DNA from: Escherichia coli
GTDB taxonomy: Bacteria; Pseudomonadota; Gammaproteobacteria; Enterobacterales; Enterobacteriaceae
DNA length: 64,000 nt
Reading direction: 5' to 3' (one strand)
NCBI RefSeq assembly: GCF_017348835.2
Contig: NZ_CP071375.1
Shown here: one piece after another, positions 1-64,000 of the stretch
How the letters are laid out: each line of letters begins with the position of its first letter
How positions within the stretch are numbered: the stretch's first letter is position 1
Made by a program: the position numbers and the translations under genes
Notes under the pieces: model-generated
Told to the model about the DNA's origin: nothing
Database searches by the model: none
The model's input: the letters and a program-made list of their open reading frames with translations, nothing else

Positions 1-1187
1 ATAAATGCAGCAATAAAACTATTGGTATATTGGACAATGAAGCCAGTTAAAATAGGGGCGATAATTCCCGAGGTGTTTGCCAGTAAATGTACAAAACCAC
101 CAACGCCACCGACTTTATCAGGGGAAATATTATCGGAGACAATTGCCCACGGCGCGGCAGCGGCGAGATACATAAAGAAGATACCCATTGCCATTAACAT
201 CACTGCATTTGTTACGGAGGCAACCTGACCCGCAAAACTGATACAAATAGCCGAGAGAATTAACCCTCCAACGATAATTAACTTTCTGGCCAGCAGCAGA
301 TTTTTGGTTTTGCGATATAACCAGTCTGAAAACATACCGCCAATAGCAATACCAACGCTACCAATAATCCACGGAATGGCCGAGGCAATACTCATCTCCT
401 GAATATTTAGTCCCTTTTCCATTGAGAGATAACTTGGAAACCAGGTTAAAAAGAAATACAGAATATAGTTAATAGAGAAGAATGCCAGGCCAGTGAACAG
501 AACTATAGGCTGGGTCAGGTAGAAGATAAAAGGCACTTTGGCTGAGTCAGTGCCGTAGCCTGGCGCGCCTTTTTGCGCCTCATCATACTCGGCAATTTCT
601 TCTTTCGATGTATGAGGGTTATTATGTGGACGATCGGTAAATGCTTTAATCCAGAAAAATGTCCAGATAAAACCCAGAGACATTAAAATGATAAAAGCGA
701 TGCGCCAGTTCCACATCACCACGATTGCGCCAACAATCGGACCCGCAATCGCACCACCCAAAGGGTTGCCCGCGTTTGCGATGCCCACAGCTCTGGCGCG
801 CTGATCAAGCGGAACCCAGTTACTAATGCATTTGTTGATCGTCGTACTAATCGGGCCTTCGCTCATCCCGAATAATACGCGCACGATAAACAAAGATATA
901 TAACCGAAAGCGAGGCCAGTCAGCCCACAGAACAATGACCAGGAAAGCATTGCAATGGCAAAAACTTTGCGGGGACCATAGAGATCGGATAAATAGCCAC
1001 CAACAAAGTTAAATAATGCATAACCAAAGAAAAAACTACTCAGCATAATCCCAACTTCGGCTGGGTTTAGGCCAAAATGATCTTTGATATAGGGCATTGC
1101 CACAGAAAATGCCGCACGATCGAGATAATTAATTATTCCAGCGATAAACAGCAGGAATAATATTTTGGAATGCTGTCGTTTGAACAT
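1..1187 (-). CDS. MFS transporter (anion:cation symporter-like), partial: N-terminus in window, C-terminus beyond left edge
   Basis: Minus-strand reading frame from ATG at 1187 to the window edge (~395 codons); translation is dominated by hydrophobic transmembrane-like segments with MFS-type motifs; not in the supplied ORF track because it lacks a stop in the window. Confidence 0.6.
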   Translation of the reverse strand, partial: MFKRQHSKILFLLFIAGIINYLDRAAFSVAMPYIKDHFGLNPAEVGIMLSSFFFGYALFNFVGGYLSDLYGPRKVFAIAMLSWSLFCGLTGLAFGYISLFIVRVLFGMSEGPISTTINKCISNWVPLDQRARAVGIANAGNPLGGAIAGPIVGAIVVMWNWRIAFIILMSLGFIWTFFWIKAFTDRPHNNPHTSKEEIAEYDEAQKGAPGYGTDSAKVPFIFYLTQPIVLFTGLAFFSINYILYFFLTWFPSYLSMEKGLNIQEMSIASAIPWIIGSVGIAIGGMFSDWLYRKTKNLLLARKLIIVGGLILSAICISFAGQVASVTNAVMLMAMGIFFMYLAAAAPWAIVSDNISPDKVGGVGGFVHLLANTSGIIAPILTGFIVQYTNSFIAAF

Positions 1188-1254
1188 AGCAAGTCCTGCA
1201 TAAATAATTTATGTGAATAGTGGTAGGGTAGAATTAATAATTTAAATATATGAT

Positions 1255-1941
1255 CTACATCACACCGAACTTTTCAAATACTTCCACGGTGCTCATGCCA
1301 TTTTTTATCGCCAGACGAACATCACTTTCGGTTGCGACTTTATTCAGTGCTTCAGCTATTACCTCCTTTTCAACTTCTTTTGGAATAACTAAAAGACCAT
1401 CGCAGTCGCCATAAATAATATCGCCGGGATTTATCACCACACCGCAAACTTCAACCGGGACGTTATAATCAATGACTTTTCCTCGCGGCCCCTGATCCTG
1501 AGCATAAGTACCATAACTAAATGTGGGGAAATTAATATCAAGAATTTCTTTAGAGTCCCGGACATAACCATCAAGAACAGCACCGGCGGCCTTAAGATGC
1601 ATAGCGCGAGTGGACATTAAACCGCCCCATAATGCGTAACGTAGCGAACTTCCTGTCGCAATATAAACATCGTTTTCTTTCAGCGAATCCAGCGCCTCAA
1701 ACATAATACCGAACGGTTTTTTACCAATTGCTGTATTCCCCGACGATGAGTGCAACTCATAAACATCGGCTTCAAGAACAGGCATAGCCCGCCCTGCGAG
1801 AACCATACTGGAGTGTAAAGGTTTCATTGAAGGAGAAACAAACTGATGCAAATATCCTTTGGTATCAAGAATATCGCCAACAACGGCAGTAAATAACTGC
1901 GTACGCATCAACTGAAAAAGTTCCTTGTCATTGTTCCACAT
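1255..1941 (-). CDS. RraA-family protein (HMG/CHA-aldolase / oxaloacetate decarboxylase-like)
   Basis: 228-aa ORF; C-terminal GDIIYGDCDGLLVIP motif typical of the RraA / dimethylmenaquinone methyltransferase-like fold; AGGA Shine-Dalgarno about 9 nt upstream of the ATG. Confidence 0.6.
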   Translation of the reverse strand: MWNNDKELFQLMRTQLFTAVVGDILDTKGYLHQFVSPSMKPLHSSMVLAGRAMPVLEADVYELHSSSGNTAIGKKPFGIMFEALDSLKENDVYIATGSSLRYALWGGLMSTRAMHLKAAGAVLDGYVRDSKEILDINFPTFSYGTYAQDQGPRGKVIDYNVPVEVCGVVINPGDIIYGDCDGLLVIPKEVEKEVIAEALNKVATESDVRLAIKNGMSTVEVFEKFGVM

Positions 1942-1992
1942 AATTAACGATCCTGAATTGTAGTGAGGAGGTGTGAACAGAGACTAGAGTAG

Positions 1993-2025
1993 AACCTATA
2001 AACCTGTCAAACAGGTTTATAGGTT
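1993..2025. promoter_or_regulatory. Perfect 15-bp inverted repeat (AACCTATAAACCTGT-caa-ACAGGTTTATAGGTT) in the divergent promoter region; candidate operator
   Basis: Read directly from sequence; contains a TGT-N3-ACA core of the kind bound by GntR/FadR-family regulators; lies between the divergent RraA-like/MFS genes and the GntR gene. Confidence 0.4.
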
Positions 2026-2239
2026 GAAGAGTGTAAACGATCGCACTCTGCGAGCCTCTTCACAATTTCAGCTATGGTTTACTGCGATCGCTTTTCAACC
2101 GGATGCGTCCTATCGCTGCTACGCCTTTTTCGGTAACATACGAACCAAAGGTAGGAGGGATTATCTGTAACGCTATGATTTTTAAGTTTTAGATAAGATA
2201 TGTTGCGGCTGAAACAGGTAATATCTGCTCGGTAAATTG

Positions 2240-2965
2240 ATGGCAAGAATGATGACAACGAAAATTCAGCTAGAAAGTAACACGCTCTCAGCCCAGGTAC
2301 GAGACTACATACTGTCGTTAATTGCGCGGCAAAAGTTAACCGTCGGGATGCCGGTGCCCAGTGAAATGCAACTTACCCAGGAACTTGGCGTCAGTAAGGG
2401 CGTTGTCCGTGAGGCCTATCGTTCACTTGCCGCCCTTGGAATACTCGAAACCAAAAGTGGTAAAGTGCCACGCATTAAAGCCTTTGATTCTAGCGTGTTG
2501 CAGGTCATTTTTTCCTTTGCGACGCTGACCGAGCAGGTCAGTTCTTCACAGATACTTGCCGCCAGACGTTGGCTGGAAGCCGGATGCGTACAAATGGCGG
2601 CGCTCAATGGAGATGAAGAGGATTTTGCTGCGCTGAAGCAAGAAATGTCGTTGATACGCGAAGAGTTTTCTGACACCGAGCGTTTCCTGGAACATGATTT
2701 AAATTTCCATTTGCTGTTATCGCAGGCATCTAAAAATCCTTTATTCAGCATTCTGTTGCAGGCTTTACACACCCAGTTAACCCACTCAATGCGAGCGGGT
2801 CTGGAAGCACAACGCAATAATCATGAATATGAGCGTGGGATAATTGCATTGCACCAACGTGTTTGTGACTGTGTTTGTAATCGCGATGCTGAAGGTGCGA
2901 TGAAAGCCATGGATGAGCATTTCAACCTCTCTTCTGATGCTTTAAACAATCAGTCTCCTCTTTAA
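2240..2965 (+). CDS. GntR-family transcriptional regulator (FadR/FCD subfamily)
   Basis: ORF 2237..2965; N-terminal winged-HTH-like segment (QLTQELGVSKGVVREAYRSLAALGILE) and helical C-terminal domain; start ambiguous among TTG 2237 and ATG 2240/2249/2252. Confidence 0.7.
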   Translation: MARMMTTKIQLESNTLSAQVRDYILSLIARQKLTVGMPVPSEMQLTQELGVSKGVVREAYRSLAALGILETKSGKVPRIKAFDSSVLQVIFSFATLTEQVSSSQILAARRWLEAGCVQMAALNGDEEDFAALKQEMSLIREEFSDTERFLEHDLNFHLLLSQASKNPLFSILLQALHTQLTHSMRAGLEAQRNNHEYERGIIALHQRVCDCVCNRDAEGAMKAMDEHFNLSSDALNNQSPL

Positions 2966-2989
2966 TTAAGCGATTCAGCACCTTATCTC

Positions 2990-3013
2990 AGGCACCTTCG
3001 GGTGCCTTTTTTG
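2990..3013 (+). terminator. Rho-independent terminator after the GntR gene
   Basis: Hairpin AGGCACC-ttcg-GGTGCCT followed by TTTTTT. Confidence 0.5.
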
Positions 3014-3213
3014 TACCCGAAACGCCCTTCATAAAGTGAATGTTTTTTATTTATATTGTTATCAATAAGTTATCAAGTATTTTTAATTAAAATGGAAATT
3101 GTTTTTGATTTTGCATTTTAAATGAGTAGTCTTAGTTGTGCTGAACGAAAAGCGCACAACGATCCTTCGTTCACAGTGGGGAAGTTTTCGGATCCATGAC
3201 GAGGAGCTGCACG

Positions 3214-4815
3214 ATGACTGAACAGGCAACAACAACCGATGAACTGGCTTTCACAAGGCCTTATGGCGAGCAGGAGAAGCAAATTCTTACTGCCGAAGCG
3301 GTAGAATTTCTGACTGAGCTGGTGACGCATTTTACGCCACAACGCAATAAACTTCTGGCGGCGCGTATTCAGCAGCAGCAAGATATTGATAACGGAACGT
3401 TGCCTGATTTTATTTCGGAAACAGCTTCCATTCGTGATACAGACTGGAAAATTCGTGGTATTCCCGCGGACTTACAAGATCGTCGAGTCGAGATAACTGG
3501 CCCGGTTGAGCGCAAGATGGTGATCAACGCACTCAACGCCAATGTGAAAGTCTTTATGGCCGATTTCGAAGATTCACTGGCACCAGACTGGAACAAAGTG
3601 ATCGACGGGCAAATAAACCTGCGTGATGCAGTTAACGGCACCATCAGCTATACCAATGAAGCAGGCAAAATTTATCAGCTCAAGCCCAATCCAGCGGTTT
3701 TGATTTGTCGGGTACGCGGTCTGCACTTGCCGGAAAAACATGTCACCTGGCGTGGTGAGGCAATCCCCGGTAGCCTGTTTGATTTTGTGCTCTATTTCTT
3801 CCACAACTATCAGGCACTGTTGGCAAAGGGCAGCGGTCCCTATTTCTATCTGCCGAAAACCCAGTCCTGGCAGGAAGCGGCCTGGTGGAGCGAAGTCTTC
3901 AGCTATGCAGAAGATCGCTTTAATCTGCCGCGCGGCACCATCAAGGCGACGTTGCTGATTGAAACGCTGCCCGCCGTGTTCCAGATGGACGAAATCCTTC
4001 ACGCACTGCGTGACCATATTGTTGGTCTGAACTGCGGTCGTTGGGATTACATCTTCAGTTATATCAAAACGTTGAAAAACTATCCCGATCGCGTCCTGCC
4101 AGACAGACAGGCAGTGACGATGGATAAACCATTCCTGAATGCTTACTCACGCCTGTTAATCAAAACCTGCCATAAACGCGGTGCTTTTGCGATGGGCGGC
4201 ATGGCGGCGTTTATTCCGAGCAAAGATGAAGAGCGCAATAACCAGGTGCTCAACAAAGTAAAAGCGGATAAATCGCTGGAAGCCAACAACGGTCACGATG
4301 GCACATGGATCGCTCACCCAGGCCTTGCGGATACGGCAATGGCGGTATTCAACGACATTCTCGGCTCCCGTAAAAATCAGCTTGAAGTGATGCGCGAACA
4401 AGACGCGCCGATTACTGCCAATCAGCTACTGGCACCTTGTGATGGTGAACGCACCGAAGAAGGTATGCGCGCCAACATTCGCGTGGCTGTGCAGTACATC
4501 GAAGCGTGGATCTCCGGCAACGGCTGCGTGCCGATTTATGGCCTGATGGAAGATGCGGCGACGGCTGAAATTTCCCGTACCTCGATCTGGCAGTGGATCC
4601 ATCATCAAAAAACGTTGAGCAATGGCAAACCGGTGACCAAAGCCTTGTTCCGCCAGATGCTGGGCGAAGAGATGAAAGTCATTGCCAGCGAACTGGGCGA
4701 AGAACGTTTCTCCCAGGGGCGTTTTGACGATGCCGCACGCTTGATGGAACAGATCACCACTTCCGATGAGTTAATTGATTTCCTGACCCTGCCAGGCTAC
4801 CGCCTGTTAGCGTAA
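3214..4815 (+). CDS. aceB: Malate synthase A
   Basis: ORF 3196..4815; protein [20 protein letters not shown]... recognised as AceB; start trimmed to the ATG giving 533 aa. Confidence 0.95.
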
Positions 4816-4844
4816 ACCACCACATAACTATGGAGCATCTGCAC

Positions 4845-6149
4845 ATGAAAACCCGTACACAACAAATTGAAGAATTACAGAAAGAGTGGACTCAACCGCG
4901 TTGGGAAGGCATTACTCGCCCATACAGCGCGGAAGATGTGGTGAAATTACGCGGTTCAGTCAATCCTGAATGCACGCTGGCGCAACTGGGCGCGGCGAAA
5001 ATGTGGCGTCTGCTGCATGGCGAGTCGAAAAAAGGCTACATCAACAGCCTCGGCGCACTGACTGGCGGTCAGGCGCTGCAACAGGCGAAAGCGGGTATTG
5101 AAGCAGTCTATCTGTCGGGATGGCAGGTAGCGGCGGACGCTAACCTGGCGGCCAGCATGTATCCGGATCAGTCGCTCTATCCGGCAAACTCGGTGCCAGC
5201 TGTGGTGGAGCGGATCAACAACACCTTCCGTCGTGCCGATCAGATCCAATGGTCCGCGGGCATTGAGCCGGGCGATCCGCGCTATGTCGATTACTTCCTG
5301 CCGATCGTTGCCGATGCGGAAGCCGGTTTTGGCGGTGTCCTGAATGCCTTTGAACTGATGAAAGCGATGATTGAAGCCGGTGCAGCGGCAGTTCACTTCG
5401 AAGATCAGCTGGCGTCAGTGAAGAAATGCGGTCACATGGGCGGCAAAGTTTTAGTGCCAACTCAGGAAGCTATTCAGAAACTGGTCGCGGCGCGTCTGGC
5501 AGCTGACGTGACGGGCGTTCCAACCCTGCTGGTTGCCCGTACCGATGCTGATGCGGCGGATCTGATCACCTCCGATTGCGACCCGTATGACAGCGAATTT
5601 ATTACCGGCGAGCGTACCAGTGAAGGCTTCTTCCGTACTCATGCGGGCATTGAGCAAGCGATCAGCCGTGGCCTGGCGTATGCGCCGTATGCTGACCTTG
5701 TATGGTGTGAAACTTCTACACCGGATCTGGAACTGGCGCGTCGCTTTGCACAAGCTATCCACGCGAAATATCCGGGCAAACTGCTGGCTTATAACTGCTC
5801 GCCGTCGTTCAACTGGCAGAAAAACCTCGACGACAAAACTATTGCCAGCTTCCAGCAGCAGCTGTCGGATATGGGCTACAAGTTCCAGTTCATCACCCTG
5901 GCAGGTATCCACAGCATGTGGTTCAACATGTTTGACCTGGCAAACGCCTATGCCCAGGGCGAGGGTATGAAGCACTACGTTGAGAAAGTGCAGCAGCCGG
6001 AATTTGCCGCCGCGAAAGATGGCTATACCTTCGTATCTCACCAGCAGGAAGTGGGTACAAGTTACTTCGATAAAGTGACGACTATTATTCAGGGCGGCAC
6101 GTCTTCAGTCACCGCGCTGACCGGCTCCACTGAAGAATCGCAGTTCTAA
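4845..6149 (+). CDS. aceA: Isocitrate lyase
   Basis: ORF 4830..6149; protein [15 protein letters not shown]... with the KKCGH active-site motif; trimmed to 434 aa. Confidence 0.95.
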
Positions 6150-6159
6150 GCAACCTACA

Positions 6160-6310
6160 AACGTTGCTGACTGTAGGCCGGATAAGGCATTTACGCCGCA
6201 TCCGGCAATCAGTGCACGATGCCTGATGCGACGCTTGCGCGTCTTATCATGCCTACAACCGTTGCCGAACGTAGGCTGGATAAGGCGTTTACGCCGCATC
6301 CGGCAATTCT
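6160..6310. repeat. REP (repetitive extragenic palindromic) cluster in the aceA-aceK intercistronic region
   Basis: Multiple copies of GCCGGATAAGGCGTTTACGCCGCATCCGGCA-type and GCCTGATGCGACGC-type palindromic units. Confidence 0.75.
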
Positions 6311-6332
6311 CTGCTCCTGATGAGGGCGCTAA

Positions 6333-10224
<3,892 letters not shown>

Positions 10225-10540
10225 TTAAATATCTCATTGTTTATTGATGTCTTGAATTTTAACTATCAGAACAGTGAAAAAATTTAATATGATTACAACT
10301 AAAGAAATATCATAAATCGCTCAATCTCATAATGCAGCCGTAAAAGTTTCGGTGGAATGAGATCTTGCGATTTTGTTAATAATTAAGTGGTTTGATGTTT
10401 AAAAATAATGCTGAGTTAATAAAAGTGTGTGAAGTGTATGACATTAAGTTATTTTGGCGTCAATGCGATTAACAGACACCCTTATTCTATTGCCACTCAG
10501 GTATGATGGGCAGAATATTGCCTCTGCCCGCCAGAAAAAG

Positions 10541-11365
10541 TCAGCGCATTCCACCGTACGCCAGCGTCACTTCCTTCGCCGCTTTAATCACCATCGCGCC
10601 AAACTCGGTCACGCGGTCATCGGTAATACGTGAAATCGGTCCGGAAATAGAAATTGCGGCAAACGGTTCACGGTGCTCATCGAAAATACACGCTGCAAGG
10701 CAACGTAGCCCCAGTGCATGTTCCTCATCGTCAAATGAATAACCCCGTTTGCGCGTTTGGGCGAGATCTTCTTTTAAATGCACAGGAGACACCAGCGTTG
10801 CGTGGGTATAGGCATGTAACCCTTTGCGGTGCAGCAGCTTCGTCACCTGTTCTTCGCTCAGTTGGGCTAAAAAGGCTTTACCCGCACCGGAAGCGTGCAT
10901 CGGCAATTTACCGCCGATAGGCGCGGACATTCGCATCAGATGCGTACACTGTACCTGGTCGATAATAATCGCTTCGTGATCGCTTTGATCAAGCACCGCC
11001 ATATTGACCGTTTCACCAGATTCTTCCATTAGATTGCGCAGGATAGGGTGAACAATCGCTAACAAATTACGGCTCTGGAGAAAGCTGCTGCCGACCATAA
11101 AGGCATGTGCGCCGATTGCCCAATGTCCTAGTTCGCCGACCTGACGCACGAAACCCTGCTGTTGCATCGTGGTTAGCAGGCGGTGGGTCGTGGAGTTGGG
11201 TAACCCGGCTTGTTGCGCCAGCTCTGTGAGTGCCACACTGCCATTGGATTCGGCAATCCACTCCAGTAATTTCAGGCCACGCGTTAAAGACTGAACCTGT
11301 CCAGTCGCTGGTGCGGTGGCAACGGCGGGTTTTCTGCCGCGTTTCGCGGGAATGGGTGCGACCAT
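10541..11365 (-). CDS. iclR: Glyoxylate-bypass operon repressor IclR
   Basis: ORF 10541..11404 trimmed to MVAPIPAKRGRKPAVATAPATGQVQSL... (274 aa). Confidence 0.93.
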   Translation of the reverse strand: MVAPIPAKRGRKPAVATAPATGQVQSLTRGLKLLEWIAESNGSVALTELAQQAGLPNSTTHRLLTTMQQQGFVRQVGELGHWAIGAHAFMVGSSFLQSRNLLAIVHPILRNLMEESGETVNMAVLDQSDHEAIIIDQVQCTHLMRMSAPIGGKLPMHASGAGKAFLAQLSEEQVTKLLHRKGLHAYTHATLVSPVHLKEDLAQTRKRGYSFDDEEHALGLRCLAACIFDEHREPFAAISISGPISRITDDRVTEFGAMVIKAAKEVTLAYGGMR

Positions 11366-11564
11366 GACAGTCTCCTTTTTCTGTATCGTGGAAATCATTT
11401 TCATTTTTATTGTTAGCTAATGCAATAGTTGCTGAACTGATCCGATGAGTTAATGTTGAACAAATCTCATGTTGCGTGGTGGTCGCTTTTACCACAGATG
11501 CGTTTATGCCAGTATGGTTTGTTGAATTTTTATTAAATCTGGGTTGAGCGTGTCGGGAGCAAGT

Positions 11565-15248
<3,684 letters not shown>

Positions 15249-15278
15249 TTCACAAATCTGTCACTTTTCCTTACAACA

Positions 15279-15313
15279 AACAGGGCGCTCAATGAGTGCC
15301 CTGTCTCTTTATT
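15279..15313 (+). terminator. Putative metH intrinsic terminator
   Basis: Imperfect hairpin ACAGGGCGCTCA-a-TGAGTGCCCTGT followed by a T-rich run. Confidence 0.45.
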
Positions 15314-15467
15314 AATATGAAACACTTATACTGGAATCAGGCTGGAATAATCTTAGCTGGAAAAACGAATGTTAAAAGGCACAGTAAAGATGCCAGTCAG
15401 CGTGTTTCCGGTCCTTTGGTCATTCAATTGCTTCAGGAACATATAACGATAAGGAGAACCTGAACTC

Positions 15468-17099
15468 GTGTTAACGCTGCTTCACCTGCTTTCTGCCGTC
15501 GCCCTGCTGGTCTGGGGGACTCATATTGTTCGAACCGGCGTAATGCGCGTCTTCGGCGCGCGTCTGCGTACTGTCCTTAGCCGGAGCGTCGAAAAAAAGC
15601 CGCTCGCCTTTTGCGCGGGGATCGGCGTTACCGCACTGGTACAGAGCAGTAATGCCACCACCATGCTGGTGACCTCGTTCGTCGCTCAGGATCTGGTAGC
15701 CCTCGCACCGGCTCTGGTGATTGTGCTGGGGGCAGATGTCGGGACGGCGCTAATGGCGCGTATTCTCACCTTCGACTTATCCTGGCTGTCACCGTTACTT
15801 ATTTTTATCGGCGTGATTTTTTTCCTCGGACGCAAACAGTCACGCGCCGGGCAACTGGGCCGCGTCGGTATTGGTCTTGGGCTGATTTTACTGGCGCTGG
15901 AGTTGATTGTGCAGGCCGTAACGCCGATCACCCAGGCAAACGGCGTTCAGGTGATCTTTGCCTCGCTGACCGGCGATATTCTGCTGGATGCGCTGATTGG
16001 CGCGATGTTCGCCATTATCAGCTACTCCAGCCTTGCTGCTGTACTGCTGACCGCGACTCTGACCGCCGCAGGCATTATCTCCTTCCCCGTGGCACTCTGT
16101 CTGGTGATTGGTGCTAACCTCGGTTCCGGCCTGCTGGCGATGCTCAACAACAGTGCCGCCAATGCCGCAGCCCGCCGTGTCGCGCTGGGTAGTCTGCTGT
16201 TTAAGCTGGTGGGTAGCCTGATTATCCTGCCGTTTGTCCATTTGCTGGCAGAGACAATGGGGAAGCTGTCATTGCCAAAAGCGGAACTGGTTATCTATTT
16301 CCACGTCTTCTACAACCTTGTACGTTGCCTGGTCATGCTGCCATTTGTTGACCCGATGGCACGGTTTTGCAAAACGATTATTCGCGATGAACCGGAACTG
16401 GATACCCAGCTACGGCCTAAACATCTGGATGTCAGCGCGCTGGATACACCCACGCTTGCTCTGGCGAACGCCGCGCGCGAAACCCTGCGCATTGGCGACG
16501 CCATGGAACAGATGATGGAAGGGCTGAATAAAGTGATGCACGGCGAGCCAAGGCAGGAGAAAGAGCTGCGTAAGCTGGCAGATGATATCAACGTTCTCTA
16601 TACCGCCATTAAGCTGTATCTGGCGCGGATGCCAAAAGAGGAACTGGCAGAAGAAGAGTCGCGCCGCTGGGCGGAGATCATCGAAATGTCGCTCAACCTT
16701 GAACAGGCCTCCGATATCGTCGAGCGCATGGGGAGCGAAATTGCCGACAAATCGCTGGCTGCAAGGCGAGCATTTTCGCTTGATGGCTTGAAGGAACTGG
16801 ATGCGCTCTATGAGCAATTGCTCAGTAATTTAAAGCTGGCAATGTCGGTGTTCTTCTCTGGTGATGTTACCAGCGCCCGTCGTTTGCGCCGCAGCAAGCA
16901 TCGCTTTCGCATTCTTAATCGCCGCTATTCCCACGCCCACGTCGATCGCCTGCATCAGCAAAACGTGCAGAGCATTGAAACCAGTTCGCTACATTTAGGC
17001 TTACTGGGAGATATGCAGCGTCTGAACTCGCTGTTTTGTTCGGTGGCTTACAGTGTGCTGGAACAGCCGGATGAAGATGAAGGACGGGACGAGTATTAA
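15468..17099 (+). CDS. yjbB: Na+/phosphate cotransporter family (PhoU-domain) inner membrane protein
   Basis: 543-aa ORF; multi-pass hydrophobic N-terminal half, soluble helical C-terminal half; position after metH. Confidence 0.85.
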   Translation: MLTLLHLLSAVALLVWGTHIVRTGVMRVFGARLRTVLSRSVEKKPLAFCAGIGVTALVQSSNATTMLVTSFVAQDLVALAPALVIVLGADVGTALMARILTFDLSWLSPLLIFIGVIFFLGRKQSRAGQLGRVGIGLGLILLALELIVQAVTPITQANGVQVIFASLTGDILLDALIGAMFAIISYSSLAAVLLTATLTAAGIISFPVALCLVIGANLGSGLLAMLNNSAANAAARRVALGSLLFKLVGSLIILPFVHLLAETMGKLSLPKAELVIYFHVFYNLVRCLVMLPFVDPMARFCKTIIRDEPELDTQLRPKHLDVSALDTPTLALANAARETLRIGDAMEQMMEGLNKVMHGEPRQEKELRKLADDINVLYTAIKLYLARMPKEELAEEESRRWAEIIEMSLNLEQASDIVERMGSEIADKSLAARRAFSLDGLKELDALYEQLLSNLKLAMSVFFSGDVTSARRLRRSKHRFRILNRRYSHAHVDRLHQQNVQSIETSSLHLGLLGDMQRLNSLFCSVAYSVLEQPDEDEGRDEY

Positions 17100-17100
17100 T

Positions 17101-17190
17101 ACCGTGACCCTGTAGGCCTGATAAGACGCGTAAAGCGTCGCATCAGGCACTATGAACAAGATGCCGGATCATGCATCCGGCAATTCACTT
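17101..17190. repeat. REP element(s) between yjbB and pepE
   Basis: GCCTGATAAGACGCG...CGCATCAGGC and GCCGGATCATGCATCCGGCA palindromic units. Confidence 0.7.
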
Positions 17191-17878
17191 AAAAACGGTG
17201 ACCCGCTTCCAGCGGAACCGCTTCTTCACCGGCCTTAAACACATAGGTGGTGTTCGGGCCACCCAGCGTTGCGTGACCTTTACTCACTGTGATCCAGTTA
17301 CCTTCCGGTAGACCAATAATTGTGAGTTCTGGCGCGACGACCAGCAGTTCGCGAATACGCTGTTCACGGGTTTCACCTTTATGGCCTTCCGGCAGCGCGT
17401 TGGTGAAGTGCGGGTTGATTTGCAACGGGAACAGATTCAGCGCATCGAAACCTTGTGGATCGACAATCGGCATATCGTTGGTGGTACGAATGGTTGGGCA
17501 AGCAAGGTTAGCGCCAGCGCTCCAGCCAATATACAGCGCGCCACGTTTAACCACGTCAGTAATTGGTGCCAGCAGCCCGCGCTCGCGGCACTGTTTCAGC
17601 AACTGGAAAGTATTACCGCCGCCGACAATCACGATCTCAGCATTTTCAATCGCGGCAACGGGATCGACAACGCTATGAATACCGGTGACAGAAACACCCA
17701 GCGGAGCAAGAACCGCAGCCGTTTTCGCTGTGTAATCATCCCAGGTCTGCGTTACGCCAGCGAAAGGGATAAACACCGCTGAGCGGCGACCCTGCAACTG
17801 TTCAGCAATTAGCGGCAGTGCATGTTCCAGCCAGGCTTTACCCGGCAGCGTCGAGTTACTCAATAAAAGCAGTTCCAT
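17189..17878 (-). CDS. pepE: Peptidase E (alpha-aspartyl dipeptidase)
   Basis: 229-aa [31 protein letters not shown]... recognised as PepE. Confidence 0.93.
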
Positions 17879-17989
17879 TACTTCTCCGGTTAGTAAGAAA
17901 TCACGGAAGGAATGCTACCACTGCGAATTTAACCACTTACTGACATGGCTCACGATGTCACGTATTGCACAGGCGCTGAGACTGATGAC

Positions 17990-18120
17990 AAACACAGCAT
18001 TGCCTGATGCGCTACGCTTACCTGACCTACCAGATAACTGCAATATATTGAATTTTCAAAATTATGTAGACCGAATAAGGCTTCATTCCGCATCCGGCAT
18101 AAACAATGTGCACTTTGCCA
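17990..18120. repeat. Degenerate REP-like units between pepE and sorE
   Basis: GCCTGATGCGCTACGCTTA and GCTTCATTCCGCATCCGGCAT motifs resembling REP consensus. Confidence 0.5.
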
Positions 18121-18258
18121 CCAATTTGAGCGCCCCTTAAGGCGCTGATATTTTTTATGCTTCTCGTGCAAATTGTGCTGCTTCAGCAATCAGCAGCTCA
18201 TCCGGTCGCGAAGTTGCTGGTGCGACCAGCCAGCGACATGCAGAGTTGAGTAACGCGA

Positions 18259-19488
18259 TTAATCATGGGAAATTGCCTCTGCATGAGTGAGCAGATATTG
18301 CTCCGCCTCACCGGACCAGATCCCCTGATGACGCGCCAGAATCGCCGCCAGTGCTTGATCCTGAATCTGCGTGAGTGACGTCAGCGGCAGGTATTTCTCG
18401 GTATACACCAGCTTTTTGCCGCCGCCGACGGCAGGCAATTCAAGCGTGGTTTCGCCCGCGGCATTCAGCCCAAGAATATGTGTTACCACTTTTGCGGCCT
18501 GCACTTTTTTCTCTTCGATCAGTTTGACCGCCGCGCGCATGTCGTCGGTATTGCCGCCTGACGTGCCCACGTAGTGGGTAAATGCATAATGCACATCGTA
18601 GAAATTAATTGGCGCGCTGAAATGTTTATCCTGCGGTCCGGCGAAGAAATTCAGGCAACCATCTGTCGCCAGCAAGGAAGAGGCGAGAGTCACCAGTCCT
18701 TCATTAGGCACAAAGACGAAAATATCATCGAAGCCGTGACCGCCACTCAGCGCCATTAGCGTATCAAATGCTGCATCGGTGGCATTGAGATAATGAATCA
18801 GTGTTTGCGGTTCTGATGGATAGTGCTTGCGCGCATAACTCAATTTATCGTTGTCGGTATCGGTAATGACGAGCAGCGACGGGTTAACGGGTCCATGTAG
18901 CGCATAATCAATCGCCAACAGTCCCATTGGTCCGGTGCCGCCGAGGATCAGCGTGCGCCCTTGCGGGCGAATCCCCATCGTGTGGTTATAACTACCTTCC
19001 TGAAGATGATAGTTGGCGTTGAACGCGCCAATCACGCAGGAAAGTGGTTCAACCAGCGAGCCTTCAAAATAGGTTTCGCCGTCGTATGCCAGCAGGCAAT
19101 CTTGTTCCATGACCTCGTTGGGAATAACCACATGCGTGGCTTCGCCGCCCACCCACGGGAAGGAGTAGCCGGGGCAGTCCGGGCGATCCGGCAATTGCAG
19201 GTTGGCCTGAATCACATAACGCTGACCCGGCTGGAATTTGTGCTGCCACTTTTTACCCACGGCCAGAATATCGCCGCAAAACTCGTGGCCGATGATGATT
19301 GGGTTGGTCGCCACATCGTCGGGTACTTTTTTATGGTTTTCACCCAGGTTGGCCTCTTTCCAGGAAGAGAGGCACAGGCTGTCAGTGACCACCGTCGCGA
19401 GGATTTCATCCTCCTGCATTTCAGGAAGGTCAAAGGTTTCCAGGCGTAAATCACGTTTACCATAAAGACGCAGAGCTGTTGTTTTCAT
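18259..19488 (-). CDS. sorE: L-sorbose-1-phosphate reductase (Zn-dependent MDR-family dehydrogenase)
   Basis: ORF 18259..19500 trimmed to MKTTALRLYGKRDLRLE...; medium-chain dehydrogenase fold; last gene of a sor-type operon. Confidence 0.8.
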   Translation of the reverse strand: MKTTALRLYGKRDLRLETFDLPEMQEDEILATVVTDSLCLSSWKEANLGENHKKVPDDVATNPIIIGHEFCGDILAVGKKWQHKFQPGQRYVIQANLQLPDRPDCPGYSFPWVGGEATHVVIPNEVMEQDCLLAYDGETYFEGSLVEPLSCVIGAFNANYHLQEGSYNHTMGIRPQGRTLILGGTGPMGLLAIDYALHGPVNPSLLVITDTDNDKLSYARKHYPSEPQTLIHYLNATDAAFDTLMALSGGHGFDDIFVFVPNEGLVTLASSLLATDGCLNFFAGPQDKHFSAPINFYDVHYAFTHYVGTSGGNTDDMRAAVKLIEEKKVQAAKVVTHILGLNAAGETTLELPAVGGGKKLVYTEKYLPLTSLTQIQDQALAAILARHQGIWSGEAEQYLLTHAEAISHD

Positions 19489-19539
19489 AAACCACCTCAT
19501 GTTGAGCGATGGCCCCGGCAGTCGTGCCGGGGCGAAGAA

Positions 19540-20364
19540 TCAGGACAGGAAGCCCAGCGCATTGCCGATAATCCCTAAGCCAAACAGGGCGAAAATCAGC
19601 CATACCGGGTTAATTTTTTTGTTGAGCAGACGAACCATTAGTAGCGTCAGACCGAGCGCCAGCAAACCAGGGCAAAGTTGGTCGAGAATGTTCTGCACGG
19701 TCATGATGACGGTGGAGCCATCGGCGGCATGCGTTTGTGAAACCACCAACGGTACGTTGATTGACGTCCATTTGGTGACCAGCACGCCCATCACAAACAG
19801 TCCGAGAATCGACGCGCCTTCGGTGAGTTTTTGCAGCAAATTACCGCCCATATCGCTGACGATATTCACCCCTTTGCGAAAGCCGAGCTGGAGGCCATAC
19901 CACTTCATCGCCAGACGCACCGCGTTGAAAATAAAGAAGAACAGCAGCGGGCCGAGAATGTTGCCCGAAAGTGCCAGAGATGCGCCGAGCGCGGCGGTAA
20001 TCGGGCGCAGCGTTCCCCAGACCAGTGGATCGCCAACCCCTGCCAATGGTCCCATCAGACCGACTTTGATGCCGTTAATGGTGCCGTCATCAATTTCCGC
20101 GCCGTTGGCCCGCGCCTCTTCCATGGCGGCAGTGACGCCGATGACCGGGCCACATACGGCTGGCGTGGTATTGAAGAACACCAGGTGTCGCCTGAGCGCC
20201 GCAACCTGATCCTCTTTTAATGGGTAAAGTCGCTTGATGGCGGGGATCATGTCGTAGCAAAAGCCCAGCCCGTGAATACGTTCAAAGTTAAAGGACGCCT
20301 GTTGCAGGTTGGAGCGCAGAAACATGCTCACCAGATCGCTGCGTGTAATTTTTCTCTGTTCCAT
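19540..20364 (-). CDS. sorM: PTS sorbose/mannose-family EIID component
   Basis: ORF 19540..20394; EIID-like membrane protein; likely start MEQRKITRSDL... giving about 274 aa. Confidence 0.8.
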   Translation of the reverse strand: MEQRKITRSDLVSMFLRSNLQQASFNFERIHGLGFCYDMIPAIKRLYPLKEDQVAALRRHLVFFNTTPAVCGPVIGVTAAMEEARANGAEIDDGTINGIKVGLMGPLAGVGDPLVWGTLRPITAALGASLALSGNILGPLLFFFIFNAVRLAMKWYGLQLGFRKGVNIVSDMGGNLLQKLTEGASILGLFVMGVLVTKWTSINVPLVVSQTHAADGSTVIMTVQNILDQLCPGLLALGLTLLMVRLLNKKINPVWLIFALFGLGIIGNALGFLS

Positions 20365-20374
20365 GATGGCTCCG

Positions 20375-21172
20375 TTAATCGTCAAGTTGGTCAAGGGCGG
20401 TGGAAGCGGGGGCCTGGAGCTGAGGTTCAGCTTTACGCCACTGTGGATTTAACTGGATGTAGACCAGGGCCATGATCACGCCGACGCCACCGAACGCCAG
20501 CAGACTGAGATCGAGGTAGCCACCTGCGAGGAAACCGAGGAAAAAGAAAGGCATCAAATATTTCACGCCCATCATACGTAGCACCATGGCGTAACCGACC
20601 ACCACGATAAAACCGCCAGCAATCTGTAGTCCTCGGGTCACAAATTCGGGAATGGCGTTTAACATATTGCTCACCATATCGGCGCTGACGAACAGCGAGA
20701 CAATCAGTGCCGGAACAGCAACGCGCAGCGCCTGCACGCCAAGCGCGGAGACATGCAGAATATCGAGAGTGCGAAACCGTGCTTCTTCCGCTGCTTTATC
20801 CGCCGCGTGCTGGAACACTACGGTGATGGTACGTGCAAACACCGTCAGCACCTGGCCTGCCGCAGCCACAGGCAACGCGATGGCGATTCCGGTGGCGATG
20901 CTTTGCTGACCAACGATAACCAGAATGGCGGAGATTATGCTGGCGAGTGCAGAATCCGGAGATTGCGCCGCGCCGACGTTCATCCAGCCGAGAGCTATCA
21001 ATTCCAGCGTACCACCGAGTATTATTCCGGTTTTTAAATCACCGAGAATTAAACCAATCACCGTACAGGCAATTAACGGGCGATGAGTCTGGAATTCATC
21101 CAGCACGCTGCCCATTCCGGCAATACAGGAAAAAAGAAATATAGCAATAATTTGTAGGGTACTTATTTCCAT
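20375..21172 (-). CDS. sorA: PTS sorbose/mannose-family EIIC component
   Basis: 265-aa hydrophobic ORF with EIIC-like sequence (MEISTLQIIAIFLFSCIAGMGSVLDEFQ...). Confidence 0.8.
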   Translation of the reverse strand: MEISTLQIIAIFLFSCIAGMGSVLDEFQTHRPLIACTVIGLILGDLKTGIILGGTLELIALGWMNVGAAQSPDSALASIISAILVIVGQQSIATGIAIALPVAAAGQVLTVFARTITVVFQHAADKAAEEARFRTLDILHVSALGVQALRVAVPALIVSLFVSADMVSNMLNAIPEFVTRGLQIAGGFIVVVGYAMVLRMMGVKYLMPFFFLGFLAGGYLDLSLLAFGGVGVIMALVYIQLNPQWRKAEPQLQAPASTALDQLDD

Positions 21173-21237
21173 GATTTGTCACCTTTTAAGTGTCGTCATC
21201 CCTGCCTGTTAAAGCATATGTACACAGGCGCTATTAT

Positions 21238-21732
21238 TTAATTTGCGATTAACTGTTCGTTTATTTTGTCGATAATATTGATTGAGGGATCTGACGCTAC
21301 GACGCGTAAATCCAGTATGACGCCAAGATTATTTAACTCATGAAATGCGTTAATATCATCATCATCTAATGAAACCGCTTTGGTTAACTGTTTTTTACCG
21401 GGCCGCCAGGCCATGCCGCCAATATTCAGGGTGCCTATTTTTACCCCCTGGCGAACCATCGCTAAGGCATCCTGTGGGCGAGTGAAAAGATAAAAAACGG
21501 TTTCGTCCTGATATTGCGGGTTGTGATAAACCGCGACGGCTTTTTCAATATTGACCACGTTAACCTTCATTCCCGGTGGCGCAGCCTGACGCAATAATGT
21601 CCGGCGAACTTCATCGTTATAAACTTCGTCATTGCAGATAATAATGCGCTGGGCGTTAGCCACTTTCGACCAGACGGTAGTGACCTGACCGTGGATCAGG
21701 CGGTCATCAATGCGGGCGAGCGTAATGTTCAT
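21238..21732 (-). CDS. sorB: PTS sorbose/mannose-family EIIB component
   Basis: 164-aa ORF MNITLARIDDRLIHGQVTTVW... (conserved IIB His motif). Confidence 0.85.
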   Translation of the reverse strand: MNITLARIDDRLIHGQVTTVWSKVANAQRIIICNDEVYNDEVRRTLLRQAAPPGMKVNVVNIEKAVAVYHNPQYQDETVFYLFTRPQDALAMVRQGVKIGTLNIGGMAWRPGKKQLTKAVSLDDDDINAFHELNNLGVILDLRVVASDPSINIIDKINEQLIAN

Positions 21733-22139
21733 CAGAAATCCTCCTCTGCCGTTGCCACCTGTCTCCAGACGACGCAGGATTGCTTTGCGATTTGCGTCAG
21801 GTGTTCACACAGTTCATCAACATTCATGCTGTCCTGGTTATCAACCAGTTCGAGCGCCAGCGGCAGAGAAAGGCCGCTGATTACCCGCAAACGAGGATTG
21901 CGCATCGCAAGCATCGCTGCCGCATTCCACGGGCTGCCGCACTGTAAATCCACGGCAATCAGCCACTCATCTTGATTGTGAATGCTTACTAACTTTTCCA
22001 GCTTTACCACAATGTCTCCGGCGTTTTCACCGGGCACAAATTCAACGGCTTCAACATTGGCGTTGCCGTAAACCATCTGAACCGATTCCAGCATGGCGCA
22101 AGCTAATTTGCCGTGGGCACAAAAAATGGCGTTGACCAT
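21732..22139 (-). CDS. sorF: PTS sorbose/mannose-family EIIA component
   Basis: 135-aa ORF MVNAIFCAHGKLA...; start of sorB overlaps its stop (ATGA), indicating translational coupling. Confidence 0.85.
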   Translation of the reverse strand: MVNAIFCAHGKLACAMLESVQMVYGNANVEAVEFVPGENAGDIVVKLEKLVSIHNQDEWLIAVDLQCGSPWNAAAMLAMRNPRLRVISGLSLPLALELVDNQDSMNVDELCEHLTQIAKQSCVVWRQVATAEEDF

Positions 22140-22148
22140 AAAGCCTCC

Positions 22149-22955
22149 TTATCCGCGCGTTTTGCCGCCCGCAATGTTAGTGGTTACTCCGGTGATGTAG
22201 CTGGCGCGTTCAGACAACAGATAACAAACAAAATCAGCGACTTCTGCTAATCTACCGGCGCGCCCAATAGGAATGGCGTTTTTGGTATAGCCTTCACGCA
22301 GCTGCTCGACGGTGATATTGCGCGTCCACGCCAGCGCTTCTTCATATTCCGGCGTGCGCAGTCCTGTTTTTTCCAGAATCCCCGGCGCGATACCGACCAC
22401 ACGGATACCGTGTTTACCCAATTCTTTCGACCAGGAGCGCGTGAAGCTATTGAGCGCGGCTTTGGTAGCGGCGTAACAGCTTTGTCCTTCTGAGCCTTCC
22501 AGCCCACTTTCTGAGGAAACATTCACAATCACGCCATCATGTTGTTTGACCATCTGTCGCGCCACCGCCTGCGACATCAGAAAAACACCTTTCTGGTTGA
22601 TATTGACCATTTTTTCGAATGCAGCTTCGTTGAGTTCATACTGCCCGGCAGGCGCTTTCTCATCGACCAGCAGACGCGGGAAATTGACCCCGGCGTTATT
22701 GACCAGACCGTCGATGCGACCAAAACGCTGGATAATTTCCGCTACCGTATGATTTACCTCTTTGGCGCTGGAAATATCGGTCGGCCAAAACTGATAGCCT
22801 TTATGACCTTCATATTGTCCATCGCCACCGTGAATATCGACCATCTGTACATTCGCGCCTTGTGCTAATAATTCCTCTACAATCGCCAGACCAATACCGG
22901 ATGCGCCGCCGGTGACGATAATGATTTTATCCTGCAAATTTAACCACGTTTGCAT
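22149..22955 (-). CDS. sorD: Sorbitol-6-phosphate 2-dehydrogenase (short-chain dehydrogenase/reductase)
   Basis: 268-aa ORF with TGGASGIG Rossmann motif and SDR catalytic YxxxK (YAATKAAL). Confidence 0.8.
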   Translation of the reverse strand: MQTWLNLQDKIIIVTGGASGIGLAIVEELLAQGANVQMVDIHGGDGQYEGHKGYQFWPTDISSAKEVNHTVAEIIQRFGRIDGLVNNAGVNFPRLLVDEKAPAGQYELNEAAFEKMVNINQKGVFLMSQAVARQMVKQHDGVIVNVSSESGLEGSEGQSCYAATKAALNSFTRSWSKELGKHGIRVVGIAPGILEKTGLRTPEYEEALAWTRNITVEQLREGYTKNAIPIGRAGRLAEVADFVCYLLSERASYITGVTTNIAGGKTRG

Positions 22956-23024
22956 AACAGACTCCTGATTTTAGATAATAGGGACCCGCCGTAATTTTTA
23001 TTACGATAAACATCGGGAAGATTT

Positions 23025-23972
23025 TTATTTCAGTAATAGTTCAGCTGTGCTGCTATTCGTTACCAGACAATTAATATATTTTCCACGCAGTGCACCAATA
23101 ATTCCGCTGTATTTTTCTTCACTCATGGCAATGCCAATGGAATATCGTGCCTGCTTTAATTTATTCATTTCGATAGAGAGTGTTTTTTCGCTCATATTCG
23201 TTTCAACCATTGCGCCGTGAATATCAAAAAAGCGCGAGCAAATATCGCCAGCAACCTGGCGGGCATTCAGGTCGTCACTCTCTTCACCACCATAAAACGC
23301 ATGCCAGTTAGCGCCGTCGCGAATGGCCGGTGAGCCAATTCCCACCAGGGCGACATCCAGATTATCCCAGTAGGCAGAGATGGTTTTAAAGTGCTGAGAC
23401 TGCATGATCCCATTACGAATTAAGGGGTTATCCAGCAGAGCCGGAAAATCCGCGAGATGCGATTCCCCTTTCAGCTTCGCTGCCGCGCTGTAGGTTAATG
23501 TGTTTACGTGATAGCGGCTTTCGAGTTTACCGGACGGTCCGCCAATAATTGGCACGCAGATTAACTGCCGCGATTGCCCCGCTTGCGGCAAGTTTTCAAC
23601 CAGTGCGCTCACCGCGCGACCCCAGGAAAAACCGACAATATCGCCAGGCTCCAGCAAGCGATCCAGCAGTTGCGCGCCGTGTAACCCCATCATCGCCAGT
23701 TGAGTCTCTTCATCCTCATCATTTCCCGACACCACCACAACGTCTTTCAGGCCAAACTTTTGCTTCAGTTGCTGCTCGAGCCAGAGATTTTCGTTGTAGT
23801 CATAGTTGATGGCGATGGTGACAATTCCCTGATCGCGGCCTCGTTTAAGCAAGCGGCTGATGGTGGTGCGGTAAATACCCAGTTCGCGCGCGATTTGCGC
23901 CTGCGTCATATCCTGTTCGTAATAGAGTTGGGCAATCTTCACAATCAAACGGATATCGTCACTGTTTTCCAT
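23025..23972 (-). CDS. sorC: SorC-family transcriptional regulator of the sorbose operon
   Basis: ORF 23025..24056 trimmed to MENSDDIRLIVKIAQLYYEQDMTQAQIARELG... (HTH plus sugar-binding domain, about 315 aa). Confidence 0.8.
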   Translation of the reverse strand: MENSDDIRLIVKIAQLYYEQDMTQAQIARELGIYRTTISRLLKRGRDQGIVTIAINYDYNENLWLEQQLKQKFGLKDVVVVSGNDEDEETQLAMMGLHGAQLLDRLLEPGDIVGFSWGRAVSALVENLPQAGQSRQLICVPIIGGPSGKLESRYHVNTLTYSAAAKLKGESHLADFPALLDNPLIRNGIMQSQHFKTISAYWDNLDVALVGIGSPAIRDGANWHAFYGGEESDDLNARQVAGDICSRFFDIHGAMVETNMSEKTLSIEMNKLKQARYSIGIAMSEEKYSGIIGALRGKYINCLVTNSSTAELLLK

Positions 23973-23988
23973 TGCCGCCTCCTGGTTC

Positions 23989-24111
23989 TGCACATTTGTG
24001 CAAATACGCTTTCTCACCGCTTGATCTGATATAACCCCATCATGATGGCCTTTCAAAGCGATTTTTCACTCTTTGCATGGGGAGAAATAGCGCTTTCTCT
24101 TGCACATTTGT
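23989..24111. promoter_or_regulatory. sor promoter region with repeated TGCACATTTGT motif (one copy forms palindrome TGCACATTTGTGCA)
   Basis: Motif occurs at 23989-24002 and 24101-24111, just upstream of the sorC start; candidate SorC operator sites. Confidence 0.35.
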
Positions 24112-24319
24112 TTCTCTGCGCAGTAGTCATCAGCACAGGTGTGCAGCGATTCGTAATATGTTGATTATCCTTATTTTGCCAGGCAAATTTGCATTGTACT
24201 TCCGGAGACACTTTTGTGATAAAAGGCGTGGCAGATCACATTTAATTTCGACGTTGCCGCATAACTCTGTTTTTCCCTGCTAAGAGGTACGGTATATTCC
24301 GCGTTTTACAGGAGAATTT

Positions 24320-25192
24320 ATGCTGCCCGACTCATCAGTCCGTTTAAATAAATACATCAGCGAAAGCGGAATTTGCTCACGCCGCGAAGCGGATCGCTAT
24401 ATCGAGCAAGGCAATGTGTTCCTTAATGGCAAGCGAGCCACCATTGGCGATCAGGTGAAACCCGGCGACGTTGTGAAAGTAAACGGTCAGTTGATTGAGC
24501 CTCGGGAAGCCGAAGATTTGGTACTTATCGCCTTGAACAAGCCCGTCGGTATTGTCAGCACCACCGAAGATGGCGAGCGCGATAACATTGTCGATTTCGT
24601 TAACCACAGCAAACGCGTGTTCCCGATTGGTCGTCTGGATAAAGATTCCCAGGGGCTGATTTTCCTCACCAACCACGGTGATCTGGTGAATAAGATCCTG
24701 CGTGCTGGCAATGATCATGAAAAAGAGTATTTGGTAACGGTCGATAAACCGATTACCGATGAATTTATTCGTGGTATGGGGGCGGGAGTGCCGATCCTCG
24801 GGACGGTGACGAAAAAGTGCAAAGTCAAAAAAGAAGCACCGTTTGTCTTCCGCATTACCCTGGTGCAGGGGTTGAACCGTCAGATCCGTCGCATGTGCGA
24901 GCACTTTGGTTACGAAGTGAAAAAGCTGGAACGTACGCGCATTATGAACGTCAGCTTAAGCGGCATTCCGCTGGGTGAGTGGCGCGATTTAACTGACGAT
25001 GAGTTAATCGACCTCTTTAAGCTCATCGAAAATTCCTCTTCCGAGGCAAAACCTAAAGCGAAGGCCAAACCGAAAACAGCGGGCATCAAACGTCCAGTCG
25101 TTAAGATGGAAAAAACGGCGGAAAAAGGCGGTCGCCCGGCGTCCAACGGTAAGCGTTTTACCTCGCCGGGGCGAAAAAAGAAGGGGCGCTAA
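24320..25192 (+). CDS. rluF: 23S rRNA pseudouridine synthase F
   Basis: 290-aa ORF with S4 domain and RsuA-family catalytic region ([22 protein letters not shown]). Confidence 0.9.
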
Positions 25193-25465
25193 TCAGCGCC
25201 TGCCGCGCGTCGACGTATTTGCTGACCAGCTAAATGACGCTTCAGGATCCGGTTTATAAGCCTGCTTTTTCTTTAACTGGCGGGCTTTTTTCGCTTCAGC
25301 CTCACGCTCGACCATTAATTTATCGATGTACTCTTTCTTAATGCTGTTGGTTTCGGAGTTGGTCAGTACGCGACCATGCGCAATCCGCGCCCGATCCAGC
25401 AGTGTTTTAAGTTCACGTTGCTCGCGTTCAGTCATCTCTTTTTGAGTAATACGGGGGAGTGCCAT
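25193..25465 (-). CDS. yjbD: Small conserved protein YjbD (DUF3811-like)
   Basis: 90-aa ORF MALPRITQKEMTEREQRELKTLLDRARIAHGRVL... at the expected position. Confidence 0.8.
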   Translation of the reverse strand: MALPRITQKEMTEREQRELKTLLDRARIAHGRVLTNSETNSIKKEYIDKLMVEREAEAKKARQLKKKQAYKPDPEASFSWSANTSTRGRR

Positions 25466-25993
25466 GATGGTGCCCTCAGTGAGCCAGAGAGTTCAGTGTA
25501 CGGGAATTCGTTTGCGAGCAGAACTGATAATATTCCTTTGTTCTCTTCTTAAATATTTATCTTTCTTGATAATTGACGATAAATACAGATACAAATTTAG
25601 CGAAAAAATCTCCCCCTACAAACAACAATGATTTATTAAATCTTTATTTTTCATGTAATTAAAATTTTTTATCACTTCTGGCACGCTTCTCGCAATAACA
25701 CTTTTGCGTTGATACTGAATTACAAAGGGGGTTAAACCCCGTCGGCACACCAGGAACGGCCAGGCTGTTTTCCGGGCGTGTTCCGTCAGCCTTTGACGCC
25801 AATTACGGGTTCGATTCCCACATTCATTCCTGAAATGAATACTGGTTGTAACTTATTAAATAAAAAATGAGGGATTGCGCAGTCTGCGGTCCCCGATAAC
25901 GTCACCGATAAAGATGCCGGGTAACAGGCAAAAGGGAATTCCCCTGTCGCTTCGTGTCTGCTTCCGCGACGGCTATTAAGCAAGGAATAGATA

Positions 25994-27121
25994 ATGATTA
26001 AAAAAATAAGCGTAAGAAAAGATCAGCTGGCATTACTCTCCAGAAACGGCGATTACTACAAAGTGCTGCATGCAGGCGAGCATATTTTACCCTGGTTAAA
26101 TACCCCGGAAGTGTTGCTGATTACGCTGGATGGTAGCGAAGTTCCCGACGTGCTTGCGGATTATTTGCGCCGCTTTCAGCCTGATTGGGTGGAGAAATAT
26201 TGCCTGGTGGCAGACTTGTCGGAGACTGAAGCCGGGGTGTTGTATATGGACGGTATTTTGTTGGAGATCCTGCCGCCATCAACGCGTCGTTTGTACTGGC
26301 GTGTAGAGGATGATTTGACGCTGGTGCGGATGAATACGCAGCAAGTCCCGGTACAAACGGAGGTGATGAATGCGGTATTACAGCCACGGCGCAAAGGAGT
26401 TGTTAAAGGCCGCGATGCGATACTGACGGTGCAGGTTCCGGCCTGGCATGTAGGCGTGCTGAAAATCGATGGTGAAACGCAGGCGCTGTTACCGCCGGGG
26501 CTGACTGCGTACTGGAAAATAAATCATCTGGTTGAAGCTGAAGTTGTCGACACCCGCTTGCAGGTACTGGAAGTCAGCGGGCAAGAAATCTTAACGAAAG
26601 ATAAGGTCAATCTGCGGATTAATCTCGCCGCTAACTGGCGCTATAGCGATGTGTTGCTGGCATTTAGTCAGCTAACGAAGCCGATTGATCATTTGTATCG
26701 GGAATTACAATTTGCCCTGCGTGAAGCGGTAGGTACGCGCACACTGGATGAACTGCTGGAAGATAAACAGGTCATTGATGACGTTGTTAGCGAGCAGGTG
26801 AAACTACGCATGAAGCCGTTCGGTATGGAGATCGCTTCGTTAGGAGTAAAAGATATCGTCCTGCCTGGCGATATGAAAAATATTCTTGCGCAACTGGTAG
26901 AGGCGGAGAAATCCGCGCAGGCCAATGTGATTCGCCGACGTGAAGAAACGGCAGCGACGCGCTCGTTACTGAACACCGCCAAAGTCATGGAGAACAATCC
27001 GGTAGCGTTGCGTTTAAAAGAGCTGGAAACGCTGGAGAGAGTGGCTGAGCGGATTGATAACATCTCTGTATTTGGCGGTCTGGATCAGGTTCTGCATGGG
27101 TTGGTTAATATCAAAGGGTGA
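25994..27121 (+). CDS. Soluble SPFH/band-7 (stomatin/prohibitin-like) domain protein with a novel ~170-aa N-terminal domain
   Basis: 375-aa ORF; C-terminal half has SPFH-like features (VSGQEILTKDKVNLRINLAANWRY...AEKSAQANVIRRREETAATRSL); no evident N-terminal transmembrane segment; AAGGA Shine-Dalgarno before the ATG. Confidence 0.7.
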   Translation: MIKKISVRKDQLALLSRNGDYYKVLHAGEHILPWLNTPEVLLITLDGSEVPDVLADYLRRFQPDWVEKYCLVADLSETEAGVLYMDGILLEILPPSTRRLYWRVEDDLTLVRMNTQQVPVQTEVMNAVLQPRRKGVVKGRDAILTVQVPAWHVGVLKIDGETQALLPPGLTAYWKINHLVEAEVVDTRLQVLEVSGQEILTKDKVNLRINLAANWRYSDVLLAFSQLTKPIDHLYRELQFALREAVGTRTLDELLEDKQVIDDVVSEQVKLRMKPFGMEIASLGVKDIVLPGDMKNILAQLVEAEKSAQANVIRRREETAATRSLLNTAKVMENNPVALRLKELETLERVAERIDNISVFGGLDQVLHGLVNIKG

Positions 27122-27918
27122 GTAACATGCCATTAAATGGAGTCAGTGCTGCGATGCGCGAAAGGGTATCGCAGCAGTTAAAAGAAATTGAACGTCGCTA
27201 TGGCGTGAAAGTGCTGTACGCCTGCGAATCGGGGAGTCGCGGCTGGGGATTTGCTTCGCCCGACAGCGATTACGATGTGCGGTTTTTGTATGTCCATCCG
27301 CTGGAATGGTATCTGCGGGTAGAGGCACCACGCGATGTTATCGAACTGCCCATCGACGACGAGTTAGATGTTTCCGGTTGGGAATGGCGCAAAGCGCTGG
27401 GATTGCTGAAAGGTGCGAATCCCACGCTAATTGAATGGCTGGATTCACCGGTGGTCTATCAGCAAGATGAAGAGACGATAACGGCGCTTAAGGCAATGGT
27501 CCCAACGTGGTTTTCTCCGTTGCGTGCGCGCTGGCATTACTATTCGATGGCGCAGAAAAACTTCCGCGGATATTTGCAGGGCGATGAAGTTCGACTGAAA
27601 AAATACTTTTACGTGCTGCGTCCGTTGCTGGCCGTGCGTTGGGTTGAAGCGGGAAAAGGCGTACCGCCAATGCGTTTTTCCGAATTGCTGGCGGGAAGTG
27701 AGTTGGATGCGGCCTTACGCGCAGAAATAGATGAATTACTGGAACGTAAACAGCGTGCGGGTGAAGCGGAATATGGCCCACGCCGTCCATTGCTACATGC
27801 GTTTATCCATGCGGAACTGGCGCGTGGGGAAATTCCGCCTGTGTTACCGGATAGTAGAGAAGGGGACGTTAAGAAACTGGATAGCTTACTGTACCAGACG
27901 GTAATGCGCCGGGCGTGA
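27118..27918 (+). CDS. Pol-beta-superfamily nucleotidyltransferase
   Basis: 266-aa ORF; ESGSRGWGFASPDSDYDVRF fits the hG[GS]x9-13DxD nucleotidyltransferase signature; GTG start at 27118 overlaps the upstream stop (GTGA), alternative ATG at 27127 with AGGGTG Shine-Dalgarno. Confidence 0.7.
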   Translation: MSNMPLNGVSAAMRERVSQQLKEIERRYGVKVLYACESGSRGWGFASPDSDYDVRFLYVHPLEWYLRVEAPRDVIELPIDDELDVSGWEWRKALGLLKGANPTLIEWLDSPVVYQQDEETITALKAMVPTWFSPLRARWHYYSMAQKNFRGYLQGDEVRLKKYFYVLRPLLAVRWVEAGKGVPPMRFSELLAGSELDAALRAEIDELLERKQRAGEAEYGPRRPLLHAFIHAELARGEIPPVLPDSREGDVKKLDSLLYQTVMRRA

Positions 27919-27933
27919 TGCCCGGCGTTATTT
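27906..27933 (+). terminator. Intrinsic terminator after the nucleotidyltransferase gene
   Basis: Hairpin CGCCGGGC-gtgat-GCCCGGCG overlapping the stop codon, followed by TTATTT. Confidence 0.5.
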
Positions 27934-27950
27934 CAGGTCATCAGCTTTTA

Positions 27951-28880
27951 TTATTCTTGTGCACTTCCGCTGATTTCATTTTGTATATGCGTTGCAATAT
28001 CGCAATTGGTTGCCGCTTGTGAACTAAATATCATCTTCTCACGCGAATACACCGCAAACTTATCTGCCAGGTTTGAAGCAAACACCTTGCTGGCATTTTC
28101 TGCTAGCAAATCGGTAACGATATCATGGTGATTTTTATCCACTTTGCGGGCGATATTTCCCGCCTCTTTGTCCTTATTATACCCTTCGTTGGTGCTTTCC
28201 CAGCTTAATGCCGCTGAGGTGGTTTTTATCATGACTTCTGTTCGGTAGCCTGCATCTTTGAGTTTTTTTAATGTTTGTAGCGGCGTAGCGGCATTACGAA
28301 ATGTTCCTTCGACAACAATATTGAGTTTATTGGCTATGGCCCTCTCTATTGCACGTTCGACCGTTTCGCCGGAAAATTTTGCCGTATGGGTAACAAAATC
28401 GTCGCCATAAGTTTGATATATATAATTAAAATCAGGGTGTAGAAATCTGAAATCATCACCATTAATAATCATTATATTATTCTTTGTTTCCCTTTTTGCT
28501 AATTCGATTAGGGCGGATTTTCCGGCTCCTGGTTGTCCACCTAAAACAAAACCAATGGGACTCTGCTGGGATGTGACGTCATGGTTTGTCAGACGCTGCC
28601 AAATAGAATCAAAAGACGCTTTATTTTCTGAATGCGCAGTATTATTAAATTCACGCTGATACTTTTTTCTGACCTGCTGGAGGCGTAACTTTCCCTGTGT
28701 AAAATCAACAAGTTCTGCTGGAGTGGAATAAAGATTGTCGCGATAGCTGACTAATTGTGATAGCTCATCGTCTGAGTCCTGAACTTGTGAGGAAAAACAA
28801 CTGTCGACGATATTTGATAAAAACGCGATGCACTGACTGGTGCCGTTTAAAAGTGCATCTTTTTCCATTAAAGTAGCCAT
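27951..28880 (-). CDS. ezeT: Single-chain zeta-toxin family protein (EzeT-like UDP-GlcNAc kinase toxin with N-terminal cis-antitoxin domain)
   Basis: ORF 27951..28886; Walker A GGQPGAGKS placed ~110 residues from the N-terminus (long N-terminal extension); zeta-toxin-like C-terminal region; likely ATG at 28880 preceded by AGGAG; AT-rich. Confidence 0.7.
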   Translation of the reverse strand: MATLMEKDALLNGTSQCIAFLSNIVDSCFSSQVQDSDDELSQLVSYRDNLYSTPAELVDFTQGKLRLQQVRKKYQREFNNTAHSENKASFDSIWQRLTNHDVTSQQSPIGFVLGGQPGAGKSALIELAKRETKNNIMIINGDDFRFLHPDFNYIYQTYGDDFVTHTAKFSGETVERAIERAIANKLNIVVEGTFRNAATPLQTLKKLKDAGYRTEVMIKTTSAALSWESTNEGYNKDKEAGNIARKVDKNHHDIVTDLLAENASKVFASNLADKFAVYSREKMIFSSQAATNCDIATHIQNEISGSAQE

Positions 28881-29024
28881 TAACACTCCTGTTAAATAAT
28901 ATTTTTCGGTGATTATAATACTGTTCTACAGGAGTGATTTTGCATTTCAGATATTATTTAATCTATGTTTGCAGTGAGGATGGCGTATAACAATTGGTGA
29001 GCGTTATACGCCAGTAGGAAAATA

Positions 29025-30374
29025 TTACTCAAACAAATTACTATGCAGTTTTTGCACCACCTGCTCGGCATCTTCGCCGGGCACCAGGAAGCACAGGTTA
29101 TGGCTGGATGCGCCGTAACAAATCATGCGAATGTTGAACGGTTCCAGTACGCCGAATACCTCTTTGCCAACGCCGCAGGCTTTTGACAGGTCATTGCCAA
29201 TCAACGCGACCAGCGCCAGACCTTCTTCTACTTCCACCCGGCACAGTGCGGAAAGCTCCATCAGCAGAGATTGCGTCAGCAACGTATCGCCAGTGGAGGT
29301 TGAACCGGTGGTATCAAGGGTTAATGCCACGCTCACTTCTGACGTGGTGATTAAGTCTACCGAAATATTATGCCGCGCGAGGATGCCGAAAACTTCCGCG
29401 AGGAAGCCGCGAGAATGCAGCATATTCAGGCTGTGCAAAGTGAGCAGAGTCTGATTGCGACGAAGCGCCAGCGCGCGGAACAGCGGCGGATTTTCAGTTT
29501 TATTGCATACCAGCGTACCACCTGCGCGTGGGTCTTTGCTGGAGCCGACAAAGACCGGGATATCGCTGCGTACTGCGGGTAGCAATGTTGCCGGATGCAG
29601 TACTTTTGCACCAAAAGTTGCCATCTCTGCTGCTTCGGCAAACGCGATTTCATCAATGCGTTTTGCTGCGGAAACCACGCGTGGATCGGTGGTGTAGATG
29701 CCCGGGACGTCGGTCCAGATATCAACACGAGATGCGTGTAAAGCCTCCGCCAGCAAGGCTGCCGTATAATCGCTGCCTCCACGGCCAAGCGTCGTTGTAC
29801 GACCTTTATTTTCGCTACCGATAAATCCCTGGGTGATCACTAAACCTTCATTGAGACGTGGGAGCAGCTGCAGCGCGGCCAGTTCCGCCAGCGCGGCTAT
29901 ATCTGGCTCTGCACGACCAAATCGGTCGTTGGTACGCATCACTTTACGTACATCAAACCACTGTGCCTGAACATCGCGTTCGCGCAGGATCTCAACAAAC
30001 AGCAGGGTCGACATCAGCTCGCCGTGGCTGACCAGCTCATCTGTCAGCGCCGGAGACGTTGCCAGCGCCGCCGCTTCTGCCAGAACAGTAATGTTCTCCA
30101 GCAGACGTTCAATCTCTTCACGGATAACGTTCGGGTAACGCAGACGTTCCAGAATGGCAAACTGGATGTTGCGAATAGCGTCGAGTTTTTCGAATCGCTC
30201 GCCAGGTTCCAGCCCTTCCGCTAAAGCGACCAGCAGATTAGTGATACCAGCAGAAGCCGAGAGGACAACTAAACGCACGTTGGCATCAGAAAGCACAATA
30301 TCAGCGCTGCGGTTCATGGCGTCAAAATCAGCTACGCTGGTACCGCCAAATTTGGAGACAACAATTTCAGACAT
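29025..30374 (-). CDS. lysC: Lysine-sensitive aspartokinase III
   Basis: 449-aa ORF MSEIVVSKFGGTSVADFDAMNRSADIVLSDANVRLVVLSASAGITN... recognised as LysC. Confidence 0.95.
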   Translation of the reverse strand: MSEIVVSKFGGTSVADFDAMNRSADIVLSDANVRLVVLSASAGITNLLVALAEGLEPGERFEKLDAIRNIQFAILERLRYPNVIREEIERLLENITVLAEAAALATSPALTDELVSHGELMSTLLFVEILRERDVQAQWFDVRKVMRTNDRFGRAEPDIAALAELAALQLLPRLNEGLVITQGFIGSENKGRTTTLGRGGSDYTAALLAEALHASRVDIWTDVPGIYTTDPRVVSAAKRIDEIAFAEAAEMATFGAKVLHPATLLPAVRSDIPVFVGSSKDPRAGGTLVCNKTENPPLFRALALRRNQTLLTLHSLNMLHSRGFLAEVFGILARHNISVDLITTSEVSVALTLDTTGSTSTGDTLLTQSLLMELSALCRVEVEEGLALVALIGNDLSKACGVGKEVFGVLEPFNIRMICYGASSHNLCFLVPGEDAEQVVQKLHSNLFE

Positions 30375-30439
30375 AACTACCTCGTGTCAGGGGATCCATT
30401 TTCAGCCTTGGCACAAGGGAAGAGCGGAAGACGGGTGGG

Positions 30440-30660
30440 CGCAGAGCGATACTTCGCTACTATTTTCACCCAGAAGTGCTCCACCACTTGCGAAACGCCC
30501 GACTGCGAACGCTTCTGGTGACAACCCAGGGGATTCAGCCCCTGTAGCCGATGATGAACGTGGCCAGCCGTTCAATCACCTCGGCGATGCACCCCCTCAG
30601 GTGTTATCACAGGACTGGCTCCTCCAACACCGTTACTTGGGCAACGCGCCTCTTCTGGCC
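30440..30660 (-). ncRNA. Lysine riboswitch (LYS element) in the lysC 5' leader
   Basis: Long 5' leader on the minus strand upstream of lysC; reverse complement contains AGAGGCGCGUUGCCCAAGUAACGGUGUUGGAGGAGCCAG ... GGUGCAUCGCCGAGGUGAUUGAACGG, consistent with the known lysC lysine aptamer; boundaries approximate. Confidence 0.65.
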
Positions 30661-30898
30661 TGCGCTAGCGCAGGTAGTACATTTATAAATAAAGGGTGAG
30701 CGGGGCGGTTGTCAACGACGGGGTCATGCGGATTTTTCATCCACTCCTGGCGGTCAGTAGTTCAGCTAATAAATGCTTCACTGCGCTAAGGGTTTACACT
30801 CAACATTACGCTAACGGCACTAAAACCATCACATTTTTCTGTGACTGGCGCTACAATCTTCCAAAGTCACAATTCTCAAAATCAGAAGAGTATTGCTA

Positions 30899-32548
30899 AT
30901 GAAAAACATCAATCCAACGCAGACCGCTGCCTGGCAGGCACTACAGAAACACTTCGATGAAATGAAAGACGTTACGATCGCCGATCTTTTTGCTAAAGAC
31001 GGCGATCGTTTTTCTAAGTTCTCCGCAACCTTCGACGATCAGATGCTGGTGGATTACTCCAAAAACCGCATCACTGAAGAGACGCTGGCGAAATTACAAG
31101 ATCTGGCGAAAGAGTGCGATCTGGCGGGCGCGATTAAGTCGATGTTCTCTGGCGAGAAGATCAACCGCACTGAAAACCGCGCTGTGCTGCACGTAGCGCT
31201 GCGTAACCGTAGCAATACCCCGATTTTGGTTGATGGCAAAGACGTAATGCCGGAAGTCAACACGGTGCTGGAGAAGATGAAAACCTTCTCGGAAGCGATT
31301 ATCTCCGGTGAGTGGAAGGGTTATACCGGCAAAGCAATCACTGACGTAGTGAACATCGGGATCGGCGGTTCTGACCTCGGCCCGTACATGGTGACCGAAG
31401 CACTGCGTCCGTACAAAAATCACCTGAACATGCACTTTGTTTCTAACGTCGATGGGACTCACATCGCGGAAGTGCTGAAAAAAATAAACCCGGAAACCAC
31501 GCTGTTCCTGGTAGCATCTAAAACCTTCACCACTCAGGAAACCATGACCAACGCCCATAGCGCGCGTGACTGGTTCCTGAAAGCGGCAGGTGATGAAAAA
31601 CACGTTGCGAAACACTTTGCGGCGCTATCAACCAATGCCAAAGCCGTTGGCGAGTTTGGTATTGATACTGCCAACATGTTCGAGTTCTGGGACTGGGTCG
31701 GCGGTCGTTACTCTTTGTGGTCAGCGATTGGCCTGTCGATTGTTCTCTCCATCGGCTTTGATAACTTCGTTGAACTGCTTTCTGGCGCACACGCGATGGA
31801 CAAGCATTTCTCCACCACGCCTGCCGAGAAAAACCTGCCTGTCCTGCTGGCGCTGATTGGCATCTGGTACAACAATTTCTTTGGTGCGGAAACTGAAGCG
31901 ATTCTGCCGTATGACCAGTATATGCACCGTTTCGCGGCGTACTTCCAGCAGGGCAATATGGAGTCCAACGGTAAGTATGTTGACCGTAACGGTAACGTTG
32001 TGGATTACCAGACTGGCCCGATTATCTGGGGTGAACCAGGCACTAACGGTCAGCACGCGTTCTACCAGCTGATCCATCAGGGAACCAAAATGGTACCGTG
32101 CGATTTCATCGCCCCGGCTATCACCCATAACCCGCTCTCTGATCATCACCAGAAACTGCTGTCTAACTTCTTTGCTCAGACCGAAGCGCTGGCGTTTGGT
32201 AAATCCCGCGAAGTGGTTGAGCAGGAATATCGCGATCAGGGTAAAGATCCGGCAACGCTTGACTACGTGGTTCCGTTCAAAGTGTTCGAAGGTAACCGCC
32301 CGACCAACTCTATCCTGTTGCGCGAAATCACTCCGTTCAGCCTGGGTGCGTTGATTGCGCTGTATGAGCACAAAATCTTTACTCAGGGCGTGATCCTGAA
32401 CATCTTCACCTTCGACCAGTGGGGCGTGGAACTGGGTAAACAGCTGGCGAACCGTATTCTGCCAGAGCTGAAAGATGATAAAGAAATCAGCAGCCACGAT
32501 AGCTCGACCAATGGTCTGATTAACCGCTATAAAGCGTGGCGCGGTTAA
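30899..32548 (+). CDS. pgi: Glucose-6-phosphate isomerase
   Basis: ORF 30893..32548 trimmed to [19 protein letters not shown]... (549 aa). Confidence 0.95.
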
Positions 32549-32550
32549 TC

Positions 32551-32660
32551 ATCGTTCATGCCTGATGCCGCTATGTAGGCCGGATAAGGCGTTCACGCCG
32601 CATCCGGCAACCGATGCCTGATGCGACGCGGTCGCGTCTTATCAGGCCTACAGGTCGATG
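32551..32660. repeat. REP cluster downstream of pgi
   Basis: GCCTGATGCCGCTATGTAGGCCGGATAAGGCGTTCACGCCGCATCCGGCA and GCCTGATGCGACGCGGTCGCGTCTTATCAGGCCTACA units. Confidence 0.75.
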
Positions 32661-32720
32661 CCGATATGTACATCGTATTCGGCAATTAATACATAGCACG
32701 ATTGATTAAATAACCTTAAT

Positions 32721-32755
32721 AACAATGCCGACGTTATGTCGGCATTGTTTTATCA
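32721..32755 (+). terminator. Strong intrinsic terminator (12-bp perfect stem) downstream of pgi
   Basis: AACAATGCCGAC-gttat-GTCGGCATTGTT followed by TTATC. Confidence 0.55.
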
Positions 32756-33059
32756 GATAAATCCCCTTGTCTGTTATTTAACGGAAATCATACCGTGAGG
32801 TTAATCCTAAAATAGATTTTTAATCGTGATTGATTTCGGAAAATACTCAGATTAATTACTTTTACTTTTATTTTAACATTATGATTTTTAATATTATTTA
32901 TATATAAGTTGTAGCTTATATTTGATATTCATTCCAATTATCCTAAAACCCCATCTCTAATTCCCCGCGCCGTAATTCGCATGCTTTAGTTGTGTATACT
33001 CGATCCCGCCCGAAATGTTTTTGGGTAAATCTCCATTCATTCAATGAAGGGAAATTGTT

Positions 33060-33302
33060 ATGAAAAAAGTTCTGTATGGCATTTTTGCCATATCTGCGCT
33101 TGCGGCGACTTCTGCGTGGGCTGCACCTGTACAGGTGGGCGAAGCGGCAGGGTCGGCAGCAACGTCGGTTTCGGCGGGGAGTTCCTCCGCGACCAGCGTC
33201 AGCACCGTAAGCTCGGCGGTGGGGGGCGCGCTCGCGGCAACCGGTGGCGGTGATGGTTCTAATACCGGGACCACAACAACCACGACCACCAGTACCCAGT
33301 AA
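33060..33302 (+). CDS. yjbE: Small secreted low-complexity protein of the yjbEFGH exopolysaccharide locus
   Basis: 80-aa ORF with signal peptide ([21 protein letters not shown]) and Ser/Gly/Thr/Ala-rich tail ending in poly-Thr. Confidence 0.85.
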
Positions 33303-33415
33303 TAAAGTATGTATCCCCAAAATAATTCGAGTCATCACATCTGTGGCTTGAAGTATGAAGGGATTTACCATAACCACACTCCGGTGTGGTTATTCTGCCC
33401 CTCTGGAGAAGAGTC

Positions 33416-34054
33416 GTGAAGCGACCTGCATTCATTCTTATCTGCCTGCTATTACAGGCCTGTTCAGCCACGACTAAAGAGCTGGGCAATTCACTGTGGG
33501 ACAGTCTGTTCGGTACGCCAGGTGTACAGCTGACGGACGATGATATTCAAAATATGCCCTACGCCAGCCAGTACATGCAGCTTAATGGCGGGCCGCAGTT
33601 ATTTGTGGTGCTGGCCTTCGCTGAAGACGGACAACAAAAATGGGTCACTCAGGATCAGGCCACTCTCGTCACACAACATGGTCGTCTGGTGAAGACTCTG
33701 CTTGGCGGCGACAACTTGATTGAGGTGAATAACCTTGCCGCCGACCCGCTGATTAAACCCGCACAAATCATTGATGGTGCAACTTGGACGCGCACGATGG
33801 GCTGGACCGAATACCAGCAGGTACGCTACGCCACCGCACGCTCAGTCTTCAAATGGGATGGCACCGATACCGTCAAAGTCGGCAGCGATGAAACCCCGGT
33901 TCGCGTGCTGGACGAAGAAGTCTCCACCAACCAGGCGCGCTGGCATAACCGCTATTGGATCGACAGCGAAGGGCAAATTCGCCAGTCGGAACAGTATCTC
34001 GGCGCGGATTATTTCCCGGTGAAAACCACCCTCATCAAGGCGGCAAAACAATGA
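33416..34054 (+). CDS. yjbF: Lipoprotein YjbF
   Basis: ORF 33386..34054; lipobox LLQAC after a hydrophobic signal; start probably GTG at 33416 (VKRPAFILICLLLQAC). Confidence 0.75.
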   Translation: MKRPAFILICLLLQACSATTKELGNSLWDSLFGTPGVQLTDDDIQNMPYASQYMQLNGGPQLFVVLAFAEDGQQKWVTQDQATLVTQHGRLVKTLLGGDNLIEVNNLAADPLIKPAQIIDGATWTRTMGWTEYQQVRYATARSVFKWDGTDTVKVGSDETPVRVLDEEVSTNQARWHNRYWIDSEGQIRQSEQYLGADYFPVKTTLIKAAKQ

Positions 34055-34788
34055 TCAAACAAACTTTTGTCGCGTTGCTTTTGAGTGTGGGAGCGTCATC
34101 GGTCTTCGCGGCAGGAACCGTCAAGGTGTTCAGCAATGGCAGCAGTGAGGCCAAAACACTAACAGGCGCAGAGCATTTAATCGATCTGGTAGGCCAACCG
34201 CGGCTGGCAAACAGCTGGTGGCCCGGTGCGGTGATCAGCGAAGAGCTGGCAACGGCGGCAGCATTGCGTCAGCAGCAGGCGTTGCTGACACGGCTGGCAG
34301 AACTGGCCGCAGACTCCAGCGCTGATGATGCCGCTGCGATTAACGCCTTACGCCAGCAAATTCAGGCGTTGAAAGTGACGGGTAGGCAAAAAATCAATCT
34401 TGATCCCGATATCGTCCGCGTTGCCGAACGCGGTAACCCGCCGTTGCAGGGGAACTACACGCTGTGGGTCGGACCACCGCCGTCCACGGTCACGTTGTTC
34501 GGGCTTATCAGCCGTCCTGGCAAGCAGCCATTCACTCCAGGTCGCGACGTGGCGAGCTATCTCTCTGACCAGAGCCTGCTCAGCGGTGCGGATCGCAGCT
34601 ACGCGTGGGTGGTTTACCCGGACGGACGCACGCAAAAAGCGCCGGTGGCTTACTGGAACAAGCGTCACGTAGAGCCGATGCCCGGCAGCATTATTTATGT
34701 TGGCCTCGCGGACTCCGTCTGGAGTGAGACGCCTGATGCCCTTAACGCCGACATTCTTCAGACTCTGACGCAGCGGATACCTCAATAA
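34051..34788 (+). CDS. yjbG: Periplasmic protein YjbG
   Basis: ORF 33955..34788 trimmed to [20 protein letters not shown]... (signal peptide); ATG overlaps the yjbF stop (ATGA). Confidence 0.8.
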
Positions 34789-36884
34789 TGAAAAAAAGAC
34801 ATCTGCTTAGCTTACTGGCGCTGGGCATTAGCACAGCTTGCTACGGCGAAACATATCCTGCGCCCATTGGTCCGTCGCAGTCGGATTTCGGTGGCGTAGG
34901 ATTATTACAAACGCCCACGGCTCGCATGGCGCGGGAAGGGGAGTTGAGTCTGAACTATCGCGATAACGATCAGTACCGTTATTACTCAGCTTCAGTGCAA
35001 CTCTTCCCGTGGCTGGAAACAACGCTGCGCTACACCGACGTGCGCACCCGGCAGTACAGCAGCGTCGAAGCGTTCTCTGGCGATCAAACGTATAAAGATA
35101 AAGCCTTCGATCTCAAACTGCGTTTGTGGGAAGAGAGTTACTGGCTGCCGCAAGTGGCGGTTGGTGCGCGGGATATCGGCGGTACGGGGCTGTTTGATGC
35201 GGAATATCTTGTTGCCAGCAAAGCCTGGGGGCCGTTCGATTTTACGCTCGGCCTGGGCTGGGGGTATTTGGGCACCAGCGGTAATGTGAAAAATCCGCTC
35301 TGTTCAGCCAGTGATAAATATTGCTATCGCGATAACAGCTACAAACAGGCGGGATCTATCTACGGTAGCCAGATGTTCCACGGTCCTGCCTCACTGTTTG
35401 GCGGCGTGGAATACCAGACGCCCTGGCAACCGCTGCGCCTGAAACTGGAGTATGAAGGCAATAATTATCAGCAGGATTTTGCCGGTAAGCTGGAGCAAAA
35501 AAGTAAGTTTAACGTCGGGGCGATTTATCGCGTTACCGATTGGGCCGACGTTAACCTTAGCTATGAACGTGGCAACACCTTTATGTTTGGCGTCACGCTG
35601 CGCACCAACTTTAACGATCTGCGCCCGTCTTACAACGATAACGCCCGCCCGCAATATCAACCGCAGCCGCAGGATGCCATTTTGCAGCATTCGGTGGTGG
35701 CGAATCAGTTAACGCTGTTGAAATACAATGCCGGACTTGCCGATCCGCAGATCCAGGCGAAAGGCGATACGCTGTATGTTACCGGCGAGCAGGTGAAATA
35801 TCGTGATTCGCGCGAAGGGATCATCCGTGCTAATCGGATCGTGATGAATGATCTGCCGGATGGGATCAAGACGATCCGCGTTACGGAAAATCGCCTTAAC
35901 ATGCCGCAGGTGACGACGGAAACGGATGTCGCCAGCCTGAAAAATCATCTCGCCGGAGAGCCGTTGGGCCACGAAACGAAGCTGGCGCAAAAACGCGTCG
36001 AGCCAGTGGTTCCGAAGTCCACCGAGCAGGGCTGGTATATCGACAAATCGCGCTTTGATTTCCATATCGATCCGGTGCTGAACCAGTCGGTCGGTGGCCC
36101 GGAAAACTTTTACATGTATCAGCTGGGCGTGATGGGAACGGCAGATTTGTGGCTGACGGACCATCTGCTCACCACCGGCAGCCTGTTTGCAAATCTTGCC
36201 AACAACTACGACAAGTTTAACTACACCAATCCGCCGCAGGACTCGCACTTACCGCGCGTGCGTACCCATGTGCGCGAGTATGTGCAGAACGATGTCTATG
36301 TGAATAACCTGCAAGCCAACTACTTCCAGCATCTGGGCAACGGCTTCTACGGTCAGGTCTACGGCGGCTATCTCGAAACCATGTTTGGCGGTGCGGGGGC
36401 TGAGGTGTTGTATCGCCCGCTGGACAGCAACTGGGCGTTTGGTCTGGATGCCAACTACGTTAAACAGCGCGACTGGCGTAGCGCGAAAGATATGATGAAA
36501 TTCACCGACTACAGCGCGAAAACCGGACATCTGACCGCGTACTGGACGCCATCTTTCGCCCAGGACGTGTTGGTGAAAGCGAGCGTTGGGCAGTATCTGG
36601 CAGGGGATAAAGGCGGCACGCTGGAGATCGCCAAACGCTTTGATAGCGGTGTGGTGGTGGGTGGCTATGCCACGATCACGAATGTTTCGAAAGAGGAGTA
36701 CGGCGAAGGGGACTTCACCAAAGGCGTGTATGTCTCTGTACCGTTGGATCTCTTCTCGTCTGGCCCGACACGCAGCCGTGCGGCGATTGGCTGGACGCCG
36801 CTGACGCGTGACGGTGGTCAGCAACTTGGGCGTAAGTTCCAGTTGTATGACATGACCAGCGACCGTAGCGTCAATTTCCGCTAA
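34788..36884 (+). CDS. yjbH: Outer-membrane-type lipoprotein YjbH
   Basis: 698-aa ORF with N-terminal signal/lipobox (LALGISTAC); start overlaps the yjbG stop. Confidence 0.85.
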
Positions 36885-36930
36885 GTCATGGGAAAGGTGC
36901 CAGTTTTCGCACTCACTGGCACCTTCATTC

Positions 36931-37209
36931 TTAATGGCCTGTCGAGCCATCAGGAACGCAGTTCACCCCCGGTTTGCGATCTGGTGTGTAAAGGCGAAAA
37001 CATTCTGTCTTCCTGTCCGTCGATATCGGTTGCAGGTCTGGTTGCCTGAGCGACTGGGCCATCATTGGGCTGGAGACATTGCTTTGCGGTAGGTCGGCTT
37101 TATCAGCAGTACCGAGCGGACCAGCATAAGCAGGAAGAACAGAGACTGATAACATCAAAGCAGCAAAATAAGGCTTCATTTTTACCACCTTTATCAGGTT
37201 ACGTTTCAT
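36931..37209 (-). CDS. Small putative secreted protein (possibly the yjbT-type gene)
   Basis: 92-aa minus-strand ORF in the yjbH-psiE intergenic region with a plausible signal peptide (MKPYFAALMLSVSVLPAYA); start may be the internal Met at 37179. Confidence 0.4.
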   Translation of the reverse strand: MKRNLIKVVKMKPYFAALMLSVSVLPAYAGPLGTADKADLPQSNVSSPMMAQSLRQPDLQPISTDRKTECFRLYTPDRKPGVNCVPDGSTGH

Positions 37210-37478
37210 TTGTTCCAGAGGAACATTGTCGATTTTTCGCGCATTGCTGGTGGCTGGGAATCACCTGAATGGGTGATTTTTGAATTACCGGCTTTGGTGC
37301 GGTTTGTCTTGCCGGATGCGCCGCCAGGCGCGGCTTATCCGGCCTACGGGTAGGTATATCCGGCTTTGGTGGAGGCGCGCTCCAAATCCAGGTTGAACAA
37401 AACATACACAAAAAATATAGATCTCCGTCACATTTTTGCGTTATACAGGAAGCTCGCCACTGTGAAGGAGGTACTGCT

Positions 37479-37889
37479 ATGACGTCACTCTCTCGTCCGC
37501 GCGTGGAGTTTATCTCCACCATTTTGCAGACCGTACTCAATCTTGGCCTGCTGTGCCTCGGCCTGATTTTGGTTGTCTTCCTCGGCAAAGAAACGGTGCA
37601 TCTGGCTGATGTGCTGTTCGCGCCAGAACAAACCAGCAAATATGAGCTGGTAGAAGGACTGGTGGTTTACTTTCTCTATTTCGAATTTATCGCGCTGATT
37701 GTGAAGTACTTTCAGTCCGGTTTTCACTTCCCGCTACGTTACTTTGTCTATATTGGGATCACCGCCATTGTGCGCTTGATCATCGTCGATCATAAATCGC
37801 CACTGGATGTGTTGATCTACTCGGCTGCGATCCTGTTACTGGTGATCACCCTGTGGCTGTGTAATTCGAAACGGCTGAAGCGGGAGTAA
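37479..37889 (+). CDS. psiE: Phosphate-starvation-inducible protein E
   Basis: 136-aa membrane protein [29 protein letters not shown]... recognised as PsiE. Confidence 0.93.
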
Positions 37890-37892
37890 AAA

Positions 37893-37930
37893 GACAGCAC
37901 GCCGAACTGGCGCGGCGTGCTGGACAGGAA
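37893..37930. terminator. Bidirectional hairpin between convergent psiE and xylE
   Basis: Stem CAGCACGCCG / CGGCGTGCTG (10 bp) with an 8-nt loop. Confidence 0.5.
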
Positions 37931-37932
37931 GA

Positions 37933-64000: not shown

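Follow-up and report, generated by a model that had tools for sequence, protein, structure and literature searches.

What occupies the space between metA and aceB in this Escherichia coli strain, and which compound might it serve to break down? In MG1655 (K-12), metA is followed directly by aceB with 268 bp between them, as a preliminary description of this DNA had stated. In the window, which is the whole stretch of 64,000 nucleotides that was analyzed, aceB starts at 3214 and is preceded by other genes. Open reading frames and their translations bear out the three genes that the preliminary description had placed here, namely an MFS transporter running off the left edge, a 228-amino-acid RraA-like protein and a divergent GntR-family regulator.

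A rare accessory operon between metA and aceB

Based on pairwise BLAST against K-12, the genes belong to an insert of 6,487 bp with seven genes; as had been supposed, they are accessory, and K-12 lacks them at this place. The insert contains the GntR gene and then, divergently, genes for the RraA-like protein, the MFS transporter, a Zn-dependent dehydrogenase (Zn-ADH), an SDR and a two-subunit UxaA-type dehydratase. The window holds the right-hand end of this rare operon, with under half of the 6.5-kb unit visible. Extending the sequence leftwards, a check suggested at the outset, adds four genes beyond the window edge (in the PE164 locus): Zn-ADH, SDR and the two dehydratase subunits. The description as a small uptake-and-cleavage module was incomplete in this respect.

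The left boundary of the insert lies 2 bp past the metA stop and the right boundary coincides exactly with the GntR stop (window position 2965); the insert stands in place of 18 bp of K-12 sequence. At the right junction (2966), sequence shared with K-12 and nearly universal in E. coli resumes. It includes an intrinsic terminator (2990..3013, plus strand; terminator scan) with a 7-bp stem, five G-C pairs and a T-run, which follows metA in K-12 and the GntR gene here. The junctions are clean, with the metA stop codon on one side and the K-12 metA terminator on the other. In the insert and at its junctions we found no annotated integrase, IS element, integration tRNA site or flanking direct repeats.

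E. coli PE164 (NZ_CP114128.1) and F2_81 (NZ_CP043542.1), two strains from pigs, match the window with 100% identity. Among the 5,426 complete genomes of E. coli, only 2 have an MFS-type island at metA–aceB; in the other 5,423 matching genomes, similarity extends only from window position 2966 rightward. A search of the literature found no experimental work on the operon.

A conserved palindrome in the control region

The regulator gene (2240..2965, plus strand; RefSeq start 2240, alternative TTG at 2237) is divergent from the operon. Based on Pfam, NCBIfam and RefSeq, its product is a GntR-family regulator of the FadR (FCD) subfamily, in agreement with the earlier assignment: it has the N-terminal GntR winged helix-turn-helix (PF00392, residues 17-75) and the C-terminal FCD domain (PF07729, residues 104-229) that mark this subfamily. 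The NCBIfam models for NanR, LldR, GlcC and PdhR are all matched over their full length and below threshold.

The divergent intergenic control region between operon and regulator gene (1942..2239) contains a palindrome, AACCTATAAACCTGT-caa-ACAGGTTTATAGGTT (1993..2025), which was found by repeat search and has a 15+3+15 layout with both arms perfect. Its core, CCTGTNNNACAGG, occurs once in the 64 kb, with 0 expected. On the minus strand the center reads TTGACA (2010 to 2005), which matches the −35 hexamer perfectly and is oriented toward the RraA-like gene; a promoter scan of the intergenic region gave no sigma-70 site at its thresholds. The palindrome fits a GntR core of the TGT-N3-ACA type near a regulated promoter, and in a cross-genus alignment it is the sole conserved block of the intergenic region. 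All 11 enterobacterial island loci carry the core ahead of their RraA-like gene, and in 1.6 Mb there are two further matches. Because of this conservation, the palindrome at 1993-2025 is likely the operator to which the GntR/FCD regulator would bind.

An enzyme-type RraA-fold protein

The first gene of the operon (1255..1941, minus strand) encodes the RraA-like protein, which we assessed by family membership (PF03737, Pfam E = 1.5e-32), metal-site motif, AF2 model and gene neighborhood. On the canonical RraA equivalog (NF006875) it scores 49.6 bits, where the cut-off is 136; on the LigK/PcmE equivalogs it scores 72.5 bits (TIGR02798, cut-off 304.5) and 76.8 bits (NF006731, cut-off 179). The first value agrees with the proposal that this is not a canonical RraA RNase E inhibitor. 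The LigK/PcmE values, and a context of sugar acids and not of aromatic meta-cleavage, give no support to membership of the HMG/CHA aldolases that had also been suggested.

The protein has 228 amino acids versus 161 in E. coli RraA, and its AF2 model (pLDDT 89.6) ends in C-terminal helices (188-225). The closest folds identified by Foldseek are 5ir2, 3k4i, 3noj and Yer010c, with a probability of 1.00 against 5ir2, 3k4i, 3noj and 2c5q. The query-normalised TM-score is 0.70-0.80 against enzyme-type members and about 0.53 against canonical RraA structures.

The metal-site motif of the lyases was reportedly defined by Mazurkewich and colleagues in 2014 as D-X20-R-D or G-X20-R-D-X2-E/D. By this definition the RraA-like protein carries the motif, as G107-X20-R128-D129-S-K-E132. 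R128 and D129 are invariant in all 35 subfamily sequences aligned, and R123-D124 of 3noj aligns with them; E. coli RraA has R-Q where the RraA-like protein keeps R-D. The carboxylate is swapped in a compensatory manner, with G107/E132 in 30 of the 35 sequences and E107/G132 in five. The subfamily is 58-69% identical across phyla and is always found inside catabolic operons. Judged by these sequence features, the protein is an enzyme-type member of the RraA fold, not the canonical RNase E inhibitor, and a putative divalent-metal-dependent pyruvate-forming C–C lyase of an uncharacterized subfamily. Related pyruvate-forming lyase chemistry is our best guess for its reaction.

Among 53 well-flanked RraA-like loci, 45 have a UxaA-like, UxuA-like, UxuA or KduI gene, for an enzyme leading to a 2-keto-3-deoxy-hexonate, within 8 kb; the other eight, mainly from Burkholderiales and Vibrio, have no recognized dehydratase nearby. 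The RraA-like gene and the SDR form the most constant gene pair (42 of 53), and many loci have a single SDR only, with an obvious upstream role. When 8,000 candidates were scored against the RraA-like query, 7,780 proteins had E ≤ 1e-20. The RraA-like protein may represent a large, unrecognized family of RraA-fold, metal-dependent, non-phosphorylative 2-keto-3-deoxy-hexonate lyases (either aldolases or acylpyruvate-type hydrolases), a generalization that we hold to be slightly more doubtful than not. We know of no RraA-fold enzyme with demonstrated cleavage of KDG-type acids; FlDet, the one assayed with KDG, did not act on it.

Transporter, dehydrogenases and dehydratase

The MFS gene (1..1187, minus strand), second in the operon, is an open reading frame cut by the left edge, with 395 of its 432 codons inside the window; the full-length gene is at L001 14889-16187 in PE164. 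Its product is of the anion:cation symporter type. The best NCBIfam match, TIGR00893 (the 'D-galactonate transporter' subfamily), is covered over the whole model at a sub-threshold score (333.1 versus 395 bits), in line with the organic-anion transporter first proposed. The Zn-ADH is 35% identical to E. coli LgoD over 300 residues; Zn-ADHs associated with TRAP systems of the Oant_3902 type are nearer to it (46-50%), and it always accompanies the 4ovt (Oant_3902)-type binding protein. Below threshold, the NCBIfam models that match the SDR include those for gluconate 5-dehydrogenase and KduD, and gluconate 5-dehydrogenases are also among its PDB matches. Within the top 60 of these, the L-KDF 4-dehydrogenase 8XWK is absent and a type-2 relative, 4DQX, is only mid-list.

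The UxaA-type dehydratase subunits are encoded in PE164 at L001 12704-13015 and 11517-12704, with one base shared. An SAF-type small subunit and a GD_AH large subunit align end to end with fused enzymes; relative to E. coli UxaA, the small subunit ends at residue 107 and the large one starts at 108. Pfam GD_AH_second and GD_AH_C are recorded on the orthologues, some of which are fused. The enzyme is about 30% identical to its E. coli UxaA-family counterpart and scores 167.6 bits against a cut-off of 730.85 for galactarate dehydratase (TIGR03248). In the large subunit, C25, C79 and C146 are invariant, and C297 is found in six of the seven sequences aligned with E. coli UxaA. Conserved cysteines of such dehydratases, four of which are named in PMC6336799, are reportedly missing in SuyAB; those of the large subunit may correspond to them.

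No enzyme of the operon reaches a curated equivalog cut-off. The original idea of a regulated sugar-acid catabolic unit agrees with the full gene set, and since a Zn-ADH, an SDR and a dehydratase are encoded as well, the RraA-like enzyme most likely catalyzes the final step in a series of four.

Related loci in other genomes

A TRAP-type sister island, located in E. coli between gltA and abrB, occurs in about 661 of the 5,426 genomes of that species (~12%), and also in E. albertii and E. whittamii; its proteins are 61-80% identical to those of the operon. The MFS-type operon occurs with the same gene order in Serratia, Sodalis and another enterobacterium, and betaproteobacterial and Phyllobacteriaceae versions are 46-75% identical. 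Its presence at other chromosomal sites in Serratia and further genera indicates that the operon moves as a cassette. We regard it as a horizontally shared, rare unit that would serve sugar-acid breakdown.

The binding protein of the sister island is 68% identical to 4ovt (Oant_3902) and 43% to 4o8m, the ligands of which we take to be L-fuconate and L-galactonate. A TRAP system with dual L-fuconate/L-galactonate specificity, at a different locus, is attributed to Vetting et al. 2015 in a paper citing that work. Brucella pairs this type of transporter and Zn-ADH with a UxaA of the canonical type and a UxaB-like reductase instead of the SDR and the UxaA-like pair, which suggests displacement of the same two steps. 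The Brucella locus is without any RraA-like gene; the cleavage step is therefore not obligatory. In Pedobacter an RraA–SDR–UxaA trio adjoins a GH28 galacturonidase-like gene, and the trio also occurs without Zn-ADH. Canonical UxaA, UxaB-like and PfkB-family (KdgK-like) kinase genes adjoin the module in Uliginosibacterium. Loci with a single SDR include those of the UxaC, GH38 and Rhizobiales UxuA types, and further partners of the subfamily are the KDG-making UxuA, UxuA-like and KduI/KduD. No alpha-ketoglutarate semialdehyde dehydrogenase was found in or adjoining any module version examined, and none of these versions encodes an aldehyde dehydrogenase of any kind.

A proposed pathway and its alternatives

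From the observed gene content, accessory status, boundaries, conservation of module and operator, metal-site motif and dehydratase association, we infer a substrate, an order of steps and a reaction for each enzyme. We give about an even chance to the operon serving catabolism of a six-carbon sugar acid, likeliest an L-hexonate of the L-galactonate/L-fuconate (6-deoxy-L-galactonate) class, with the RraA-like step last. In this scheme, (1) the GntR/FCD repressor would bind the 1993-2025 palindrome, which overlaps the operon promoter at its −35 hexamer (TTGACA), until the substrate or an intermediate releases it; (2) the acid would enter through the MFS symporter, or in the sister island through the TRAP system; (3) oxidation at the C5 hydroxyl by the Zn-dependent dehydrogenase would give a 5-keto acid, which for L-galactonate would be D-tagaturonate; (4) the SDR would reduce the keto group with opposite stereochemistry, yielding an acid of the D-altronate type; (5) from this acid the two-subunit UxaA-type dehydratase would form a 2-keto-3-deoxy-hexonate (KDG or its 6-deoxy form); and (6) the RraA-like enzyme, with a divalent metal, would cut C3–C4 to give pyruvate and a three-carbon aldehyde, with no prior phosphorylation.

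Two further points weigh against this reading. E. coli already has lgoTRD, uxaB and uxaA, which would make the island redundant if L-galactonate were its substrate. A heteromeric L-fuconate dehydratase of the UxaA type is on record, so that step 5 could well be the direct dehydration of L-fuconate instead.

An L-fuconate pathway of the Route III type would use the same genes differently. The UxaA-type enzyme would convert L-fuconate directly into L-2-keto-3-deoxyfuconate, the SDR would oxidize C4 to form the 2,4-diketo acid, and the RraA-like enzyme, in place of FucG, would cleave the product to pyruvate and L-lactate; the Zn-ADH would open a parallel L-galactonate branch completed by the host UxaB, UxaA, KdgK and Eda. 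Taken as a whole, branch included, this is possible but rather unlikely. A metal-stabilized pyruvate enolate is common to acylpyruvate hydrolysis and oxaloacetate decarboxylation, and NCBIfam contains a FAH/RraA-like fusion model (PRK12764). The constancy of the RraA-like and SDR pair and the trio without Zn-ADH are consistent with such a route, and the Uliginosibacterium genes could complete the galactonate branch. The heteromeric L-fuconate dehydratase, of UxaA/GarD type, was reported from P. mimosarum, and published L-fuconate/L-galactonate loci combine lgoD, uxaA, uxaB, SDR, FAH hydrolase and TRAP genes. However, the SDR is not close to the characterized L-KDF 4-dehydrogenase, and loci with a single SDR need it upstream, leaving none for the 4-dehydrogenase step. 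Also against it, no hydrolase with an RraA fold is known to us.

Galactarate dehydratase is the only curated model that the dehydratase subunits match, and GarD (6u7l) is their only solved relative. The UxaA-like protein could then be GarD-like and act in an aldarate/uronate route, in which the RraA-like protein dehydrates and decarboxylates a keto-deoxy-hexarate to alpha-ketoglutarate semialdehyde, exactly the activity of the RraA-fold enzyme FlDet. We consider this very unlikely: FlDet is 29% identical to the RraA-like protein and has Asp at the first motif position in place of Gly107, the module versions examined are without the semialdehyde dehydrogenase, and the UxuA, UxuA-like and KduI/KduD partners yield KDG, not a keto-deoxy-hexarate.

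It is highly improbable that the RraA-like protein is a regulator (a binder of RNase E or an RNA helicase) or another non-catalytic partner. Fold and Pfam family are common to it and RraA, but the equivalog score, the greater length with an enzyme-like helical C-terminal extension, the retained R-D, the shift of the carboxylate between two known metal-site positions, and the conservation across phyla within catabolic operons all speak for an enzyme. Scarcely credible is a sulfolactate/sulfonate system, with a SuyAB-like sulfo-lyase and dehydrogenases interconverting stereoisomers of sulfolactate or dihydroxypropanesulfonate, since, even though SuyAB is a classic heteromeric superfamily member and the set of GntR regulator, MFS, Zn-ADH and SDR resembles hps/suy clusters, the large subunit holds three invariant cysteines and a fourth common to E. 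coli UxaA and the fused homologues, fused dehydratase orthologues exist, and the binding-protein relatives and other contexts all concern sugar acids, pectin or hexuronates.

Implications

If the L-hexonate scheme holds, a family labelled throughout as 'RraA family protein' or 'regulator of RNase E activity' would be assigned a definite enzymatic function, as the closing step of sugar-acid pathways. Among these are pathways encoded in marine and gut Bacteroidota at loci for pectin, hexuronates and mannosides. It would account for an accessory metabolic trait in ~12% of complete E. coli (in the TRAP version, the MFS version being very rare), with host- or diet-derived oxidation products of L-fucose and L-galactose as candidate substrates. 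Should the broader lyase-family reading be true, such enzymes would complete the breakdown of sugars and sugar acids in many Proteobacteria and Bacteroidota, and Escherichia could use acids beyond KdgK/Eda, such as the expected 6-deoxy product of L-fuconate. With a conserved operator and only one regulator, the system lends itself to testing and might be used as an inducible switch. If the proposed function fails, an ordinary accessory sugar-acid operon remains.

Comparison with known systems

The gltA–abrB sister island shares the order of regulator, RraA-like, Zn-ADH, SDR and split dehydratase genes as well as the operator core. It differs in having TRAP DctPQM at the operon end, where the present operon has an MFS gene after the first gene, and in its chromosomal site, and it is far commoner. 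It corresponds to 'GR 21' of APEC BEN2908, an in silico description in which the RraA-like gene goes unmentioned (PMC12928451).

HMG/CHA aldolase/oxaloacetate decarboxylases (LigK, PcmE, P. putida 3noj), TtRraA and Yer010Cp have the same fold and R-D dyad as the RraA-like protein, and also share the carboxylate at one of two alternative motif positions, the enzyme length and the C-terminal helices. In contrast, the RraA-like protein is only 22-27% identical to these enzymes and far below the equivalog cut-off, and its context is sugar-acid catabolism, not protocatechuate/gallate cleavage.

To our knowledge, FlDet is the only RraA-fold enzyme shown to be active on a keto-deoxy sugar acid. This enzyme of Flavobacterium sp. 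UMI-01 is a 2-keto-3-deoxy-glucarate dehydratase/decarboxylase, activated by divalent metal and inactive on KDG (PMC8563752). It is similar in length to the RraA-like protein, but identity is 29% over 215 residues, compared with 63-80% for described FlDet homologues. FlDet also differs in its Asp-type first motif position and in its partner, the alpha-ketoglutarate semialdehyde dehydrogenase that the island lacks.

The non-phosphorylative L-fucose/L-fuconate routes (the dehydratase FucC, followed by the aldolase FucH or by the SDR FucF and the FAH hydrolase FucG) likewise proceed through a dehydratase and then cleavage to pyruvate and a C3 product, and a dehydratase of heteromeric UxaA type exists for L-fuconate. 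The island differs in having neither a DHDPS/NAL-type aldolase nor a FAH hydrolase, its SDR is not of the characterized L-KDF dehydrogenase type, and its Zn-ADH is extra.

The K-12 L-galactonate system (lgoT-lgoR-lgoD with uxaB/uxaA) resembles the operon in its anion-symporter MFS, GntR-type regulator, Zn-dependent C5 L-hexonate dehydrogenase, keto-acid reductase and UxaA-family dehydratase leading to KDG; LgoD is cited as the L-galactonate 5-dehydrogenase. The island proteins are distant from these counterparts (Zn-ADH 35%, MFS 30% and dehydratase ~30% identity), and the reductase is an SDR, whereas UxaB of K-12 belongs to the mannitol-dehydrogenase family. In the island the dehydratase is split in two, an RraA-like gene is added, and all steps are brought together in one operon at a different locus.

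An accessory seven-gene operon between metA and aceB

Upstream of aceB (start 3214), the left end of the window carries an MFS transporter gene (1..1187, minus strand) that crosses the window edge, a gene for a 228-aa RraA-like protein (1255..1941, minus strand) and a divergent GntR-family regulator gene (plus strand, from the RefSeq start at 2240 to 2965). All three were found where the preliminary description had placed them. The window is 100% identical to the complete E. coli genomes PE164 and F2_81, both from pig, and these are the only two of 5,426 complete E. coli genomes in which the stretch is present. In the remaining 5,423 matching genomes, similarity starts at 2966, directly past the GntR stop codon. 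The K-12 order given there, metA followed by aceB, is correct: in K-12 the two genes are neighbours, 268 bp apart.

The small uptake-and-cleavage module proposed earlier is made of real genes, but the unit is larger than was described. In the PE164 annotation, metA and aceB are separated by seven genes: the divergent GntR regulator and, on the other side, genes for the RraA-like protein, the MFS transporter, a Zn-dependent alcohol dehydrogenase (Zn-ADH), an SDR and the small and large subunits of a dehydratase. The latter is a split enzyme of the UxaA/GarD type (small subunit 103 aa, large 395 aa), and its two genes share one base. Based on pairwise BLAST against K-12, the insert is 6,487 bp long, extends from 2 bp past the metA stop codon to the GntR stop codon and takes the place of 18 bp present in K-12. 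Its flanks (metA, aceBA) are 97.1–97.7% identical to K-12, and no integrase, IS element or flanking repeat was found at the junctions or within the insert. The GC content of the insert is slightly low (0.479 overall; 0.43–0.44 in the MFS and RraA-like genes, 0.50–0.53 in neighbouring genes). The terminator at 2990-3007 sits in sequence shared with K-12, where it lies downstream of metA. The region upstream of aceB (2966-3200) is only 93–94.5% identical to nearly all of the 5,423 other matching genomes, which suggests that the lineage is divergent or that the DNA around the insert has recombined.

Several further genes stand out in the window. A second accessory carbohydrate cluster, an L-sorbose-type PTS operon between rluF and pepE (18259-23972), encodes a sugar-binding regulator, an SDR, mannose-family PTS IIA/IIB/IIC/IID components and SorE. 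Adjoining lysC, at about 25990-28880, are accessory genes annotated as zeta toxin family, DNA polymerase beta superfamily (nucleotidyltransferase) and slipin family, a trio that could be of toxin-antitoxin or defence type. A SopA family protein gene is found between ubiC and malM (about 47766-49346), and its RefSeq name suggests a family of E3 ligases resembling type III effectors. A gene annotated as the effector EspL4 is located between aceK and iclR (8038-10224).

The RraA-like protein is of the enzyme type

The possibility that the 228-aa protein is a canonical RraA, raised in the preliminary description, was rejected on equivalog score, length, fold and motif alike. The protein scores 49.6 bits against the RraA equivalog cut-off of 136, and it is longer than RraA (161 aa), with an additional C-terminal helical extension in the predicted structure. 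Its nearest structures are long, enzyme-type members of the family (5ir2, 3k4i, the HMG/CHA aldolase 3noj and yeast Yer010c). Query-normalised TM-scores are 0.65–0.80 for enzyme-type members and about 0.53 for canonical RraA structures. Orthology to LigK/PcmE was rejected (72.5 bits against a cut-off of 304.5).

Mazurkewich et al. in 2014 reportedly described a metal-site motif, D-X20-R-D in the aldolase and G-X20-R-D-X2-E/D in the active TtRraA and Yer010Cp, that is said to be absent from E. coli RraA. The RraA-like protein reads G107-X20-R128-D129-S-K-E132; in the alignment to 3noj, Arg128-Asp129 correspond to Arg123-Asp124, and Gly107 to Asp102. E. coli RraA has R-Q where this protein has R-D. 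R128 and D129 are shared by all 35 subfamily members compared, whereas positions 107 and 132 are G and E in 30 members and E and G in the other 5. In this perfect reciprocal swap the carboxylate shifts between two alternative motif positions, the pattern that a functional metal site would predict.

The closest solved structure, 5ir2 (29% identity, TM 0.80), was deposited as a gut-metagenome 'novel cellulase', a label that looks doubtful in view of its fold and of a lyase motif region that is conserved. Positions 339-475 of NCBIfam NF009399 (PRK12764), a 501-aa fumarylacetoacetate hydrolase (FAH) family model, match the RraA-like protein; thus, fused FAH/RraA-like proteins may exist. If real, they would link two families that might both carry out the same cleavage step.

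Genomic neighbourhoods of the subfamily

Homologues with at least 58% identity are abundant in Enterobacterales, Vibrio, Rhizobiales, Rhodobacterales, Burkholderiales and many Bacteroidota. ORF calling and clustering covered 72 non-redundant loci, and neighbours were counted in the 53 with at least 6 kb on each side. An enzyme producing a 2-keto-3-deoxy-hexonate lies within 8 kb in 45 of the 53 (UxuA-like in 24, UxaA-like in 12, canonical UxuA in 5 and KduI in 5), and an SDR within the same distance in 42.

Several arrangements recur. In Bacteroidota the order is LacI, GH38, sugar porter, a 140-aa protein, RraA-like, SDR, lactonase and UxuA-like. A UxaC-containing type has AraC beside RraA-like, UxaC, SDR, Nramp and UxuA-like; a KduI type has GH88, KduI and KduD, then AraC, then DUF4861 and RraA-like. 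The Rhizobiales type places canonical UxuA directly upstream of RraA-like, with a sugar ABC transporter and one SDR alongside, and in Pedobacter RraA-like is followed by an SDR, a split UxaA and a GH28 galacturonidase-like gene. Jaccard-type clustering of the neighbourhoods also recovered Bacteroidota neighbours without an assigned family, including a 383-aa protein and the 140-aa protein, which is cupin-like. Ten Bacteroidota loci (L017, L021, L044, L047, L048, L051, L056, L057, L073 and L080) encode a CaiB-type CoA-transferase, an enoyl-CoA hydratase and the 383-aa protein in addition to GH38, sugar porter, SDR, lactonase, UxuA-like and RraA-like genes, which hints at further CoA-dependent processing of a three-carbon product.

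Most arrangements hold a single SDR, and an earlier step, that of a sugar 1-dehydrogenase or of a keto-uronate reductase, clearly calls for it. The simplest role left to the RraA-like enzyme would therefore be direct action on the keto-deoxy acid.

Versions of the operon and a candidate operator

A sister island, in which a DctPQM TRAP transporter at the operon end takes the place of the MFS protein, lies between gltA and abrB in about 661 of the 5,426 E. coli genomes. It keeps the regulator and the five enzyme-coding genes in order (61–80% protein identity to the insert), and E. albertii and E. whittamii also carry it. The MFS version occurs with identical gene order in Serratia (at the ubiG-nrdA site), in Sodalis and in another enterobacterial lineage, the last with an additional gene of the enolase superfamily resembling acid-sugar dehydratases. 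TRAP versions at 46–75% identity were found in one betaproteobacterium, whose dehydratase is one fused protein, and in one Phyllobacteriaceae genome.

A 2026 paper on APEC strain BEN2908 (PMC12928451) described the TRAP version purely in silico as 'GR 21', likening the Zn-ADH to YjjN/LgoD and leaving the RraA-like gene unmentioned. Within the searchable library, neither the two islands nor this RraA-like subfamily turned up in any experimental study, and six sister-island RefSeq protein accessions were not mentioned; on RraA in connection with UxaA, with fucose or with keto-deoxy acids, only the paper on FlDet, an RraA-fold enzyme of Flavobacterium sp. UMI-01, was retrieved. RefSeq names for the island genes are generic and no island enzyme reaches a curated equivalog cut-off, and the functions proposed here are deduced from sequence, predicted structures and neighbouring genes. 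As a set, the genes make up a sugar-acid operon of a familiar kind. What is new in it is the putative enzyme subfamily of RraA-like proteins that appears to occupy the cleavage position.

The regulator has GntR and FCD domains. The 298-bp divergent region contains a perfect 15+3+15 palindrome at 1993-2025, AACCTATAAACCTGT-caa-ACAGGTTTATAGGTT, which is the sole conserved block in an intergenic alignment of the island loci. Its core, CCTGTNNNACAGG, has a single copy in the 64-kb window (0 expected) and is present upstream of the RraA-like gene in 11 of 11 enterobacterial island loci, MFS and TRAP types alike. We take the palindrome to be the candidate operator of the GntR/FCD regulator. By our reading of the operon strand, its centre is TTGACA and matches the -35 hexamer perfectly, so that binding of a repressor would block the operon promoter; the best -10 candidate paired with it is weak, and a sigma-70 scan of the intergenic region returned no promoter at the scan thresholds.

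Elsewhere, just two copies of the core were found in 1.6 Mb of fetched loci. One of these off-target matches (CCTGTCCGACAGG, position 9434 of the K-12 locus L012) lies directly downstream of the hexuronate regulator gene exuR and is probably no more than a terminator hairpin. The extended motif, AACCTGTAATCCTGTCAAACAGGTTGTGAGGTT, has a second copy at position 4904 of the Sodalis sp. dw_96 locus (L013), about 5 kb upstream of the island operator, which may mark another operon under the same regulator.

Substrate and pathway

The binding protein of the sister island is 68% identical to PDB 4ovt (Oant_3902) and 43% identical to 4o8m (A. succinogenes, EFI-510004), structures that we take to be complexes with L-fuconate and L-galactonate. 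Papers mentioning the locus tags of 4ovt and 4o8m name no ligand. Vetting et al. 2015 is cited elsewhere for dual L-fuconate/L-galactonate specificity of a TRAP system at a different locus.

An L-fuconate route is the main alternative, and we regard it as possible but less likely. A heteromeric L-fuconate dehydratase of the UxaA type is reported by Watanabe et al., so the split dehydratase of the island could use L-fuconate directly, with the SDR as 4-dehydrogenase and the RraA-like enzyme cleaving in place of an FAH hydrolase. This is weakened by the loci with a single SDR and by the SDR comparison. The sub-threshold NCBIfam matches of the SDR include gluconate 5-dehydrogenase and KduD models, its PDB matches include gluconate 5-dehydrogenases, and L-KDF (L-2-keto-3-deoxyfuconate) 4-dehydrogenase is not among the best 60 of the latter; assignment to that enzyme was rejected for want of specific similarity.

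Three other readings are less likely. An aldarate pathway would follow FlDet (PMC8563752); among RraA-fold enzymes, activity on a keto-deoxy sugar acid is known for FlDet alone. The RraA-like protein has only 29% identity to it, and orthology was rejected. A regulatory role would suit the RNase E inhibitor RraA, an identity ruled out by score, length, motif and context. A sulfolactate reading was considered because the dehydratase is split, and a SuyAB-type sulfo-lyase pathway was judged unlikely from fused orthologues, from genomic contexts and from conserved cysteines that may correspond to those reportedly missing in SuyAB.

The favoured reading is catabolism of an L-hexonate along the lines of the L-galactonate route. 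In Brucella, an orthologue 90% identical to Oant_3902 neighbours genes for a GntR/FCD regulator, a Zn-ADH, a fused UxaA of canonical type and a UxaB-like reductase; both an SDR and an RraA-like gene are missing from the locus. The island Zn-ADH is 46–50% identical to those of the Brucella and Phyllobacteriaceae loci and 35% identical to LgoD. Thus, the transporter and Zn-ADH make up a conserved front end, which would be followed by two steps carried out either by UxaB and UxaA or by the SDR and the distinct UxaA-like dehydratase. In L-galactonate catabolism, LgoD forms D-tagaturonate, UxaB D-altronate and UxaA the 2-keto-3-deoxy acid KDG. The breakdown of L-gulonate and L-idonate is organised in a similar way. 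The conserved front end and the two steps proposed to follow it match the logic of L-galactonate catabolism.

Follow-up and report, generated by a model that had tools for sequence, protein, structure and literature searches.

What function does a long, perfect inverted repeat serve when it lies between a regulator gene and the catabolic genes that diverge from it? The question is raised by a locus of Escherichia coli in which such a repeat occupies positions 1993–2025 of the window, the term used here for the whole stretch of 64,000 nucleotides that was analysed. The possible answers range from an operator for the adjacent regulator, to a site for some other protein, to a structure that acts as a nucleic acid hairpin. 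The genes of the locus, the repeat itself and its counterparts in related genomes bear on these answers in different ways.

The dyad and the gene cluster around it

The dyad is inside a 298-nt intergenic region, between a leftward RraA-like gene and a rightward regulator gene. The divergent arrangement of regulator and enzyme or transporter genes that was reported in the preliminary description is confirmed by the gene coordinates and domains. The main features of the locus are as follows.

1–1187, minus strand: MFS transporter gene of the D-galactonate transporter subfamily (profile match), cut by the start of the window
1255–1941, minus strand: RraA-like (class II aldolase family) gene, the first gene of the putatively regulated operon (Pfam RraA-like, 1.1e-32)
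1993–2025, no strand: 33-bp perfect dyad (15+3+15), predicted operator of the adjacent FadR-subfamily regulator (inverted-repeat search and E. coli–Citrobacter comparison)
2240–2965, plus strand: gene for the FadR-subfamily regulator (GntR winged helix-turn-helix and FCD), the presumed binder of the dyad (Pfam GntR, 3.5e-13; FCD, 2.2e-22)
2990–3007, plus strand: terminator-like hairpin after the regulator gene (terminator scan)

The leftward operon continues beyond the MFS gene, to the left of the window, with Zn-ADH, SDR and split UxaA genes. Pfam assigns the operon genes other than the RraA-like gene to MFS_1, Zn-ADH, SDR and a split UxaA/GarD-type dehydratase. According to profile matches, the Zn-ADH resembles RspB or idonate dehydrogenase, and the dehydratase is of the altronate/galactarate type. 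Judged from this gene content, a sugar acid would be the substrate of the pathway and the likely source of the effector.

Since Pfam finds both GntR and FCD domains in the protein encoded next to the dyad (window 2243–2965), the regulator belongs to the FadR subfamily, and RefSeq labels its gene (2240–2965) as a FadR/GntR family regulator. The protein scores far below the cutoffs of all named NCBIfam equivalogs, for example 84 versus 311 bits for LldR, and is therefore not an orthologue of any named regulator. Its nearest named relatives in NCBIfam are NanR, LldR, GlcC and PdhR, and the nearest solved structures are 2di3, 9jpj and 6on4. Residues R56, E57, G73 and K74 of the recognition helix and wing are invariant across the compared regulators. 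Residues D152, H156, H204 and H226 of the FCD domain, which are presumably the usual metal-binding positions of this domain, are also invariant.

The cluster is part of a seven-gene island between metA and aceB, which covers positions 1–2965 of the window and continues to the left (L001:7368–13816). Ordinary E. coli homology resumes at about 2966, just before the terminator hairpin. The island is rare in the species: among 5,426 complete E. coli genomes, it is present in two, both of pig origin. Citrobacter has the same island at the same metA–aceB position, with about 82% DNA identity, equal to that of the flanking metA and aceB genes, and the island has the appearance of old DNA that has mostly been lost, not of a recent transfer. 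A paralogous cluster, in which a TRAP transporter replaces the MFS transporter, is widespread; it is located between gltA and abrB in 662 E. coli genomes, and its regulator is 63% identical to that of the window, with an almost unchanged helix-turn-helix. The MFS-type and TRAP-type clusters occur together in none of the E. coli genomes. In E. coli AR_0013, the TRAP-type cluster (L002:1831–9636, gltA–abrB) has the dyad ACCCTGTAAGCCTGTT-T-AACAGGTTTACAGGGT, which stops only 7 nt short of the RraA-like start codon, overlapping the likely ribosome-binding site. Elsewhere in the window, a 728-aa ankyrin-repeat ORF (8038–10224, minus strand), which RefSeq annotates as the type III effector EspL4, follows aceK (6333–8069) and overlaps its 3′ end. 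A literature search on the cluster, the regulator and the core sequence of the dyad found nothing relevant; the matches to the core sequence concern the SsoII/Ecl18kI restriction-modification systems, which are unrelated.

The dyad reads AACCTATAAACCTGT-CAA-ACAGGTTTATAGGTT. In an inverted-repeat search, its 15-nt arms are 100% complementary and are separated by a 3-nt spacer, so that the perfect 15-bp palindrome claimed previously is present exactly as described. The single strand folds with an energy of −14 kcal/mol (z = −9.2 relative to shuffles). A second copy with three or fewer mismatches is found neither in the 64-kb window nor in 100 shuffled sequences, and a 49-mer spanning the dyad occurs at one locus only, in two of the 5,426 E. 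coli genomes. Because the 49-mer is confined to one locus, a dispersed repeat of the REP/BIME, MITE or IS-end type is ruled out; a common repeated element was the finding that, according to the preliminary description, would have spoken against an operator.

A second, shorter dyad with a GCGATCGC core was also proposed just downstream. A loose pair of 11-mers that contain GATCGC is indeed present, AAACGATCGCA at 2035–2045 and TGCGATCGCTT at 2083–2093, with 91% complementarity and a separation of 37 nt, but the pair is lost in Citrobacter, the closest orthologue, and is rejected as a conserved element. A 500-nt stretch contains 15 short inverted repeats, of which this pair is one. Part of this second dyad coincides with another candidate site, 5 nt to the right of the 33-bp dyad:

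2031–2046, no strand: GTGTAAACGATCGCAC, a GalR/LacI-type 16-mer of doubtful status (consensus match)

This 16-mer differs from the GalR consensus GTGNAANCGNTTNCAC by one mismatch, at position 12. It also fits the 16-bp GalR/GalS pattern GTGNAANC.GNTTNCAC, with the essential positions 3, 5, 9 and 15 retained, and 0.16 such 16-mers would be expected by chance in 64 kb. The equivalent Citrobacter sequence, GGGTAAACAGCTATAC, has four mismatches. Since the 16-mer is not conserved, it is regarded as a lead only.

Conservation of the core across related loci

Related loci were gathered by a protein search with the regulator, followed by contig look-ups. The sample includes loci from E. coli, E. whittamii, E. 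albertii, Citrobacter, Sodalis ligni, Acerihabitans, Entomohabitans and Serratia sp., and, separately, Enterobacteriaceae H11S18 and three metagenome contigs; the whole set comprises seven genera plus metagenomes. Each of the 13 distinct related loci, whose regulators are 55–92% identical, has CCTGT-N3-ACAGG without a mismatch beside the regulator gene. The inner core is likewise free of mismatches in all 16 aligned sites and in ten of ten metagenome stretches, whereas the remaining intergenic sequence has diverged. In an intergenic alignment of seven species with a mean column identity of 50%, AACCTGTCAAACAGG is the sole invariant block. The intergenic regions of E. coli and Citrobacter are 76% identical. 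Their longest stretch without a difference covers 35 nt (1993–2027), a length reached by only 50 of 20,000 column shuffles. The site is thus conserved together with the regulator across orthologous loci, as is expected for an operator of the FadR subfamily, and in nearly all related loci it adjoins an RraA-like gene.

The conservation extends outwards from the core in a regular manner. The consensus of 26 half-sites is A-n-C-C-T-R-T-m-A-A-C-C-T-G-T, and positions −14 to −10 of these half-sites have information contents of 1.2, 1.5, 1.5, 0.5 and 1.8 bits. From this consensus it follows that the site consists of four pentamers with an 8-bp period, CCTRT-N3-CCTGT-N3-ACAGG-N3-AYAGG. In the window, the parts are as follows.

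1995–1999, no strand: outer left box CCTAT (consensus CCTRT), with its centre 12 nt from the dyad centre (half-site information content)
2003–2015, no strand: inner core CCTGT-CAA-ACAGG, a FadR-type GT-N3-AC palindrome (no mismatches across sites)
2019–2023, no strand: outer right box ATAGG (consensus AYAGG; half-site consensus)

Sites of the FadR subfamily have TKGT/ACMA boxes, and the distance from GT to AC is 3 nt in DgoR, ExuR, FadR, GlcC, LldR and PdhR (Suvorova et al. 2015, PMC4494728). The core CCTGT-CAA-ACAGG fits this palindrome, NyGT-N3-ACNy or TKGT..ACMA, with the same 3-nt gap. GT is preceded by T, as in TKGT, and this T in turn by C in place of the consensus T. The proposal that TGT-N3-ACA represents a core of the GntR/FadR type therefore agrees with the GT-N3-AC rule of the subfamily (PMC4494728).

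A scan of all collected loci revealed three extra perfect cores, which, at loci with a different gene order, precede other operons of the cluster. In Sodalis ligni (L009, 12213–12225) and Acerihabitans (L010, 10788–10800), a second site with a perfect core precedes an operon that encodes an MFS transporter and a LarA homologue. This operon neighbours the regulator gene, and larB/C/E-like genes are divergent from it. A nickel-pincer 2-hydroxyacid racemase or epimerase may belong to the regulon in these two organisms. In the rearranged contig L014, the extra perfect core is upstream of an MR_MLE-MFS-UxaC-RraA-SDR operon.

When 241 million metagenome records were scanned for the four-box pattern, ten stretches matched. 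All ten are beside a homologue of the window regulator, as found by tblastn, and nine of the ten are beside an RraA-like gene; the GntR and FCD domains were confirmed by Pfam for the two most distant of these regulators, L019 and L024. In L019, the four-box site CCTGTCAACCTGTCTGACAGGTTGACAGG (2202–2230) lies between eda-kdgK and an operon that contains the regulator and a gene of the mannitol dehydrogenase family, in a cluster of the hexuronate type. Since the FCD regulator of L019 is only 29% identical to that of the window, the motif is common to a wider clade of sugar-acid regulators.

Two other short sequences were noted in the intergenic region. In the E. coli–Citrobacter comparison, the second-longest run of identity, CTTTTTCGGTAACATACGA (19 nt, 2125–2143), is partly alignable in the more distant loci and may belong to the promoter of the regulator gene itself. 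A lone inner half-site, AAACAGGT, occurs at 2212–2219, some 20 nt before the start codon of the regulator gene; its left half is poor, and it is kept in Citrobacter, but the two sequences are close.

Proposed promoter overlap and alternative roles of the dyad

From the dyad centre (2009), the distance to the start codon is 68 nt for the RraA-like gene and 231 nt for the regulator gene. A position in the divergent region, nearer to the structural operon, is typical of a FadR-subfamily operator. The spacer and the inner box together form a hexamer that resembles a −35 element facing the operon:

2005–2010, minus strand: TTGACA, a putative −35-like hexamer formed by the spacer and the inner box, towards the RraA-like operon (spacer orientation and orthologues)
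1981–1986, minus strand: TAGTCT, a putative weak −10-like hexamer 18 nt downstream of TTGACA (read from the sequence)

In a promoter scan of the window, no sigma-70-like site is found at the dyad, TAGTCT being below the threshold, so that the overlap with a −35 element rests on the orthologues and on the orientation of the spacer. Read in the orientation of the operon, the spacer is T-[T/A]-[G/A]. It is TTG, which gives TTGACA, at every site located 67–99 nt upstream of a start codon. These sites include eight upstream of RraA or UxaA genes in the collected loci, those of metagenome contigs L018, L020 and L024, and two flipped sites on the LarA side. The TTG spacer faces the structural operon at every MFS-type and distal site, the flipped second sites of Sodalis and Acerihabitans among them, and a −10-like hexamer can be read by eye 15–18 nt downstream of TTGACA at each TTG-spacer site. 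The best matches of the promoter scan are TTGACA-18-TATACT in L014 (11/12) and TTGACA-16-GATACT in L008 (10/12), both with the −35 at the dyad centre, and the second site of L014 is overlapped by TTTACA-17-TATATT in the same scan. The presence of TTGACA at the dyad centre suggests that repression would occur by promoter occlusion.

The TRAP-type paralogues have a different geometry. Their dyad centre is only 24–29 nt from the start codon, a distance at which the −35 element cannot sit, and the operator must act at or after the start of transcription. The TRAP-type metagenome locus L017 (2666–2694), in which the spacer is CAA towards the RraA-like gene and TTGACA faces the regulator, is the only exception found to the rule of spacer orientation. 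As a separate observation, a CRP-like sequence, TGTGA-N6-TCGCA, is present about 46 nt upstream of the second sites of Sodalis and Acerihabitans. A weak CRP-like TGTGA-N6-TATCA, judged by eye, occurs at RraA-side sites and is absent in the window.

Since the motif travels with this regulator family, it is improbable that the dyad is bound by another transcription factor, global or local, that is encoded elsewhere and for which the proximity of the GntR gene is incidental. The GalR-like 16-mer at 2031–2046 and the CRP-like sequences that precede the second sites of L009 and L010 would be in favour of such a factor, but the motif accompanies the regulator family across chromosomal contexts, genera and ten of ten metagenome stretches, fits the FadR-subfamily GT-N3-AC rule (PMC4494728), and its full dyad sequence is missing in the remaining 5,424 E. 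coli genomes. The chance is slimmer still that the dyad, as a site of the adjacent regulator, serves for activation or for autoregulation of the regulator gene instead of repression of the operon. Sites located between divergent genes can act on either promoter or on both (PMC4494728), and the right arm of the dyad in TRAP-type loci contains a TTTACA that faces the regulator gene. However, the site is always much nearer to the structural operon, as with the 68 versus 231 nt of the window, it overlaps −35-like hexamers that face this operon, and the second sites precede structural operons only. It is also general knowledge that most FCD regulators of catabolic clusters are repressors.

The dyad might also act as a nucleic acid hairpin and not as a protein site, either as a stem-loop in the 5′-leader RNA of one of the two divergent transcripts, where it would affect stability, attenuation or masking of the ribosome site, or as a DNA cruciform. 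Its perfect 15-bp stem, with the folding energy and z-score of about −9 given above, and the overlap of the TRAP-type dyad, whose end is 7 nt short of the start codon, with a GGGTGA Shine-Dalgarno-like sequence are consistent with such a role. Across loci, however, the length of the stem varies, from 15 bp in the window to 8+3 bp in Sodalis and 5 bp in L014, and the sequence of the core is invariant, which is the reverse of the pattern normally shown by structural elements. The mismatch in the arms of the paralogue is a C-A on the operon strand, and if TTGACA is a −35 element, the dyad would not be transcribed into the operon mRNA. The dyad has no T-run and no terminator-like site in the terminator scan, and hence is not an intrinsic terminator; no Rfam match with E ≤ 1 is found in 1850–2350. 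Nor is there a clear excess of compensatory change. Symmetric substitutions in the arms, A/T to G/C at ±11 and A/T to C/G at ±9, were considered as a sign of compensatory evolution, and this reading was dropped. Covariation was counted in four pairs versus 4.0 expected, and in 11 cells versus 6.9, a number reached by 18 of 500 shuffles, the changes being inherited by lineage. Because covariation is not clearly above the controls, the symmetry of the arms gives no independent support beyond conservation of the consensus. With an unconserved stem length, no Rfam match and no T-run, a hairpin role is very improbable, the least probable of these three alternatives.

Operator model and comparison with known systems

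The reading that accounts best for these features is that the adjacent FadR-subfamily regulator has the dyad as its operator, and that the sugar-acid operon is repressed by occlusion of its −35 element and released by an effector; judged from sequence comparison, this reading is assigned a probability of roughly 0.8. The GntR/FadR operator predicted in the preliminary description is thus supported by the conserved core between diverged flanks, the FadR-type consensus, the copies at other promoters of the cluster, the GntR and FCD domains of the regulator, and the occurrence of the four-box pattern in metagenomes only beside such regulators.

Without inducer, a dimer of the regulator would contact the inner CCTGT-N3-ACAGG core through its two winged-helix domains. 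The outer CCTRT and AYAGG boxes, 8 bp further out on each side, would probably provide extra contacts or recruit a second dimer. Since the centre of the operator coincides with the TTGACA −35-like hexamer that faces the operon for the RraA-like aldolase, MFS transporter, Zn-ADH, SDR and UxaA-type dehydratase, the bound repressor would occlude RNA polymerase. The effector would be a carboxylate, probably either the sugar acid that is taken up by the transporter or a 2-keto-3-deoxy intermediate; its binding to the metal-containing FCD domain would release the repressor and induce the operon.

It is possible, although rather doubtful, that the four-box 33-bp layout represents a distinct binding mode in a clade of FCD regulators, in which two dimers or a tetramer assemble on direct-plus-inverted pentamers of 8-bp period, with a consensus −35 hexamer embedded at the centre, and control a previously undescribed non-phosphorylative sugar-acid pathway that ends with the RraA-like aldolase. 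As part of the same doubtful reading, an operon for a LarA-type (nickel-pincer) 2-hydroxyacid epimerase may also be controlled in some genera. In kind, the dyad appears to be a typical FadR-type operator for an unnamed regulator, with a somewhat unusual four-box layout. The current understanding of GntR-family regulation is not challenged by such a site, which would be a well-supported but ordinary type of control element, with a good phylogenetic footprint. The predicted operator and its regulator form a testable pair for an uncharacterised catabolic cluster, which consists of an RraA-like aldolase, a split UxaA-type dehydratase, two dehydrogenases and a sugar-acid transporter. With the motif, the members of the regulon can be identified; in Sodalis and Acerihabitans, the regulon would extend to the LarA-homologue operon. 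The motif could also guide the discovery of the substrate and supply an inducible promoter-repressor part.

Compared with the PdhR, LldR, GlcC and FadR systems of E. coli, the locus has the same type of regulator, with a GntR winged helix-turn-helix and an FCD domain, and the same GT-N3-AC layout with a 3-nt spacer as in their 7-3-7 palindromes (for example AATTGGTnnnACCAATT). The predicted site is, like their operators, in the regulator's own locus, and the genes concern carboxylic-acid catabolism. The half-site is different, however, being AACCTGT here and AATTGGT in those systems. Unlike theirs, the site is 33 bp long, about twice the usual site of a FadR dimer, and each of its arms contains a further conserved pentamer.

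The inner core is nearly identical to ACCTGT-N3-ACAGGT of AnsR, whose sites, ACCTGTnnGACAGGT, are given in a supplementary table from a RegPrecise-based set (PMC4494728). AnsR, however, is from Actinobacteria and alpha-proteobacteria, is concerned with asparagine catabolism, and has sites with no reported outer boxes; the protein sequences of AnsR and the window regulator are not close.

Operators with more than two boxes are known in the family. Weaker extra boxes 7–12 nt from the centre are common in GntR-family sites, and some of these sites have extra symmetry, as for SdhR, or repeats, as for NanR (PMC4494728). With its outer boxes, the dyad resembles the SdhR site (TCTTATGTCTTATATAAGACATAAGA), the (GGTATA)3 repeats of NanR, which is documented as binding in several dimers, and the sites with extra half-sites at 7–12 nt. 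As in these multi-box sites, the outer boxes are direct repeats of the inner half-site. The arrangement differs from those of SdhR and NanR in that each arm has two direct pentamers, and the two arms form an inverted pair with an 8-bp period.

The hexuronate and hexonate regulons of UxuR/ExuR, DgoR and LgoR are also comparable. Their regulators are also FCD proteins, and they repress sugar-acid transporters, dehydrogenases and dehydratases. The cluster in the window has its own distinctive enzymes, since an RraA-like aldolase replaces the kinase and KDPG aldolase of those regulons and the UxaA-type dehydratase is split.

What the first reader, a model, noticed from the sequence alone, without database searches (positions are those of the whole stretch)
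6160..6310. REP clusters at operon junctions (aceA-aceK, malE-malF, post-pgi, yjbB-pepE, ubiA-plsB, post-lamB, post-alr)
At least seven intergenic sites carry REP-type palindromes (others near 17101-17190, 32551-32660, 37262-37375, 42246-42380, 46475-46512, 50975-51098, 63962-64000). Those inside operons (aceA-aceK, malE-malF) are in positions classically linked to differential mRNA stability and polarity. They should not be mistaken for CRISPR or mobile-element termini.
Basis: partly seen in the sequence, partly recalled or inferred. Interest (0 to 1): 0.2.

Follow-up and report, generated by a model that had tools for sequence, protein, structure and literature searches.

The report
Ordinary E. 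coli REP/BIME repeats
The flagged sites are genuine copies of the well-known E. coli REP/BIME family of small palindromic repeats that sit between genes, so the finding is correct but ordinary; the only extra is that their copy number differs between strains at some sites and not at others.

Summary
Confirmed, and already known. The window is a non-K-12 E. coli segment, syntenic with K-12 4.215-4.267 Mb (aceBAK to alr). All eight flagged sites carry REP elements.

An independent Rfam model (naRNA4, which is a y-z2 BIME unit) hits seven of the eight sites and nothing else REP-like. All copies are intergenic, occupying 9 of 40 intergenic gaps. They show the defining features: a 35-38 nt imperfect palindrome, a 5' GTAG, an AA/GC stem mismatch, y/z compensatory changes and alternating orientation.

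Organisation:
- y-z2-y clusters at aceA-aceK and malE-malF
- y-z2 after pgi
- z1-L-y (BIME-1, IHF-type linker) at ubiA/plsB and sorE/pepE
- singles at yjbB/pepE, yjbT-psiE, lamB-malM and alr-tyrB

Against K-12, architecture is the same at six sites. lamB-malM has 1 REP against 3, and there are two small indels. Across about 5,400 genomes, aceA-aceK carries 0-5 REPs and lamB-malM 1-7, while malE-malF is length-invariant.

The most likely function is RNA hairpins that block 3' exonucleases and attenuate downstream expression, plus gyrase and IHF sites. No function was tested here.

The parts
6173..6207 (+). y-type REP, first unit of the aceA-aceK cluster; its GTAG starts 23 nt after the aceA stop codon
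   Evidence: 57.4 bits, E 6.6e-16. 34 of 35 bases match the y consensus. Part of the Rfam naRNA4 hit at 6176-6253.
6220..6256 (-). z2-type REP in inverted orientation, middle unit of the aceA-aceK cluster
   Evidence: 49.6 bits. 36 of 37 bases match the z consensus.
6271..6305 (+). y-type REP, third unit; ends 27 nt before the aceK ATG at 6333
   Evidence: 57.1 bits. Same three-unit layout as K-12.
17112..17149 (+). single z2-type REP between the convergent genes yjbB and pepE, starting 12 nt after the yjbB stop
   Evidence: 52.4 bits. Differs from K-12 by one substitution.
17163..17182 (.). short REP-like hairpin GCCGGATcatgcATCCGGC, 6 nt from the pepE stop; either a truncated REP or the pepE 3' hairpin
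   Evidence: Only 11.7 bits, E 0.31. Covered by the weak naRNA4 hit at 17115-17182. Conserved in K-12.
   Evidence: y at 18066-18099 scores 23.4 bits, E 5.7e-5. z1 at 18001-18030 scores 16.9 bits, E 0.007. Neither copy was used to build the model. The element aligns over its full length with the ubiA-plsB BIME-1, including the linker GCAATnTATTGAATTT.
32559..32568 (-). 10-nt z-type REP tail fragment (TGCCTGATGC) inside a 13-bp insertion that K-12 lacks
32575..32651 (.). BIME-2 unit after pgi: y (32575-32609, +), a 5-nt linker, then z2 (32615-32651, -)
   Evidence: 60.4 and 53.2 bits. Rfam naRNA4 79.5 bits, E 1.8e-12. Identical to K-12.
37310..37347 (-). single variant y-like REP (inner stem GCCGCGCC/GGCGCGGC) between the divergent genes yjbT and psiE
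   Evidence: 53.0 bits (it was a training member). Single-copy at megablast stringency. About 40% of genomes, UTI89 among them, carry a shorter allele with only a REP fragment.
42246..42280 (+). malF-proximal y-derived REP with a perfect 10-bp stem and CCAG in place of GTAG
   Evidence: 44.6 bits. Alignment row malEF_Yp. Conserved in K-12 and nearly so in UTI89.
42286..42322 (-). z2-type REP, middle unit of the malE-malF cluster
   Evidence: 50.2 bits. One C-to-T change against K-12.
42338..42372 (+). y-type REP, malE-proximal; on the mal mRNA (- strand) it begins 10 nt after the malE stop
   Evidence: 56.7 bits. The malE-malF RNA folds at -67.9 kcal/mol, z = -7.6.
46475..46509 (+). single y-type REP between lamB and malM (CTGG in place of GTAG); K-12 has y-z2-y here
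   Evidence: 52.4 bits. The alignment to K-12 shows about 91 bp missing, with the window copy joining the first and third K-12 y units. Other strains carry up to 7 REPs here.
50994..51088 (.). BIME-1 between the convergent genes ubiA and plsB: short z1 (50994-51019, -; its CTAC is deleted relative to K-12), L linker with an IHF-like site (51029-51041), and y (51054-51088, +)
   Evidence: y scores 55.1 bits; z1 scores 11.7 bits. 6-bp CCTACA deletion against K-12. IHF consensus with 1 mismatch.
50963..50985 (+). ubiA 3' hairpin GCCGGATGATCATCCGGC followed by TTTCTTCT.
   Evidence: Sequence. Only 10.2 bits against the REP model. The consensus terminator scan did not list it, so the terminator reading is by eye.
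63983..64000 (-). first 18 nt of a y-type REP after alr, cut by the window end
   Evidence: Exact core match. K-12 continues as TGCCGGATGCGGCGTGAATGCCTTATCCGGCC.

Best explanation
These are members of the E. coli REP (palindromic unit) family, mostly assembled into BIMEs.

Shown here: identity, anatomy, extragenic placement, family membership and strain-to-strain copy-number change.

Inferred from published work on the same family, and for malE-malF on the same locus:
1. When transcribed, the 35-38 nt imperfect hairpins stall 3'-to-5' exonucleases. Pairs of inverted REPs can also fold into one longer hairpin. Either way the upstream cistron (aceA, malE, lamB, pgi, yjbB) outlasts the downstream one, and read-through expression of aceK, malF-malG and malM is attenuated.
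2. REPs that start 9-12 nt after a stop codon (yjbB, malE, lamB, plsB) may also impede terminating ribosomes.
3. In DNA, y-z2 units (BIME-2 type: aceA-aceK, pgi, malE-malF) are preferred gyrase sites. z1-L-y units (BIME-1: ubiA/plsB, sorE/pepE) carry an IHF site.
4. The repeats were spread and are remodelled in trans by the single-copy RayT/TnpAREP Y1 transposase, which binds GTAG plus the mismatched hairpin on single-stranded DNA. Recombination between same-orientation copies also contributes. Together these would produce the gains and losses seen at aceA-aceK, lamB-malM and yjbT-psiE.
For: Sequence and structure:
- The alignment of 12 copies has 81% mean column identity. GTAG is present in 9 of 12 copies and the AA/GC stem mismatch in 11 of 12.
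- 95.8% of pair cells form pairs, against 22-36% when the partner columns are slid. Three pairs show double-sided y/z changes.

Statistics.

Extragenic placement: all 16 copies are intergenic, in 9 of 40 gaps.

Dispersed family:
- A 701-nt query holding three REPs finds a median of 20 places per genome.
- The model built only from window copies finds six REPs at 50-55 bits flanking rayT in K-12.

RNA structure: z = -5.4, -7.6 and -3.3. No terminator or promoter consensus lies in aceA-aceK.

BIME-1 linker homology between two loci.

Copy-number variation:
- aceA-aceK has 0, 1, 2, 3, 4 or 5 units.
- lamB-malM has 1, 3 or 7.

Literature:
- REP/BIME definitions and RayT biochemistry: PMC3333891.
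- mRNA stabilisation, attenuation and ribosome stalling: summary in PMC12306157.
- Gyrase at BIME-2: PMC6379681.
- naRNA4 as a REP325 unit: PMC4550694.
Against: - No expression, decay or protein-binding data were generated for this strain. Every functional step is by analogy.
- About one genome in eight has a REP-free aceA-aceK spacer (L007), so REPs are not required at that site.
- From my memory of Chung et al. 1993 (J Bacteriol; not retrievable here), the low AceK level was attributed mainly to poor aceK translation and premature termination, rather than to the REPs.
- The IHF consensus is not enriched in the window (74 matches against 61 expected), so the IHF sites rest on linker homology and not on the motif.
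- rayT is absent from about a third of E. coli genomes. I could not determine whether this strain has it.
Confidence: 0.95

Rival explanations
1. They are intrinsic (Rho-independent) transcription terminators that mark operon ends.
For: They are GC-rich hairpins placed just after stop codons. The ubiA 3' hairpin at 50963-50985, followed by TTTCTTCT, does read as a terminator by eye.
Against: The consensus scan finds no terminator-like site in aceA-aceK (0 found). It finds none at the malE-malF, lamB-malM or ubiA-plsB REPs either. The REP hairpins have no U-tract. Three clusters lie inside operons whose downstream genes must be expressed. The same 35-nt sequence recurs at unrelated loci in both orientations.
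Confidence: 0.03
2. They are genes for the nucleoid-associated small RNA naRNA4 (CssrE), as the Rfam label would suggest.
For: Three sites score above the RF02564 gathering threshold (79.9, 79.5 and 63.6 bits).
Against: By its alignment the Rfam model is simply one y-linker-z2 BIME unit, derived from REP325 (PMC4550694). Any BIME-2 will therefore match it. The window loci are transcribed as parts of mRNAs and have no promoter consensus of their own. The match shows family membership, not a dedicated sRNA gene.
Confidence: 0.05
3. They are CRISPR-like arrays or the inverted termini of an insertion sequence or MITE.
For: They are short palindromic repeats in clusters with regular spacing of about 98 bp. 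REPs do resemble IS200/IS605 subterminal hairpins (PMC3333891).
Against: Clusters hold at most three units in alternating orientation, with no unique spacers, and Tandem Repeats Finder reports no array there. No cas or transposase ORF is adjacent. Flanking genes are aceA/aceK, malE/malF and so on. The units match REP models at E down to 1e-17.
Confidence: 0.01

Closest known systems
E. coli REP / palindromic units (y, z1, z2) organised as BIME-1, BIME-2 and atypical BIMEs (Stern et al. 1984; Gilson, Bachellier and Hofnung; reviewed in PMC3333891)
   Same: Length, GTAG head, mismatched stem, y/z subtypes, alternating orientation, the L linker in z1-y units, extragenic position at 3' ends and between cistrons, and locus-specific copy-number polymorphism. 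Six of the sites match K-12 in architecture.
   Different: Only strain-level details differ from K-12. lamB-malM has 1 unit against 3. There is a 13-bp z-tail insertion after pgi. The CTAC of the ubiA-plsB z1 is removed by a 6-bp deletion. An extra degenerate BIME-1 came with the sorbose island.
malE-malF REP mRNA stabiliser (Newbury et al. 1987, Cell 48:297; Khemici and Carpousis 2004; cited through PMC12306157)
   Same: The same locus and the same three-unit cluster. Length is invariant in 5413 of 5426 genomes.
   Different: One C-to-T change in the z2 stem relative to K-12. Stability effects were not measured here.
Rfam RF02564 naRNA4 (CssrE), a unit of REP325 (PMC4550694)
   Same: The same y-linker-z2 sequence and fold. 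Three sites exceed the family's gathering score.
   Different: These loci are not REP325. There is no evidence that they release a functional nucleoid-associated RNA.
REPIN/RAYT systems (REP doublets mobilised by a domesticated Y1 transposase; PMC2817692, PMC8049555)
   Same: Inverted REP pairs, and a single-copy rayT flanked by REPs of the same family.
   Different: rayT is not in the window, and its presence in this strain is unknown. Mobility is inferred only from presence/absence polymorphism.

Membership tests
E. coli REP (palindromic unit) | 30-40 nt imperfect palindrome able to form a stem-loop | tested here: met
   12 copies of 35-38 nt. 95.8% of pair cells are paired, against 22-36% in the slid controls.
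E. coli REP (palindromic unit) | Conserved GTAG tetranucleotide 5' of the stem foot | tested here: met
   GTAG is present in 9 of 12 full copies. The variants are CCAG (42246), CTGG (46475) and GAAG (51054).
E. coli REP (palindromic unit) | Two-base mismatch (AA opposite GC) interrupting the stem | tested here: met
   Present in 11 of 12 copies. The exception, 42246-42280, has TT and so forms a perfect palindrome.
E. coli REP (palindromic unit) | Extragenic location | tested here: met
   All 16 copies fall in intergenic DNA, which is 14.3% of the window. The only intragenic model hit (12562-12600 in metH, 17.1 bits) lacks the inner stem and was rejected.
E. coli REP (palindromic unit) | High copy number, dispersed around the genome | tested here: met
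   There are 16 copies in 64 kb. A REP-bearing query hits a median of 20 places per genome at megablast stringency. The same family flanks rayT 4 Mb away in K-12.
BIME-2 / atypical BIME | y and z2 REPs in alternating orientation with short linkers, tandemly repeatable, copy number variable between strains | tested here: met
   y-z2-y at aceA-aceK and malE-malF, and y-z2 after pgi. aceA-aceK holds 0-5 units across strains. Assignment of the linkers to the S/s/l/r types was not attempted.
BIME-1 (RIB/RIP) | z1 and y REPs separated by a conserved long linker L carrying an IHF site; single copy per locus | tested here: met
   Found at 50994-51088 and 18001-18099. Their linkers are homologous and each has an IHF-consensus match with 1 mismatch. 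Actual IHF binding is not testable here.
REPIN/RAYT system | A cognate REP-associated tyrosine transposase gene in the same genome, flanked by REPs | not testable with these tools
   rayT is not in the window. In K-12 it lies at 247637-248134, flanked by six REPs that match the window-derived model. It is present in 3575 of 5426 E. coli genomes. The status of this strain is unknown.
Rfam RF02564 naRNA4 | Score at or above the gathering threshold (59.5 bits) | tested here: met
   79.9, 79.5 and 63.6 bits at three sites. This is a sequence criterion only. Production of a functional sRNA was not tested.
CRISPR array | Direct repeats separated by unique spacers of similar length, usually with cas genes nearby | tested here: not met
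   Tandem Repeats Finder reports no array at these sites. Units alternate in orientation and the intervening sequence is itself a REP. Neighbouring genes are aceA, aceK, malE and malF.

The most novel reading that the evidence does not exclude
REP clusters inside operons may fall into two evolutionary classes.

The first is 'frozen', domesticated clusters. malE-malF is length-invariant in 5413 of 5426 genomes. Its malF-proximal unit has lost both features RayT needs: GTAG, and the stem mismatch, which has been converted to a perfect palindrome.

The second is 'free-running' clusters. aceA-aceK has 0-5 units plus a REP-less allele carrying an unrelated hairpin, and lamB-malM has 1-7 units. Their copy number might act as a heritable, lineage-specific dial on the downstream-to-upstream expression ratio, for example AceK dosage relative to AceA.
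Probability: 0.15. Interest if true: 0.4.

Novelty: already known. Interest (0 to 1): 0.1.

Why it matters
For annotation, it matters in three ways:
- These sites should be labelled REP/BIME, not sRNA genes (the Rfam naRNA4 label), terminators, CRISPR or IS ends.
- They explain most of the small indel differences from K-12 in this segment.
- One BIME-1 marks the edge of a strain-specific sorbose island.

Biologically it adds nothing new in kind. The contrast between the invariant malE-malF cluster and the hypervariable aceA-aceK and lamB-malM clusters is a convenient natural series for testing whether REP dosage tunes intra-operon expression.

Tried and rejected
- A fuzzy-regex scan for REP consensus timed out. 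I replaced it with blastn-short and a covariance model.
- The K-12 RefSeq table in this collection lists no REP features, so copy number and orientation were compared by direct alignment.
- A REP-like model hit inside metH (12562-12600, 17.1 bits, E 0.006) was inspected and rejected. It has only the outer GGCCGGA/TCCGGCA arms, has no inner stem, and is coding.
- The 12-bp direct repeat CCGGCTTTGGTG on both sides of the yjbT-psiE REP looked like a possible target-site duplication. The alternative allele in UTI89 is not an empty site. It is a different 60-bp segment carrying a REP fragment, so no insertion event can be read from it.
- The IHF consensus search alone is uninformative (74 matches against 61 expected).
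- Chung et al. 1993, Liang et al. 2015, Liang and Deutscher 2016 and Boccard and Prentki 1993 could not be retrieved. Statements that rely on them are marked as coming from memory or from secondary citation.
- The TRS paper (PMC10687069) concerns the AceK-int sRNA inside aceK, not the REPs.

Full report
**What the window is.** The window is E. coli but not K-12. The aceA-aceK, malE-malF and lamB-malM segments are 100% identical to strain PE164 (NZ_CP114128.1) and about 97-99% identical to K-12. Megablast against K-12 MG1655 shows colinearity from 4,215,230 to 4,266,904, covering aceB through alr. It is interrupted by three stretches without a K-12 counterpart: window 1-2965, 17959-24285 and 25574-29025.

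**Checking the observation.** Reading the eight ranges shows the familiar GCCGGATGCGGCG...CTTATCCGGCCTAC and GCCTGATGCGACG...CTTATCAGGCCTAC palindromes.
- The 13-nt core GCCKGATGCGRCG occurs 27 times with up to 2 mismatches, against 7.96 +/- 2.75 in shuffles. No shuffle of 100 reaches 27. All 11 exact matches lie in the flagged ranges.
- blastn-short with y and z consensus sequences (written from memory) gives full-length matches of 90-97% identity at those sites only.
- Rfam, which is independent of this window, places its naRNA4 model above gathering score at 6176-6253, 32578-32648 and 42249-42319. Its printed alignment shows that model to be one y REP, a linker and one z2 REP.
- At the E-value threshold the same model also touches 6274-6311, 17115-17182, 37252-37344, 42341-42418, 46478-46548 and 51057-51094. 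That is seven of the eight sites. The eighth is cut by the window end.

**Anatomy.** I aligned twelve full-length copies, all written GTAG-first. Mean column identity is 81%, with 16 invariant columns.
- GTAG is present in 9 of 12 copies.
- The stem is interrupted by AA opposite GC in 11 of 12.
- With the stem imposed, 95.8% of cells pair, against 22-36% when the 3' partner is slid by 1-3 columns. Three pairs change on both sides between y and z copies (G-C to U-A, G-C to A-U, C-G to U-A).
- Because the copies are paralogues of two subtypes, this covariation shows that both subtypes keep the hairpin. It does not show repeated independent compensation.

A covariance model built from these twelve was run over the whole window with filters off.
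- The twelve training copies score 44.6-60.4 bits. Nothing scores between 44 and 24 bits.
- Four copies that were not used for training follow: 18066-18099 (23.4 bits, E 5.7e-5), 18001-18030 (16.9 bits), 50994-51019 (11.7 bits) and 17163-17182 (11.7 bits).
- One hit inside metH (12562-12600, 17.1 bits) has only the outer arms. I reject it as chance.
- As an independent check, the same model finds six REPs at 49.6-54.9 bits flanking rayT in K-12, 4 Mb away.

**Placement.** Using a gene table derived from the ORF list and K-12 synteny, 14.3% of the window is intergenic. All 16 copies are intergenic and occupy 9 of the 40 gaps of at least 40 nt. Three sites lie inside operons: aceA-aceK, malE-malF and lamB-malM. 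Three lie between convergent genes or at 3' ends: yjbB/pepE, ubiA/plsB and sorE-pepE. Two follow a gene's 3' end (pgi, alr). One lies between the divergent genes yjbT and psiE, which is unusual for a REP.

Distance from the stop codon to the REP:

| Gene | Distance (nt) |
|---|---|
| lamB | 9 |
| malE | 10 |
| plsB | 11 |
| yjbB | 12 |
| aceA | 23 |
| alr | 25 |
| pgi | 26 |

**Classification.** I follow the nomenclature of PMC3333891.
- aceA-aceK and malE-malF are y-z2-y, and the pgi element is y-z2. These are BIME-2 or atypical BIMEs.
- ubiA/plsB is a short z1, a 34-nt linker and y, which is BIME-1.
- The sorE-pepE element at 18001-18099 aligns with it end to end, including the linker core GCAATnTATTGAATTT.
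- Each linker has an IHF-consensus match with one mismatch. That consensus is not enriched in the window (74 matches against 61 expected), so the homology is the evidence, not the motif.
It sits 42 bp inside the sorbose-operon island.

- Same number and orientation at aceA-aceK, yjbB/pepE, yjbT-psiE (identical), malE-malF (one C-to-T change), ubiA/plsB and alr-tyrB.
- lamB-malM has one y unit where K-12 has y-z2-y. The window copy has the left flank of K-12's first y and the right flank of its third. This is what recombination between the two direct y copies would leave, or the reverse duplication.
- After pgi there is a 13-bp insertion carrying a z tail.
- The ubiA-plsB z1 has lost CCTACA, which removes its CTAC.

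**Across E. coli genomes.** The aceA-aceK spacer is hypervariable. An evenly spaced sample of 40 records shows length classes of 566, 603, 642, 701, 733 and 798 bp for the 701-bp query. Representatives carry the following:
- 0 REPs: ECE204, with a 48-nt spacer holding an unrelated GC hairpin and a Shine-Dalgarno sequence.
- 1 REP: MINF_9A.
- 1 REP plus a z/y chimera: ST131.
- 3 REPs: the window and K-12.
- 3 REPs plus a chimera: D8.
- 5 REPs: 2015C-4944 and AH02.

In the sample the 5-unit class is the commonest (16 of 40 rows), and the REP-less class accounts for about 5 of 40. lamB-malM ranges from 1 unit (window) through 3 (K-12) to 7 (SCU-204). At yjbT-psiE about 60% of genomes have the window allele. 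About 40%, including UTI89 and Nissle, have a shorter allele with only a TGCCAGATGCGACG fragment.

By contrast, malE-malF is 460-461 bp in a single aligned piece in every sampled row. It is covered at 80% or more in 5413 of 5426 genomes. The three units are retained in the divergent UTI89 lineage. This kind of polymorphism is already described (PMC3333891 and its reference to Bachellier et al.).

**How it most likely works.** Nothing in this section was tested here.

RNA level:
- The aceA-aceK spacer folds at -79.4 kcal/mol (z = -5.4).
- malE-malF folds at -67.9 kcal/mol (z = -7.6).
- lamB-malM folds at -57.7 kcal/mol (z = -3.3).
- In the first two, the minimum-energy fold pairs a z unit with the neighbouring inverted y unit into one long hairpin.
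- None of the REP hairpins is followed by a U-tract. The consensus scan finds no terminator or promoter in aceA-aceK, or at the mal REPs.
- Published work summarised in PMC12306157 shows that REP hairpins block ribonucleolytic decay and stabilise upstream mRNA, can attenuate transcription, and can stall ribosomes at nearby stop codons. The malE-malF RNA is a standard structured exonuclease substrate.
- The 15-nt distance rule for ribosome stalling is from my memory of Liang et al. 2015, which I could not retrieve.
- From my memory of Chung et al. 1993, the low AceK level was ascribed mainly to weak aceK translation and premature termination. The contribution of the REPs at that site may therefore be modest. 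The existence of a REP-free natural allele agrees with that.

DNA level:
- BIME-2 elements are transcription-independent strong gyrase sites, cut mostly in y units (PMC6379681).
- BIME-1 linkers frequently carry IHF sites (PMC3333891).

Origin:
- RayT/TnpAREP binds GTAG plus the mismatched hairpin on single-stranded DNA. It cleaves at CT in inverted REPs and linkers, and can recombine BIMEs in vitro.
- rayT is single-copy and present in 3575 of 5426 genomes.
- The malF-proximal unit at 42246-42280 lacks both GTAG and the mismatch. By those in vitro rules it should no longer be a RayT substrate.

**Rivals.** Intrinsic terminators, naRNA4 genes, CRISPR arrays and IS or MITE ends are each addressed in the rivals section. 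None fits the REP units.

**Verdict.** The elements are textbook REP/BIME repeats, so novelty is 'already known' and interest is low. The additions are:
- exact coordinates and types;
- one missed BIME-1;
- the differences from K-12;
- the contrast between a frozen cluster (malE-malF) and free-running clusters (aceA-aceK, lamB-malM);
- a caution that Rfam-based pipelines will label three of these sites as naRNA4.

Noticed in passing
window 17959-24285: A 6.3-kb island between pepE and rluF, absent from K-12. It encodes a SorC-type regulator, a short-chain dehydrogenase, PTS mannose/sorbose-family IIA, IIB, IIC and IID components, and a zinc alcohol dehydrogenase. This looks like an L-sorbose utilisation operon. 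The degenerate BIME-1 sits 42 bp inside its pepE-side edge.
   Followed up: partly
window 25574-29025: A 3.4-kb island between yjbD and lysC, absent from K-12. It encodes an SPFH/Band-7 protein, an RlaP-family nucleotidyltransferase and, on the opposite strand, a Zeta-toxin-domain protein. It may be a small toxin or defence-type accessory module.
   Followed up: partly
window 1-2965: The DNA upstream of aceB has no megablast match in the K-12 stretch compared here (4213001-4271000). It encodes an RraA-like aldolase (1255-1941, -) and a GntR/FCD regulator (2237-2965, +).
   Followed up: partly
window 30466-30662 (-) and 32714-32863 (-): A lysine riboswitch lies upstream of lysC (99.5 bits). A match to the enterobacterial sRNA STnc430 (68.6 bits) lies between pgi and yjbE, a spot with no feature in the K-12 table.
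   Followed up: no
window 57437-57538, within ORF 57379-58401: A 30-bp tandem repeat with 3.4 copies lies inside a single 340-aa ORF. That ORF spans what K-12 annotates as two genes, yjbL and yjbM. K-12 has 30 bp less here. K-12 may carry a split version of one repeat-containing gene.
   Followed up: partly
window 47766-49346: yjbI is an uninterrupted 526-aa ORF here, but is flagged as a pseudogene in the K-12 annotation.
   Followed up: no
L007 251-298 (strain ECE204, aceA-aceK spacer): Roughly one genome in eight has no REP between aceA and aceK. Instead there is a 48-nt spacer with an unrelated hairpin (CGCCCCTTTCCGTAAGGCGAGGGGCG) and a strong AAGGAG Shine-Dalgarno sequence before aceK.
   Followed up: partly
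window 42246-42280: The malF-proximal REP has become a perfect 10-bp palindrome (CGGATAAGGC/GCCTTATCCG) with CCAG in place of GTAG. The pattern fits quasipalindrome correction by template switching. It removes both features RayT needs in vitro (PMC3333891). It is conserved in K-12 and nearly so in UTI89.
   Followed up: partly
window 51015-51025 against K-12 4253953-4253964: A 6-bp deletion (CCTACA) removes exactly the CTAC tetranucleotide of the z1 unit. That is the position of the RayT 'iREP II' cleavage site described in PMC3333891.
   Followed up: no
window 37288-37299 and 37360-37371: An exact 12-bp direct repeat, CCGGCTTTGGTG, lies on both sides of the yjbT-psiE REP. The UTI89 allele is not an empty site, so the origin of the repeat is unresolved.
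   Followed up: partly
whole window: Eight of the ten y-type REPs have GTAG on the + strand, and five of the six z-type on the - strand. The sample is small and the units within a BIME are not independent, so I draw no conclusion.
   Followed up: no
window 6616-6700 (by synteny with K-12 4218879-4218963): K-12 annotates the small RNA AceK-int inside aceK, about 280 nt downstream of its start. According to PMC10687069, the 3' end there is conserved across enterobacteria. This could reflect premature termination within aceK, independent of the REPs.
   Followed up: no

What the first reader, a model, noticed from the sequence alone, without database searches (positions are those of the whole stretch)
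18259..24111. Complete L-sorbose PTS operon (sorCDFBAME) inserted between pepE and rluF
Seven minus-strand genes match the sor operon organisation described for Klebsiella and sorbose-positive E. coli: SorC regulator, SDR dehydrogenase, EIIA, EIIB, EIIC, EIID, and a Zn-dependent reductase. K-12 lacks these genes at this position as far as I recall. Several junctions are tightly spaced or overlapping (sorF/sorB ATGA), and degenerate REP-like units lie at the pepE-proximal border.
Basis: partly seen in the sequence, partly recalled or inferred. Interest (0 to 1): 0.4.

Follow-up and report, generated by a model that had tools for sequence, protein, structure and literature searches.

The report
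Known E. coli L-sorbose utilisation operon
This is the well-known seven-gene operon that lets about half of all E. coli strains (but not K-12) take up and ferment the sugar L-sorbose; it is intact here, sits at its usual chromosomal site, and is ordinary.

Summary
Seven intact minus-strand genes at 18259-23972 are sorC-sorD-sorF-sorB-sorA-sorM-sorE, between pepE and rluF. The window is E. coli PE164 (one mismatch in 58 kb compared).

SorC is about 88% identical, over its full length, to the Klebsiella pneumoniae regulator (PDB 2w48). SorB is about 85% identical to K. pneumoniae IIB-Sor (1nrz) and scores far below that against mannose IIB. The orthologous CFT073 fragment, amplified with primers that match the window's borders, lets DH5alpha grow on L-sorbose (PMC2831201). 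Knock-outs and a knock-in confirm function (PMC12817954).

K-12 lacks the genes. Window 17969-24284 (6316 bp) is replaced there by an unrelated 86-bp filler. Of 5426 complete E. coli genomes, 2865 carry the sor allele and 2557 the filler allele.

"Inserted" is the wrong polarity. The order yjbD-rluF-sorCDFBAME-pepE-yjbB is conserved in other Escherichia species, Citrobacter, Klebsiella, Raoultella and Enterobacter, and there are no mobile-element marks. The K-12 state is therefore a loss.

One addition: relatives carry an eighth gene, a shikimate-dehydrogenase-like sdhL whose start overlaps the sorE stop. The window keeps only a scar of it from a ~700-bp deletion (18155-18266).

Already known; low interest.

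The parts
23025..23972 (-). sorC, SorC-family regulator (HTH plus sugar-binding domain), first gene of the operon
   Evidence: 315 aa, aligned 1-315 to K. pneumoniae SorC (PDB 2w48) at 612 bits. Pfam Sugar-bind PF04198 plus HTH. PGAP start in PE164.
22149..22955 (-). sorD, SDR-type D-glucitol(sorbitol)-6-phosphate dehydrogenase
   Evidence: NCBIfam NF004817 sorbitol-6-phosphate dehydrogenase subunit, 501 bits against a cut-off of 304. Pfam adh_short.
21732..22139 (-). sorF, EIIA-Sor
   Evidence: TIGR00824 EIIA-man 147.6 bits; PF03610. The stop codon overlaps the sorB ATG by 1 nt, TGATG.
21238..21732 (-). sorB, EIIB-Sor
   Evidence: 305 bits to K. pneumoniae sorbose-specific IIB (PDB 1nrz) against 171 bits to mannose IIB. 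TIGR00854.
20375..21172 (-). sorA, EIIC-Sor membrane subunit
   Evidence: TIGR00822 EII-Sor 423.7 bits; PF03609.
19540..20364 (-). sorM, EIID-Sor membrane subunit
   Evidence: TIGR00828 472 bits; PF03613. PGAP start is the ATG at 20364.
18259..19488 (-). sorE, L-sorbose-1-phosphate reductase (MDR/zinc-ADH superfamily)
   Evidence: PGAP names it sorE. Pfam ADH_N is above cut-off; ADH_zinc_N is just below. No NCBIfam model reaches cut-off.
19512..19533 (-). GC-rich stem-loop directly after the sorM stop, inside the operon
   Evidence: GCCCCGGCA-cgac-TGCCGGGGC. A stem at this place is kept in all enterobacterial sor loci examined, with variable loops. Function not known.
18155..18266 (-). Scar of an eighth gene, sdhL (HI0607-type shikimate-dehydrogenase-like): first 18 codons and the last ~56 nt, joined out of frame at 18211/18210
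   Evidence: Alignment with E. whittamii and a cryptic-clade Escherichia shows a ~702-bp gap in the window. The intact relative matches PDB 1npy at 361 bits and NF009202 at 462 bits. The ATG at 18266-18264 overlaps the sorE stop (ATGATTAA).
18129..18146 (.). Short GC hairpin just downstream of the sdhL stop
   Evidence: AGCGCC-CCTTAA-GGCGCT. Flagged as terminator-like only on the + strand; on the operon strand no T-run follows it.
18001..18099 (.). Decayed REP pair (BIME-like): Z2-like unit 18001-18030, 35-nt spacer, inverted Y-like unit 18066-18099
   Evidence: Homologous to intact canonical REP palindromes in E. whittamii at the same place. Not matched by the REP consensus at 3 mismatches or fewer.
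17969..24284 (.). Whole segment that differs from K-12 (6316 bp here, 86 unrelated bp in K-12)
   Evidence: Junction alignments. The filler matches nothing in the window or in 82 loci.
23989..24002 (-). Perfect palindrome TGCACA-AA-TGTGCA between the conserved upstream block and the sorC ribosome-binding site; candidate SorC operator
   Evidence: Invariant (one substitution in one sequence) in 14 enterobacterial sequences. It contains one of the only two CAAATGTGCA copies in 64 kb.
24101..24110 (-). Second CAAATGTGCA copy, 112 bp upstream of the first; candidate second operator half
24022..24036 (-). Invariant block GGTTATATCAGATCA, possible -10 region or regulator site of the sorC promoter
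   Evidence: Conserved in all 14 aligned sequences. Not called by the consensus promoter scan.
24208..24243 (-). Conserved block aaATGTGATC...CACAAAAGTGT with a CRP-like half-site
   Evidence: TGTGATC and CACAAAAGTGT are invariant across 14 sequences. The CRP reading is inference from the consensus.

Best explanation
This is the chromosomal L-sorbose utilisation operon sorCDFBAME of E. coli, intact and in its ancestral enterobacterial position between rluF and pepE. Mechanism, taken from the characterised Klebsiella and E. coli systems and inferred here by orthology: the mannose-family PTS made of SorF (IIA), SorB (IIB), SorA (IIC) and SorM (IID) takes up L-sorbose and phosphorylates it to L-sorbose-1-phosphate. 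SorE reduces this to D-glucitol-6-phosphate, and SorD oxidises that to fructose-6-phosphate, which enters glycolysis. SorC, the first gene, represses the operon without sorbose and activates it with sorbose. It probably acts through the two conserved CAAATGTGCA elements upstream of sorC (inferred). K-12 and most phylogroup A/B1 strains lack the operon because the 6.3-kb segment was lost and replaced by an 86-bp filler. In the window's lineage, as in most sor+ E. coli, an eighth downstream gene (sdhL) was separately destroyed by an internal deletion of about 700 bp.
For: Gene content, order and families. Orthology to the K. pneumoniae proteins: SorC 612 bits over the full length; SorB 305 bits against 171 bits for mannose IIB. 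All seven proteins are 74-96% identical to those of the Klebsiella and Raoultella loci. The window is identical to PE164, where PGAP annotates seven intact CDSs including sorE. Function of the orthologous locus: the CFT073 c4981-c4987 cloning primers match window about 18229-18258 and 24293-24319, and the clone lets DH5alpha grow on L-sorbose (PMC2831201). In ST131, a sorE deletion abolishes sorbose use; a knock-in gives ST10 growth on sorbose; the seven genes are the most strongly sorbose-induced genes (PMC12817954). Absence from K-12 and exact junctions. Species-wide dimorphism of 2865 sor against 2557 filler genomes out of 5426. Ancestral position: yjbD-rluF-sorCDFBAME-(sdhL)-pepE-yjbB in E. 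whittamii, Escherichia sp. MOD1-EC7003, Pseudocitrobacter, Citrobacter, Klebsiella, Raoultella and Enterobacter; in E. albertii the contig is cut, but sorA-sorM-sorE-sdhL-pepE-yjbB is present. No border repeats, no tRNA, GC 51.0% against 50.1% for the window. sdhL scar.
Against: The phenotype of this strain was not observed. Enzyme specificities of SorE and SorD are assigned by orthology only, and no curated HMM reaches its cut-off for SorE. The promoter and operators are inferred from conservation, not mapped; the consensus promoter scan found no more sites than shuffled sequence does. The origin of the K-12 86-bp filler is unexplained, so 'simple deletion' is incomplete as a description of the loss. 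K-12 rluF is unusually diverged from the window's allele: 95.4% against about 97.8% for pepE and yjbB.
Confidence: 0.96

Rival explanations
1. The segment is a horizontally acquired metabolic island that inserted between pepE and rluF in the lineage of this strain.
For: It is absent from K-12 and from 47% of complete E. coli genomes. There are local GC dips to about 41-42% around sorB and the sorD/sorC junction. A REP pair lies at one border.
Against: The same slot and orientation are found in other Escherichia species and at least six other enterobacterial genera, with divergence that tracks the flanking genes. There is no integrase, IS, tRNA or border repeat above chance. Overall GC equals that of the window. 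The sor-minus allele is nearly invariant: 2525 of 2557 copies are at least 99% identical, as expected for one recent loss event. Published distribution: more than 86% of genomes in every phylogroup except A and B1 (PMC12817954).
Confidence: 0.04
2. The genes encode a mannose-family PTS with a different sugar specificity (mannose, fructose or an amino sugar) rather than L-sorbose.
For: The NCBIfam and Pfam models for IIA-IID are generic 'mannose/fructose/sorbose' subfamily models. PGAP leaves five of the seven genes with generic names.
Against: SorB scores 305 bits to K. pneumoniae IIB-Sor against 171 for ManX IIB and 142 for the fructose (levan) IIB; the galactosamine and GalNAc equivalogs fall below their cut-offs. 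The PTS genes are linked to sorD and sorE, which are needed only for the sorbose-1-P route. The orthologous fragment alone confers growth on L-sorbose (PMC2831201).
Confidence: 0.02
3. The operon is present but phenotypically silent in this strain, through a regulatory defect or loss of the sdhL partner.
For: sdhL is destroyed here. Sorbose phenotypes vary between pathotypes (PMC2831201).
Against: ST131 and CFT073 carry the same sdhL-less arrangement and use sorbose; B2 strain S88 has the same 381-bp sorE-pepE spacer. All seven ORFs are full length, and the upstream conserved blocks are intact.
Confidence: 0.05

Closest known systems
Klebsiella pneumoniae sor operon sorCDFBAME (the Lengeler laboratory's work; SorC structure PDB 2w48, IIB-Sor structure PDB 1nrz)
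   Same: Same seven genes in the same order. SorC is about 88% and SorB about 85% identical. Related Klebsiella species have the operon in the same rluF/pepE position.
   Different: About 78% nucleotide identity overall according to PMC2831201. Klebsiella-group loci keep the eighth gene sdhL and have a longer, more structured sorM-sorE spacer of 106-187 nt.
E. coli CFT073 c4981-c4987 and the ST131/ST648 sor operon (PMC2831201, PMC12817954)
   Same: It is the same locus. The B2 allele (S88) is 97% identical in DNA over the full 6.4 kb, the cloning primers match the window's borders, and the B2 allele carries the same sdhL scar.
   Different: Only allelic differences. ST648, CE10 and 177 genomes in total keep an intact sdhL.
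E. coli manXYZ mannose PTS
   Same: Same PTS family (IIA, IIB, IIC, IID) and the same Pfam domains.
   Different: IIA and IIB are separate proteins here. Scores to mannose components are much lower. The sor genes are linked to two dehydrogenase/reductase genes and a SorC regulator.
E. coli srl/gut D-glucitol operon (SrlD sorbitol-6-P dehydrogenase)
   Same: SorD catalyses the same reaction as SrlD and hits the sorbitol-6-phosphate dehydrogenase model. The two pathways converge on glucitol-6-P.
   Different: A different PTS family (Gut), a different regulator and a different locus.

Membership tests
sor operon (sorCDFBAME) of Enterobacteriaceae | Seven co-oriented genes in the order regulator, glucitol-6-P dehydrogenase, IIA, IIB, IIC, IID, sorbose-1-P reductase | tested here: met
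   Spacings of -1 to 69 nt.
sor operon (sorCDFBAME) of Enterobacteriaceae | Orthology to the experimentally characterised K. pneumoniae Sor proteins | tested here: met
   Tested directly for SorC (2w48, 612 bits over the full length) and SorB (1nrz, 305 bits). All seven are 74-96% identical to Klebsiella and Raoultella loci. CFT073 against K. pneumoniae is 82-97% similar (PMC2831201).
sor operon (sorCDFBAME) of Enterobacteriaceae | Chromosomal position next to pepE, in the iclR-metH region | tested here: met
   iclR-metH-yjbB-pepE-sor-rluF. The same slot is used in other genera.
sor operon (sorCDFBAME) of Enterobacteriaceae | Confers growth on or fermentation of L-sorbose, inducible by L-sorbose through SorC | not testable with these tools
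   Shown for the orthologous locus in CFT073, ST131 and ST648 (PMC2831201, PMC12817954). Not shown for this strain.
Mannose-family PTS enzyme II (IIA/IIB/IIC/IID) | All four components present with full-length domain matches and the phosphorylatable histidines | tested here: met
   TIGR00824, TIGR00854, TIGR00822 and TIGR00828 are all above cut-off. SorB carries RLIHGQV and SorF carries CAHGKLA near the N-terminus, read directly from the translations.
SorC/DeoR-type sugar-phosphate regulators | N-terminal HTH plus C-terminal sugar-binding domain (PF04198) | tested here: met
   Full-length match to 2w48.
Mobile genomic island | Integrase or transposase, tRNA or att target, flanking direct repeats, deviant composition | tested here: not met
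   No such genes. No tRNA. The longest border repeat, 7-9 nt, equals the shuffle expectation. GC is 51.0% against 50.1%.
REP/BIME extragenic palindromes | Two inverted REP palindromes around a short spacer | tested here: inconclusive
   The architecture and homology to intact REPs in E. whittamii are clear. Both units here are decayed, and the Y-like unit fails the consensus at 3 mismatches or fewer.
SdhL (HI0607-type shikimate-dehydrogenase-like) gene downstream of sorE | Intact ORF of about 270 codons | tested here: not met
   Only a 112-nt scar with a 22-codon ORF remains. The gene is intact in 27 related loci and 177 E. coli genomes.

The most novel reading that the evidence does not exclude
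The ancestral enterobacterial sor unit may be an eight-gene operon. Its last gene, sdhL (HI0607-type shikimate-dehydrogenase-like, physiological substrate unknown), is translationally coupled to sorE through an ATGATTAA overlap kept in about 26 loci. It is reported to be differentially expressed with L-sorbose in ST648. The window would then show the scar of its loss, which most E. coli share. If sdhL acts on a sorbose-related ketose or polyol, this linkage would give the first functional handle on the SdhL subfamily. It would also recast what PMC12817954 called an 'ST648-specific insertion' as an ancestral gene lost elsewhere.
Probability: 0.3. Interest if true: 0.35.

Novelty: already known. 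Interest (0 to 1): 0.08.

Why it matters
It matters little as a discovery. The operon, its pathway, its regulator structure, its map position and its distribution across tens of thousands of E. coli genomes are published, and sorbose fermentation is a classical strain-typing trait. The useful outcomes are housekeeping ones. The locus is correctly identified and intact. The presence/absence polymorphism should be read as loss in the K-12 (A/B1) lineage rather than gain here. The 'non-coding' stretch between sorE and pepE is the scar of a lost eighth gene followed by a decayed REP pair.

Tried and rejected
- Rfam at permissive threshold over 17000-26000 found nothing in the operon or its borders. 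The only hits were a sub-threshold naRNA4/REP325-like match at 17115-17182 and a spurious RNase P fragment.
- I looked for the origin of the K-12 86-bp filler by local alignment to the whole window and by blastn-short against all 82 loci then held. Only chance matches of 12-16 nt came up.
- I looked for target-site duplications or terminal inverted repeats at 17968/17969 and 24284/24285. The longest matches, 7-9 nt, equal the shuffle expectation.
- I considered that sdhL might be a 5-ketofructose reductase making L-sorbose, because PDB 7cok appears among the hits. I rejected this as unsupported: ordinary AroE enzymes score better, the shikimate-dehydrogenase-type 5-KF reductase tested in PMC7954740 yields D-fructose rather than L-sorbose, and a second shikimate-dehydrogenase homologue there was inactive on 5-KF.
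- I considered that the K-12 haplotype was imported from another species, because K-12 rluF is only 95.4% identical. K-12 rluF is not closer to any outgroup examined, so this is left open.
- NCBIfam has no model that names SorE.
- The consensus promoter and terminator scan gave no more sites than shuffled sequence does.
- The 1984 Sprenger and Lengeler paper (PMC215126) is not held.


Full report
**What is there.** ORF listing shows seven consecutive minus-strand ORFs between pepE (17189-17878, minus) and rluF (24320-25192, plus). The window is the reverse complement of E. coli PE164 (pig isolate, NZ_CP114128.1). There are no differences in 18,050 bases on one side and one in 40,001 on the other. 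PGAP annotates the seven genes there as intact CDSs:

| Gene | Window coordinates |
|---|---|
| sorE | 18259-19488 |
| IID (sorM) | 19540-20364 |
| IIC (sorA) | 20375-21172 |
| IIB (sorB) | 21238-21732 |
| IIA (sorF) | 21732-22139 |
| SDR oxidoreductase (sorD) | 22149-22955 |
| sugar-binding regulator (sorC) | 23025-23972 |

NCBIfam and Pfam agree with these assignments:
- The four PTS components reach the mannose/fructose/sorbose subfamily cut-offs.
- The SDR hits the sorbitol-6-phosphate dehydrogenase model (501 bits, cut-off 304).
- The regulator has an HTH plus PF04198.
- SorE is a member of the medium-chain (zinc-ADH-type) dehydrogenase superfamily, with only weak Pfam scores and no curated HMM.

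Gaps along the operon are 69, 9, -1, 65, 10 and 51 nt.

**Is it the sorbose system rather than another mannose-family PTS?**
- SorC aligns over residues 1-315 with the K. pneumoniae protein of PDB 2w48 (612 bits, about 88% identity). This also fixes the ATG at 23972 as the start.
- SorB scores 305 bits to the K. pneumoniae sorbose-specific IIB of 1nrz, against 171 bits to mannose IIB and 142 to the fructose (levan) IIB.
- The experimental link is direct. PMC2831201 amplified CFT073 c4981-c4987 with primers whose sequences match window about 18229-18258 and 24293-24319. [quoted passage not shown]
- PMC12817954 showed that the seven genes are the most strongly sorbose-induced genes in ST131 and ST648. 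A sorE deletion abolishes utilisation, and knocking the operon into ST10 confers growth.
- The B2 allele (S88) is 97% identical to the window over the whole segment.

The pathway is taken from those systems: PTS uptake to L-sorbose-1-P, SorE reduction to D-glucitol-6-P, then SorD oxidation to fructose-6-P. SorC acts as repressor without sorbose and activator with it.

**Comparison with K-12.** K-12 has a 211-bp pepE-rluF spacer.
- The first 90 bp (window 17879-17968) and the last 35 bp (24285-24319) are shared.
- Between them the window has 6316 bp (17969-24284), and K-12 has 86 bp that resemble nothing in the window or in any fetched locus.
- Across 5426 complete E. coli genomes the locus is cleanly dimorphic. 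2865 carry the sor segment (all but two at 95% identity or more), and 2557 carry the K-12 junction, of which 2525 are at least 99% identical.
- This agrees with the published figure of more than 86% presence in every phylogroup except A (9.6%) and B1 (12.1%).

**Insertion or loss?** A scan of one genome per species with SorE returned 80 loci. tblastn with the window's eleven proteins gave the following:
- The order yjbD-rluF-sorC-D-F-B-A-M-E-...-pepE-yjbB is found in Escherichia whittamii, Escherichia sp. MOD1-EC7003, a roughly 91%-identical Escherichia labelled E. coli, Pseudocitrobacter, six or more Citrobacter, five Klebsiella, Raoultella and Enterobacter.
- In E. albertii the contig is cut, but sorA-sorM-sorE-sdhL-pepE-yjbB is present.
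- In Cedecea and two unnamed relatives the same order holds but pepE itself is missing.
- Sor protein identities fall off in step with the flanking genes.

The segment has no integrase, IS or tRNA, no border repeats above chance, and the same GC content as the window. The parsimonious reading is that the operon is ancestral at this site and that the K-12 state is a single, fairly recent loss. "Inserted" is therefore only a positional description.

Two loose ends remain. The origin of the 86-bp filler is unknown. K-12 rluF is more diverged from the sor+ alleles (95.0-95.4%) than those alleles are from each other (96.7-97.8%), yet it is not closer to any outgroup.

**The pepE-proximal border.** The 380 bp between sorE and pepE is not just REP debris.
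- In E. whittamii, Raoultella and about 25 other loci, a 270-codon gene starts 4 nt before the end of sorE, so that ATGATTAA overlaps the sorE stop.
- That gene matches the H. influenzae HI0607 shikimate-dehydrogenase-like protein (PDB 1npy, 361 bits) and NCBIfam NF009202.
- Alignment shows that the window keeps its first 18 codons and its last ~56 nt, joined out of frame at 18211/18210 with about 702 bp missing. This leaves a 22-codon ORF.
- Only 177 complete E. coli genomes (for example CE10) keep the gene intact.
- PMC12817954 noted this sdhL as unique to ST648 among the lineages studied and differentially expressed with sorbose only there, and described the flanking differences as ST-specific insertions. 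The comparative data here point instead to an ancestral gene lost in most E. coli.
- Downstream come a short GC hairpin (18129-18146) and a REP pair (18001-18030 and 18066-18099).

**Control region (inference).** Aligning the sorC-rluF spacer of 14 species shows islands of invariance in otherwise free-drifting sequence:
- A perfect palindrome TGCACA-AA-TGTGCA lies just upstream of the sorC ribosome-binding site (23989-24002).
- A second CAAATGTGCA lies 112 bp further up (24101-24110). These are the only two copies of that 10-mer in 64 kb.
- The block GGTTATATCAGATCA is at 24022-24036.
- An ATGTGATC...CACAAAAGTGT block with a CRP-like half-site is at 24208-24243.

SorC-family regulators bind as tetramers to two-part operators (PMC11229326), which fits the two elements. 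Nothing here maps a promoter, and the consensus scan is at background level. The K-12 deletion ends just upstream of the conserved rluF -10-like TATATT, so the sequence upstream of that element differs between the sor+ and sor-minus alleles.

**Verdict.** The feature is a textbook, experimentally verified accessory operon. The corrections are loss rather than insertion, the sdhL scar, and the TGATG junction.

Noticed in passing
window 25994-29950 (approx.): A three-gene block lies between yjbD and lysC, where K-12 and S88 have only a 252-bp spacer: a slipin-family protein, a DNA-polymerase-beta-superfamily nucleotidyltransferase and a zeta-toxin-family protein. CE10 also has the slipin gene next to yjbD. 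It could be a small toxin/defence island.
   Followed up: no
window 19489-19539: A GC-rich stem-loop (GCCCCGGCA...TGCCGGGGC, 19512-19533) sits directly after the sorM stop. A stem is kept at this place in every enterobacterial sor locus examined, with varying loops. In the Klebsiella group the spacer grows to 106-187 nt with much more predicted structure. PMC12817954 reports different induction timing for sorC and sorE probes.
   Followed up: partly
window 25192/25193: The rluF and yjbD stop codons abut here (0-bp spacer), as they do in S88 and CE10. K-12 has a 132-bp insert between them.
   Followed up: partly
window 24320-25192 (rluF): rluF is only 95.4% identical in DNA between the window and K-12, against 97.8-97.9% for pepE and yjbB. 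K-12 rluF is also the most distant allele from every outgroup tested. The divergence is linked to the sor-minus junction.
   Followed up: partly
window 21732-22139 (sorF): SorF (IIA) is by far the fastest-diverging Sor protein: 74-92% identity where its neighbours are 84-99%, and 91% even against E. whittamii. This matches the four sorF clusters reported in PMC12817954.
   Followed up: no
window 17115-17182: A REP325/naRNA4-like element lies between yjbB and pepE (46 bits, below Rfam's gathering score of 59.5).
   Followed up: no
window ~7990-10180, ~1-3000 and ~47770-49350: Other differences from the K-12 layout appear in the PE164 annotation. The iclR-aceK gene (arpA position) is annotated as T3SS effector EspL4. 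A GntR regulator/RraA-family/MFS transporter block lies upstream of aceB. A SopA-family protein gene lies between ubiC and malM.
   Followed up: no
L086 (E. coli CE10) 8828-8951: In CE10 the sdhL-pepE spacer is only 122 bp, so the REP pair present in the window and in E. whittamii is missing there. The REP pair is itself a variable feature of this junction.
   Followed up: no

What the first reader, a model, noticed from the sequence alone, without database searches (positions are those of the whole stretch)
23989..24111. Repeated TGCACATTTGT motif upstream of sorC, candidate SorC operator
The motif occurs twice within about 120 bp immediately upstream of the sorC start, once as the palindrome TGCACATTTGTGCA. 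SorC-type regulators are autoregulatory and bind operators in their own promoter region.
Basis: seen in the sequence. Interest (0 to 1): 0.3.

Follow-up and report, generated by a model that had tools for sequence, protein, structure and literature searches.

The report
Conserved SorC operator sites at sor promoter
The repeated motif upstream of sorC is real and belongs to a set of three or four palindromic sites that are almost certainly where the sorbose regulator SorC binds its own promoter; this is an expected kind of element, but its layout offers a testable explanation of how SorC can both repress and activate.

Summary
TGCACATTTGT occurs exactly at 23989-23999 and 24101-24111, and the first copy lies in the inverted repeat TGCACA-TT-TGTGCA.

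A repeated 11-mer is not rare by itself: about 3.4 such pairs are expected per random 64 kb. The palindromic core GCAC-N4-GTGC is the real signal.
- It occurs only twice in the 64-kb window, both times in the sorC-rluF spacer.
- In 27 enterobacterial loci with a sorC orthologue (182 kb), all 53 occurrences lie within 400 bp upstream of sorC.

The motif follows the SorC-type recognition helix GIYRTTISR across Enterobacteriaceae, Yersinia, Brenneria and Bacillales, even where the neighbouring genes are not sorbose genes. It is absent from 14 homologues with other helices.

S1 lies at about +19 to +34 of the only positionally conserved sigma-70-like promoter. S3 lies 143-144 bp upstream of S1 in three bacterial families. 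IHF-like and CRP-like sites sit further upstream.

The best reading is a set of SorC operators, with repression at S1, possibly through an S3-S1 loop. No binding data exist here. This is a new member of a known kind, of modest interest.

The parts
23988..24003 (.). S1 (O1): full 16-bp operator-like inverted repeat. It reads TTGCA-CAAATG-TGCAG on the sorC strand, with core GCAC-N4-GTGC at 23990-24001. Predicted position is +19 to +34, directly upstream of the ribosome-binding site.
   Evidence: In the 18-bp stretch 23987-24004 that contains it, 14 of 18 columns are invariant and 17 of 18 are at 85% or more across 25 orthologous regions. A core sits at the same position in Yersinia, Brenneria and K. 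pneumoniae.
24100..24115 (.). The other arm (24111-24115) is not conserved. Centre at about -86.5.
   Evidence: All 11 columns at 85% or more, against a mean of 0.56 for the missing arm. It is a full palindrome in Kluyvera and is absent in Yersinia and Brenneria.
24131..24146 (.). S3 (O3): inverted repeat GCACAGGTGTGC at 24133-24144. The arms are conserved and the 4-bp centre varies between genera. Centre at about -117.5, 143 bp from S1 and 31 bp from S2.
   Evidence: D2, I1. Searches show S3-S1 spacing of 143 bp in 22 of 23 sor loci with both cores (144 in Serratia). Arms are invariant at 6 of 8 columns while the centre is free. Spacing is 143-144 bp in Brenneria and Yersinia.
24206..24221 (.). 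S4 (O4): weaker related site CACTTTTGTG at 24209-24218. It reads ACACAAAAGTGT on the sorC strand in most orthologues (TCACAAAAGTGT in this window). Centre at about -192.5.
   Evidence: (D1). All 10 columns at 85% or more. Assigning it to SorC is an inference from its similarity to the core.
24028..24033 (-). Predicted -10 hexamer TATATC, inside the near-invariant block GGTTATATCAGATCA (24020-24039).
   Evidence: This is the only sigma-70-like promoter conserved in position: it ranks in the top 4 in 21 of 28 sequences. In the block, 18 of 20 columns are at 85% or more. TTATATCA lies 33 bp upstream of the S1 core in E. coli, Yersinia and Brenneria alike. The transcription start was not measured.
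24051..24056 (-). Predicted -35 hexamer TTGAAA, with a 17-nt spacer to the -10. An A-rich, UP-element-like stretch lies just upstream.
   Evidence: The hexamer is TTGACA in Brenneria and TTGACT in Yersinia, with an 18-nt spacer.
24154..24166 (-). IHF-like site AATCAACATATTA, matching WATCAANNNNTTR. It lies 22 bp upstream of the S3 core and is preceded by an A-rich tract.
   Evidence: One search gives an exact match (5 in the window against 2.7 expected). The ATCA and TTA columns are conserved. Yersinia has an exact match at identical spacing from S3. The assignment is tentative.
24183..24192 (.). Conserved palindrome GCAAATTTGC (GCAAnTTTG across genera), with no assigned function.
   Evidence: 6 of 10 columns at 85% or more.
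24222..24243 (-). CRP-like site AAATGTGATCTGCCACGCCTTT. The left half TGTGATC is invariant or nearly so. The right half is weak, giving 7 of 10 core matches in this window.
   Evidence: It is not found at 2 or fewer core mismatches. TGTGA lies 96 bp upstream of the S3 core in both E. coli and Yersinia. The assignment is tentative.
23025..23972 (-). sorC, the first gene of the sorCDFBAME operon. It encodes the regulator: an N-terminal helix-turn-helix domain plus a PF04198 sugar-binding domain.
   Evidence: Its first 60 residues match K. pneumoniae SorC (PDB 2W48) at 59 of 60 positions (D47 for E47).
23973..24284 (.). The whole sor control region. It is present only in sor-positive E. coli; homology with sor-negative strains such as BL21 begins at 24285.
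   Evidence: partial hits start at query position 346 of a query beginning at 23940.

Best explanation
The repeated motif is the binding site (operator) of SorC, the regulator encoded by the adjacent first gene of the L-sorbose operon.

The unit recognised is a 16-bp inverted repeat, TTGCA-N6-TGCAA, with core GCAC-N4-GTGC. It would be bound by a dimer of SorC N-terminal helix-turn-helix domains, in the same geometry as the B. subtilis DeoR half-operator TTGAA-N6-TTCAA.

The control region holds one perfect site downstream of the predicted promoter (S1, +19 to +34, abutting the ribosome-binding site). It also holds upstream sites S2 (half-site, -86), S3 (palindrome, -117) and probably S4 (-192), plus IHF-like and CRP-like sites.

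Shown here: the sites exist, they are under strong purifying selection, they keep fixed spacing, and they co-occur with the SorC-type recognition helix whatever genes are regulated.

Inferred:
- Without sorbose, SorC on S1 blocks transcription of sorC and the operon, which is autorepression. As a tetramer it probably bridges S1 and S3 (143 bp), looping out the promoter.
- With inducer, the bridge is released and SorC remaining on S3 and S2 helps RNA polymerase, with CRP and IHF.

I put about 0.85 on the sites being SorC operators and about 0.35-0.4 on the looping switch.
For: 1. Specificity. GCAC-N4-GTGC occurs twice in 64 kb, both times in this spacer. In 27 loci with a sorC orthologue (182,160 bp), 53 of 53 occurrences lie within 400 bp upstream of sorC.

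2. Selection. Within the 18-bp stretch around S1, 14 of 18 columns are invariant. The S2 half-site has 11 of 11 columns at 85% or more. S3 arms are conserved with a free centre. At four-fold degenerate sorC sites only 1 of 79 is invariant.

3. The motif follows the DNA-binding domain, not the regulon.
- Terrilactibacillus, Paenibacillus, Pseudalkalibacillus and Bacillus have helix GIYRTTISR next to oxidoreductase and RpiA-like genes. They carry GCACAATTGTGC-type palindromes plus a second site 19-20 bp away.
- Brenneria (dehydrogenase genes), Yersinia (a PTS operon) and Kluyvera (a shikimate-dehydrogenase-like gene) carry two or three full sites.
- Fourteen homologues with other helices have no exact core, and only one 1-mismatch match (L041), within -400 to +50 of the regulator start.
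- Two Lactobacillales regulators with H in place of Y carry TCAC-N4-GTGA instead.

4. Family precedent.
- The SorC first 60 residues match 2W48 at 59 of 60 positions, and the recognition helix is unchanged.
- DeoR residues R34 and R39, which contact bases, align with SorC R35 and R40.
- S1 matches the DeoR OL site at 11 of 16 positions.
- The CggR operator also lies downstream of its transcription start, at +32 to +77.
- SorC is a tetramer, and is reported as an activator with sorbose and a repressor without it.

5. Architecture.
- S3-S1 spacing is 143 bp in 22 of the 23 sor loci that carry both cores (144 in Serratia sp. H1w), and 143-144 bp in Brenneria and Yersinia.
- In Kluyvera the two operators are 101 bp apart, which is 112 minus 11, one helical turn.
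- The only positionally conserved promoter lies between S2/S3 and S1.
- K. pneumoniae, the species in which SorC was studied, has the same layout.
Against: - There is no binding, footprint or transcription-start evidence here. The primary papers (Woehrl 1990; de Sanctis 2009) could not be read.
- The predicted -10 (TATATC) lacks the usual final T, so the promoter, and therefore the +19 to +34 position of S1, is a prediction.
- S2 is only a half-site and is missing in Yersinia and Brenneria.
- Site spacings of 31, 112 and 143 bp do not match the compact two-turn tandem operators of DeoR and CggR. They also do not match the roughly 70 Angstrom separation of DNA-binding domains reported for the SorC crystal. 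One tetramer would need DNA looping, or several tetramers would be needed.
- S1 invariance could partly reflect 5'-UTR or ribosome-binding constraints.
- The CRP-like site is weak in E. coli (7 of 10) and lies about 211 bp from the predicted start.
Confidence: 0.8

Rival explanations
1. The sites are SorC operators but there is no loop. S1 is a simple roadblock or occlusion site bound on its own. S2, S3 and S4 are separate sites, bound by other tetramers, that only mediate activation or fine-tuning.
For: The spacings do not fit the roughly 70 Angstrom separation of DNA-binding domains in the SorC crystal. DeoR and CggR use compact tandem operators. S2 and S3 are 31 bp apart and could be one tandem operator with one extra helical turn compared with the 19-20 bp seen in Firmicutes.
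Against: S3-S1 distance is fixed at 143-144 bp across three families although the sequence between them diverges. The Kluyvera variant differs by exactly 11 bp. Independent sites would not need fixed spacing.
Confidence: 0.35
2. S1 acts as an RNA hairpin in the sorC 5' untranslated region, next to the ribosome-binding site. It would control translation or mRNA stability rather than serve as a protein-binding DNA site.
For: The predicted transcript folds S1 into a 7-bp stem with a 4-nt loop. In most genera the 3' arm runs into the GGAG of the ribosome-binding site (GTGCAGGAG).
Against: - The fold is no better than shuffled sequence (z = -0.96).
- S1 never varies, so there is no covariation to test.
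- The same motif recurs upstream of the predicted promoter (S2, S3, S4), where it would not be transcribed.
- It also recurs in promoter-overlapping positions in Firmicutes.
- The S3 centre varies while its arms stay fixed, which is the pattern of a protein-DNA site.
Confidence: 0.05
3. The sites bind a different factor, for example a regulator that recognises TGCAC/GTGCA-type arms such as NtrC, and not SorC.
For: From memory, the arms resemble NtrC half-sites (TGCACC-N5-GGTGCA). No binding data tie the sites to SorC.
Against: The spacing differs: 4 bp between the GCAC and GTGC arms against about 7 for NtrC. The motif co-occurs with the SorC-type helix in Firmicutes and in non-sorbose regulons, and is absent next to homologues with other helices. 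The outer base changes together with a helix substitution.
Confidence: 0.04
4. The repeat is a chance repeat with no function.
For: An 11-mer repeat within 150 bp is expected about 3 times per 64 kb. The pattern tool gives 2 matches against 2.1 expected.
Against: The sites are conserved far beyond neutral sites and are found only upstream of sorC in 27 loci.
Confidence: 0.01

Closest known systems
B. subtilis DeoR operator (SorC/DeoR subfamily; PMC11229326, PDB 7BHY and 8R7Y)
   Same: - It is a 16-bp inverted repeat with 5-bp arms and a 6-bp spacer. TTGAACAAAATTTCAA and S1 TTGCACAAATGTGCAG match at 11 of 16 positions.
- It is bound by a dimer of a short N-terminal helix-turn-helix domain that is 48% identical to the SorC domain.
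- The base-contacting arginines are conserved.
- The regulator is a tetramer.
- One strong palindrome is paired with a weaker second site.
   Different: The DeoR operator is one compact 39-bp unit at -60 to -21, with half-operators about two helical turns apart. Here the sites are dispersed at 31, 112, 143 and about 218 bp, and the best site lies downstream of the predicted start. DeoR is only a repressor; SorC is reported to activate as well.
B. subtilis CggR operator at the gapA operon
   Same: The regulator is the first gene of its own operon. The operator lies downstream of the transcription start (+32 to +77), as S1 does. The tetramer uses inducer-sensitive bridging between dimers.
   Different: CggR has a different DNA-binding domain (winged helix). 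Its motif is different (CGGGAC-N5-TGTC direct repeats), and it has a single tandem operator.
Looping sugar regulators: AraC (O2-I1-I2), GalR (OE-OI), LacI (comparison from general knowledge)
   Same: Operators flank the promoter at a fixed distance of about 100-200 bp, and the regulator is oligomeric. A weak promoter-proximal site next to a strong one (S2 beside S3) recalls araI2 beside araI1. A CRP site and an architectural protein site are present: IHF here, HU in gal.
   Different: These are unrelated protein families. Looping by any SorC-family protein has not been shown, and here it is inferred only from conserved spacing.
E. coli LsrR sites in the lsr intergenic region
   Same: LsrR is a SorC-family tetramer with a homologous helix-turn-helix domain. 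It regulates its own gene and a divergent sugar-like uptake operon, together with CRP.
   Different: The recognition helix is different (LTRLKVSRLL). I did not compare the site sequences.

Membership tests
Operator of a SorC/DeoR-subfamily regulator | The cognate regulator, with a short N-terminal helix-turn-helix domain and a PF04198 sugar-binding domain, is encoded at the locus. | tested here: met
   sorC at 23025-23972 matches PF04198 with E = 3e-80. Its first 60 residues match K. pneumoniae SorC (2W48) at 59 of 60 positions.
Operator of a SorC/DeoR-subfamily regulator | A 16-bp inverted repeat with 5-bp arms and a 6-bp spacer, like DeoR OL. | tested here: met
   S1 is TTGCA-CAAATG-TGCAG and S3 is CTGCA-CACCTG-TGCTG on the sorC strand. 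S1 matches DeoR OL at 11 of 16 positions. S2 has one arm only.
Operator of a SorC/DeoR-subfamily regulator | The base-contacting residues of the recognition helix are conserved. | tested here: met
   DeoR R34 and R39 align with SorC R35 and R40. Neighbouring residues differ (S33 to Y34, P35 to T36), consistent with altered specificity.
Operator of a SorC/DeoR-subfamily regulator | Two half-operators about two helical turns apart, forming one compact operator of 39-45 bp for a tetramer. | tested here: not met
   Centre-to-centre distances in the window are 31, 112, 143 and 75 bp. The Firmicute homologues do meet this feature, at 19-20 bp.
Operator of a SorC/DeoR-subfamily regulator | The site overlaps or adjoins the promoter of the regulated operon. 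| tested here: inconclusive
   The promoter is predicted only: TTGAAA-17-TATATC, conserved in position in 21 of 28 sequences. No transcription-start data are available.
Operator of a SorC/DeoR-subfamily regulator | The site is conserved in orthologous control regions and co-occurs with the DNA-binding domain. | tested here: met
Operator of a SorC/DeoR-subfamily regulator | Direct, effector-sensitive binding by the regulator. | not testable with these tools
   This needs a gel shift or footprint. A 2010 paper states that operators in the family were then known only for DeoR and CggR.
DNA-looping repression system | Two or more operators flank the promoter, and the regulator is oligomeric. | tested here: met
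   S3 and S2 lie upstream and S1 downstream of the predicted promoter. The SorC tetramer is known from the literature.
DNA-looping repression system | Function depends on the helical phase between operators. | tested here: inconclusive
   Spacing is fixed at 143-144 bp in three families, and the natural Kluyvera variant differs by 11 bp. This is suggestive only; an experiment is needed.
CRP binding site | Match to TGTGA-N6-TCACA with flanking A/T. | tested here: inconclusive
   The left half and both flanks are perfect, the right half matches 2 of 5 in the window and 3 of 5 in several genera. The site is conserved and keeps its spacing in Yersinia.
IHF binding site | Match to WATCAANNNNTTR with an upstream A/T tract. 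| tested here: met
   Exact match at 24154-24166. It is conserved, and Yersinia has an exact match at the same distance from S3. Klebsiella has one mismatch. Binding was not tested.
Cis-regulatory RNA hairpin in the 5' UTR | A stable structure beyond chance, with compensatory changes. | tested here: not met
   z = -0.96 against shuffles. S1 is invariant, so no compensatory changes exist.

The most novel reading that the evidence does not exclude
SorC works as an AraC-like loop switch, a mechanism not shown for any SorC-family protein.

- Without sorbose, one tetramer bridges S3 and S1, 143 bp apart, and traps the promoter in a loop.
- With inducer, it lets go of S1 and occupies the adjacent weak half-site S2, 31 bp from S3. 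From there it activates together with CRP, brought close by an IHF bend.
- This would explain the dual activator and repressor behaviour noted since 1990.

A side result would be a readable protein-DNA code. Tyr34 in the helix would go with the outer G:C of the site, and His with T:A, as seen in Lactobacillales.
Probability: 0.3. Interest if true: 0.6.

Novelty: new member of a known kind. Interest (0 to 1): 0.4.

Why it matters
SorC gave its name to a large family of sugar and quorum-sensing regulators, and its crystal structure is solved. Yet in the literature I could read, its DNA target is not defined, and a 2010 paper lists operators only for DeoR and CggR.

A precise, conserved site set with fixed geometry gives structural and genetic work on SorC concrete DNA targets. 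It also makes the long-standing question of how SorC both activates and represses directly testable.

The sor operon is present in about half of complete E. coli genomes and is enriched in pathogenic lineages (PMC12817954). Its control region may therefore also be of applied interest.

The practical advance is modest, because a palindromic operator in the regulator's own promoter is what anyone would expect.

Tried and rejected
- The 11-mer repeat as evidence in itself was rejected, because such repeats are expected by chance.
- The promoter-like site the scan tool reported, TTATCA-18-TACAAT (24222 to 24193), was rejected. It is specific to this window and not conserved in other genomes.
- A sigma-54 promoter using the TTGCA of S1 as its -12 element was rejected. 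There is no conserved GG at -24, and SorC is not an enhancer-binding protein (reading).
- AATCAA as the end of a second -10 element (nAnAAT) was considered. It is less likely than an IHF site, because the TTA four bases further on is also conserved at fixed spacing.
- The E. coli-specific palindrome GAGAAATAGCGCTTTCTC (24083-24100) and the CGCTTTCTC repeat are not conserved and were set aside.
- Literature: full-text searches for the site sequence and for a SorC operator or promoter found nothing that defines it. Woehrl 1990 and de Sanctis 2009 are not held, so I cannot exclude that the palindromes were already noted there or in a regulon database.
- The first protein search returned only close enterobacterial relatives and added nothing.
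- One contig look-up (Orbus) found no record.
- Kluyvera was first treated as a sor orthologue. It has no PTS genes, so it counts as a different regulon with the same regulator type.

Full report
**Setting**

The window is from a sor-positive Escherichia coli. A 1.5-kb query around the finding is 100% identical to strain PE164, where the genes are annotated pepE, sorE, PTS IID/IIC/IIB/IIA, an SDR oxidoreductase, a sugar-binding transcriptional regulator, then divergently rluF.

- The regulator CDS is window 23025-23972 on the minus strand. rluF starts at 24320 on the plus strand.
- The protein has a PF04198 sugar-binding domain and an N-terminal helix-turn-helix domain. It matches the crystallised K. 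pneumoniae SorC (PDB 2W48) with E = 1e-183.
- Its first 60 residues match 2W48 at 59 of 60 positions (D47 for E47), and the recognition helix is unchanged.
- About 2,860 of 5,426 complete E. coli genomes carry this region. In sor-negative strains such as BL21, homology begins only at window 24285, 35 bp before the rluF start. Everything from 23973 to 24284 therefore belongs to the sor module, not to rluF.

**Checking the observation**

TGCACATTTGT is at 23989-23999 and 24101-24111, and nowhere else even with one mismatch. The first copy is part of TGCACA-TT-TGTGCA (23989-24002).

- A repeated 11-mer is weak evidence. Random Markov-1 sequences of this size give 3.35 +/- 2.1 such pairs within 150 bp, and the window holds about a dozen separate repeats of this kind.
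- The repeat finder showed a third related element, AGCACAGGTGTGCA at 24131-24145, and a weaker CACTTTTGTG at 24209-24218.
- The common core GCAC-N4-GTGC occurs only twice in the 64 kb, both times in this 348-bp spacer. With 1.5 expected per 64 kb, P is about 3.5e-5.
- A 16-mer consensus search with three mismatches finds no further site in the window. SorC therefore looks like a local regulator here.

**Conservation**

A scan of one genome per species returned 27 enterobacterial loci with a sorC orthologue (Escherichia, Pseudocitrobacter, Citrobacter, Klebsiella, Raoultella, Mangrovibacter, Serratia, Pantoea, Cedecea, Enterobacter, Entomohabitans, Kluyvera). Twenty-four show the sorD, sorF, sorB and sorA genes downstream. 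One locus (L006) is cut short, and the two Kluyvera loci lack these genes. I aligned the 400 bp upstream of sorC.

On the sorC strand the conserved blocks are, from distal to proximal:
- AAATGTGATC...CCTTT, a CRP-like site
- ACACAAAAGTGT (S4)
- GCAAnTTTG
- AATCAAnnnnTTA, an IHF-like site
- GCAC-N4-GTGC (S3)
- CAAATGTGCAA (S2)
- GAAAAT..CTTTGA
- GGTTATATCAGATCA
- TTTGCACAAATGTGCAG (S1)
- the ribosome-binding site and the start codon

As a neutral benchmark I used four-fold degenerate positions of sorC in 25 of these genomes. They are nearly saturated: 1 of 79 is invariant, and the mean major-allele frequency is 0.60.

| Element | Conservation across 25 sequences |
|---|---|
| 18-bp stretch around S1 | 14 of 18 columns invariant |
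| S2 half-site | 11 of 11 columns at 85% or more |
| S2 missing arm | mean 0.56 |
| S3 arms | 6 of 8 columns invariant |
| S3 4-bp centre | mean 0.67 |
| S4 | 10 of 10 columns at 85% or more |
| Segments between sites | mean 0.55-0.67 |

Across the 27 loci (182,160 bp), all 53 GCAC-N4-GTGC occurrences lie within 400 bp upstream of sorC. K. pneumoniae itself shows the same layout.

**The motif follows the DNA-binding domain, not the sorbose genes**

Three Firmicute homologues are 43-48% identical to SorC and have the same recognition helix, GIYRTTISR. They sit next to GFO/IDH/MocA oxidoreductase and RpiA-like genes, not PTS genes.
- Their control regions still carry TTGCACAATTGTGC, CTGCACAATTGTGC, or TTGCACAATTGTAC with GTACATTTGTGCAAAGGGAGG.
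- Each has a second site or half-site 19-20 bp away.

Fourteen more distant homologues with other helices have no exact core near their starts; only one (L041) has a 1-mismatch match.

A second round of homologues gave the following:
- Bacillus sp. and P. polymyxa have a palindrome plus a half-site 19 bp on.
- Brenneria (56% identity, dehydrogenase genes) has three full sites, at -302, -174 and -31.
- Yersinia mollaretii (63% identity, a mannose-type PTS operon) has three full sites, at -304, -167 and -23.
- Kluyvera has a sorC-like gene (71% identity) plus a shikimate-dehydrogenase-like gene between rluF and pepE, and no PTS genes. Two full palindromes 101 bp apart flank TTGAAC-17-TATACC.
- Two Lactobacillales regulators of sorbose-type operons have His in place of Tyr in the helix (GIHRTTISR, NIHRSTISR). 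They carry TCAC-N4-GTGA in their control regions instead. The background is 7 per 340 kb. This is a suggestive protein-DNA covariation, but the two lineages are related to each other.

**Geometry and the promoter**

A position-weight scan of all 28 sequences found only one sigma-70-like promoter conserved in position. It is TTGnnn-17-TATATC, with its -10 ending at window 24028, and it ranks in the top four in 21 of 28 sequences. The window-specific candidate reported by the scan tool, TTATCA-18-TACAAT, is not conserved.

Taking +1 at about 24021, which is a prediction, the sites fall as follows:

| Site | Predicted position |
|---|---|
| S1 | +19 to +34 |
| S2 centre | -86.5 |
| S3 centre | -117.5 |
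| IHF-like core | -133 to -145 |
| S4 centre | -192.5 |
| CRP-like centre | -211.5 |

Spacing is conserved:
- S3-S1 distance is 143 bp in 22 of the 23 sor loci that carry both cores, and 144 in Serratia sp. H1w.
- It is 143 bp in Brenneria and 144 bp in Yersinia.
- TTATATCA lies 33 bp upstream of the S1 core in E. coli, Brenneria and Yersinia.
- In Yersinia the IHF-like match (AATCAACCCATTA) is 22 bp, and TGTGA 96 bp, upstream of the S3 core, exactly as in E. coli.
- Kluyvera's operator pair is 101 bp apart, which is the 112 bp of S2-S1 minus 11.

**Comparison with known systems**

In B. subtilis DeoR, a dimer of a homologous helix-turn-helix domain binds TTGAA-N6-TTCAA. That domain is 48% identical to the SorC domain. 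A tetramer needs the palindrome plus a weaker second site.
- S1 (TTGCA-N6-TGCAG) has the same geometry and 11 of 16 identical bases.
- The DeoR base-contacting arginines R34 and R39 align with SorC R35 and R40.
- CggR, whose gene is also first in its own operon, binds downstream of its start at +32 to +77.
- A 2010 paper states that operators in this family had been identified only for DeoR and CggR. It speculates that a compact SorC tetramer represses and an induced form activates.
- SorC is described as an activator with sorbose and a repressor without it (citing Woehrl 1990).

I could not read Woehrl 1990 or de Sanctis 2009. Full-text searches found no paper that defines the site. Prior description there, or in a regulon database, cannot be excluded.

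**Mechanism**

Shown: a family of palindromic sites that is specific to SorC-type regulators, under strong selection, and arranged at fixed distances around a conserved promoter.

Inferred:
- SorC bound to S1 blocks RNA polymerase or elongation, repressing sorC and the operon.
- Because S3-S1 spacing is fixed and SorC is a tetramer, the two sites are probably bridged, looping out the promoter.
- The inducer breaks the bridge. SorC on S3 and the adjacent half-site S2 (31 bp away, one helical turn more than the 19-20 bp tandem of Firmicutes) then supports activation with CRP and IHF.
- The dispersed spacing fails the compact tandem operator feature of DeoR and CggR. This is a member of the operator kind with a different layout, not a copy of theirs.

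**Rivals**

- A chance repeat is excluded by conservation.
- An RNA hairpin at S1 folds (7-bp stem) but no better than shuffles (z = -0.96). It also cannot explain the untranscribed upstream sites or the variable centre of S3.
- Another binding protein is unlikely, because the motif co-occurs with the helix across phyla.
- A no-loop version, with independent roadblock and activation sites, remains a serious alternative for the mechanism.

**Verdict**

This is an expected kind of element, with a layout that is informative for an old, niche question. Interest is 0.4, and the novelty class is a new member of a known kind.

Noticed in passing
window 23973-24284; junction at 24284/24285: The sor module is present in about 2,860 of 5,426 complete E. 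coli genomes. In sor-negative strains such as BL21, homology resumes 35 bp upstream of the rluF start. The rluF -35 region therefore differs between sor-positive and sor-negative strains.
   Followed up: partly
L046 474-1171 (strain NT1F10; the sorC-sorD spacer, about window 22956-23024): Several pig and cattle isolates carry an IS1A insertion between sorC and the downstream SDR gene (sorD). This should be polar on the sorbose structural genes.
   Followed up: partly
L023 and L024 (Kluyvera), 2965-4757: At the same rluF-pepE chromosomal site, Kluyvera has a two-gene cassette instead of the seven-gene sor operon. It holds a SorC-like regulator (71% identity) and a shikimate-dehydrogenase-like gene. 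The control region keeps two full operator palindromes 101 bp apart.
   Followed up: partly
L051 -95; L052 -91 and +1004 (relative to the regulator start): Lactobacillales SorC homologues with His instead of Tyr in the recognition helix have TCAC-N4-GTGA instead of GCAC-N4-GTGC. This may be a protein-DNA specificity covariation, but it rests on two related lineages only.
   Followed up: partly
window 24083-24100, and 24007-24015 with 24091-24099: An E. coli-lineage palindrome GAGAAATAGCGCTTTCTC abuts S2, and a 9-bp direct repeat CGCTTTCTC occurs next to both S1 and S2. Neither is conserved in other genera.
   Followed up: partly
window 24183-24192: The palindrome GCAAATTTGC (GCAAnTTTG across genera) lies between S4 and the IHF-like site. 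It looks like S1 with the inner C and G removed. No factor is assigned.
   Followed up: no
window 57437-57538: A 30-bp tandem repeat (3.4 copies, 90% matches, A-rich) lies near the 5' end of a 340-codon ORF (57379-58401). It would encode a 10-residue protein repeat.
   Followed up: no
window 6190-6209 and 6288-6307: A 20-bp direct repeat TTTACGCCGCATCCGGCAAT occurs 98 bp apart. It looks like a REP-type (repetitive extragenic palindrome) repeat.
   Followed up: no
window about 25994-28886: Between yjbD and lysC, the matching genome annotates a slipin-family protein, a DNA polymerase beta superfamily protein and a zeta-toxin family protein. This may be a small accessory island.
   Followed up: no

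Follow-up and report, generated by a model that had tools for sequence, protein, structure and literature searches.

In the 64,000-nt stretch of Escherichia coli DNA analyzed here (the window; contig NZ_CP071375.1), yjbD ends at 25465 and the edge of lysC lies at 29025. The interval between them (25466-29024) contains three intact open reading frames, which encode an SPFH/Band-7 protein, a nucleotidyltransferase of the RlaP family and a zeta toxin, together with several noncoding features:

25466..25535, no strand assigned: yjbD-proximal spacer, also present in block-less strains and identical at 70/70 positions to the K-12 and O157 spacer
25536..25600, no strand assigned: remnant of an rtcR start region with activator-like TTATC/GATAA repeats, from alignment to other genera
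25679..25694, plus strand: predicted sigma-54 (-24/-12) promoter, TGGCACgcttcTCGCA, with one mismatch to TGGCAC-N5-TTGCA
25711..25831, plus strand: leader RNA segment with helices 1-4, from the RNAalifold consensus
25896..25975, plus strand: leader RNA 3′ domain, a long, imperfectly paired hairpin whose end lies about 20 nt short of the SPFH start codon
25994..27121, plus strand: SPFH/Band-7 (slipin-like) protein, 375 aa (Pfam PF01145 Band_7, E = 7.6e-24)
27127..27918, plus strand: RlaP-family Pol-beta nucleotidyltransferase, 263 aa (PF10127 full length, E = 1.3e-96)
27951..28880, minus strand: ezeT allele, 309 aa (PF06414, E = 8.9e-39)
28881..29024, minus strand: ezeT 5′ region and lysC 3′ region, with an inverted repeat and a hairpin

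The original prediction described a strain-variable block of three extra genes between yjbD and lysC, and our data agree: the yjbD-lysC spacer is only 252 bp in K-12 W3110 and O157:H7 86-24, and the block is present in 26-30% of the 5,426 complete genomes of E. coli (at least 80% of the interval in 1,424, ezeT in 1,433 and SPFH-RlaP in 1,631). Since the block is not present in all E. coli, it is accessory. The proposed boundaries held only in part. Positions 25466-25535 are identical to K-12 and homology to K-12 persists from 25536 to about 25600; therefore, what truly varies is a segment of about 3.4 kb, at about 25600-29024, whose counterpart in K-12 is about 120 bp. As predicted, mobility genes and flanking repeats are absent: the ORF listing of the window contained no integrase or transposase, no direct repeats were found flanking the block, and no tRNA gene was found at the locus. 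The GC profile likewise bore out the description of ezeT as AT-rich (40.9% GC; GC3 36.8%) and of the other two genes as backbone-like (SPFH, 50.1%; RlaP, 53.0%; lysC, 53.9%); ezeT is compositionally foreign. Consistent with the separate histories suggested for the two parts, ezeT was found only in Escherichia and at 0/80 SPFH loci of other taxa. Two unrelated units would share this chromosomal slot, ezeT having been acquired separately from SPFH-RlaP, probably within Escherichia.

The SPFH protein is an orthologue of the Rtc-operon Band-7 protein (Pseudomonas aeruginosa PaFlo8 type). Its residues 181-373 are stomatin-like, inspection of its sequence by eye revealed no hydrophobic helix, and 545 clusters of 50% identity match it at E ≤ 1e-30; most proteobacterial loci of the family have rtcR upstream and rtcB downstream. 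The RlaP gene begins 5 nt past the SPFH stop codon, and its orthologues come after rtcB in Enterobacter, Pseudomonas and Burkholderia loci. In vitro, the RlaP family adds 1-2 NMP onto RNA 3′-OH ends (PMC12776372). Both genes are under strong purifying selection (dN/dS ~0.04-0.05), with values of 0.053 for SPFH (versus the B1 allele) and 0.037 for RlaP. Because all Escherichia haplotypes lack rtcB and rtcR, this selection postdates the loss of those genes.

The 530-bp "spacer" that precedes the SPFH gene probably belongs functionally to the unit, as it contains the predicted sigma-54 promoter and a structured leader RNA. The segment at 25536..25600 aligns with the sequence abutting the rtcR start codon in Citrobacter, Pseudocitrobacter, Pluralibacter and Phytobacter, shows 0-3 differences in 65 positions across three deep E. 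coli haplotypes and is a candidate activator-binding site. The TGGCAC hexamer of the promoter did not vary in 10 sequences from 9 genera, and the promoter interval had 0/19 differences between E. coli haplotypes. Divergence among these haplotypes is 0-5% in the promoter, the hairpin and the upstream sites, compared with 23-50% at adjoining synonymous sites. The promoter is similar to that of canonical K-12 rtcBA (CTGGCACgacggTTGCAAT), and the canonical rtcR-rtcB intergenic region and the block additionally have in common GACGATA, AAATCTCC and an AT-rich tract. Having no neighboring activator, the block promoter may be silent; its resemblance to the canonical region and the conservation of the upstream sites suggest that canonical RtcR might activate it in trans.

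The leader RNA is ~300 nt long, structured and covarying, and it includes a tRNA T-arm-like hairpin. Compensatory changes are present in helices 1-4 of the consensus, and 29/41 leader pairs were compensatory, whereas shuffling gave 11.2 ± 2.2 (0/500) and slid controls gave 4-10. The 3′ domain hairpin has 23 predicted pairs, 13 of them with a compensatory change, and differs at 2-4 of 80 positions between E. coli haplotypes; covariance model R1 also detected it immediately 5′ of the SPFH gene in Xenorhabdus, Providencia and Snodgrassella (E = 4e-5 to 2e-3). A GGTTCGAnTCC motif lies upstream of the SPFH family in most of the 80 loci, and tRNA-like genes were called by ARAGORN or the Rfam tRNA model at motif-bearing loci. 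No tRNA model matched in E. coli or Citrobacter, so the equation of the E. coli leader with the b7a-tRNA is one of position and T-loop motif only; there was no Rfam Y-RNA or YrlA match either.

Judged from its sequence, the ezeT product is a predicted single-chain toxin-antitoxin, in which the N-terminal part is a cis-antitoxin and the C-terminal part a zeta toxin acting as a UDP-GlcNAc kinase, a system characterized in E. coli (PMC4803016, PMC10532202). It matches PezT (2p5t) at E = 3e-31, retains the Walker A GGQPGAGKS and GDDFR motifs, and is collinear with and 88% identical to the experimentally studied EzeT (WP_000212693.1, in LY180); the dN/dS of the gene is 0.14. A 9-bp inverted repeat, CACTCCTGT/ACAGGAGTG (28884-28936), encloses a TATAAT hexamer and spans the ezeT Shine-Dalgarno sequence, and a further hairpin lies beyond the lysC stop (28985-29016). 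The region 28881..29024 (fold -18.7 kcal/mol, z = -3.96) is 96-97% conserved between haplotypes and has no similarity to the K-12 lysC-proximal sequence.

The claim that the block was inserted was not supported by comparison with other genera. In tblastn on 80 loci, SPFH-RlaP with the upstream 460 bp occupied the yjbD-lysC slot in at least seven other enterobacterial genera (Citrobacter, Pseudocitrobacter, Enterobacter, Siccibacter, Pluralibacter, Kosakonia and Phytobacter), as part of an RtcR/sigma-54 operon (rtcR/leader-SPFH-[rtcB]-rlaP), and non-coli Escherichia carry the complete three-gene block there. The order is yjbD-higBA-like-transporter-rtcR/SPFH-rtcB-rlaP-lysC in Enterobacter sp., rtcR/SPFH-rlaP-lysC in Citrobacter and Pseudocitrobacter, and rtcR/tRNA-like x2-SPFH-x-rtcB-x-rlaP-rtcA in Pseudomonas. 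The "empty" K-12 spacer keeps the 25536..25600 segment, a GGCAAT stretch collinear with the -12 box of the Enterobacter sp. promoter, and a 26-nt piece of the leader 3′ domain with 85% identity to window 25902-25927 (score 32; 200 shuffles gave 16.9 ± 2.3 and all scored lower), part of which could align to the leader 5′ domain instead; no origin was found for ~80 bp of the 252 bp. These remnants, the same-slot SPFH-RlaP of other genera and the block of non-coli Escherichia indicate that the empty state and the yjbD-lysC adjacency of K-12 are derived by deletion. Most E. coli, including K-12, bear a deletion scar, and the block is accessory through loss, not gain.

The window allele has a history of its own. 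Its block is 0.2-4% diverged from Escherichia sp. E3659/E4694 while the flanks differ by 6-15%, and the pattern is reversed against the B1 strain LY180. Near identity to an unclassified non-coli Escherichia despite such different flanks indicates that the allele was imported by homologous recombination. Positions 25466..25535 show 9/70 differences from E3659, which places the left recombination breakpoint at ~25535.

Overall, we consider it probable that the interval is an eroded RNA-repair operon plus a separately gained ezeT, with a polymorphism generated by loss and allele replacement and not by insertion. Unit 1 (about 25536-27918) would derive from an RtcR/sigma-54-controlled "Band-7/b7a-tRNA/RtcB/RlaP" operon, from which the Escherichia lineage would have lost rtcR, anything between rtcR and yjbD, and the ligase gene rtcB, keeping the upstream sites, the promoter, the leader RNA, the SPFH scaffold protein and RlaP. 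Upon RNA damage, an enhancer-binding protein, most plausibly the canonical RtcR encoded elsewhere, would fire the promoter. The leader RNA and SPFH protein would form a scaffold, RlaP would add one or two nucleotides at damaged RNA or tRNA 3′ ends, and ligation, where needed, would be supplied in trans by canonical RtcB. Canonical rtcR-rtcB occurs in 4,838/5,426 genomes and together with the block in O111:H11 strain 8D. Unit 2 (27951-29024) would be self-contained, with the zeta-type kinase domain of EzeT phosphorylating UDP-GlcNAc and its own N-terminal domain restraining the kinase. In 148 E. coli genomes, a phage-tail gene cluster occupies the ezeT slot instead.

Acquisition of a 3.5-kb islet, by one or two horizontal gains into an ancestrally empty yjbD-lysC spacer of some E. 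coli lineages, would explain the patchy distribution and the low GC of ezeT. It would also suit block alleles that are 6-12% diverged where the flanks differ by 1-3%, as expected of imported DNA, and the window allele was indeed imported from another Escherichia species. However, the imports observed are allele replacements, the pieces of the block in the K-12 spacer are impossible for an untouched insertion site, and the same-slot genes of other genera, together with the absence of any integrase, transposase, att repeat or tRNA target, also argue against an islet. We regard this explanation as unlikely overall and, for SPFH-RlaP, as largely refuted; ezeT by itself probably did insert, into a pre-existing SPFH-RlaP-lysC arrangement. 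It is just as doubtful that SPFH-RlaP is a nonfunctional relic heading for deletion in E. coli, persisting by inertia or by hitchhiking with an addictive ezeT. The dN/dS of 0.04-0.05 across dS of 0.23-0.50 reflects long-term purifying selection, conservation of the promoter, the leader hairpins and the upstream sites far exceeds that of adjoining synonymous sites, and ligase-less SPFH-RlaP is also kept in five other genera (Citrobacter, Pseudocitrobacter, Superficieibacter, Mangrovibacter and Hafnia). What speaks for a relic is the missing regulator and ligase, the deletion of the unit in 70% of genomes, the partial deletions and IS insertions in strains XJ6-3, GN25 and PT62, and an ezeT that is itself frameshifted in O145:H28 strain RM12581.

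Nucleotidyltransferases and toxins are frequent components of defense systems, and the three genes might work together as a single system, such as an anti-phage abortive-infection module in which SPFH and the nucleotidyltransferase sense or signal and the zeta toxin kills. In 1,424 genomes the three lie directly side by side, with junctions alike in both deep haplotypes, and the slot behaves as a hot spot with the tail-gene cluster as alternative cargo. Nevertheless, we judge a single system very improbable: all other taxa examined, and at least 148 E. coli genomes, have SPFH-RlaP but no zeta toxin beside it, XJ6-3 keeps ezeT despite a truncated SPFH and a deleted RlaP, ezeT is convergently transcribed and compositionally distinct, EzeT is a self-sufficient toxin-antitoxin in experiments (PMC4803016), and PADLOC had no model for SPFH or RlaP and gave only a marginal toxin match (E = 1e-3). 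The eroded operon with a separately gained ezeT remains our preferred reading.

Every component family in the block was already known. Band-7 and b7a-tRNA genes adjoining RtcB were reported by Burroughs and Aravind (2016), as quoted in bioRxiv 10.1101/312249, and PaFlo8 sits within the P. aeruginosa rtc locus (PMC13086221). Compared with such operons, the block has an orthologous SPFH protein (56-58% identity to Pseudomonas and 77-84% to enterobacterial copies), an RlaP orthologous to PaRlaP, the same gene order and sigma-54 promoter, an RNA with a T-loop encoded between that promoter and SPFH and, in other Enterobacteriaceae, the same chromosomal slot. In contrast, the block lacks the RtcB ligase, the RtcA cyclase and an adjacent RtcR, so a ligase or activator, if any, must work in trans, and its leader has no recognizable tRNA cloverleaf, is roughly 300 nt long and carries an added 3′ hairpin.

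The canonical E. coli rtcR-rtcBA operon, which adjoins malT, has a near-identical sigma-54 promoter and a similar GATA-rich upstream region, and the canonical K-12 proteins share 63% identity with RtcR and 73% with RtcB of the yjbD-lysC type locus in Enterobacter sp. Unlike the block, rtcBA has a short unstructured 5′ UTR without SPFH, RlaP or a tRNA-like RNA, and it lies at a different locus and is found in 89% of genomes, versus 30% for the block. The Salmonella rsr-yrlBA-rtcBA operon (a Ro60 orthologue and Y RNAs with a tRNA-like domain) similarly places a tRNA-like ncRNA between an RtcR-dependent promoter and repair genes, adjoining the gene for a putative scaffold protein. However, that scaffold is of the Ro/TROVE family and not SPFH, and the block has no ligase in cis. 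Band-7/b7a-tRNA and Rsr/YrlA have been proposed as analogous cofactor pairs (bioRxiv 10.1101/312249).

The window ezeT adjoins lysC, as does the EzeT gene studied by Rocker and Meinhart (2015), a member of the zeta/PezT family of UDP-GlcNAc kinases. Both proteins have a two-domain architecture with Walker A and catalytic Asp motifs and no separate antitoxin gene. The window gene represents a minor allele class: among the 1,433 ezeT-bearing genomes, only 43 match it at 99% nucleotide identity or more; its product has 309 aa versus 308 aa for the studied protein, and the two diverge most in the N-terminal antitoxin domain.

Three genes lie between yjbD and lysC in the window, and Pfam matches to all of them agreed with the original prediction of an SPFH protein, a nucleotidyltransferase and a zeta toxin. 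The sorbose operon precedes rluF in the gene order, and E. coli PE164 (NZ_CP114128.1) is a 100% match to the window over 4.3 kb.

Features from rluF to pgi, in window coordinates
24320-25192, plus strand: rluF
25193-25465, minus strand: yjbD
between yjbD and the SPFH gene: non-coding stretch of 528 bp
25994-27121, plus strand: SPFH/Band-7 gene (Pfam PF01145, E = 7.6e-24)
27127-27918, plus strand: RlaP nucleotidyltransferase gene, rlaP (PF10127, E = 1.3e-96)
27951-28880, minus strand: zeta-toxin gene, ezeT (PF06414, E = 8.9e-39)
29025-30374, minus strand: lysC
30466-30662: lysine riboswitch of lysC (Rfam), followed by pgi

The interval from 25466 to 29024 had been predicted to be strain-variable, which was borne out. 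K-12 lacks the block, and its yjbD-lysC spacer is 252 bp in strain W3110; the 252-bp spacer is also found in O157:H7 86-24. Of 5,426 complete E. coli genomes, 1,424 have 80% or more of the interval, 1,433 have ezeT and 1,631 have SPFH-RlaP. The carriers, about 30% of E. coli, include the B1 Shiga-toxin-producing and enteroaggregative lineages O104:H4, O103 and O111, and phylogroup-E O145. Natural lesions were found as well: SPFH is truncated and RlaP deleted in XJ6-3, and IS1 lies within the block in GN25 and PT62. In 148 of the 5,426 genomes, SPFH-RlaP is followed by a phage-tail-only gene cluster of about 15.7 kb in the slot of ezeT. In E. coli KOr019 (NZ_CP091665.1; locus L007, 28716-44401), this cluster lies between rlaP and lysC, the slot corresponding to window 27919-29024, and its products are a Mor activator, a holin, a lytic transglycosylase and the tail parts sheath, tube, tape measure, baseplate and fibre. 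The KOr019-type cluster has no annotated genes for heads, replication or an integrase and resembles a tailocin or what is left of a defective Mu-like prophage.

How the block came to lie at this site was weighed against its neighbourhood in other genera. An integrative genomic island or a transposon was rejected, as integrase, transposase, flanking direct repeats, and a tRNA gene or other att target are all absent; the predicted lack of mobility genes and repeats therefore held, and searches for direct or inverted flanking repeats and tRNA targets returned nothing above chance at the block. Our first SPFH protein search was dominated by near-identical E. coli entries, and other taxa were reached via 50%-identity cluster representatives. 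Full-length SPFH homologues formed 545 clusters at E <= 1e-30 (one representative protein per cluster); 39 homologues were aligned (alignment A1), and 80 genomic loci were retrieved. SPFH and RlaP genes occur downstream of rluF-yjbD in Citrobacter sp. Cu233, Pseudocitrobacter, Enterobacter sp. BIGb0383, Siccibacter, Pluralibacter, Kosakonia and Phytobacter, and they abut lysC-pgi directly in all five of these seven loci that reach far enough. Moreover, the K-12 spacer itself consists of five pieces, several of which derive from the block.

Pieces of the K-12 yjbD-lysC spacer, in order
70 bp: the same sequence as in block-bearing strains
about 65 bp: homologous to the rtcR-start/upstream-repeat region, in places nearer to Citrobacter than to the block alleles
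GGCAAT: in collinear alignment with the promoter of Enterobacter sp. BIGb0383 (-12 box and first transcribed bases)
26 nt: 85% identical to window 25902-25927
about 80 bp, lysC-proximal: no match in any locus compared

The 26-nt piece reached a local score of 32, compared with 16.9 +/- 2.3 in 200 shuffles, none of which scored as high. An untouched insertion site could not contain pieces of the block, which argues that the empty allele arose from a block-bearing ancestor by deletion, and we read the K-12 gene order at yjbD-lysC as the deleted state. The predicted "insertion" is thus contradicted for two of the three genes, SPFH and RlaP, by their position in other genera and by the K-12 scar, and survives in spirit for ezeT.

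The conserved pair belongs to a wider RNA-repair context. In Enterobacter sp., yjbD is followed by a higBA-like pair, a transporter, a divergent rtcR-like sigma-54 activator and then SPFH-rtcB-rlaP-lysC; Citrobacter and Pseudocitrobacter show rtcR|SPFH-rlaP-lysC without rtcB; and in Pseudomonas, rtcR is followed by two tRNA-like genes, SPFH, x, rtcB, x, rlaP and rtcA. In most Proteobacteria among the 80 loci, the SPFH family is accompanied by rtcR upstream, rtcB downstream or both. Burroughs and Aravind (2016) reportedly described the Band-7/b7a-tRNA RNA-repair system to which SPFH-RlaP belongs. Their description of a Band-7/tRNA-like RNA system is quoted in bioRxiv 10.1101/312249, and PaFlo8, a P. 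aeruginosa SPFH protein, has been placed inside the rtc locus (PMC13086221). In BIGb0383, the HigB/HigA-like toxin-antitoxin pair and a bile-acid/sodium symporter-like gene lie between yjbD and rtcR (locus L012, 4124-5824); therefore, other genera too have a site of variable cargo on the yjbD-rtcR side of the locus.

The non-coding stretch upstream of the SPFH gene was compared across nine genera, including that of E. coli, by aligning the sequence between rtcR and SPFH. TTATC/GATAA repeats adjoin the rtcR start codon in this alignment; in E. coli, the start codon and the gene are gone, and the repeats are kept at 25536-25600. A predicted sigma-54 promoter (-24 GG/-12 GC), TGGCACgcttcTCGCA, lies at 25679-25694, its TGGCAC hexamer invariant across genera, and a predicted transcribed leader of about 300 nt lies downstream of it. 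For 13 Enterobacterales leader sequences, RNAalifold predicted 41 pairs, with 96.4% of cells paired. Compensatory changes occur in 29 of the 41 pairs, as against 11.2 +/- 2.2 in 500 shuffles (none reached 29) and only 4-10 when the registers were slid by 1-3 columns. The structure is apparent only in comparative analysis, the single-sequence fold of the leader being insignificant (z = -0.41). Judged by this conservation, the apparent "spacer" is best regarded as part of the SPFH-RlaP unit.

The 5′ domain of the leader contains a T-arm-like hairpin, CGGGTTCGATTCCCA, at 25806-25820, and in E. coli the T-loop motif is found 174-188 nt before the SPFH start codon, on the same strand; other loci have it at a similar position. 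From Pseudomonas to cyanobacteria, the SPFH family is preceded by the motif GGTTCGAnTCC, which often occurs twice at a spacing of about 72 nt, and in the loci of Pseudomonas, Betaproteobacteria and cyanobacteria, ARAGORN and Rfam RF00005 recognized tRNA-like genes whose anticodon loops are odd. Tandem pairs are usual in Pseudomonas, Thiotrichaceae, Moraxellaceae and cyanobacteria (loci L018, 7560-7705; L071, 7625-7770; L087, 7522-7665; L077, 7027-7178), with aberrant anticodon loops or the rare anticodons ACG, AAA, ATA and AGG according to ARAGORN. The E. coli and Citrobacter leaders gave no tRNA match with ARAGORN or RF00005, so the enterobacterial leader is a derived form, of which the E. 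coli copy retains only a 3-4-bp T-arm with the loop TTCGATT. Although its position fits a b7a-tRNA, cloverleaf recognition fails, and it is best called a derivative rather than a member of that class. The 3′ domain (25896-25975) forms a long hairpin shortly before the start codon of SPFH and is conserved with covariation. Its covariance model matched the same position in Xenorhabdus, Providencia and Snodgrassella (matches at L049, 7831-7939; L054, 7840-7958; L046, 7839-7957; L024, 7862-7968) and, with default filters, had no match in the Pseudomonas, Burkholderia and cyanobacterial loci. The hairpin is absent from Rfam, and the Burroughs and Aravind passage as quoted in bioRxiv 10.1101/312249 names only the tRNA-like RNA. 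Searches of the block, and of the leader alone, against Rfam, to E = 10, returned only the lysine riboswitch and chance matches, with none for Y RNA, YrlA or tRNA.

The SPFH protein contains an SPFH/Band_7 domain matched by stomatin structures (E down to 3.7e-22) and an N-terminal stretch of 145 residues without annotation. In NCBIfam, it matches HflK/HflC weakly, and RlaP has no match. RlaP covers positions 1-248 of the 249 in PF10127 (E = 1.3e-96) and shows the Pol-beta GS...DxD catalytic core, GSRGWGFASPDSDYDVRF. RlaP orthologues follow rtcB in Enterobacter, Pseudomonas and Burkholderia loci, and no RtcB or other RNA ligase is encoded in the window; by its sequence, the assignment of E. coli RlaP to the family stands nonetheless. 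A known anti-phage defence system was also considered and rejected, with PADLOC matching neither SPFH nor RlaP and finding only a marginal match to the P-loop of the toxin (E = 1e-3).

Substitution patterns indicate that the SPFH-RlaP unit is under selection in E. coli despite the loss of rtcR and rtcB. Between the window and LY180, a B1 strain, dS is 0.23 and dN/dS 0.053 for SPFH, and 0.50 and 0.037 for RlaP, while dS of the neighbouring lysC is 0.03. Three deep E. coli haplotypes show 0-3 differences across the 65 positions of the upstream repeats, none across the 19 of the promoter and 2-4 across the 80 of the 3′ hairpin, whereas the AT-rich tract between these conserved elements differs by 12-22%. 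Additionally, ligase-less SPFH-RlaP is kept in Citrobacter, Pseudocitrobacter, Superficieibacter, Mangrovibacter and Hafnia.

A sigma-54 promoter requires an activator, and rtcR, found at every other enterobacterial locus examined, is absent from the window. Of 5,426 complete E. coli genomes, 4,838 (89%) have the canonical rtcR-rtcBA locus, which occurs together with the block in, for example, O111:H11 strain 8D. The intergenic region of this locus and the block have in common GACGATA, AAATCTCC, a tract rich in AT and promoters that are nearly identical. This co-occurrence and these shared features make it plausible that RtcR activates the block promoter, and that RtcB is used, in trans. We tentatively speculate, regarding it as possible but rather doubtful, that the ligase-less and, in Escherichia, regulator-less cassette of leader RNA, SPFH and RlaP is an autonomous working module and not a relic. 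Canonical RtcR would then fire the sigma-54 promoter in trans as damaged tRNAs accumulate, yielding a scaffold or decoy RNA derived from a tRNA, a cage of SPFH protein and an enzyme that tails 3′ ends, which together might triage or mend damaged tRNA or rRNA ends before canonical RtcB seals them. If so, whether a strain has the block, as 30% of E. coli do, would amount to natural variation in the tolerance of RNA damage, for instance from ribotoxins, colicins or ribosome-targeting antibiotics.

The block allele of the window has a history distinct from its flanks. Against LY180, the flanks diverge by 0-2% over most of their length and the block by 3-16% (200-bp windows), with sharp edges near 25520 and 29024. 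Against E3659 and E4694, two unclassified non-coli Escherichia with the same block gene order, the flanks diverge by 6-7% (rluF), 7% (yjbD) and 15% (lysC), and the block by 0.2% (leader), 1.0-1.5% (RlaP), 1.2-1.3% (ezeT) and about 4% (SPFH). The block distance between B1 and non-coli strains is of the same order as the flank distance, which fits vertical co-divergence in two species before the non-coli allele was transferred into some E. coli. These distances fit an import of the window's block from non-coli Escherichia by homologous recombination. The window haplotype is common to about 41 E. coli genomes, the O145:H28 lineage among them; its divergence from the common B1 haplotype is 5.5-12%, and a third haplotype, which is linked to the tail-gene cluster, differs from the other two by 6.5-8.3%.

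Further variation surrounds the block. A patch of rluF (24520-24919) differs by 5-7.5% from LY180 within a gene otherwise diverged by 0-1.5% and looks like a separate recombination tract. In E3659 and E4694 (loci L091 and L094, 11031-12673; window 29025-30898), lysC is 15% and the lysC-pgi intergenic region with the lysine riboswitch 21% diverged from E. coli, far above the values for rluF and yjbD (about 7%) or for pgi (about 3.4%) in these two strains. Between pepE and rluF, the window, O157, KOr019 and non-coli Escherichia carry the sorbose (sor) PTS operon with its regulator (window about 16000-24056); K-12 and LY180 lack both, and there pepE adjoins rluF. The sor region is a second strain-variable block directly to the left of the yjbD-lysC block.

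For ezeT, the predicted separate acquisition agreed with our data. The gene has 40.9% GC (GC3 36.8%), compared with 50.1% for SPFH and 53.0% for RlaP, as the original prediction had noted in outline, and it is absent from all 80 non-Escherichia loci. A plasmid source was rejected: the only full-length matches in the plasmid collection are two chromosome-sized records, and true plasmid zeta toxins are at most 42% identical, over the toxin domain only. The two records (PLSDB NZ_OL790696.1, 4.80 Mb, and CP061233.1, 1.01 Mb) are E. coli sequences filed as plasmids. Absence from other genera, lack of a close plasmid relative and AT-richness thus point to an Escherichia-specific acquisition between rlaP and lysC, independent of the other two genes, and the RlaP-ezeT and ezeT-lysC junctions, the same in both haplotype classes, argue for a single event.

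The window product is 88% identical to, and collinear from residue 1 with, WP_000212693.1, the experimentally validated EzeT, whose neighbour in B1 strains is lysC (PMC10532202). EzeT is a single-chain toxin-antitoxin in which residues 1-82 inhibit in cis a C-terminal zeta-type kinase that phosphorylates UDP-GlcNAc, and lysis by the truncated toxin is confined to temperatures below 30 °C (PMC4803016). In the window allele, Walker A GGQPGAGKS and the catalytic-Asp motif GDDFR are kept in the alignment to PezT 2p5t, the fused N-terminal cis-antitoxin domain (about 83 aa) is present by collinearity, and dN/dS against LY180 is 0.14. There is no separate antitoxin gene, the only neighbours being lysC and rlaP. 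In O145:H28 RM12581 (locus L009, 3986-4914), whose block is 98.8% identical to that of the window, ezeT is annotated as frameshifted; therefore, the toxin gene may be inactive in at least part of this outbreak lineage. Upstream of ezeT (28884-28936, minus strand), a 9-bp perfect inverted repeat, CACTCCTGT...ACAGGAGTG, folds at -18.7 kcal/mol (z = -3.96), pairing the Shine-Dalgarno sequence with an upstream anti-SD and placing a perfect TATAAT hexamer in the loop, and is kept in the B1 allele. Read-through transcripts from lysC would contain the whole hairpin and leave ezeT untranslated; transcripts from the putative internal promoter would not contain it in full. The alleles of EzeT form two classes that differ by about 12%, one of them shared with non-coli Escherichia, and its neighbours are not part of a mobile island.

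All component families of the block are already known. Two points appear to be undescribed: the E. coli copy, minimal and without ligase or regulator, is nevertheless conserved, and K-12 bears its scar. About 30% of E. coli carry part of a second, poorly understood RNA-repair system, and K-12 is not the default state at yjbD-lysC; otherwise, the locus is an ordinary case of differential gene loss and of import between Escherichia species by homologous recombination. To our knowledge, the Band-7 protein and the tRNA-like RNA of this system have never been characterized experimentally. E. coli W and LY180 carry the minimal form (promoter, leader RNA, SPFH and RlaP without ligase), which in a tractable host, if it also has the widespread canonical Rtc system, would make the roles of the SPFH scaffold and leader RNA testable, with natural null alleles as controls. 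Compared with known systems, the UDP-GlcNAc-3′-kinase activity and the lysis on N-terminal removal belong to the B1 allele of EzeT (PMC4803016), which the window allele resembles in sequence. The RlaP family is named for its ligase neighbour, whereas the E. coli copy has no adjacent ligase. The RlaP enzymes of P. fluorescens and P. aeruginosa add one or two NMPs to RNA 3′-OH ends (PMC12776372), an activity shown for these two enzymes.

Follow-up and report, generated by a model that had tools for sequence, protein, structure and literature searches.

Between yjbD and lysC, the window (the whole 64,000-nt stretch of Escherichia coli DNA that was analysed; RefSeq assembly GCF_017348835.2, contig NZ_CP071375.1) carries two adjacent genes preceded by an activator motif, a promoter and a predicted structured leader RNA (Table 1). 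An initial annotation made from the sequence had reported the two open reading frames in the same direction, and both were recovered at 25994-27121 (375 aa) and, with a GTG start, at 27118-27918 (266 aa). Both RefSeq and alignments of orthologues place the start of gene 2 at an ATG 5 nt past the gene 1 TGA in preference to this GTG, which overlaps the gene 1 stop; the tight coupling described earlier holds with either start. The upstream motif, the promoter and the leader had all been overlooked.

Table 1. Features of the yjbD-lysC slot and its flanks (window coordinates).
Feature	Position	Strand	Details
yjbD	25193-25465		Flank of the locus
RtcR-type upstream activator motif	25557-25591	+	TTATC-N6-GATAA-N4-CGATA-N5-AGATA; unique in the 64-kb window, 0 expected
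Sigma-54 (-24/-12) promoter TGGCACGCTTCTCGCA	25679-25694	+	Motif scan
Predicted leader RNA, 5' domain, five helices	25707-25826	+	RNAalifold, 11 Enterobacterales sequences
5'-domain helices 1-4	25714-18/25786-90; 25724-30/25737-42; 25744-48/25778-82; 25753-60/25764-73	+	
5'-domain T-arm	25805-09/25817-21	+	T-loop motif GGTTCGATTCC at 25808-25818
Small leader hairpin AUUCAUU-CCUGA-AAUGAAU	25822-25840	+	MFE fold; weak evidence
Predicted leader RNA, 3' domain	hairpin 25871-25893; long irregular hairpin 25900-25971	+	RNAalifold, 11 sequences
Gene 1, Band-7/SPFH ('slipin')	25994-27121	+	375 aa
Gene 2, RlaP nucleotidyltransferase	27127-27918	+	263 aa from ATG 27127; alternative GTG 27118 (266 aa)
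G+C-rich terminator hairpin	27903-27932	.	12 bp; between convergent rlaP and zeta-like genes
Zeta-toxin-like gene	27951-28886	convergent to rlaP	Pfam Zeta_toxin, 8.9e-39
lysC	29025-30374		Flank of the locus

Gene 2 was identified as RlaP (PF10127, 1.3e-96, profile positions 1-248 of 249), the Pfam family titled 'RNA repair pathway DNA polymerase beta family'. The Pol-beta nucleotidyltransferase signature GS...DSDYD, already recognised in the initial annotation, is present and at least 95% conserved among 27 orthologues; the conserved residues are G36, S37, D46, S47, D48, Y49 and D50 (hG[GS] and DxD catalytic motifs). RlaP enzymes add 1-2 NMP to an RNA 3'-OH and prefer damaged RNA, an activity reported solely for those of P. 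fluorescens and P. aeruginosa (PMC12776372). Judged by its sequence, the E. coli RlaP is probably active as an RNA 3'-end nucleotidyltransferase.

The SPFH assignment of gene 1 was borne out by a Pfam Band_7 match spanning residues 147-318 (7.6e-24). The protein was likewise confirmed as soluble and unanchored, with no transmembrane segment and a hydropathy maximum of 1.0 (Kyte-Doolittle, 19-residue window). Its N-terminal region, previously described as unassignable, consists of two further repeats of the beta-meander with which the SPFH domain begins. The repeats (residues ∼5-47, 73-117 and 147-188) are followed by the SPFH core and long helices at 292-353. An AlphaFold model from an alignment-based run reached pLDDT 91; a single-sequence model was discarded at pLDDT 40. 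Orthologues are full length at 42-81% identity, and the N-terminal repeats also occur in the orthologous Band-7 proteins of Rtc systems. A conventional SPFH protein of the HflK/C, QmcA or flotillin type, acting in membrane microdomains or protease regulation beside an unrelated nucleotidyltransferase, would fit the RefSeq product name 'slipin family protein' and the SPFH fold with its long helical region, a feature shared with stomatin and HflK/C. It is hardly credible here, as the protein has neither a transmembrane nor a hairpin anchor, no NfeD partner gene was found nearby, NCBIfam HflK/HflC models scored ∼30 bits, far under their cut-offs of 134-660, and the linkage to rtc genes and tRNA-like RNAs described below is conserved.

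The domain pairing had been put forward as one with no established function. Gene 2 belongs to a named RNA-repair family, and the association of a Band-7 protein with a tRNA-like RNA (b7a-tRNA) next to RtcB has been described before, being credited to Burroughs & Aravind 2016 in a preprint (bioRxiv 10.1101/312249). The Band-7-RlaP pairing is therefore already known, and the E. coli form is probably a cut-down Rtc operon.

A word-indexed protein search returned near-identical E. coli sequences alone, and diversity was obtained from a representative search and a genome scan. Gene 1 orthologues were taken from 80 genomes, and 59 loci had enough flanking sequence to be counted. Their usual context is an rtcR | Band-7 - rtcB - rlaP - (rtcA) operon: rtc genes were present in 45 of the 59 loci, with rtcR divergent upstream in 39, rtcB downstream in 42 and rlaP downstream in 23, where it comes after rtcB or Band-7. 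Among orthologues of at least 50% identity (n = 43), rtcR and rtcB were each present in 38. The neighbourhood survey that had been suggested as a check thus gave an RtcR/sigma-54 RNA-repair operon as the conserved context, with no toxin-antitoxin or defence island.

In other Enterobacteriaceae the full operon lies at this same position between yjbD and lysC. In Pseudocitrobacter the slot reads yjbD...rtcR|leader-Band-7-rlaP-lysC, and the same layout with rtcB added is found in Enterobacter sp., Pluralibacter and Siccibacter; the layout lacking rtcB is likewise stable in four genera apart from that of E. coli. The slot varies between E. coli strains and, as had been noted, is empty in K-12, since K-12-like genomes align to the flanks alone (7% of the query). 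The empty K-12 slot is a deletion scar. No RtcB gene was found within the window and no rtcR gene in cis. By comparison with these relatives, E. coli appears to have lost the cis rtcR and rtcB at this position while keeping the motif, promoter, leader, Band-7 gene and rlaP. The lack in cis of an rtcR gene and of the ligase, the central enzyme of the known system, counts against a role in the Rtc pathway.

Scanning for sigma-54 promoters produced 2 matches in the window where 0.35 were expected. Of 76 orthologous loci, 32 have a corresponding motif in the same position, every enterobacterial locus among them, and the K-12 rtcBA sigma-54 promoter is TGGCACGACGGTTGCA. Homology between the window and rtcR-linked loci begins at 25676, 3 nt ahead of TGGCAC. 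Further upstream, the activator pattern in the window, although no rtcR gene adjoins it, recurs in the rtcR-Band-7 intergenic region of six orthologous loci (L004, L009, L011, L012, L056 and L057), and its spacing is exactly that found beside rtcR in relatives. Three E. coli alleles show no variation in motif or promoter. RtcR is a CARF-AAA+ activator whose C-terminal DNA-binding region hardly differs between the K-12 protein and one Band-7-linked RtcR, and RtcR probably binds the motif in the window. The K-12 rtcBA upstream region is a partial match whose half-site spacing is off by 4 nt, so recognition by the resident RtcR is less certain. Weighing against an Rtc assignment, CGATA lies at -102 relative to TGGCAC in the window compared with -113 to -115 in rtcR-linked loci and at the K-12 rtcBA promoter, 11 bp nearer the promoter.

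This shift, the partial likeness to the K-12 region and the lack of a cis rtcR would suit a functional operon that is independent of RtcR, driven from a sigma-70 promoter or through some other enhancer-binding protein and serving ligase-independent maintenance of RNA 3' ends. PE164, whose sequence does not differ from the window in the 3.7 kb compared and whose rtcR is intact, points the same way: it keeps the module though its rtcB carries a frameshift annotation (in the assembly, one inserted nucleotide, +1 nt, brings in an early stop), which also counts against the Rtc reading. RtcR independence was nonetheless judged unlikely given the exact and invariant motif spacing, the conserved RtcR recognition region and the failure to find a strong sigma-70 promoter on the + strand of 25466-25994.

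Comparative folding predicts that the transcript opens with a structured, covarying leader of ∼290 nt that carries a tRNA T-loop (elements within 25707-25971). In the 5' domain 94.6% of cells were paired, and 14 pairs showed compensatory changes against 1-3 in slid controls; the 3' domain has 32 consensus pairs, 21 of them with compensatory changes. On a reading of the alignment, the stem of the small hairpin is retained with base changes in Pseudocitrobacter and Phytobacter. Model R1 recovered the 5'-domain element on the same strand and at the same position in 16 beta- and gammaproteobacterial loci. The element shares homology with unit 1 of the tRNA-like leaders found in other Proteobacteria, and the 5' domain appears to derive from such a tRNA-like unit. 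The T-arm is reduced to 3-4 pairs in E. coli (3 G-C pairs only in the window), and neither ARAGORN nor Rfam called a tRNA in the window leader; both observations count against the Rtc reading. The only Rfam entries were a SorX fragment that resembles a terminator and a snoRNA match due to chance, with no Y-RNA match. The single-sequence MFE fold was no better than shuffles (z = -0.18), so the structure is drawn from comparative data only. The fold is provisional, because a rival pairing, GGAAC:GUUCC, agrees with the alignment to much the same degree as helices 3 and 4 do, but with less covariation; this too weighs against the Rtc reading. An anticodon-mimic idea (a hand-drawn arm with the 7-nt loop CUGUUUU and a conserved GUU) was dropped. 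Divergence of the leader between E. coli alleles was 5.0%, against an adjacent-gene dS of 0.22-0.43, 4-8 times slower than synonymous sites.

The shared terminator proposed after gene 2 was upheld: a 12-bp hairpin overlaps the stop codon, but its T-run (TTATTT) is weak, and for this reason the hairpin is not listed by a consensus terminator scan. The 50 nt at 27896-27945 fold at -23.3 kcal/mol (ViennaRNA). The Rfam SorX match is partial and aligns just the terminator stem.

Beyond the terminator, no antitoxin ORF was found for the zeta-like gene, and the gap to lysC is 138 nt. The proximity of this gene had been offered as functional context, which its convergent orientation and its absence from every other genus examined do not support. 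A conflict or stress role remains reasonable in the broad sense; the toxin-antitoxin or defence reading and the zeta link found no support. The reading in question holds that the genes form a two-gene toxin-antitoxin-like or phage-defence module, with the nucleotidyltransferase as an effector that might, for instance, block tRNA 3' ends in the manner of MenT/AbiEii nucleotidyltransferases, and with the SPFH protein serving as its partner or sensor. Variability of the locus among E. coli strains, the adjoining zeta-like gene, RlaP homologues in jumbo phages and a 3'-end nucleotide addition chemistry that some toxins share would agree with it. We regard it as very improbable: PADLOC-DB 2.0 gave no match for either protein (E<=0.01) and no toxin-antitoxin profile matched; the conserved partners are rtcR, rtcB and rtcA under a sigma-54/RtcR-type promoter; synteny extends across Enterobacteriaceae, the variability being due to deletion; and the module is always chromosomal. 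The phage search gave no Band-7 gene copies, and plasmid matches to the module were chromids or mislabelled chromosomes, leaving no genuine copies. PHROG families match RlaP and the zeta-like protein over their full length, yet have no close phage genomes behind them; these families are suspected to stem from prophage predictions.

The module was found in 1631 of 5426 complete E. coli genomes (∼30%), on the chromosome every time; the other 70% are without the whole block. At least 80% of the module was held by 1624 genomes, and nine full-coverage ones were sampled for annotation; all nine had annotations for both CDSs, neither of them flagged as a pseudogene. Between two E. coli allele classes (dS 0.22-0.43), dN/dS was 0.057 for gene 1 and 0.043 for rlaP, and at ∼0.05 the sequences indicate strong purifying selection on both. 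Because of these ratios and hundreds of homologue clusters, both can be taken as genuine genes and not chance ORFs. Loss of two core components, deletion of the block from 70% of E. coli genomes and the eroded T-arm might suggest a decaying relic, left unexpressed or useless once rtcR and rtcB had gone and heading for deletion as in K-12. Such decay was thought quite improbable in view of the purifying selection, the unflagged CDSs, the invariant motif and promoter, the slowly diverging leader and the stability of the layout lacking rtcB in four other genera. An rtcR-rtcB pair is held by 4838 of the 5426 genomes; in the module-bearing SE11, rtcR, rtcB and rtcA are intact and rtcB lies 0.7 Mb from the module.

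Because of the RlaP identity, the rtc synteny, the shared motif, the leader covariation and dN/dS of 0.04-0.06, we consider that the locus probably represents a Band-7-type Rtc RNA-repair operon in reduced form, induced by RtcR in trans and acting in RNA 3'-end repair. The ancestral form would have been rtcR | sigma-54 promoter - structured tRNA-like leader - Band-7 - rtcB - rlaP. In the reduced form, RNA damage would activate the RtcR encoded 0.7 Mb away beside rtcBA, which would act on the retained upstream motif to fire the sigma-54 promoter. The transcript would yield the structured leader RNA with its tRNA T-loop. The soluble SPFH protein may assemble into a ring or cage and, by analogy with Ro60 and Y RNA, serve together with the leader RNA as a scaffold or cofactor. 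RlaP would extend trimmed RNAs, cleaved tRNAs for instance, by one or two nucleotides at the 3'-OH, and the rebuilt RNAs would then be reused, or religated by RtcB acting in trans where intact. We also put forward, as a rather doubtful idea, a self-sufficient ribonucleoprotein with no ligase of its own, in which a vault-like SPFH cage and the tRNA-mimicking leader would capture damaged tRNA or rRNA ends for RlaP; it would be wired to RtcR in trans and selected even where rtcB is inactive.

No experimental test of the Band-7/tRNA-like arm of bacterial RNA repair, predicted since 2016, was found in the literature. With a minimal version of it (promoter, leader RNA, scaffold and RlaP) in ∼30% of complete genomes, E. 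coli is a genetically tractable setting for the questions of what use a soluble SPFH protein makes of RNA, whether RlaP works when it has no dedicated ligase, and whether many natural E. coli strains have a second RtcR-controlled promoter; in K-12 work the rtcBA promoter is called the 'sole native chromosomal' promoter (PMC9650030). The module also corrects the published claim that Enterobacterales lack the PaFlo8 SPFH clade (PMC13086221). A link between the Rtc system and tolerance of ribosome-targeting antibiotics has been reported (PMC12606134), and strain-to-strain presence of the module could therefore matter for tolerance. If the ribonucleoprotein reading is true, the module would be a bacterial counterpart of the eukaryotic vault and provide the first non-membrane function of a bacterial SPFH protein, and the Enterobacterales leader (∼290 nt, no Rfam family) would be a new structured RNA class.

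Several known systems can be set beside the module. Compared with the eukaryotic vault (major vault protein and vault RNA), gene 1 has only three short repeats, and the likeness is partly that of a shared SPFH fold; a closed cage and RNA packaging are hypothetical for the E. coli module. K-12 rtcR-rtcBA (Genschik 1998; PMC9650030) shares the sigma-54 promoter, CGATA ∼110 nt upstream and presumably the same activator, but encodes a ligase and a cyclase and has no Band-7 gene, RlaP or structured leader. Salmonella rsr-yrlBA-rtcBA (Ro60 and Y RNAs; PMC7790460, PMC9879122) combines RtcR/sigma-54 control, a protein scaffold, tRNA-mimicking noncoding RNAs and repair enzymes, and by this analogy is likely a functional analogue; the E. 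coli module differs in having no TROVE/Ro60 protein or Rfam Y-RNA match, and its RNA is a leader ahead of the scaffold gene.

The P. aeruginosa rtc locus, arranged rtcR - PaFlo8 (PA14_60630) - rtcB - rlaP - rtcA (PMC13086221; PMC12776372), encodes the same Band-7 and RlaP families, the Pseudomonas loci L016 and L019 showing 57-59% identity. It has five genes and two upstream tRNA-like genes, whereas E. coli retains two genes. Deletion of paFlo8 gave no phenotype in standard assays in P. aeruginosa, which counts against the Rtc reading. Burroughs and Aravind (NAR, 2016) are said to have described repair systems that combine SPFH/Band-7, b7a-tRNA, RtcB and RlaP. The E. coli locus resembles these SPFH/Band-7-b7a-tRNA systems in its orthologous Band-7 and RlaP, its sigma-54/RtcR-type promoter and its predicted T-loop leader RNA, and differs in having neither RtcB nor RtcR in cis and no tRNA-like gene detectable by ARAGORN or Rfam. 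The Enterobacterales leader has one degenerate unit and a long hairpin that replaces the second, authentic-looking tRNA-like unit of the others.

Over 25400-29100 the window and strain PE164 were 100% identical. Both open reading frames of the initial annotation were recovered, together with the terminator that it had placed after the second.

Features of the Band-7/rlaP module and its surroundings (window coordinates unless stated)
Feature	Coordinates	Strand	Details
Candidate RtcR-type upstream motif	25557-25591	+	TTATC-N6-GATAA-N4-CGATA-N5-AGATA; single copy in the window, 0 expected
Sigma-54 promoter	25679-25694	+	TGGCACGCTTCTCGCA
Leader RNA, 5' domain	25707-25826		29 proposed pairs
T-loop of the T-arm ending the 5' domain	25808-25818		tRNA T-loop GGTTCGATTCC
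Leader RNA, 3' domain	25871-25971		32 proposed pairs
Gene 1 (Band-7)	25994-27121	+	375 aa
Gene 2 (rlaP)	27118-27918	+	266 aa from a GTG overlapping the gene 1 stop
Terminator-like hairpin	27903-27932		12 bp, G+C-rich; overlaps the gene 2 stop codon
Zeta-toxin-like P-loop kinase gene	27951-28886	-	Pfam Zeta_toxin at residues 104-284; ~100 N-terminal residues outside the match
Degenerate RtcR-type upstream motif in the K-12-like yjbD-lysC spacer	L092:1560-1825 vs window 25459-25640		TTATCTCTTTCGATAATTAATTAGAGATGCAGATAA

Residues 147-318 of the gene 1 protein matched Pfam Band_7 in a profile search (7.6e-24) and no hydrophobic segment was present, in agreement with the proposed SPFH/band-7-like protein lacking a membrane anchor. 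With no anchor, no NfeD partner and scores with HflK/C models far below the cut-off, a membrane SPFH scaffold is extremely unlikely. The N-terminal region consists of two additional copies of the ~45-residue beta-meander that begins every SPFH domain (repeats 5-47, 73-117 and 147-188; 98.8-99.1% probability in profile-profile comparison). Orthologues from Gilliamella and Snodgrassella (loci L026-L029, L037 and L044) were ~520 aa with this repeat region duplicated further, and the representative search also gave many Band-7 relatives of 500-660 aa, so repeat number varies, as in vault proteins.

Gene 2 was a full-length match to Pfam RlaP (PF10127, 'RNA repair pathway DNA polymerase beta family'; E = 1.3e-96), and in 27 orthologues the annotated nucleotidyltransferase signature GS...DSDYD was conserved to at least 95%. 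Both RefSeq and alignments of orthologues place the start at ATG 27127 (263 aa), 5 nt past the gene 1 stop; the genes are tightly coupled with this codon or GTG 27118 alike, as had been claimed. A December 2025 preprint (PMC12776372) shows for two RlaP enzymes of Pseudomonas that they extend an RNA 3'-OH by one or two NMPs, act preferentially on damaged RNA and allow repaired tRNA that had been over-trimmed to be aminoacylated again. RlaP homologues of 43-45% identity were also found in Pseudomonas jumbo phages of 280-306 kb (phage records H55-H66), often annotated 'putative protein YcgL', which is consistent with phage-borne RNA repair; in no case was there a Band-7 partner.

For the neighbourhood survey 80 orthologue loci (42-81% identity) were fetched, RtcR, RtcB, RtcA and RlaP were placed by tblastn, and the 59 loci with enough flank were counted. 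rtcR lay divergently upstream of Band-7 in 39, rtcB downstream in 42 and rlaP downstream in 23; among orthologues of at least 50% identity, rtcR and rtcB were each found in 38/43. The typical layout was rtcR / Band-7 - rtcB - rlaP - (rtcA), and a homologue of 68% identity occupies rtcR(-) / Band_7 - RlaP. An RtcB gene beside a Band-7 gene and a predicted 'band 7-associated tRNA' were described by Burroughs and Aravind (2016), as quoted in bioRxiv 10.1101/312249, which puts the Band-7/RtcB association in the literature since 2016. With this association published and gene 2 identified as RlaP, the domain pairing is not new. Arrays of 4-18 ordinary-looking tRNA genes lay within a few kb up- or downstream of Band-7 at several beta- and gammaproteobacterial loci (L032, L035, L040, L046, L068, L070), some of them lacking nearby rtc genes.

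The initial annotation had put forward a toxin-antitoxin-like or phage-defence-like role as a hypothesis, citing the neighbouring zeta-toxin gene, which is indeed present. This gene accompanied the module in 1424 of 1631 module-bearing E. coli genomes, was never seen at this locus without it, and was absent from every other genus examined at the surveyed loci. Its gap to lysC is just 138 nt, leaving no space for an epsilon/PezA antitoxin gene. A toxin-antitoxin or defence module is very unlikely: PADLOC gave no match, the surveyed context was rtc genes and not the defence island whose enrichment was to be checked, and the zeta-like gene is convergent and E. coli-specific. A weak PHROG match to polynucleotide kinase (9e-5) leaves open that the zeta-like gene product may be a nucleic-acid kinase.

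The promoter, upstream motif and structured leader were overlooked in the initial annotation. An equivalent sigma-54 motif preceded Band-7 in every enterobacterial locus and many others, the K-12 rtcBA counterpart being TGGCACGACGGTTGCA. One other sequence in the window fits the loose sigma-54 pattern, at 4299-4314 (+; TGGCACATGGATCGCT). Elsewhere the upstream motif was confined to the stretch between rtcR and Band-7 in relatives and to E. coli alleles, three of which had an invariant motif and promoter and a variable intervening spacer. The CGATA to TGGCAC distance was -113 to -115 beside rtcR genes, -113 in K-12 rtcBA and -102 in the window, one helical turn (11 bp) nearer the promoter than in rtcR-linked loci. 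This shift, and the only partial resemblance of the K-12 rtcBA upstream region to the window motif, count against induction by RtcR. An activator is available in trans. At least 80% of rtcR-rtcB was held by 4838/5426 E. coli genomes, and K-12 RtcR was 62% identical overall to one Band-7-linked RtcR, with a nearly identical C-terminal DNA-binding helix region. At malT-glpR, rtcR, rtcB and rtcA were all intact in SE11, the strain with the common allele; in PE164 rtcR and rtcA were intact and rtcB was frameshifted per RefSeq (L091:6755-7982), an extra nucleotide (+1) around nt 614 of the assembled gene bringing in a premature stop, which could be an assembly error. A functional operon working independently of RtcR is unlikely.

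Comparative analysis gave a leader of ~290 nt with conserved structure in two domains. Pairs of the 5' domain were 94.6% paired across 11 Enterobacterales, with compensatory changes in 14 vs 1-3 in slid controls; in the 3' domain 21/32 pairs showed such changes. An alternative GGAAC:GUUCC helix fits nearly as well, so the proposed fold is only one candidate. The 5'-domain covariance model matched the window once and, over its full length, 16 beta- and gammaproteobacterial loci in which the element is placed and oriented alike. Between promoter and Band-7 of those non-Enterobacterales loci, ARAGORN and Rfam call one tRNA-like gene or two, with unusual anticodons, whereas the same tools detected no tRNA in Enterobacterales leaders; the E. 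coli leader is thus interpreted as a degenerate derivative of the band 7-associated tRNA-like RNA.

In Pseudocitrobacter the slot reads yjbD - two unrelated genes - rtcR / leader - Band-7 - rlaP - lysC, and Enterobacter sp., Pluralibacter and Siccibacter add rtcB between Band-7 and rlaP. DNA homology of relatives to E. coli stops right past yjbD (25523) and resumes at 25676, 3 nt ahead of the promoter. By this comparison both rtcR and rtcB have been lost from E. coli and the zeta-like gene has been acquired; its locus is a reduced copy at the ancestral site. K-12-like genomes matched the yjbD and lysC flanks only, bearing out the reported empty slot; their spacer aligns with window 25459 to ~25640, degenerate motif included, so the slot is a deletion scar, K-12 lost the module, and the module did not arrive as an insertion. 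The module was present in 1631/5426 complete E. coli genomes (~30%), chromosomal in every case, and none of the phages searched carries the Band-7 gene. 'Plasmid' matches were rejected as chromids or mislabelled chromosomes. Upstream of rluF, window 21732-24056 (-) encodes a PTS-like subunit, a short-chain dehydrogenase and a sugar-binding regulator of SorC type (RefSeq: 'sugar-binding transcriptional regulator'); in K-12-like and SE11 genomes the gene directly upstream of rluF is pepE.

Over 25400-29100 the window allele was rare among the 5,426 genomes (4 at >=99% identity vs 1584 at 90-95%). Against the SE11 allele, dN/dS was 0.057 for Band-7 (dS 0.217) and 0.043 for rlaP (dS 0.431), dS in flanking yjbD and lysC was about 0.04-0.05, and the leader diverged by only 5.0%. 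Synonymous sites of the module have diverged 5-10x as much as those of the core genes beside it, which hints at long-separated alleles or at acquisition from a different Escherichia lineage. The low dN/dS and leader divergence speak for genes that are expressed and under selection and for constraint on the RNA; a decaying relic, contradicted by these values and by the conserved regulatory DNA, is quite improbable.

From the identity, synteny and conservation of its parts, we infer that the module is probably a reduced Rtc RNA-repair operon, induced by RtcR in trans and combining a scaffold with 3'-end repair by RlaP. RNA damage would activate RtcR; in Salmonella, RtcR and the expression of its operon are reportedly regulated by tRNA fragments with a terminal cyclic phosphate (PMC7790460, PMC10159003). 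RtcR bound at the retained motif would fire the sigma-54 promoter, the leader RNA and oligomeric soluble SPFH protein would form a scaffold or cofactor, and RlaP would rebuild the 3' ends of trimmed RNAs, which could then be religated or reused. Against this model, there is no ligase in cis and that of PE164 is possibly inactive, the T-arm of the leader is eroded, no Band-7 orthologue is known to be linked to RNA by experiment, and deletion of paFlo8 gave no phenotype in standard assays (PMC13086221).

The kind of system is already known, from the 2016 prediction and the 2025 RlaP biochemistry; particular to the E. coli locus is that promoter, enhancer-like motif and derived leader RNA are retained, yet ligase and regulator genes are missing. 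The module is not the uncharacterised one of the initial annotation but offers a tractable way into a putative RNP, and its presence contradicts the stated absence of PaFlo8-type proteins from Enterobacterales (PMC13086221). P. aeruginosa agrees with the typical layout, the Band-7 protein PaFlo8 (PA14_60630) being encoded within the rtc locus (PMC13086221) and rlaP lying between rtcB and rtcA (PMC12776372), and the proposed SPFH protein/leader RNA scaffold would be comparable to Salmonella Ro60/Y RNA.

Follow-up and report, generated by a model that had tools for sequence, protein, structure and literature searches.

What is the function of the perfect inverted repeat that lies between the lysC stop codon and an ezeT-like toxin gene in Escherichia coli? 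The original prediction, made for the stretch of 64,000 nucleotides analysed here (the window), described a 10-bp repeat in the short spacer between the lysC stop and the promoter region of the ezeT-like gene, and proposed that it may serve as an operator or a processing element for the toxin gene. Both the repeat and its setting were confirmed. The 10-bp core, GGCGTATAAC (28982-28991) and GTTATACGCC (29003-29012) separated by an 11-nt gap, gains one base on each side, and the repeat finder thus returns the arms TGGCGTATAAC (28981-28991) and GTTATACGCCA (29003-29013), 11 bp long, 100% complementary and 11 nt apart. The surrounding text of the window (28979-29018) reads gatGGCGTATAACaattggtgagcGTTATACGCCagtagg. 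The relevant features, including the repeat (HP1) and a second hairpin (HP3), are the following.

30466-30662, minus strand: lysine riboswitch in the lysC leader (RF00168, 99.5 bits, E = 2.9e-26)
29025-30374, minus strand: lysC, encoding lysine-sensitive aspartokinase III; HP1 follows its 3' end
29027-29025, minus strand: lysC stop codon
29014-29024, minus strand: 11-nt spacer from the lysC stop to the first paired base of HP1
28981-29013, minus strand: HP1, the inverted repeat, found by the repeat finder and by RNA folding
28937-28980, minus strand: untranslated spacer after HP1, a candidate Rho-loading region and the first sequence not common with the tail-cluster haplotype described below
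28884-28936, minus strand: HP3, a long imperfect hairpin whose 5' arm CACTCCTGT (28936-28928) pairs with ACAGGAGTG (28892-28884), which includes the ezeT Shine-Dalgarno sequence
28912-28917, minus strand: TATAAT -10 hexamer in the HP3 loop, with no -35 element; the likely ezeT promoter
28886-28890, minus strand: ezeT Shine-Dalgarno sequence AGGAG (start codon 28880-28878)
27951-28880, minus strand: ezeT-like gene, 309 codons from the ATG start given in RefSeq, encoding a zeta-toxin kinase domain with a fused N-terminal antitoxin domain
27907-27933, plus strand: RlaP terminator hairpin, CGCCGGGC-GTGAT-GCCCGGCG followed by TTATTT
25994-27918, plus strand: slipin (Band 7) and RlaP nucleotidyltransferase genes, common to the ezeT and tail-cluster haplotypes and to Kluyvera, and absent from K-12

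In the RNA, the lysC stop is followed by 11 nt, HP1, 100 nt and the ezeT start, for a lysC-ezeT spacer of 144 nt; the G-C core of HP1 begins 12 nt past the stop, one nucleotide after its first paired base. The lysine riboswitch governs the transcription that arrives at HP1. The window EzeT-like protein is 88% identical to WP_000212693.1, the experimentally studied EzeT (PMC10532202).

In lysC-sense RNA, HP1 consists of a 5' arm (29013-29002), a loop (29001-28993) and a 3' arm (28992-28981), that is, a stem of 12 bp including a U-A pair and a closing G.U pair, with a 9-nt loop; at the DNA level the repeat is perfect over 11 bp. The stem contains five G-C pairs and folds alone at -14.9 kcal/mol. 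Its 91-nt context folds at -21.7 kcal/mol, compared with -9.6 +/- 2.5 for shuffled sequences (z = -4.8), and none of 200 shuffles did as well. The stem is no more than moderately stable, at -15 to -18 kcal/mol, with an A/U-rich middle. The exact HP1 pattern occurs once in the window and in none of 100 shuffles. When any perfect 11-bp inverted repeat with 3-20 nt spacing is counted, 0.4 are expected per shuffled 64-kb window and at least one appears in 25% of the shuffles; one such repeat somewhere in the window is unremarkable and only mildly improbable by itself. The real window holds six such loci against the 0.4 expected, indicating that the class is enriched, and for one to fall within the 144-nt spacer is about a 1-in-1000 event. 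The reality of HP1 is settled by its conservation and by the compensatory changes described below.

HP1 does not belong to a dispersed repeat family such as REP/BIME, since it is single-copy in E. coli. It resembles REP/BIME and ERIC elements in being an intergenic palindrome past a stop codon that would block 3' exonucleases and stabilise the upstream mRNA, and differs from them in being confined to one locus and in having no similarity to the REP consensus. No match to Rfam covariance models (E up to 1) was obtained for the hairpins of the window, Salmonella, IAI39 and L061. A phage origin was rejected as well: two pattern scans of viral contigs returned 11 and 117 stretches, nearly all of them unrelated hairpins with other loops and flanks. 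One of these stretches, L034, is the Salmonella homologue of HP1 and lies on the same contig as L064.

The distribution of HP1 was established in 5426 complete E. coli genomes, in which the 3' flank of lysC exists as three haplotypes.

K-12 type, 3787 genomes: without the island; homology to the window ends exactly at the lysC stop codon
ezeT type, 1433 genomes: 138-nt spacer with HP1, present at one place per genome and never elsewhere
Tail-cluster type (IAI39, G3X16-2), about 200 genomes: yjbD-slipin-RlaP, then a 17.6-kb phage-tail cluster

In the K-12 type, lysC is followed by an unrelated hairpin of 13 bp with a 6-nt loop and the tail TGATTTTCTT, a canonical terminator that passes the terminator scan. 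Among the genomes of the ezeT type, 1364 share one 45-mer and 61 have that of the window, from which it differs by one loop base. The tail cluster comprises tail genes, a holin, a transglycosylase and ClbS, and ends in a Mor-family gene (mor) convergent on lysC. Homology between the ezeT and tail-cluster haplotypes spans RlaP and its terminator hairpin and ends a few bases beyond; on the lysC side, it stops right after HP1. The RlaP terminator thus bounds, on the far side, the segment by which the two haplotypes differ, and these alignments indicate that the ezeT segment of about 1 kb and the 17.6-kb tail cluster fill the same slot between two 3'-end hairpins. In Kluyvera and one further relative, RlaP lies directly beside lysC. 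The lysC 3' flank of E. coli can thus be described as a three-state slot, either empty or filled with ezeT or with a phage-tail cluster, with the hairpin kept in both occupied states, a description useful for strain annotation and for the study of segment exchange.

Several observations were made on this slot in passing. The stretches compared are 27939-28980 of the window and 17192-34840 of the E. coli IAI39 locus (L049), and the tail cluster is tailocin-like. In E. coli MSB1_4I (L051, 1541-1600), an IS1 lies inside the 3' arm of a hairpin of the IAI39 type, and a deletion has removed the tail cluster as far as a truncated RlaP, making this strain a natural hairpin-disruption mutant. The RlaP stop codon (27916-27918) sits within the loop of RlaP's own terminator hairpin. 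The ezeT stop lies on the opposite strand, 24 nt past this hairpin (18 nt past its T-run), and there is no U-tract in the ezeT direction.

Is HP1 tied to ezeT? The hairpin occurs in several places where ezeT does not. In IAI39, the lysC and mor stops are 54 nt apart and GGTGAATAGCG-ACCCACGA-CGCTATTCACC lies midway, 12 nt from each, while G3X16-2 carries GGCGAGTTGCG-ACCCCATAT-CGCTACTCGCC at the equivalent place. Salmonella enterica genomes with the same mor cluster have GGCGTATAGCGC-TTGTC-GCGCTATACGCC 14 nt from the mor stop, and here a REP element is inserted between the hairpin and lysC. In metagenomic contigs encoding a Mor protein 88% identical, with no lysC nearby, GGCGTATAGCG-ATCGACCAT-TACTATACGCC lies 12 nt past the mor stop; a second hairpin with a T-run follows, so that the HP1-type hairpin is not the sole 3' element in these contigs. 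The G-C core is therefore found 12 nt past the lysC stop in both island haplotypes of E. coli (window; IAI39 and G3X16-2) and 12-14 nt past the mor stop in four lineages. Island-free lysC genes have other, canonical terminators at the corresponding place in a second Salmonella lineage, Citrobacter, Kluyvera and one more relative.

Conversely, no HP1-like hairpin was found at the ezeT relatives located elsewhere, namely a Pseudocitrobacter gene (L006) whose product is 62% identical and a split pair (L021). At the equivalent position of the Pseudocitrobacter locus (2451-2614), between the ezeT relative and a co-oriented upstream ORF, lies a large hairpin-forming repeat that we take to be of ERIC type from the ERIC1R/ERIC2 primer sequences. 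The split pair (L021, 2263-3199) is an unfused EzeT: an 82-aa protein with 54% identity to the N-terminal antitoxin domain overlaps the beginning of a zeta toxin of 232 aa that is 68% identical to the EzeT C-terminal domain. This arrangement agrees with a published proposal that derives EzeT from a fused two-gene operon. About 370 nt upstream of the pair (about 1868-1896), a sequence resembling a type I-E CRISPR repeat was noticed by eye. Taken together, the genomes compared indicate that HP1 is independent of ezeT and older than ezeT at this site.

This distribution weighs on the proposal that HP1 is an operator, in which a dimeric DNA-binding protein would occupy two half-sites of 10-11 bp, 21 bp from centre to centre, and regulate ezeT. 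The dyad is perfect, its half-site centres are two helical turns apart, and the ezeT promoter, with no -35 element, might need an activator. HP1 is also like the operators of type II toxin-antitoxin systems (PezA, omega) in being a perfect dyad upstream of a toxin gene. It differs from them in other respects: it does not overlap the promoter or the start, its centre (28997) lying inside the lysC 3' UTR, upstream of the -10 hexamer by about 82 bp and of the inferred start by about 92 bp; the hairpin exists without the toxin (about 200 E. coli genomes, Salmonella, metagenomic contigs) and the toxin gene without the hairpin (L006, L021); and the half-sites are not conserved, changing at four positions with pairing kept. 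No DNA-binding Pfam domain, HTH and RHH included, was detected in EzeT, slipin or RlaP, and a search of 25400-29200 for further half-sites (up to two mismatches) gave five near-matches where 3.2 were expected, which is not beyond chance. We conclude that an ezeT operator role for HP1 is very unlikely, which removes a tempting wrong lead: the palindrome should not be taken for a regulatory site of the EzeT toxin.

Since HP1 is older than ezeT, it most likely marks and protects the end of the lysC message and is not a toxin switch, raising the question of whether it is a transcription terminator. The flanks of HP1 read TCCTCACT on the minus strand and GTAGGAAA on the plus strand, with no T-run on either. 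T residues account for 3/8 of the tail in the lysC sense and 1/8 on the other strand, and the 15-nt T-tract scores are 1.25 and 0.57, respectively. HP1 thus has the stable G+C stem-loop soon after a stop codon that characterises a canonical intrinsic terminator, and lacks the U-rich tract. The terminator scan returned nothing at HP1, while the same scan flagged the K-12 lysC hairpin, in agreement with the original prediction that the repeat, with no adjacent T-run, is not an obvious intrinsic terminator. A terminator score after d'Aubenton-Carafa fell below zero even for the K-12 hairpin, and tail composition and the scan were therefore relied on instead. Compared with the K-12-type lysC terminator, HP1 is alike in its position after the lysC stop and similar in stem length and loop size, but neither of its strands has a U-tract, and word-7 blastn detected no homology between the two sequences.

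The main variant of a 3'-end role is that HP1 is the termination site itself, an unconventional intrinsic terminator, weak or NusA/NusG-dependent, acting partially and in both directions. It occupies the place that the canonical lysC terminator has in K-12-type genomes, its stem length and loop are within the terminator range, and a perfect palindrome would suit a two-way element between lysC and mor. However, criteria that accept the K-12 hairpin reject the T-poor tails of HP1, and the absence of a U-tract beside the hairpin is conserved in all lineages compared. We regard this variant as doubtful.

Another role would be at the DNA level: the HP1 palindrome could be a recombination substrate that aids exchange of the segment between RlaP and lysC, whether this segment is empty or contains ezeT or the tail cluster. 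In the boldest form of this idea, a cassette slot would have HP1 and the RlaP terminator palindrome (27907-27927) as its edges, with the palindromes, as DNA hairpins or cruciforms, serving as exchange substrates. If true, this would explain how a toxin gene of 1 kb in some Escherichia and Salmonella lineages and a tail cluster of 17.6 kb in others come to occupy the identical position downstream of lysC. A recombination role fits the ezeT/tail-cluster homology, which ends within a few bases of both palindromes, the occurrence of the E. coli slot in no fewer than three states and of further ones in related genera, and the insertion of IS1 inside the hairpin in one genome. By contrast, the island has no recombinase, integrase or transposase, and no second copy or half-site is present at the other boundary. 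Moreover, boundaries beside 3'-end hairpins are expected anyway, because these hairpins belong to flanking genes that every viable recombinant must keep. The central region of a dif site is 6-8 bp long, and the 11-bp arms of HP1 are 11-13 bp apart, the wrong spacing for a Xer site. An Xer/dif-like site was accordingly rejected, and no Xer-exploiting element is present; by eye, the HP1 arm resembles the XerC arm of dif at 7/11 positions. Both a recombination role for HP1 and the pairing of the two palindromes as slot edges appear quite improbable to us.

We next consider whether the pairing itself is under selection. Eight distinct hairpin variants from three genomic contexts were aligned and scored on the 12-pair helix. 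Standard pairs form in 93.8% of the cells, against 19-48% when the 3' partner is slid by one to three columns. Four of the 12 pairs have changed on both sides with pairing kept (C-G/U-A, U-A/A-U and, twice, A-U/G-C), compared with a mean of 1.4 in shuffles, of which 9/500 reach four. The covariation score is 0.283 versus 0.150 in shuffles, and none of 500 shuffles reaches the observed value. Across the eight variants, the only irregularities are one U.U and one C.A mismatch, and the loops differ. An inversion of the hairpin between haplotypes was rejected because a C/A-rich motif common to the loops keeps its orientation. The identical arm GGCGTATAGCG recurs in Salmonella, in a cryptic Escherichia clade and in the unrelated metagenomic context, which is more sequence conservation than structure alone needs. 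Compensations of this kind would keep a DNA cruciform or a symmetric protein-binding site intact just as well, since a perfect palindrome reads alike on both strands.

Within the ezeT haplotype, 19 substitutions in the 144-nt spacer separate E. coli from Escherichia sp. MOD1-EC7003; three of the nine loop positions have changed, and the sole change in the stem is one compensated A-U/G-C pair. In simulations, the combination of no broken pair and at least one compensated pair arose by chance with a frequency of about 0.02. This comparison indicates that selection on pairing continued within the ezeT haplotype, after the arrival of ezeT. It also bears on the idea that HP1 is a relic of the former lysC/mor junction, functionless where ezeT is present. 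HP1 clearly predates ezeT at the site, and variation within E. coli is too scant to reveal selection at work, since 1425 of the 1433 genomes carry one of the two 45-mers, which are distinguished by the loop alone. Against a functionless relic, E. coli and MOD1-EC7003 are separated by the compensated swap, and no stem change is left uncompensated although the spacer has diverged by 13%; the two E. coli alleles, for their part, show about 2.4-fold less divergence in the spacer than in the island (5/144 nt versus about 8.5%). A functionless HP1 is thus unlikely.

The reading that we favour, with somewhat better than even confidence and on comparative grounds, is that HP1 is an RNA 3'-end stem-loop without a U-tract, ancestrally shared by the convergent lysC and mor genes and kept when ezeT replaced the tail cluster. 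In the older arrangement, that of IAI39-type E. coli and Salmonella, lysC converges with mor at the end of the tail cluster; in the window lineage, the ezeT segment occupies the slot, and HP1 would have remained on the lysC side. Polymerase exiting lysC would transcribe HP1 and mostly continue, since there is no U-tract. The A-rich untranslated spacer past HP1, richer in C than in G, could then load Rho, and 3'-to-5' exonucleases would trim the RNA back to the base of HP1 (about 28978-28981), leaving a defined, protected lysC mRNA 3' end, presumably insulated from ezeT. HP1 itself would thus act at the RNA level. The RNA past HP1 would formerly have been antisense to mor and would now be an ezeT leader with a locked ribosome-binding site; as both would be untranslated, both would be natural Rho substrates.

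The composition of the 94 nt that follow the stem (28887-28980) is 44% A, 18% C and 11% G, for a C/G ratio of 1.7 compared with 0.94 in lysC, although an excess of C over G is a weak, non-specific criterion for Rho loading, and the untranslated spacer, at about 94 nt and partly folded, offers little length for Rho loading. Dar & Sorek described a class of stem-loops located after genes, with no U-rich tail, no upstream A-tract and slightly more C than G downstream, which protect the RNA from PNPase and RNase II (PMC6061677). HP1 is like these Rho-dependent 3' stem-loops on each of these sequence features: it is a stable stem-loop shortly past a stop, with neither a U-rich tail nor an upstream A-tract, and C exceeds G after it. 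The role proposed for HP1 is based on its sequence, fold and comparison across genomes. Unlike the members of that class, HP1 was originally common to two convergent genes, and its downstream gene is now co-oriented and 144 nt away. A literature search found no transcript mapping for lysC-ezeT or for strains of the ezeT haplotype, and in Term-seq supplements the lysC ends in K-12 are only internal or in the 5' UTR.

The proposal of a processing element thus survives in part: the comparative evidence supports it for an RNA stem-loop that defines the 3' end of lysC, and ancestrally of mor, and not for an element of the toxin gene. That the repeat simply lies within the lysC 3' UTR, the outcome which the original prediction set against itself, is essentially where this evidence points.

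If lysC transcripts run past HP1, how would ezeT remain unexpressed? Folding predictions for three alleles suggest an answer in HP3. In read-through RNA from lysC, the predicted probability that AGGAG is unpaired is 0.0-0.2, compared with 0.6-0.75 in RNA begun 7 nt after the -10 hexamer. The ezeT ribosome-binding site would thus be locked in HP3 in the read-through RNA, which is predicted to be untranslatable and would for that reason favour Rho action. As a consequence of this lock, ezeT would be expressed only from its own weak promoter, which has a -10 hexamer only. The ezeT relatives in other settings have no HP3 5' arm in their upstream sequence; the split homologue (L021) retains TATAAT and TTTAACAGGAG and has no upstream anti-Shine-Dalgarno arm, suggesting that this arm is specific to the lysC-adjacent setting.

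The same predictions bear on another role for HP1, that of a 5'-end stabiliser of a processed ezeT mRNA, generated by an RNase E cut just past the lysC stop. An AU-rich single-stranded stretch, UAAUAUUUUCC, precedes the stem, and structured 5' ends made by RNase E stabilise downstream operon segments in E. coli (PMC5927463). However, such an RNA is predicted to have the ezeT ribosome-binding site entirely paired, and conservation of the hairpin extends to loci whose downstream gene is convergent and not tandem. We find a 5'-stabiliser role highly improbable.

Among known systems, the closest analogue of HP3, and not of HP1, is the fold-back of IS10. Davis, Simons and Kleckner reportedly found in 1985 that fold-back inhibits translation of the IS10 transposase from outside transcripts. 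HP3 is predicted to be alike in that a sequence upstream of the gene's own start pairs with the ribosome-binding site, so that only RNAs coming from outside are silenced. It differs in that the gene is a toxin-antitoxin fusion beside a metabolic gene, and in that the start is placed from the -10 box only. In this model, the HP3 fold-back would complement the 3'-end stem-loop role of HP1, which offers a testable picture: a toxin gene 144 nt behind a strongly regulated metabolic gene could stay silent through HP1 and the HP3 fold-back.

Two further candidates in the spacer were discarded. A 10-codon ORF, MQNHSCRTVL (28915-28944, minus strand; ATG at 28944), which would encode a leader peptide, ends in the -10 box and exists in the window allele only; it is probably not real, because its ATG is AAG in the majority allele. 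A weak promoter, TTGAGT-18-TATAAC, lying across the lysC stop and the 5' arm, was rejected, its -10 lacking the conserved final T.

Finally, some features of the flanking sequence were recorded. The stretch of about 400 bp upstream of the slipin gene (25597-25993) is non-coding, and K-12 retains just a 26-bp remnant of the island (25902-25927). This stretch gave no match with ARAGORN or Rfam; it holds GGGTTCGATTCCC, which resembles a tRNA T-arm, and several G+C-rich dyads. On the other side, the last lysC codons (29040-29050) vary by haplotype, reading ...KLHSNLFE in the window and MOD1-EC7003 and ...KLHFNLFE in the O111 and IAI39 types, indicating that the divergence of the island alleles extends a few tens of bases into lysC. 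Between the window and the common O111-type allele, the most diverged stretch is the N-terminal antitoxin part of ezeT (28600-28880), with 27 differences in 28700-28799, compared with 0-2 per 100 bp in lysC and about 8.5% over the island.
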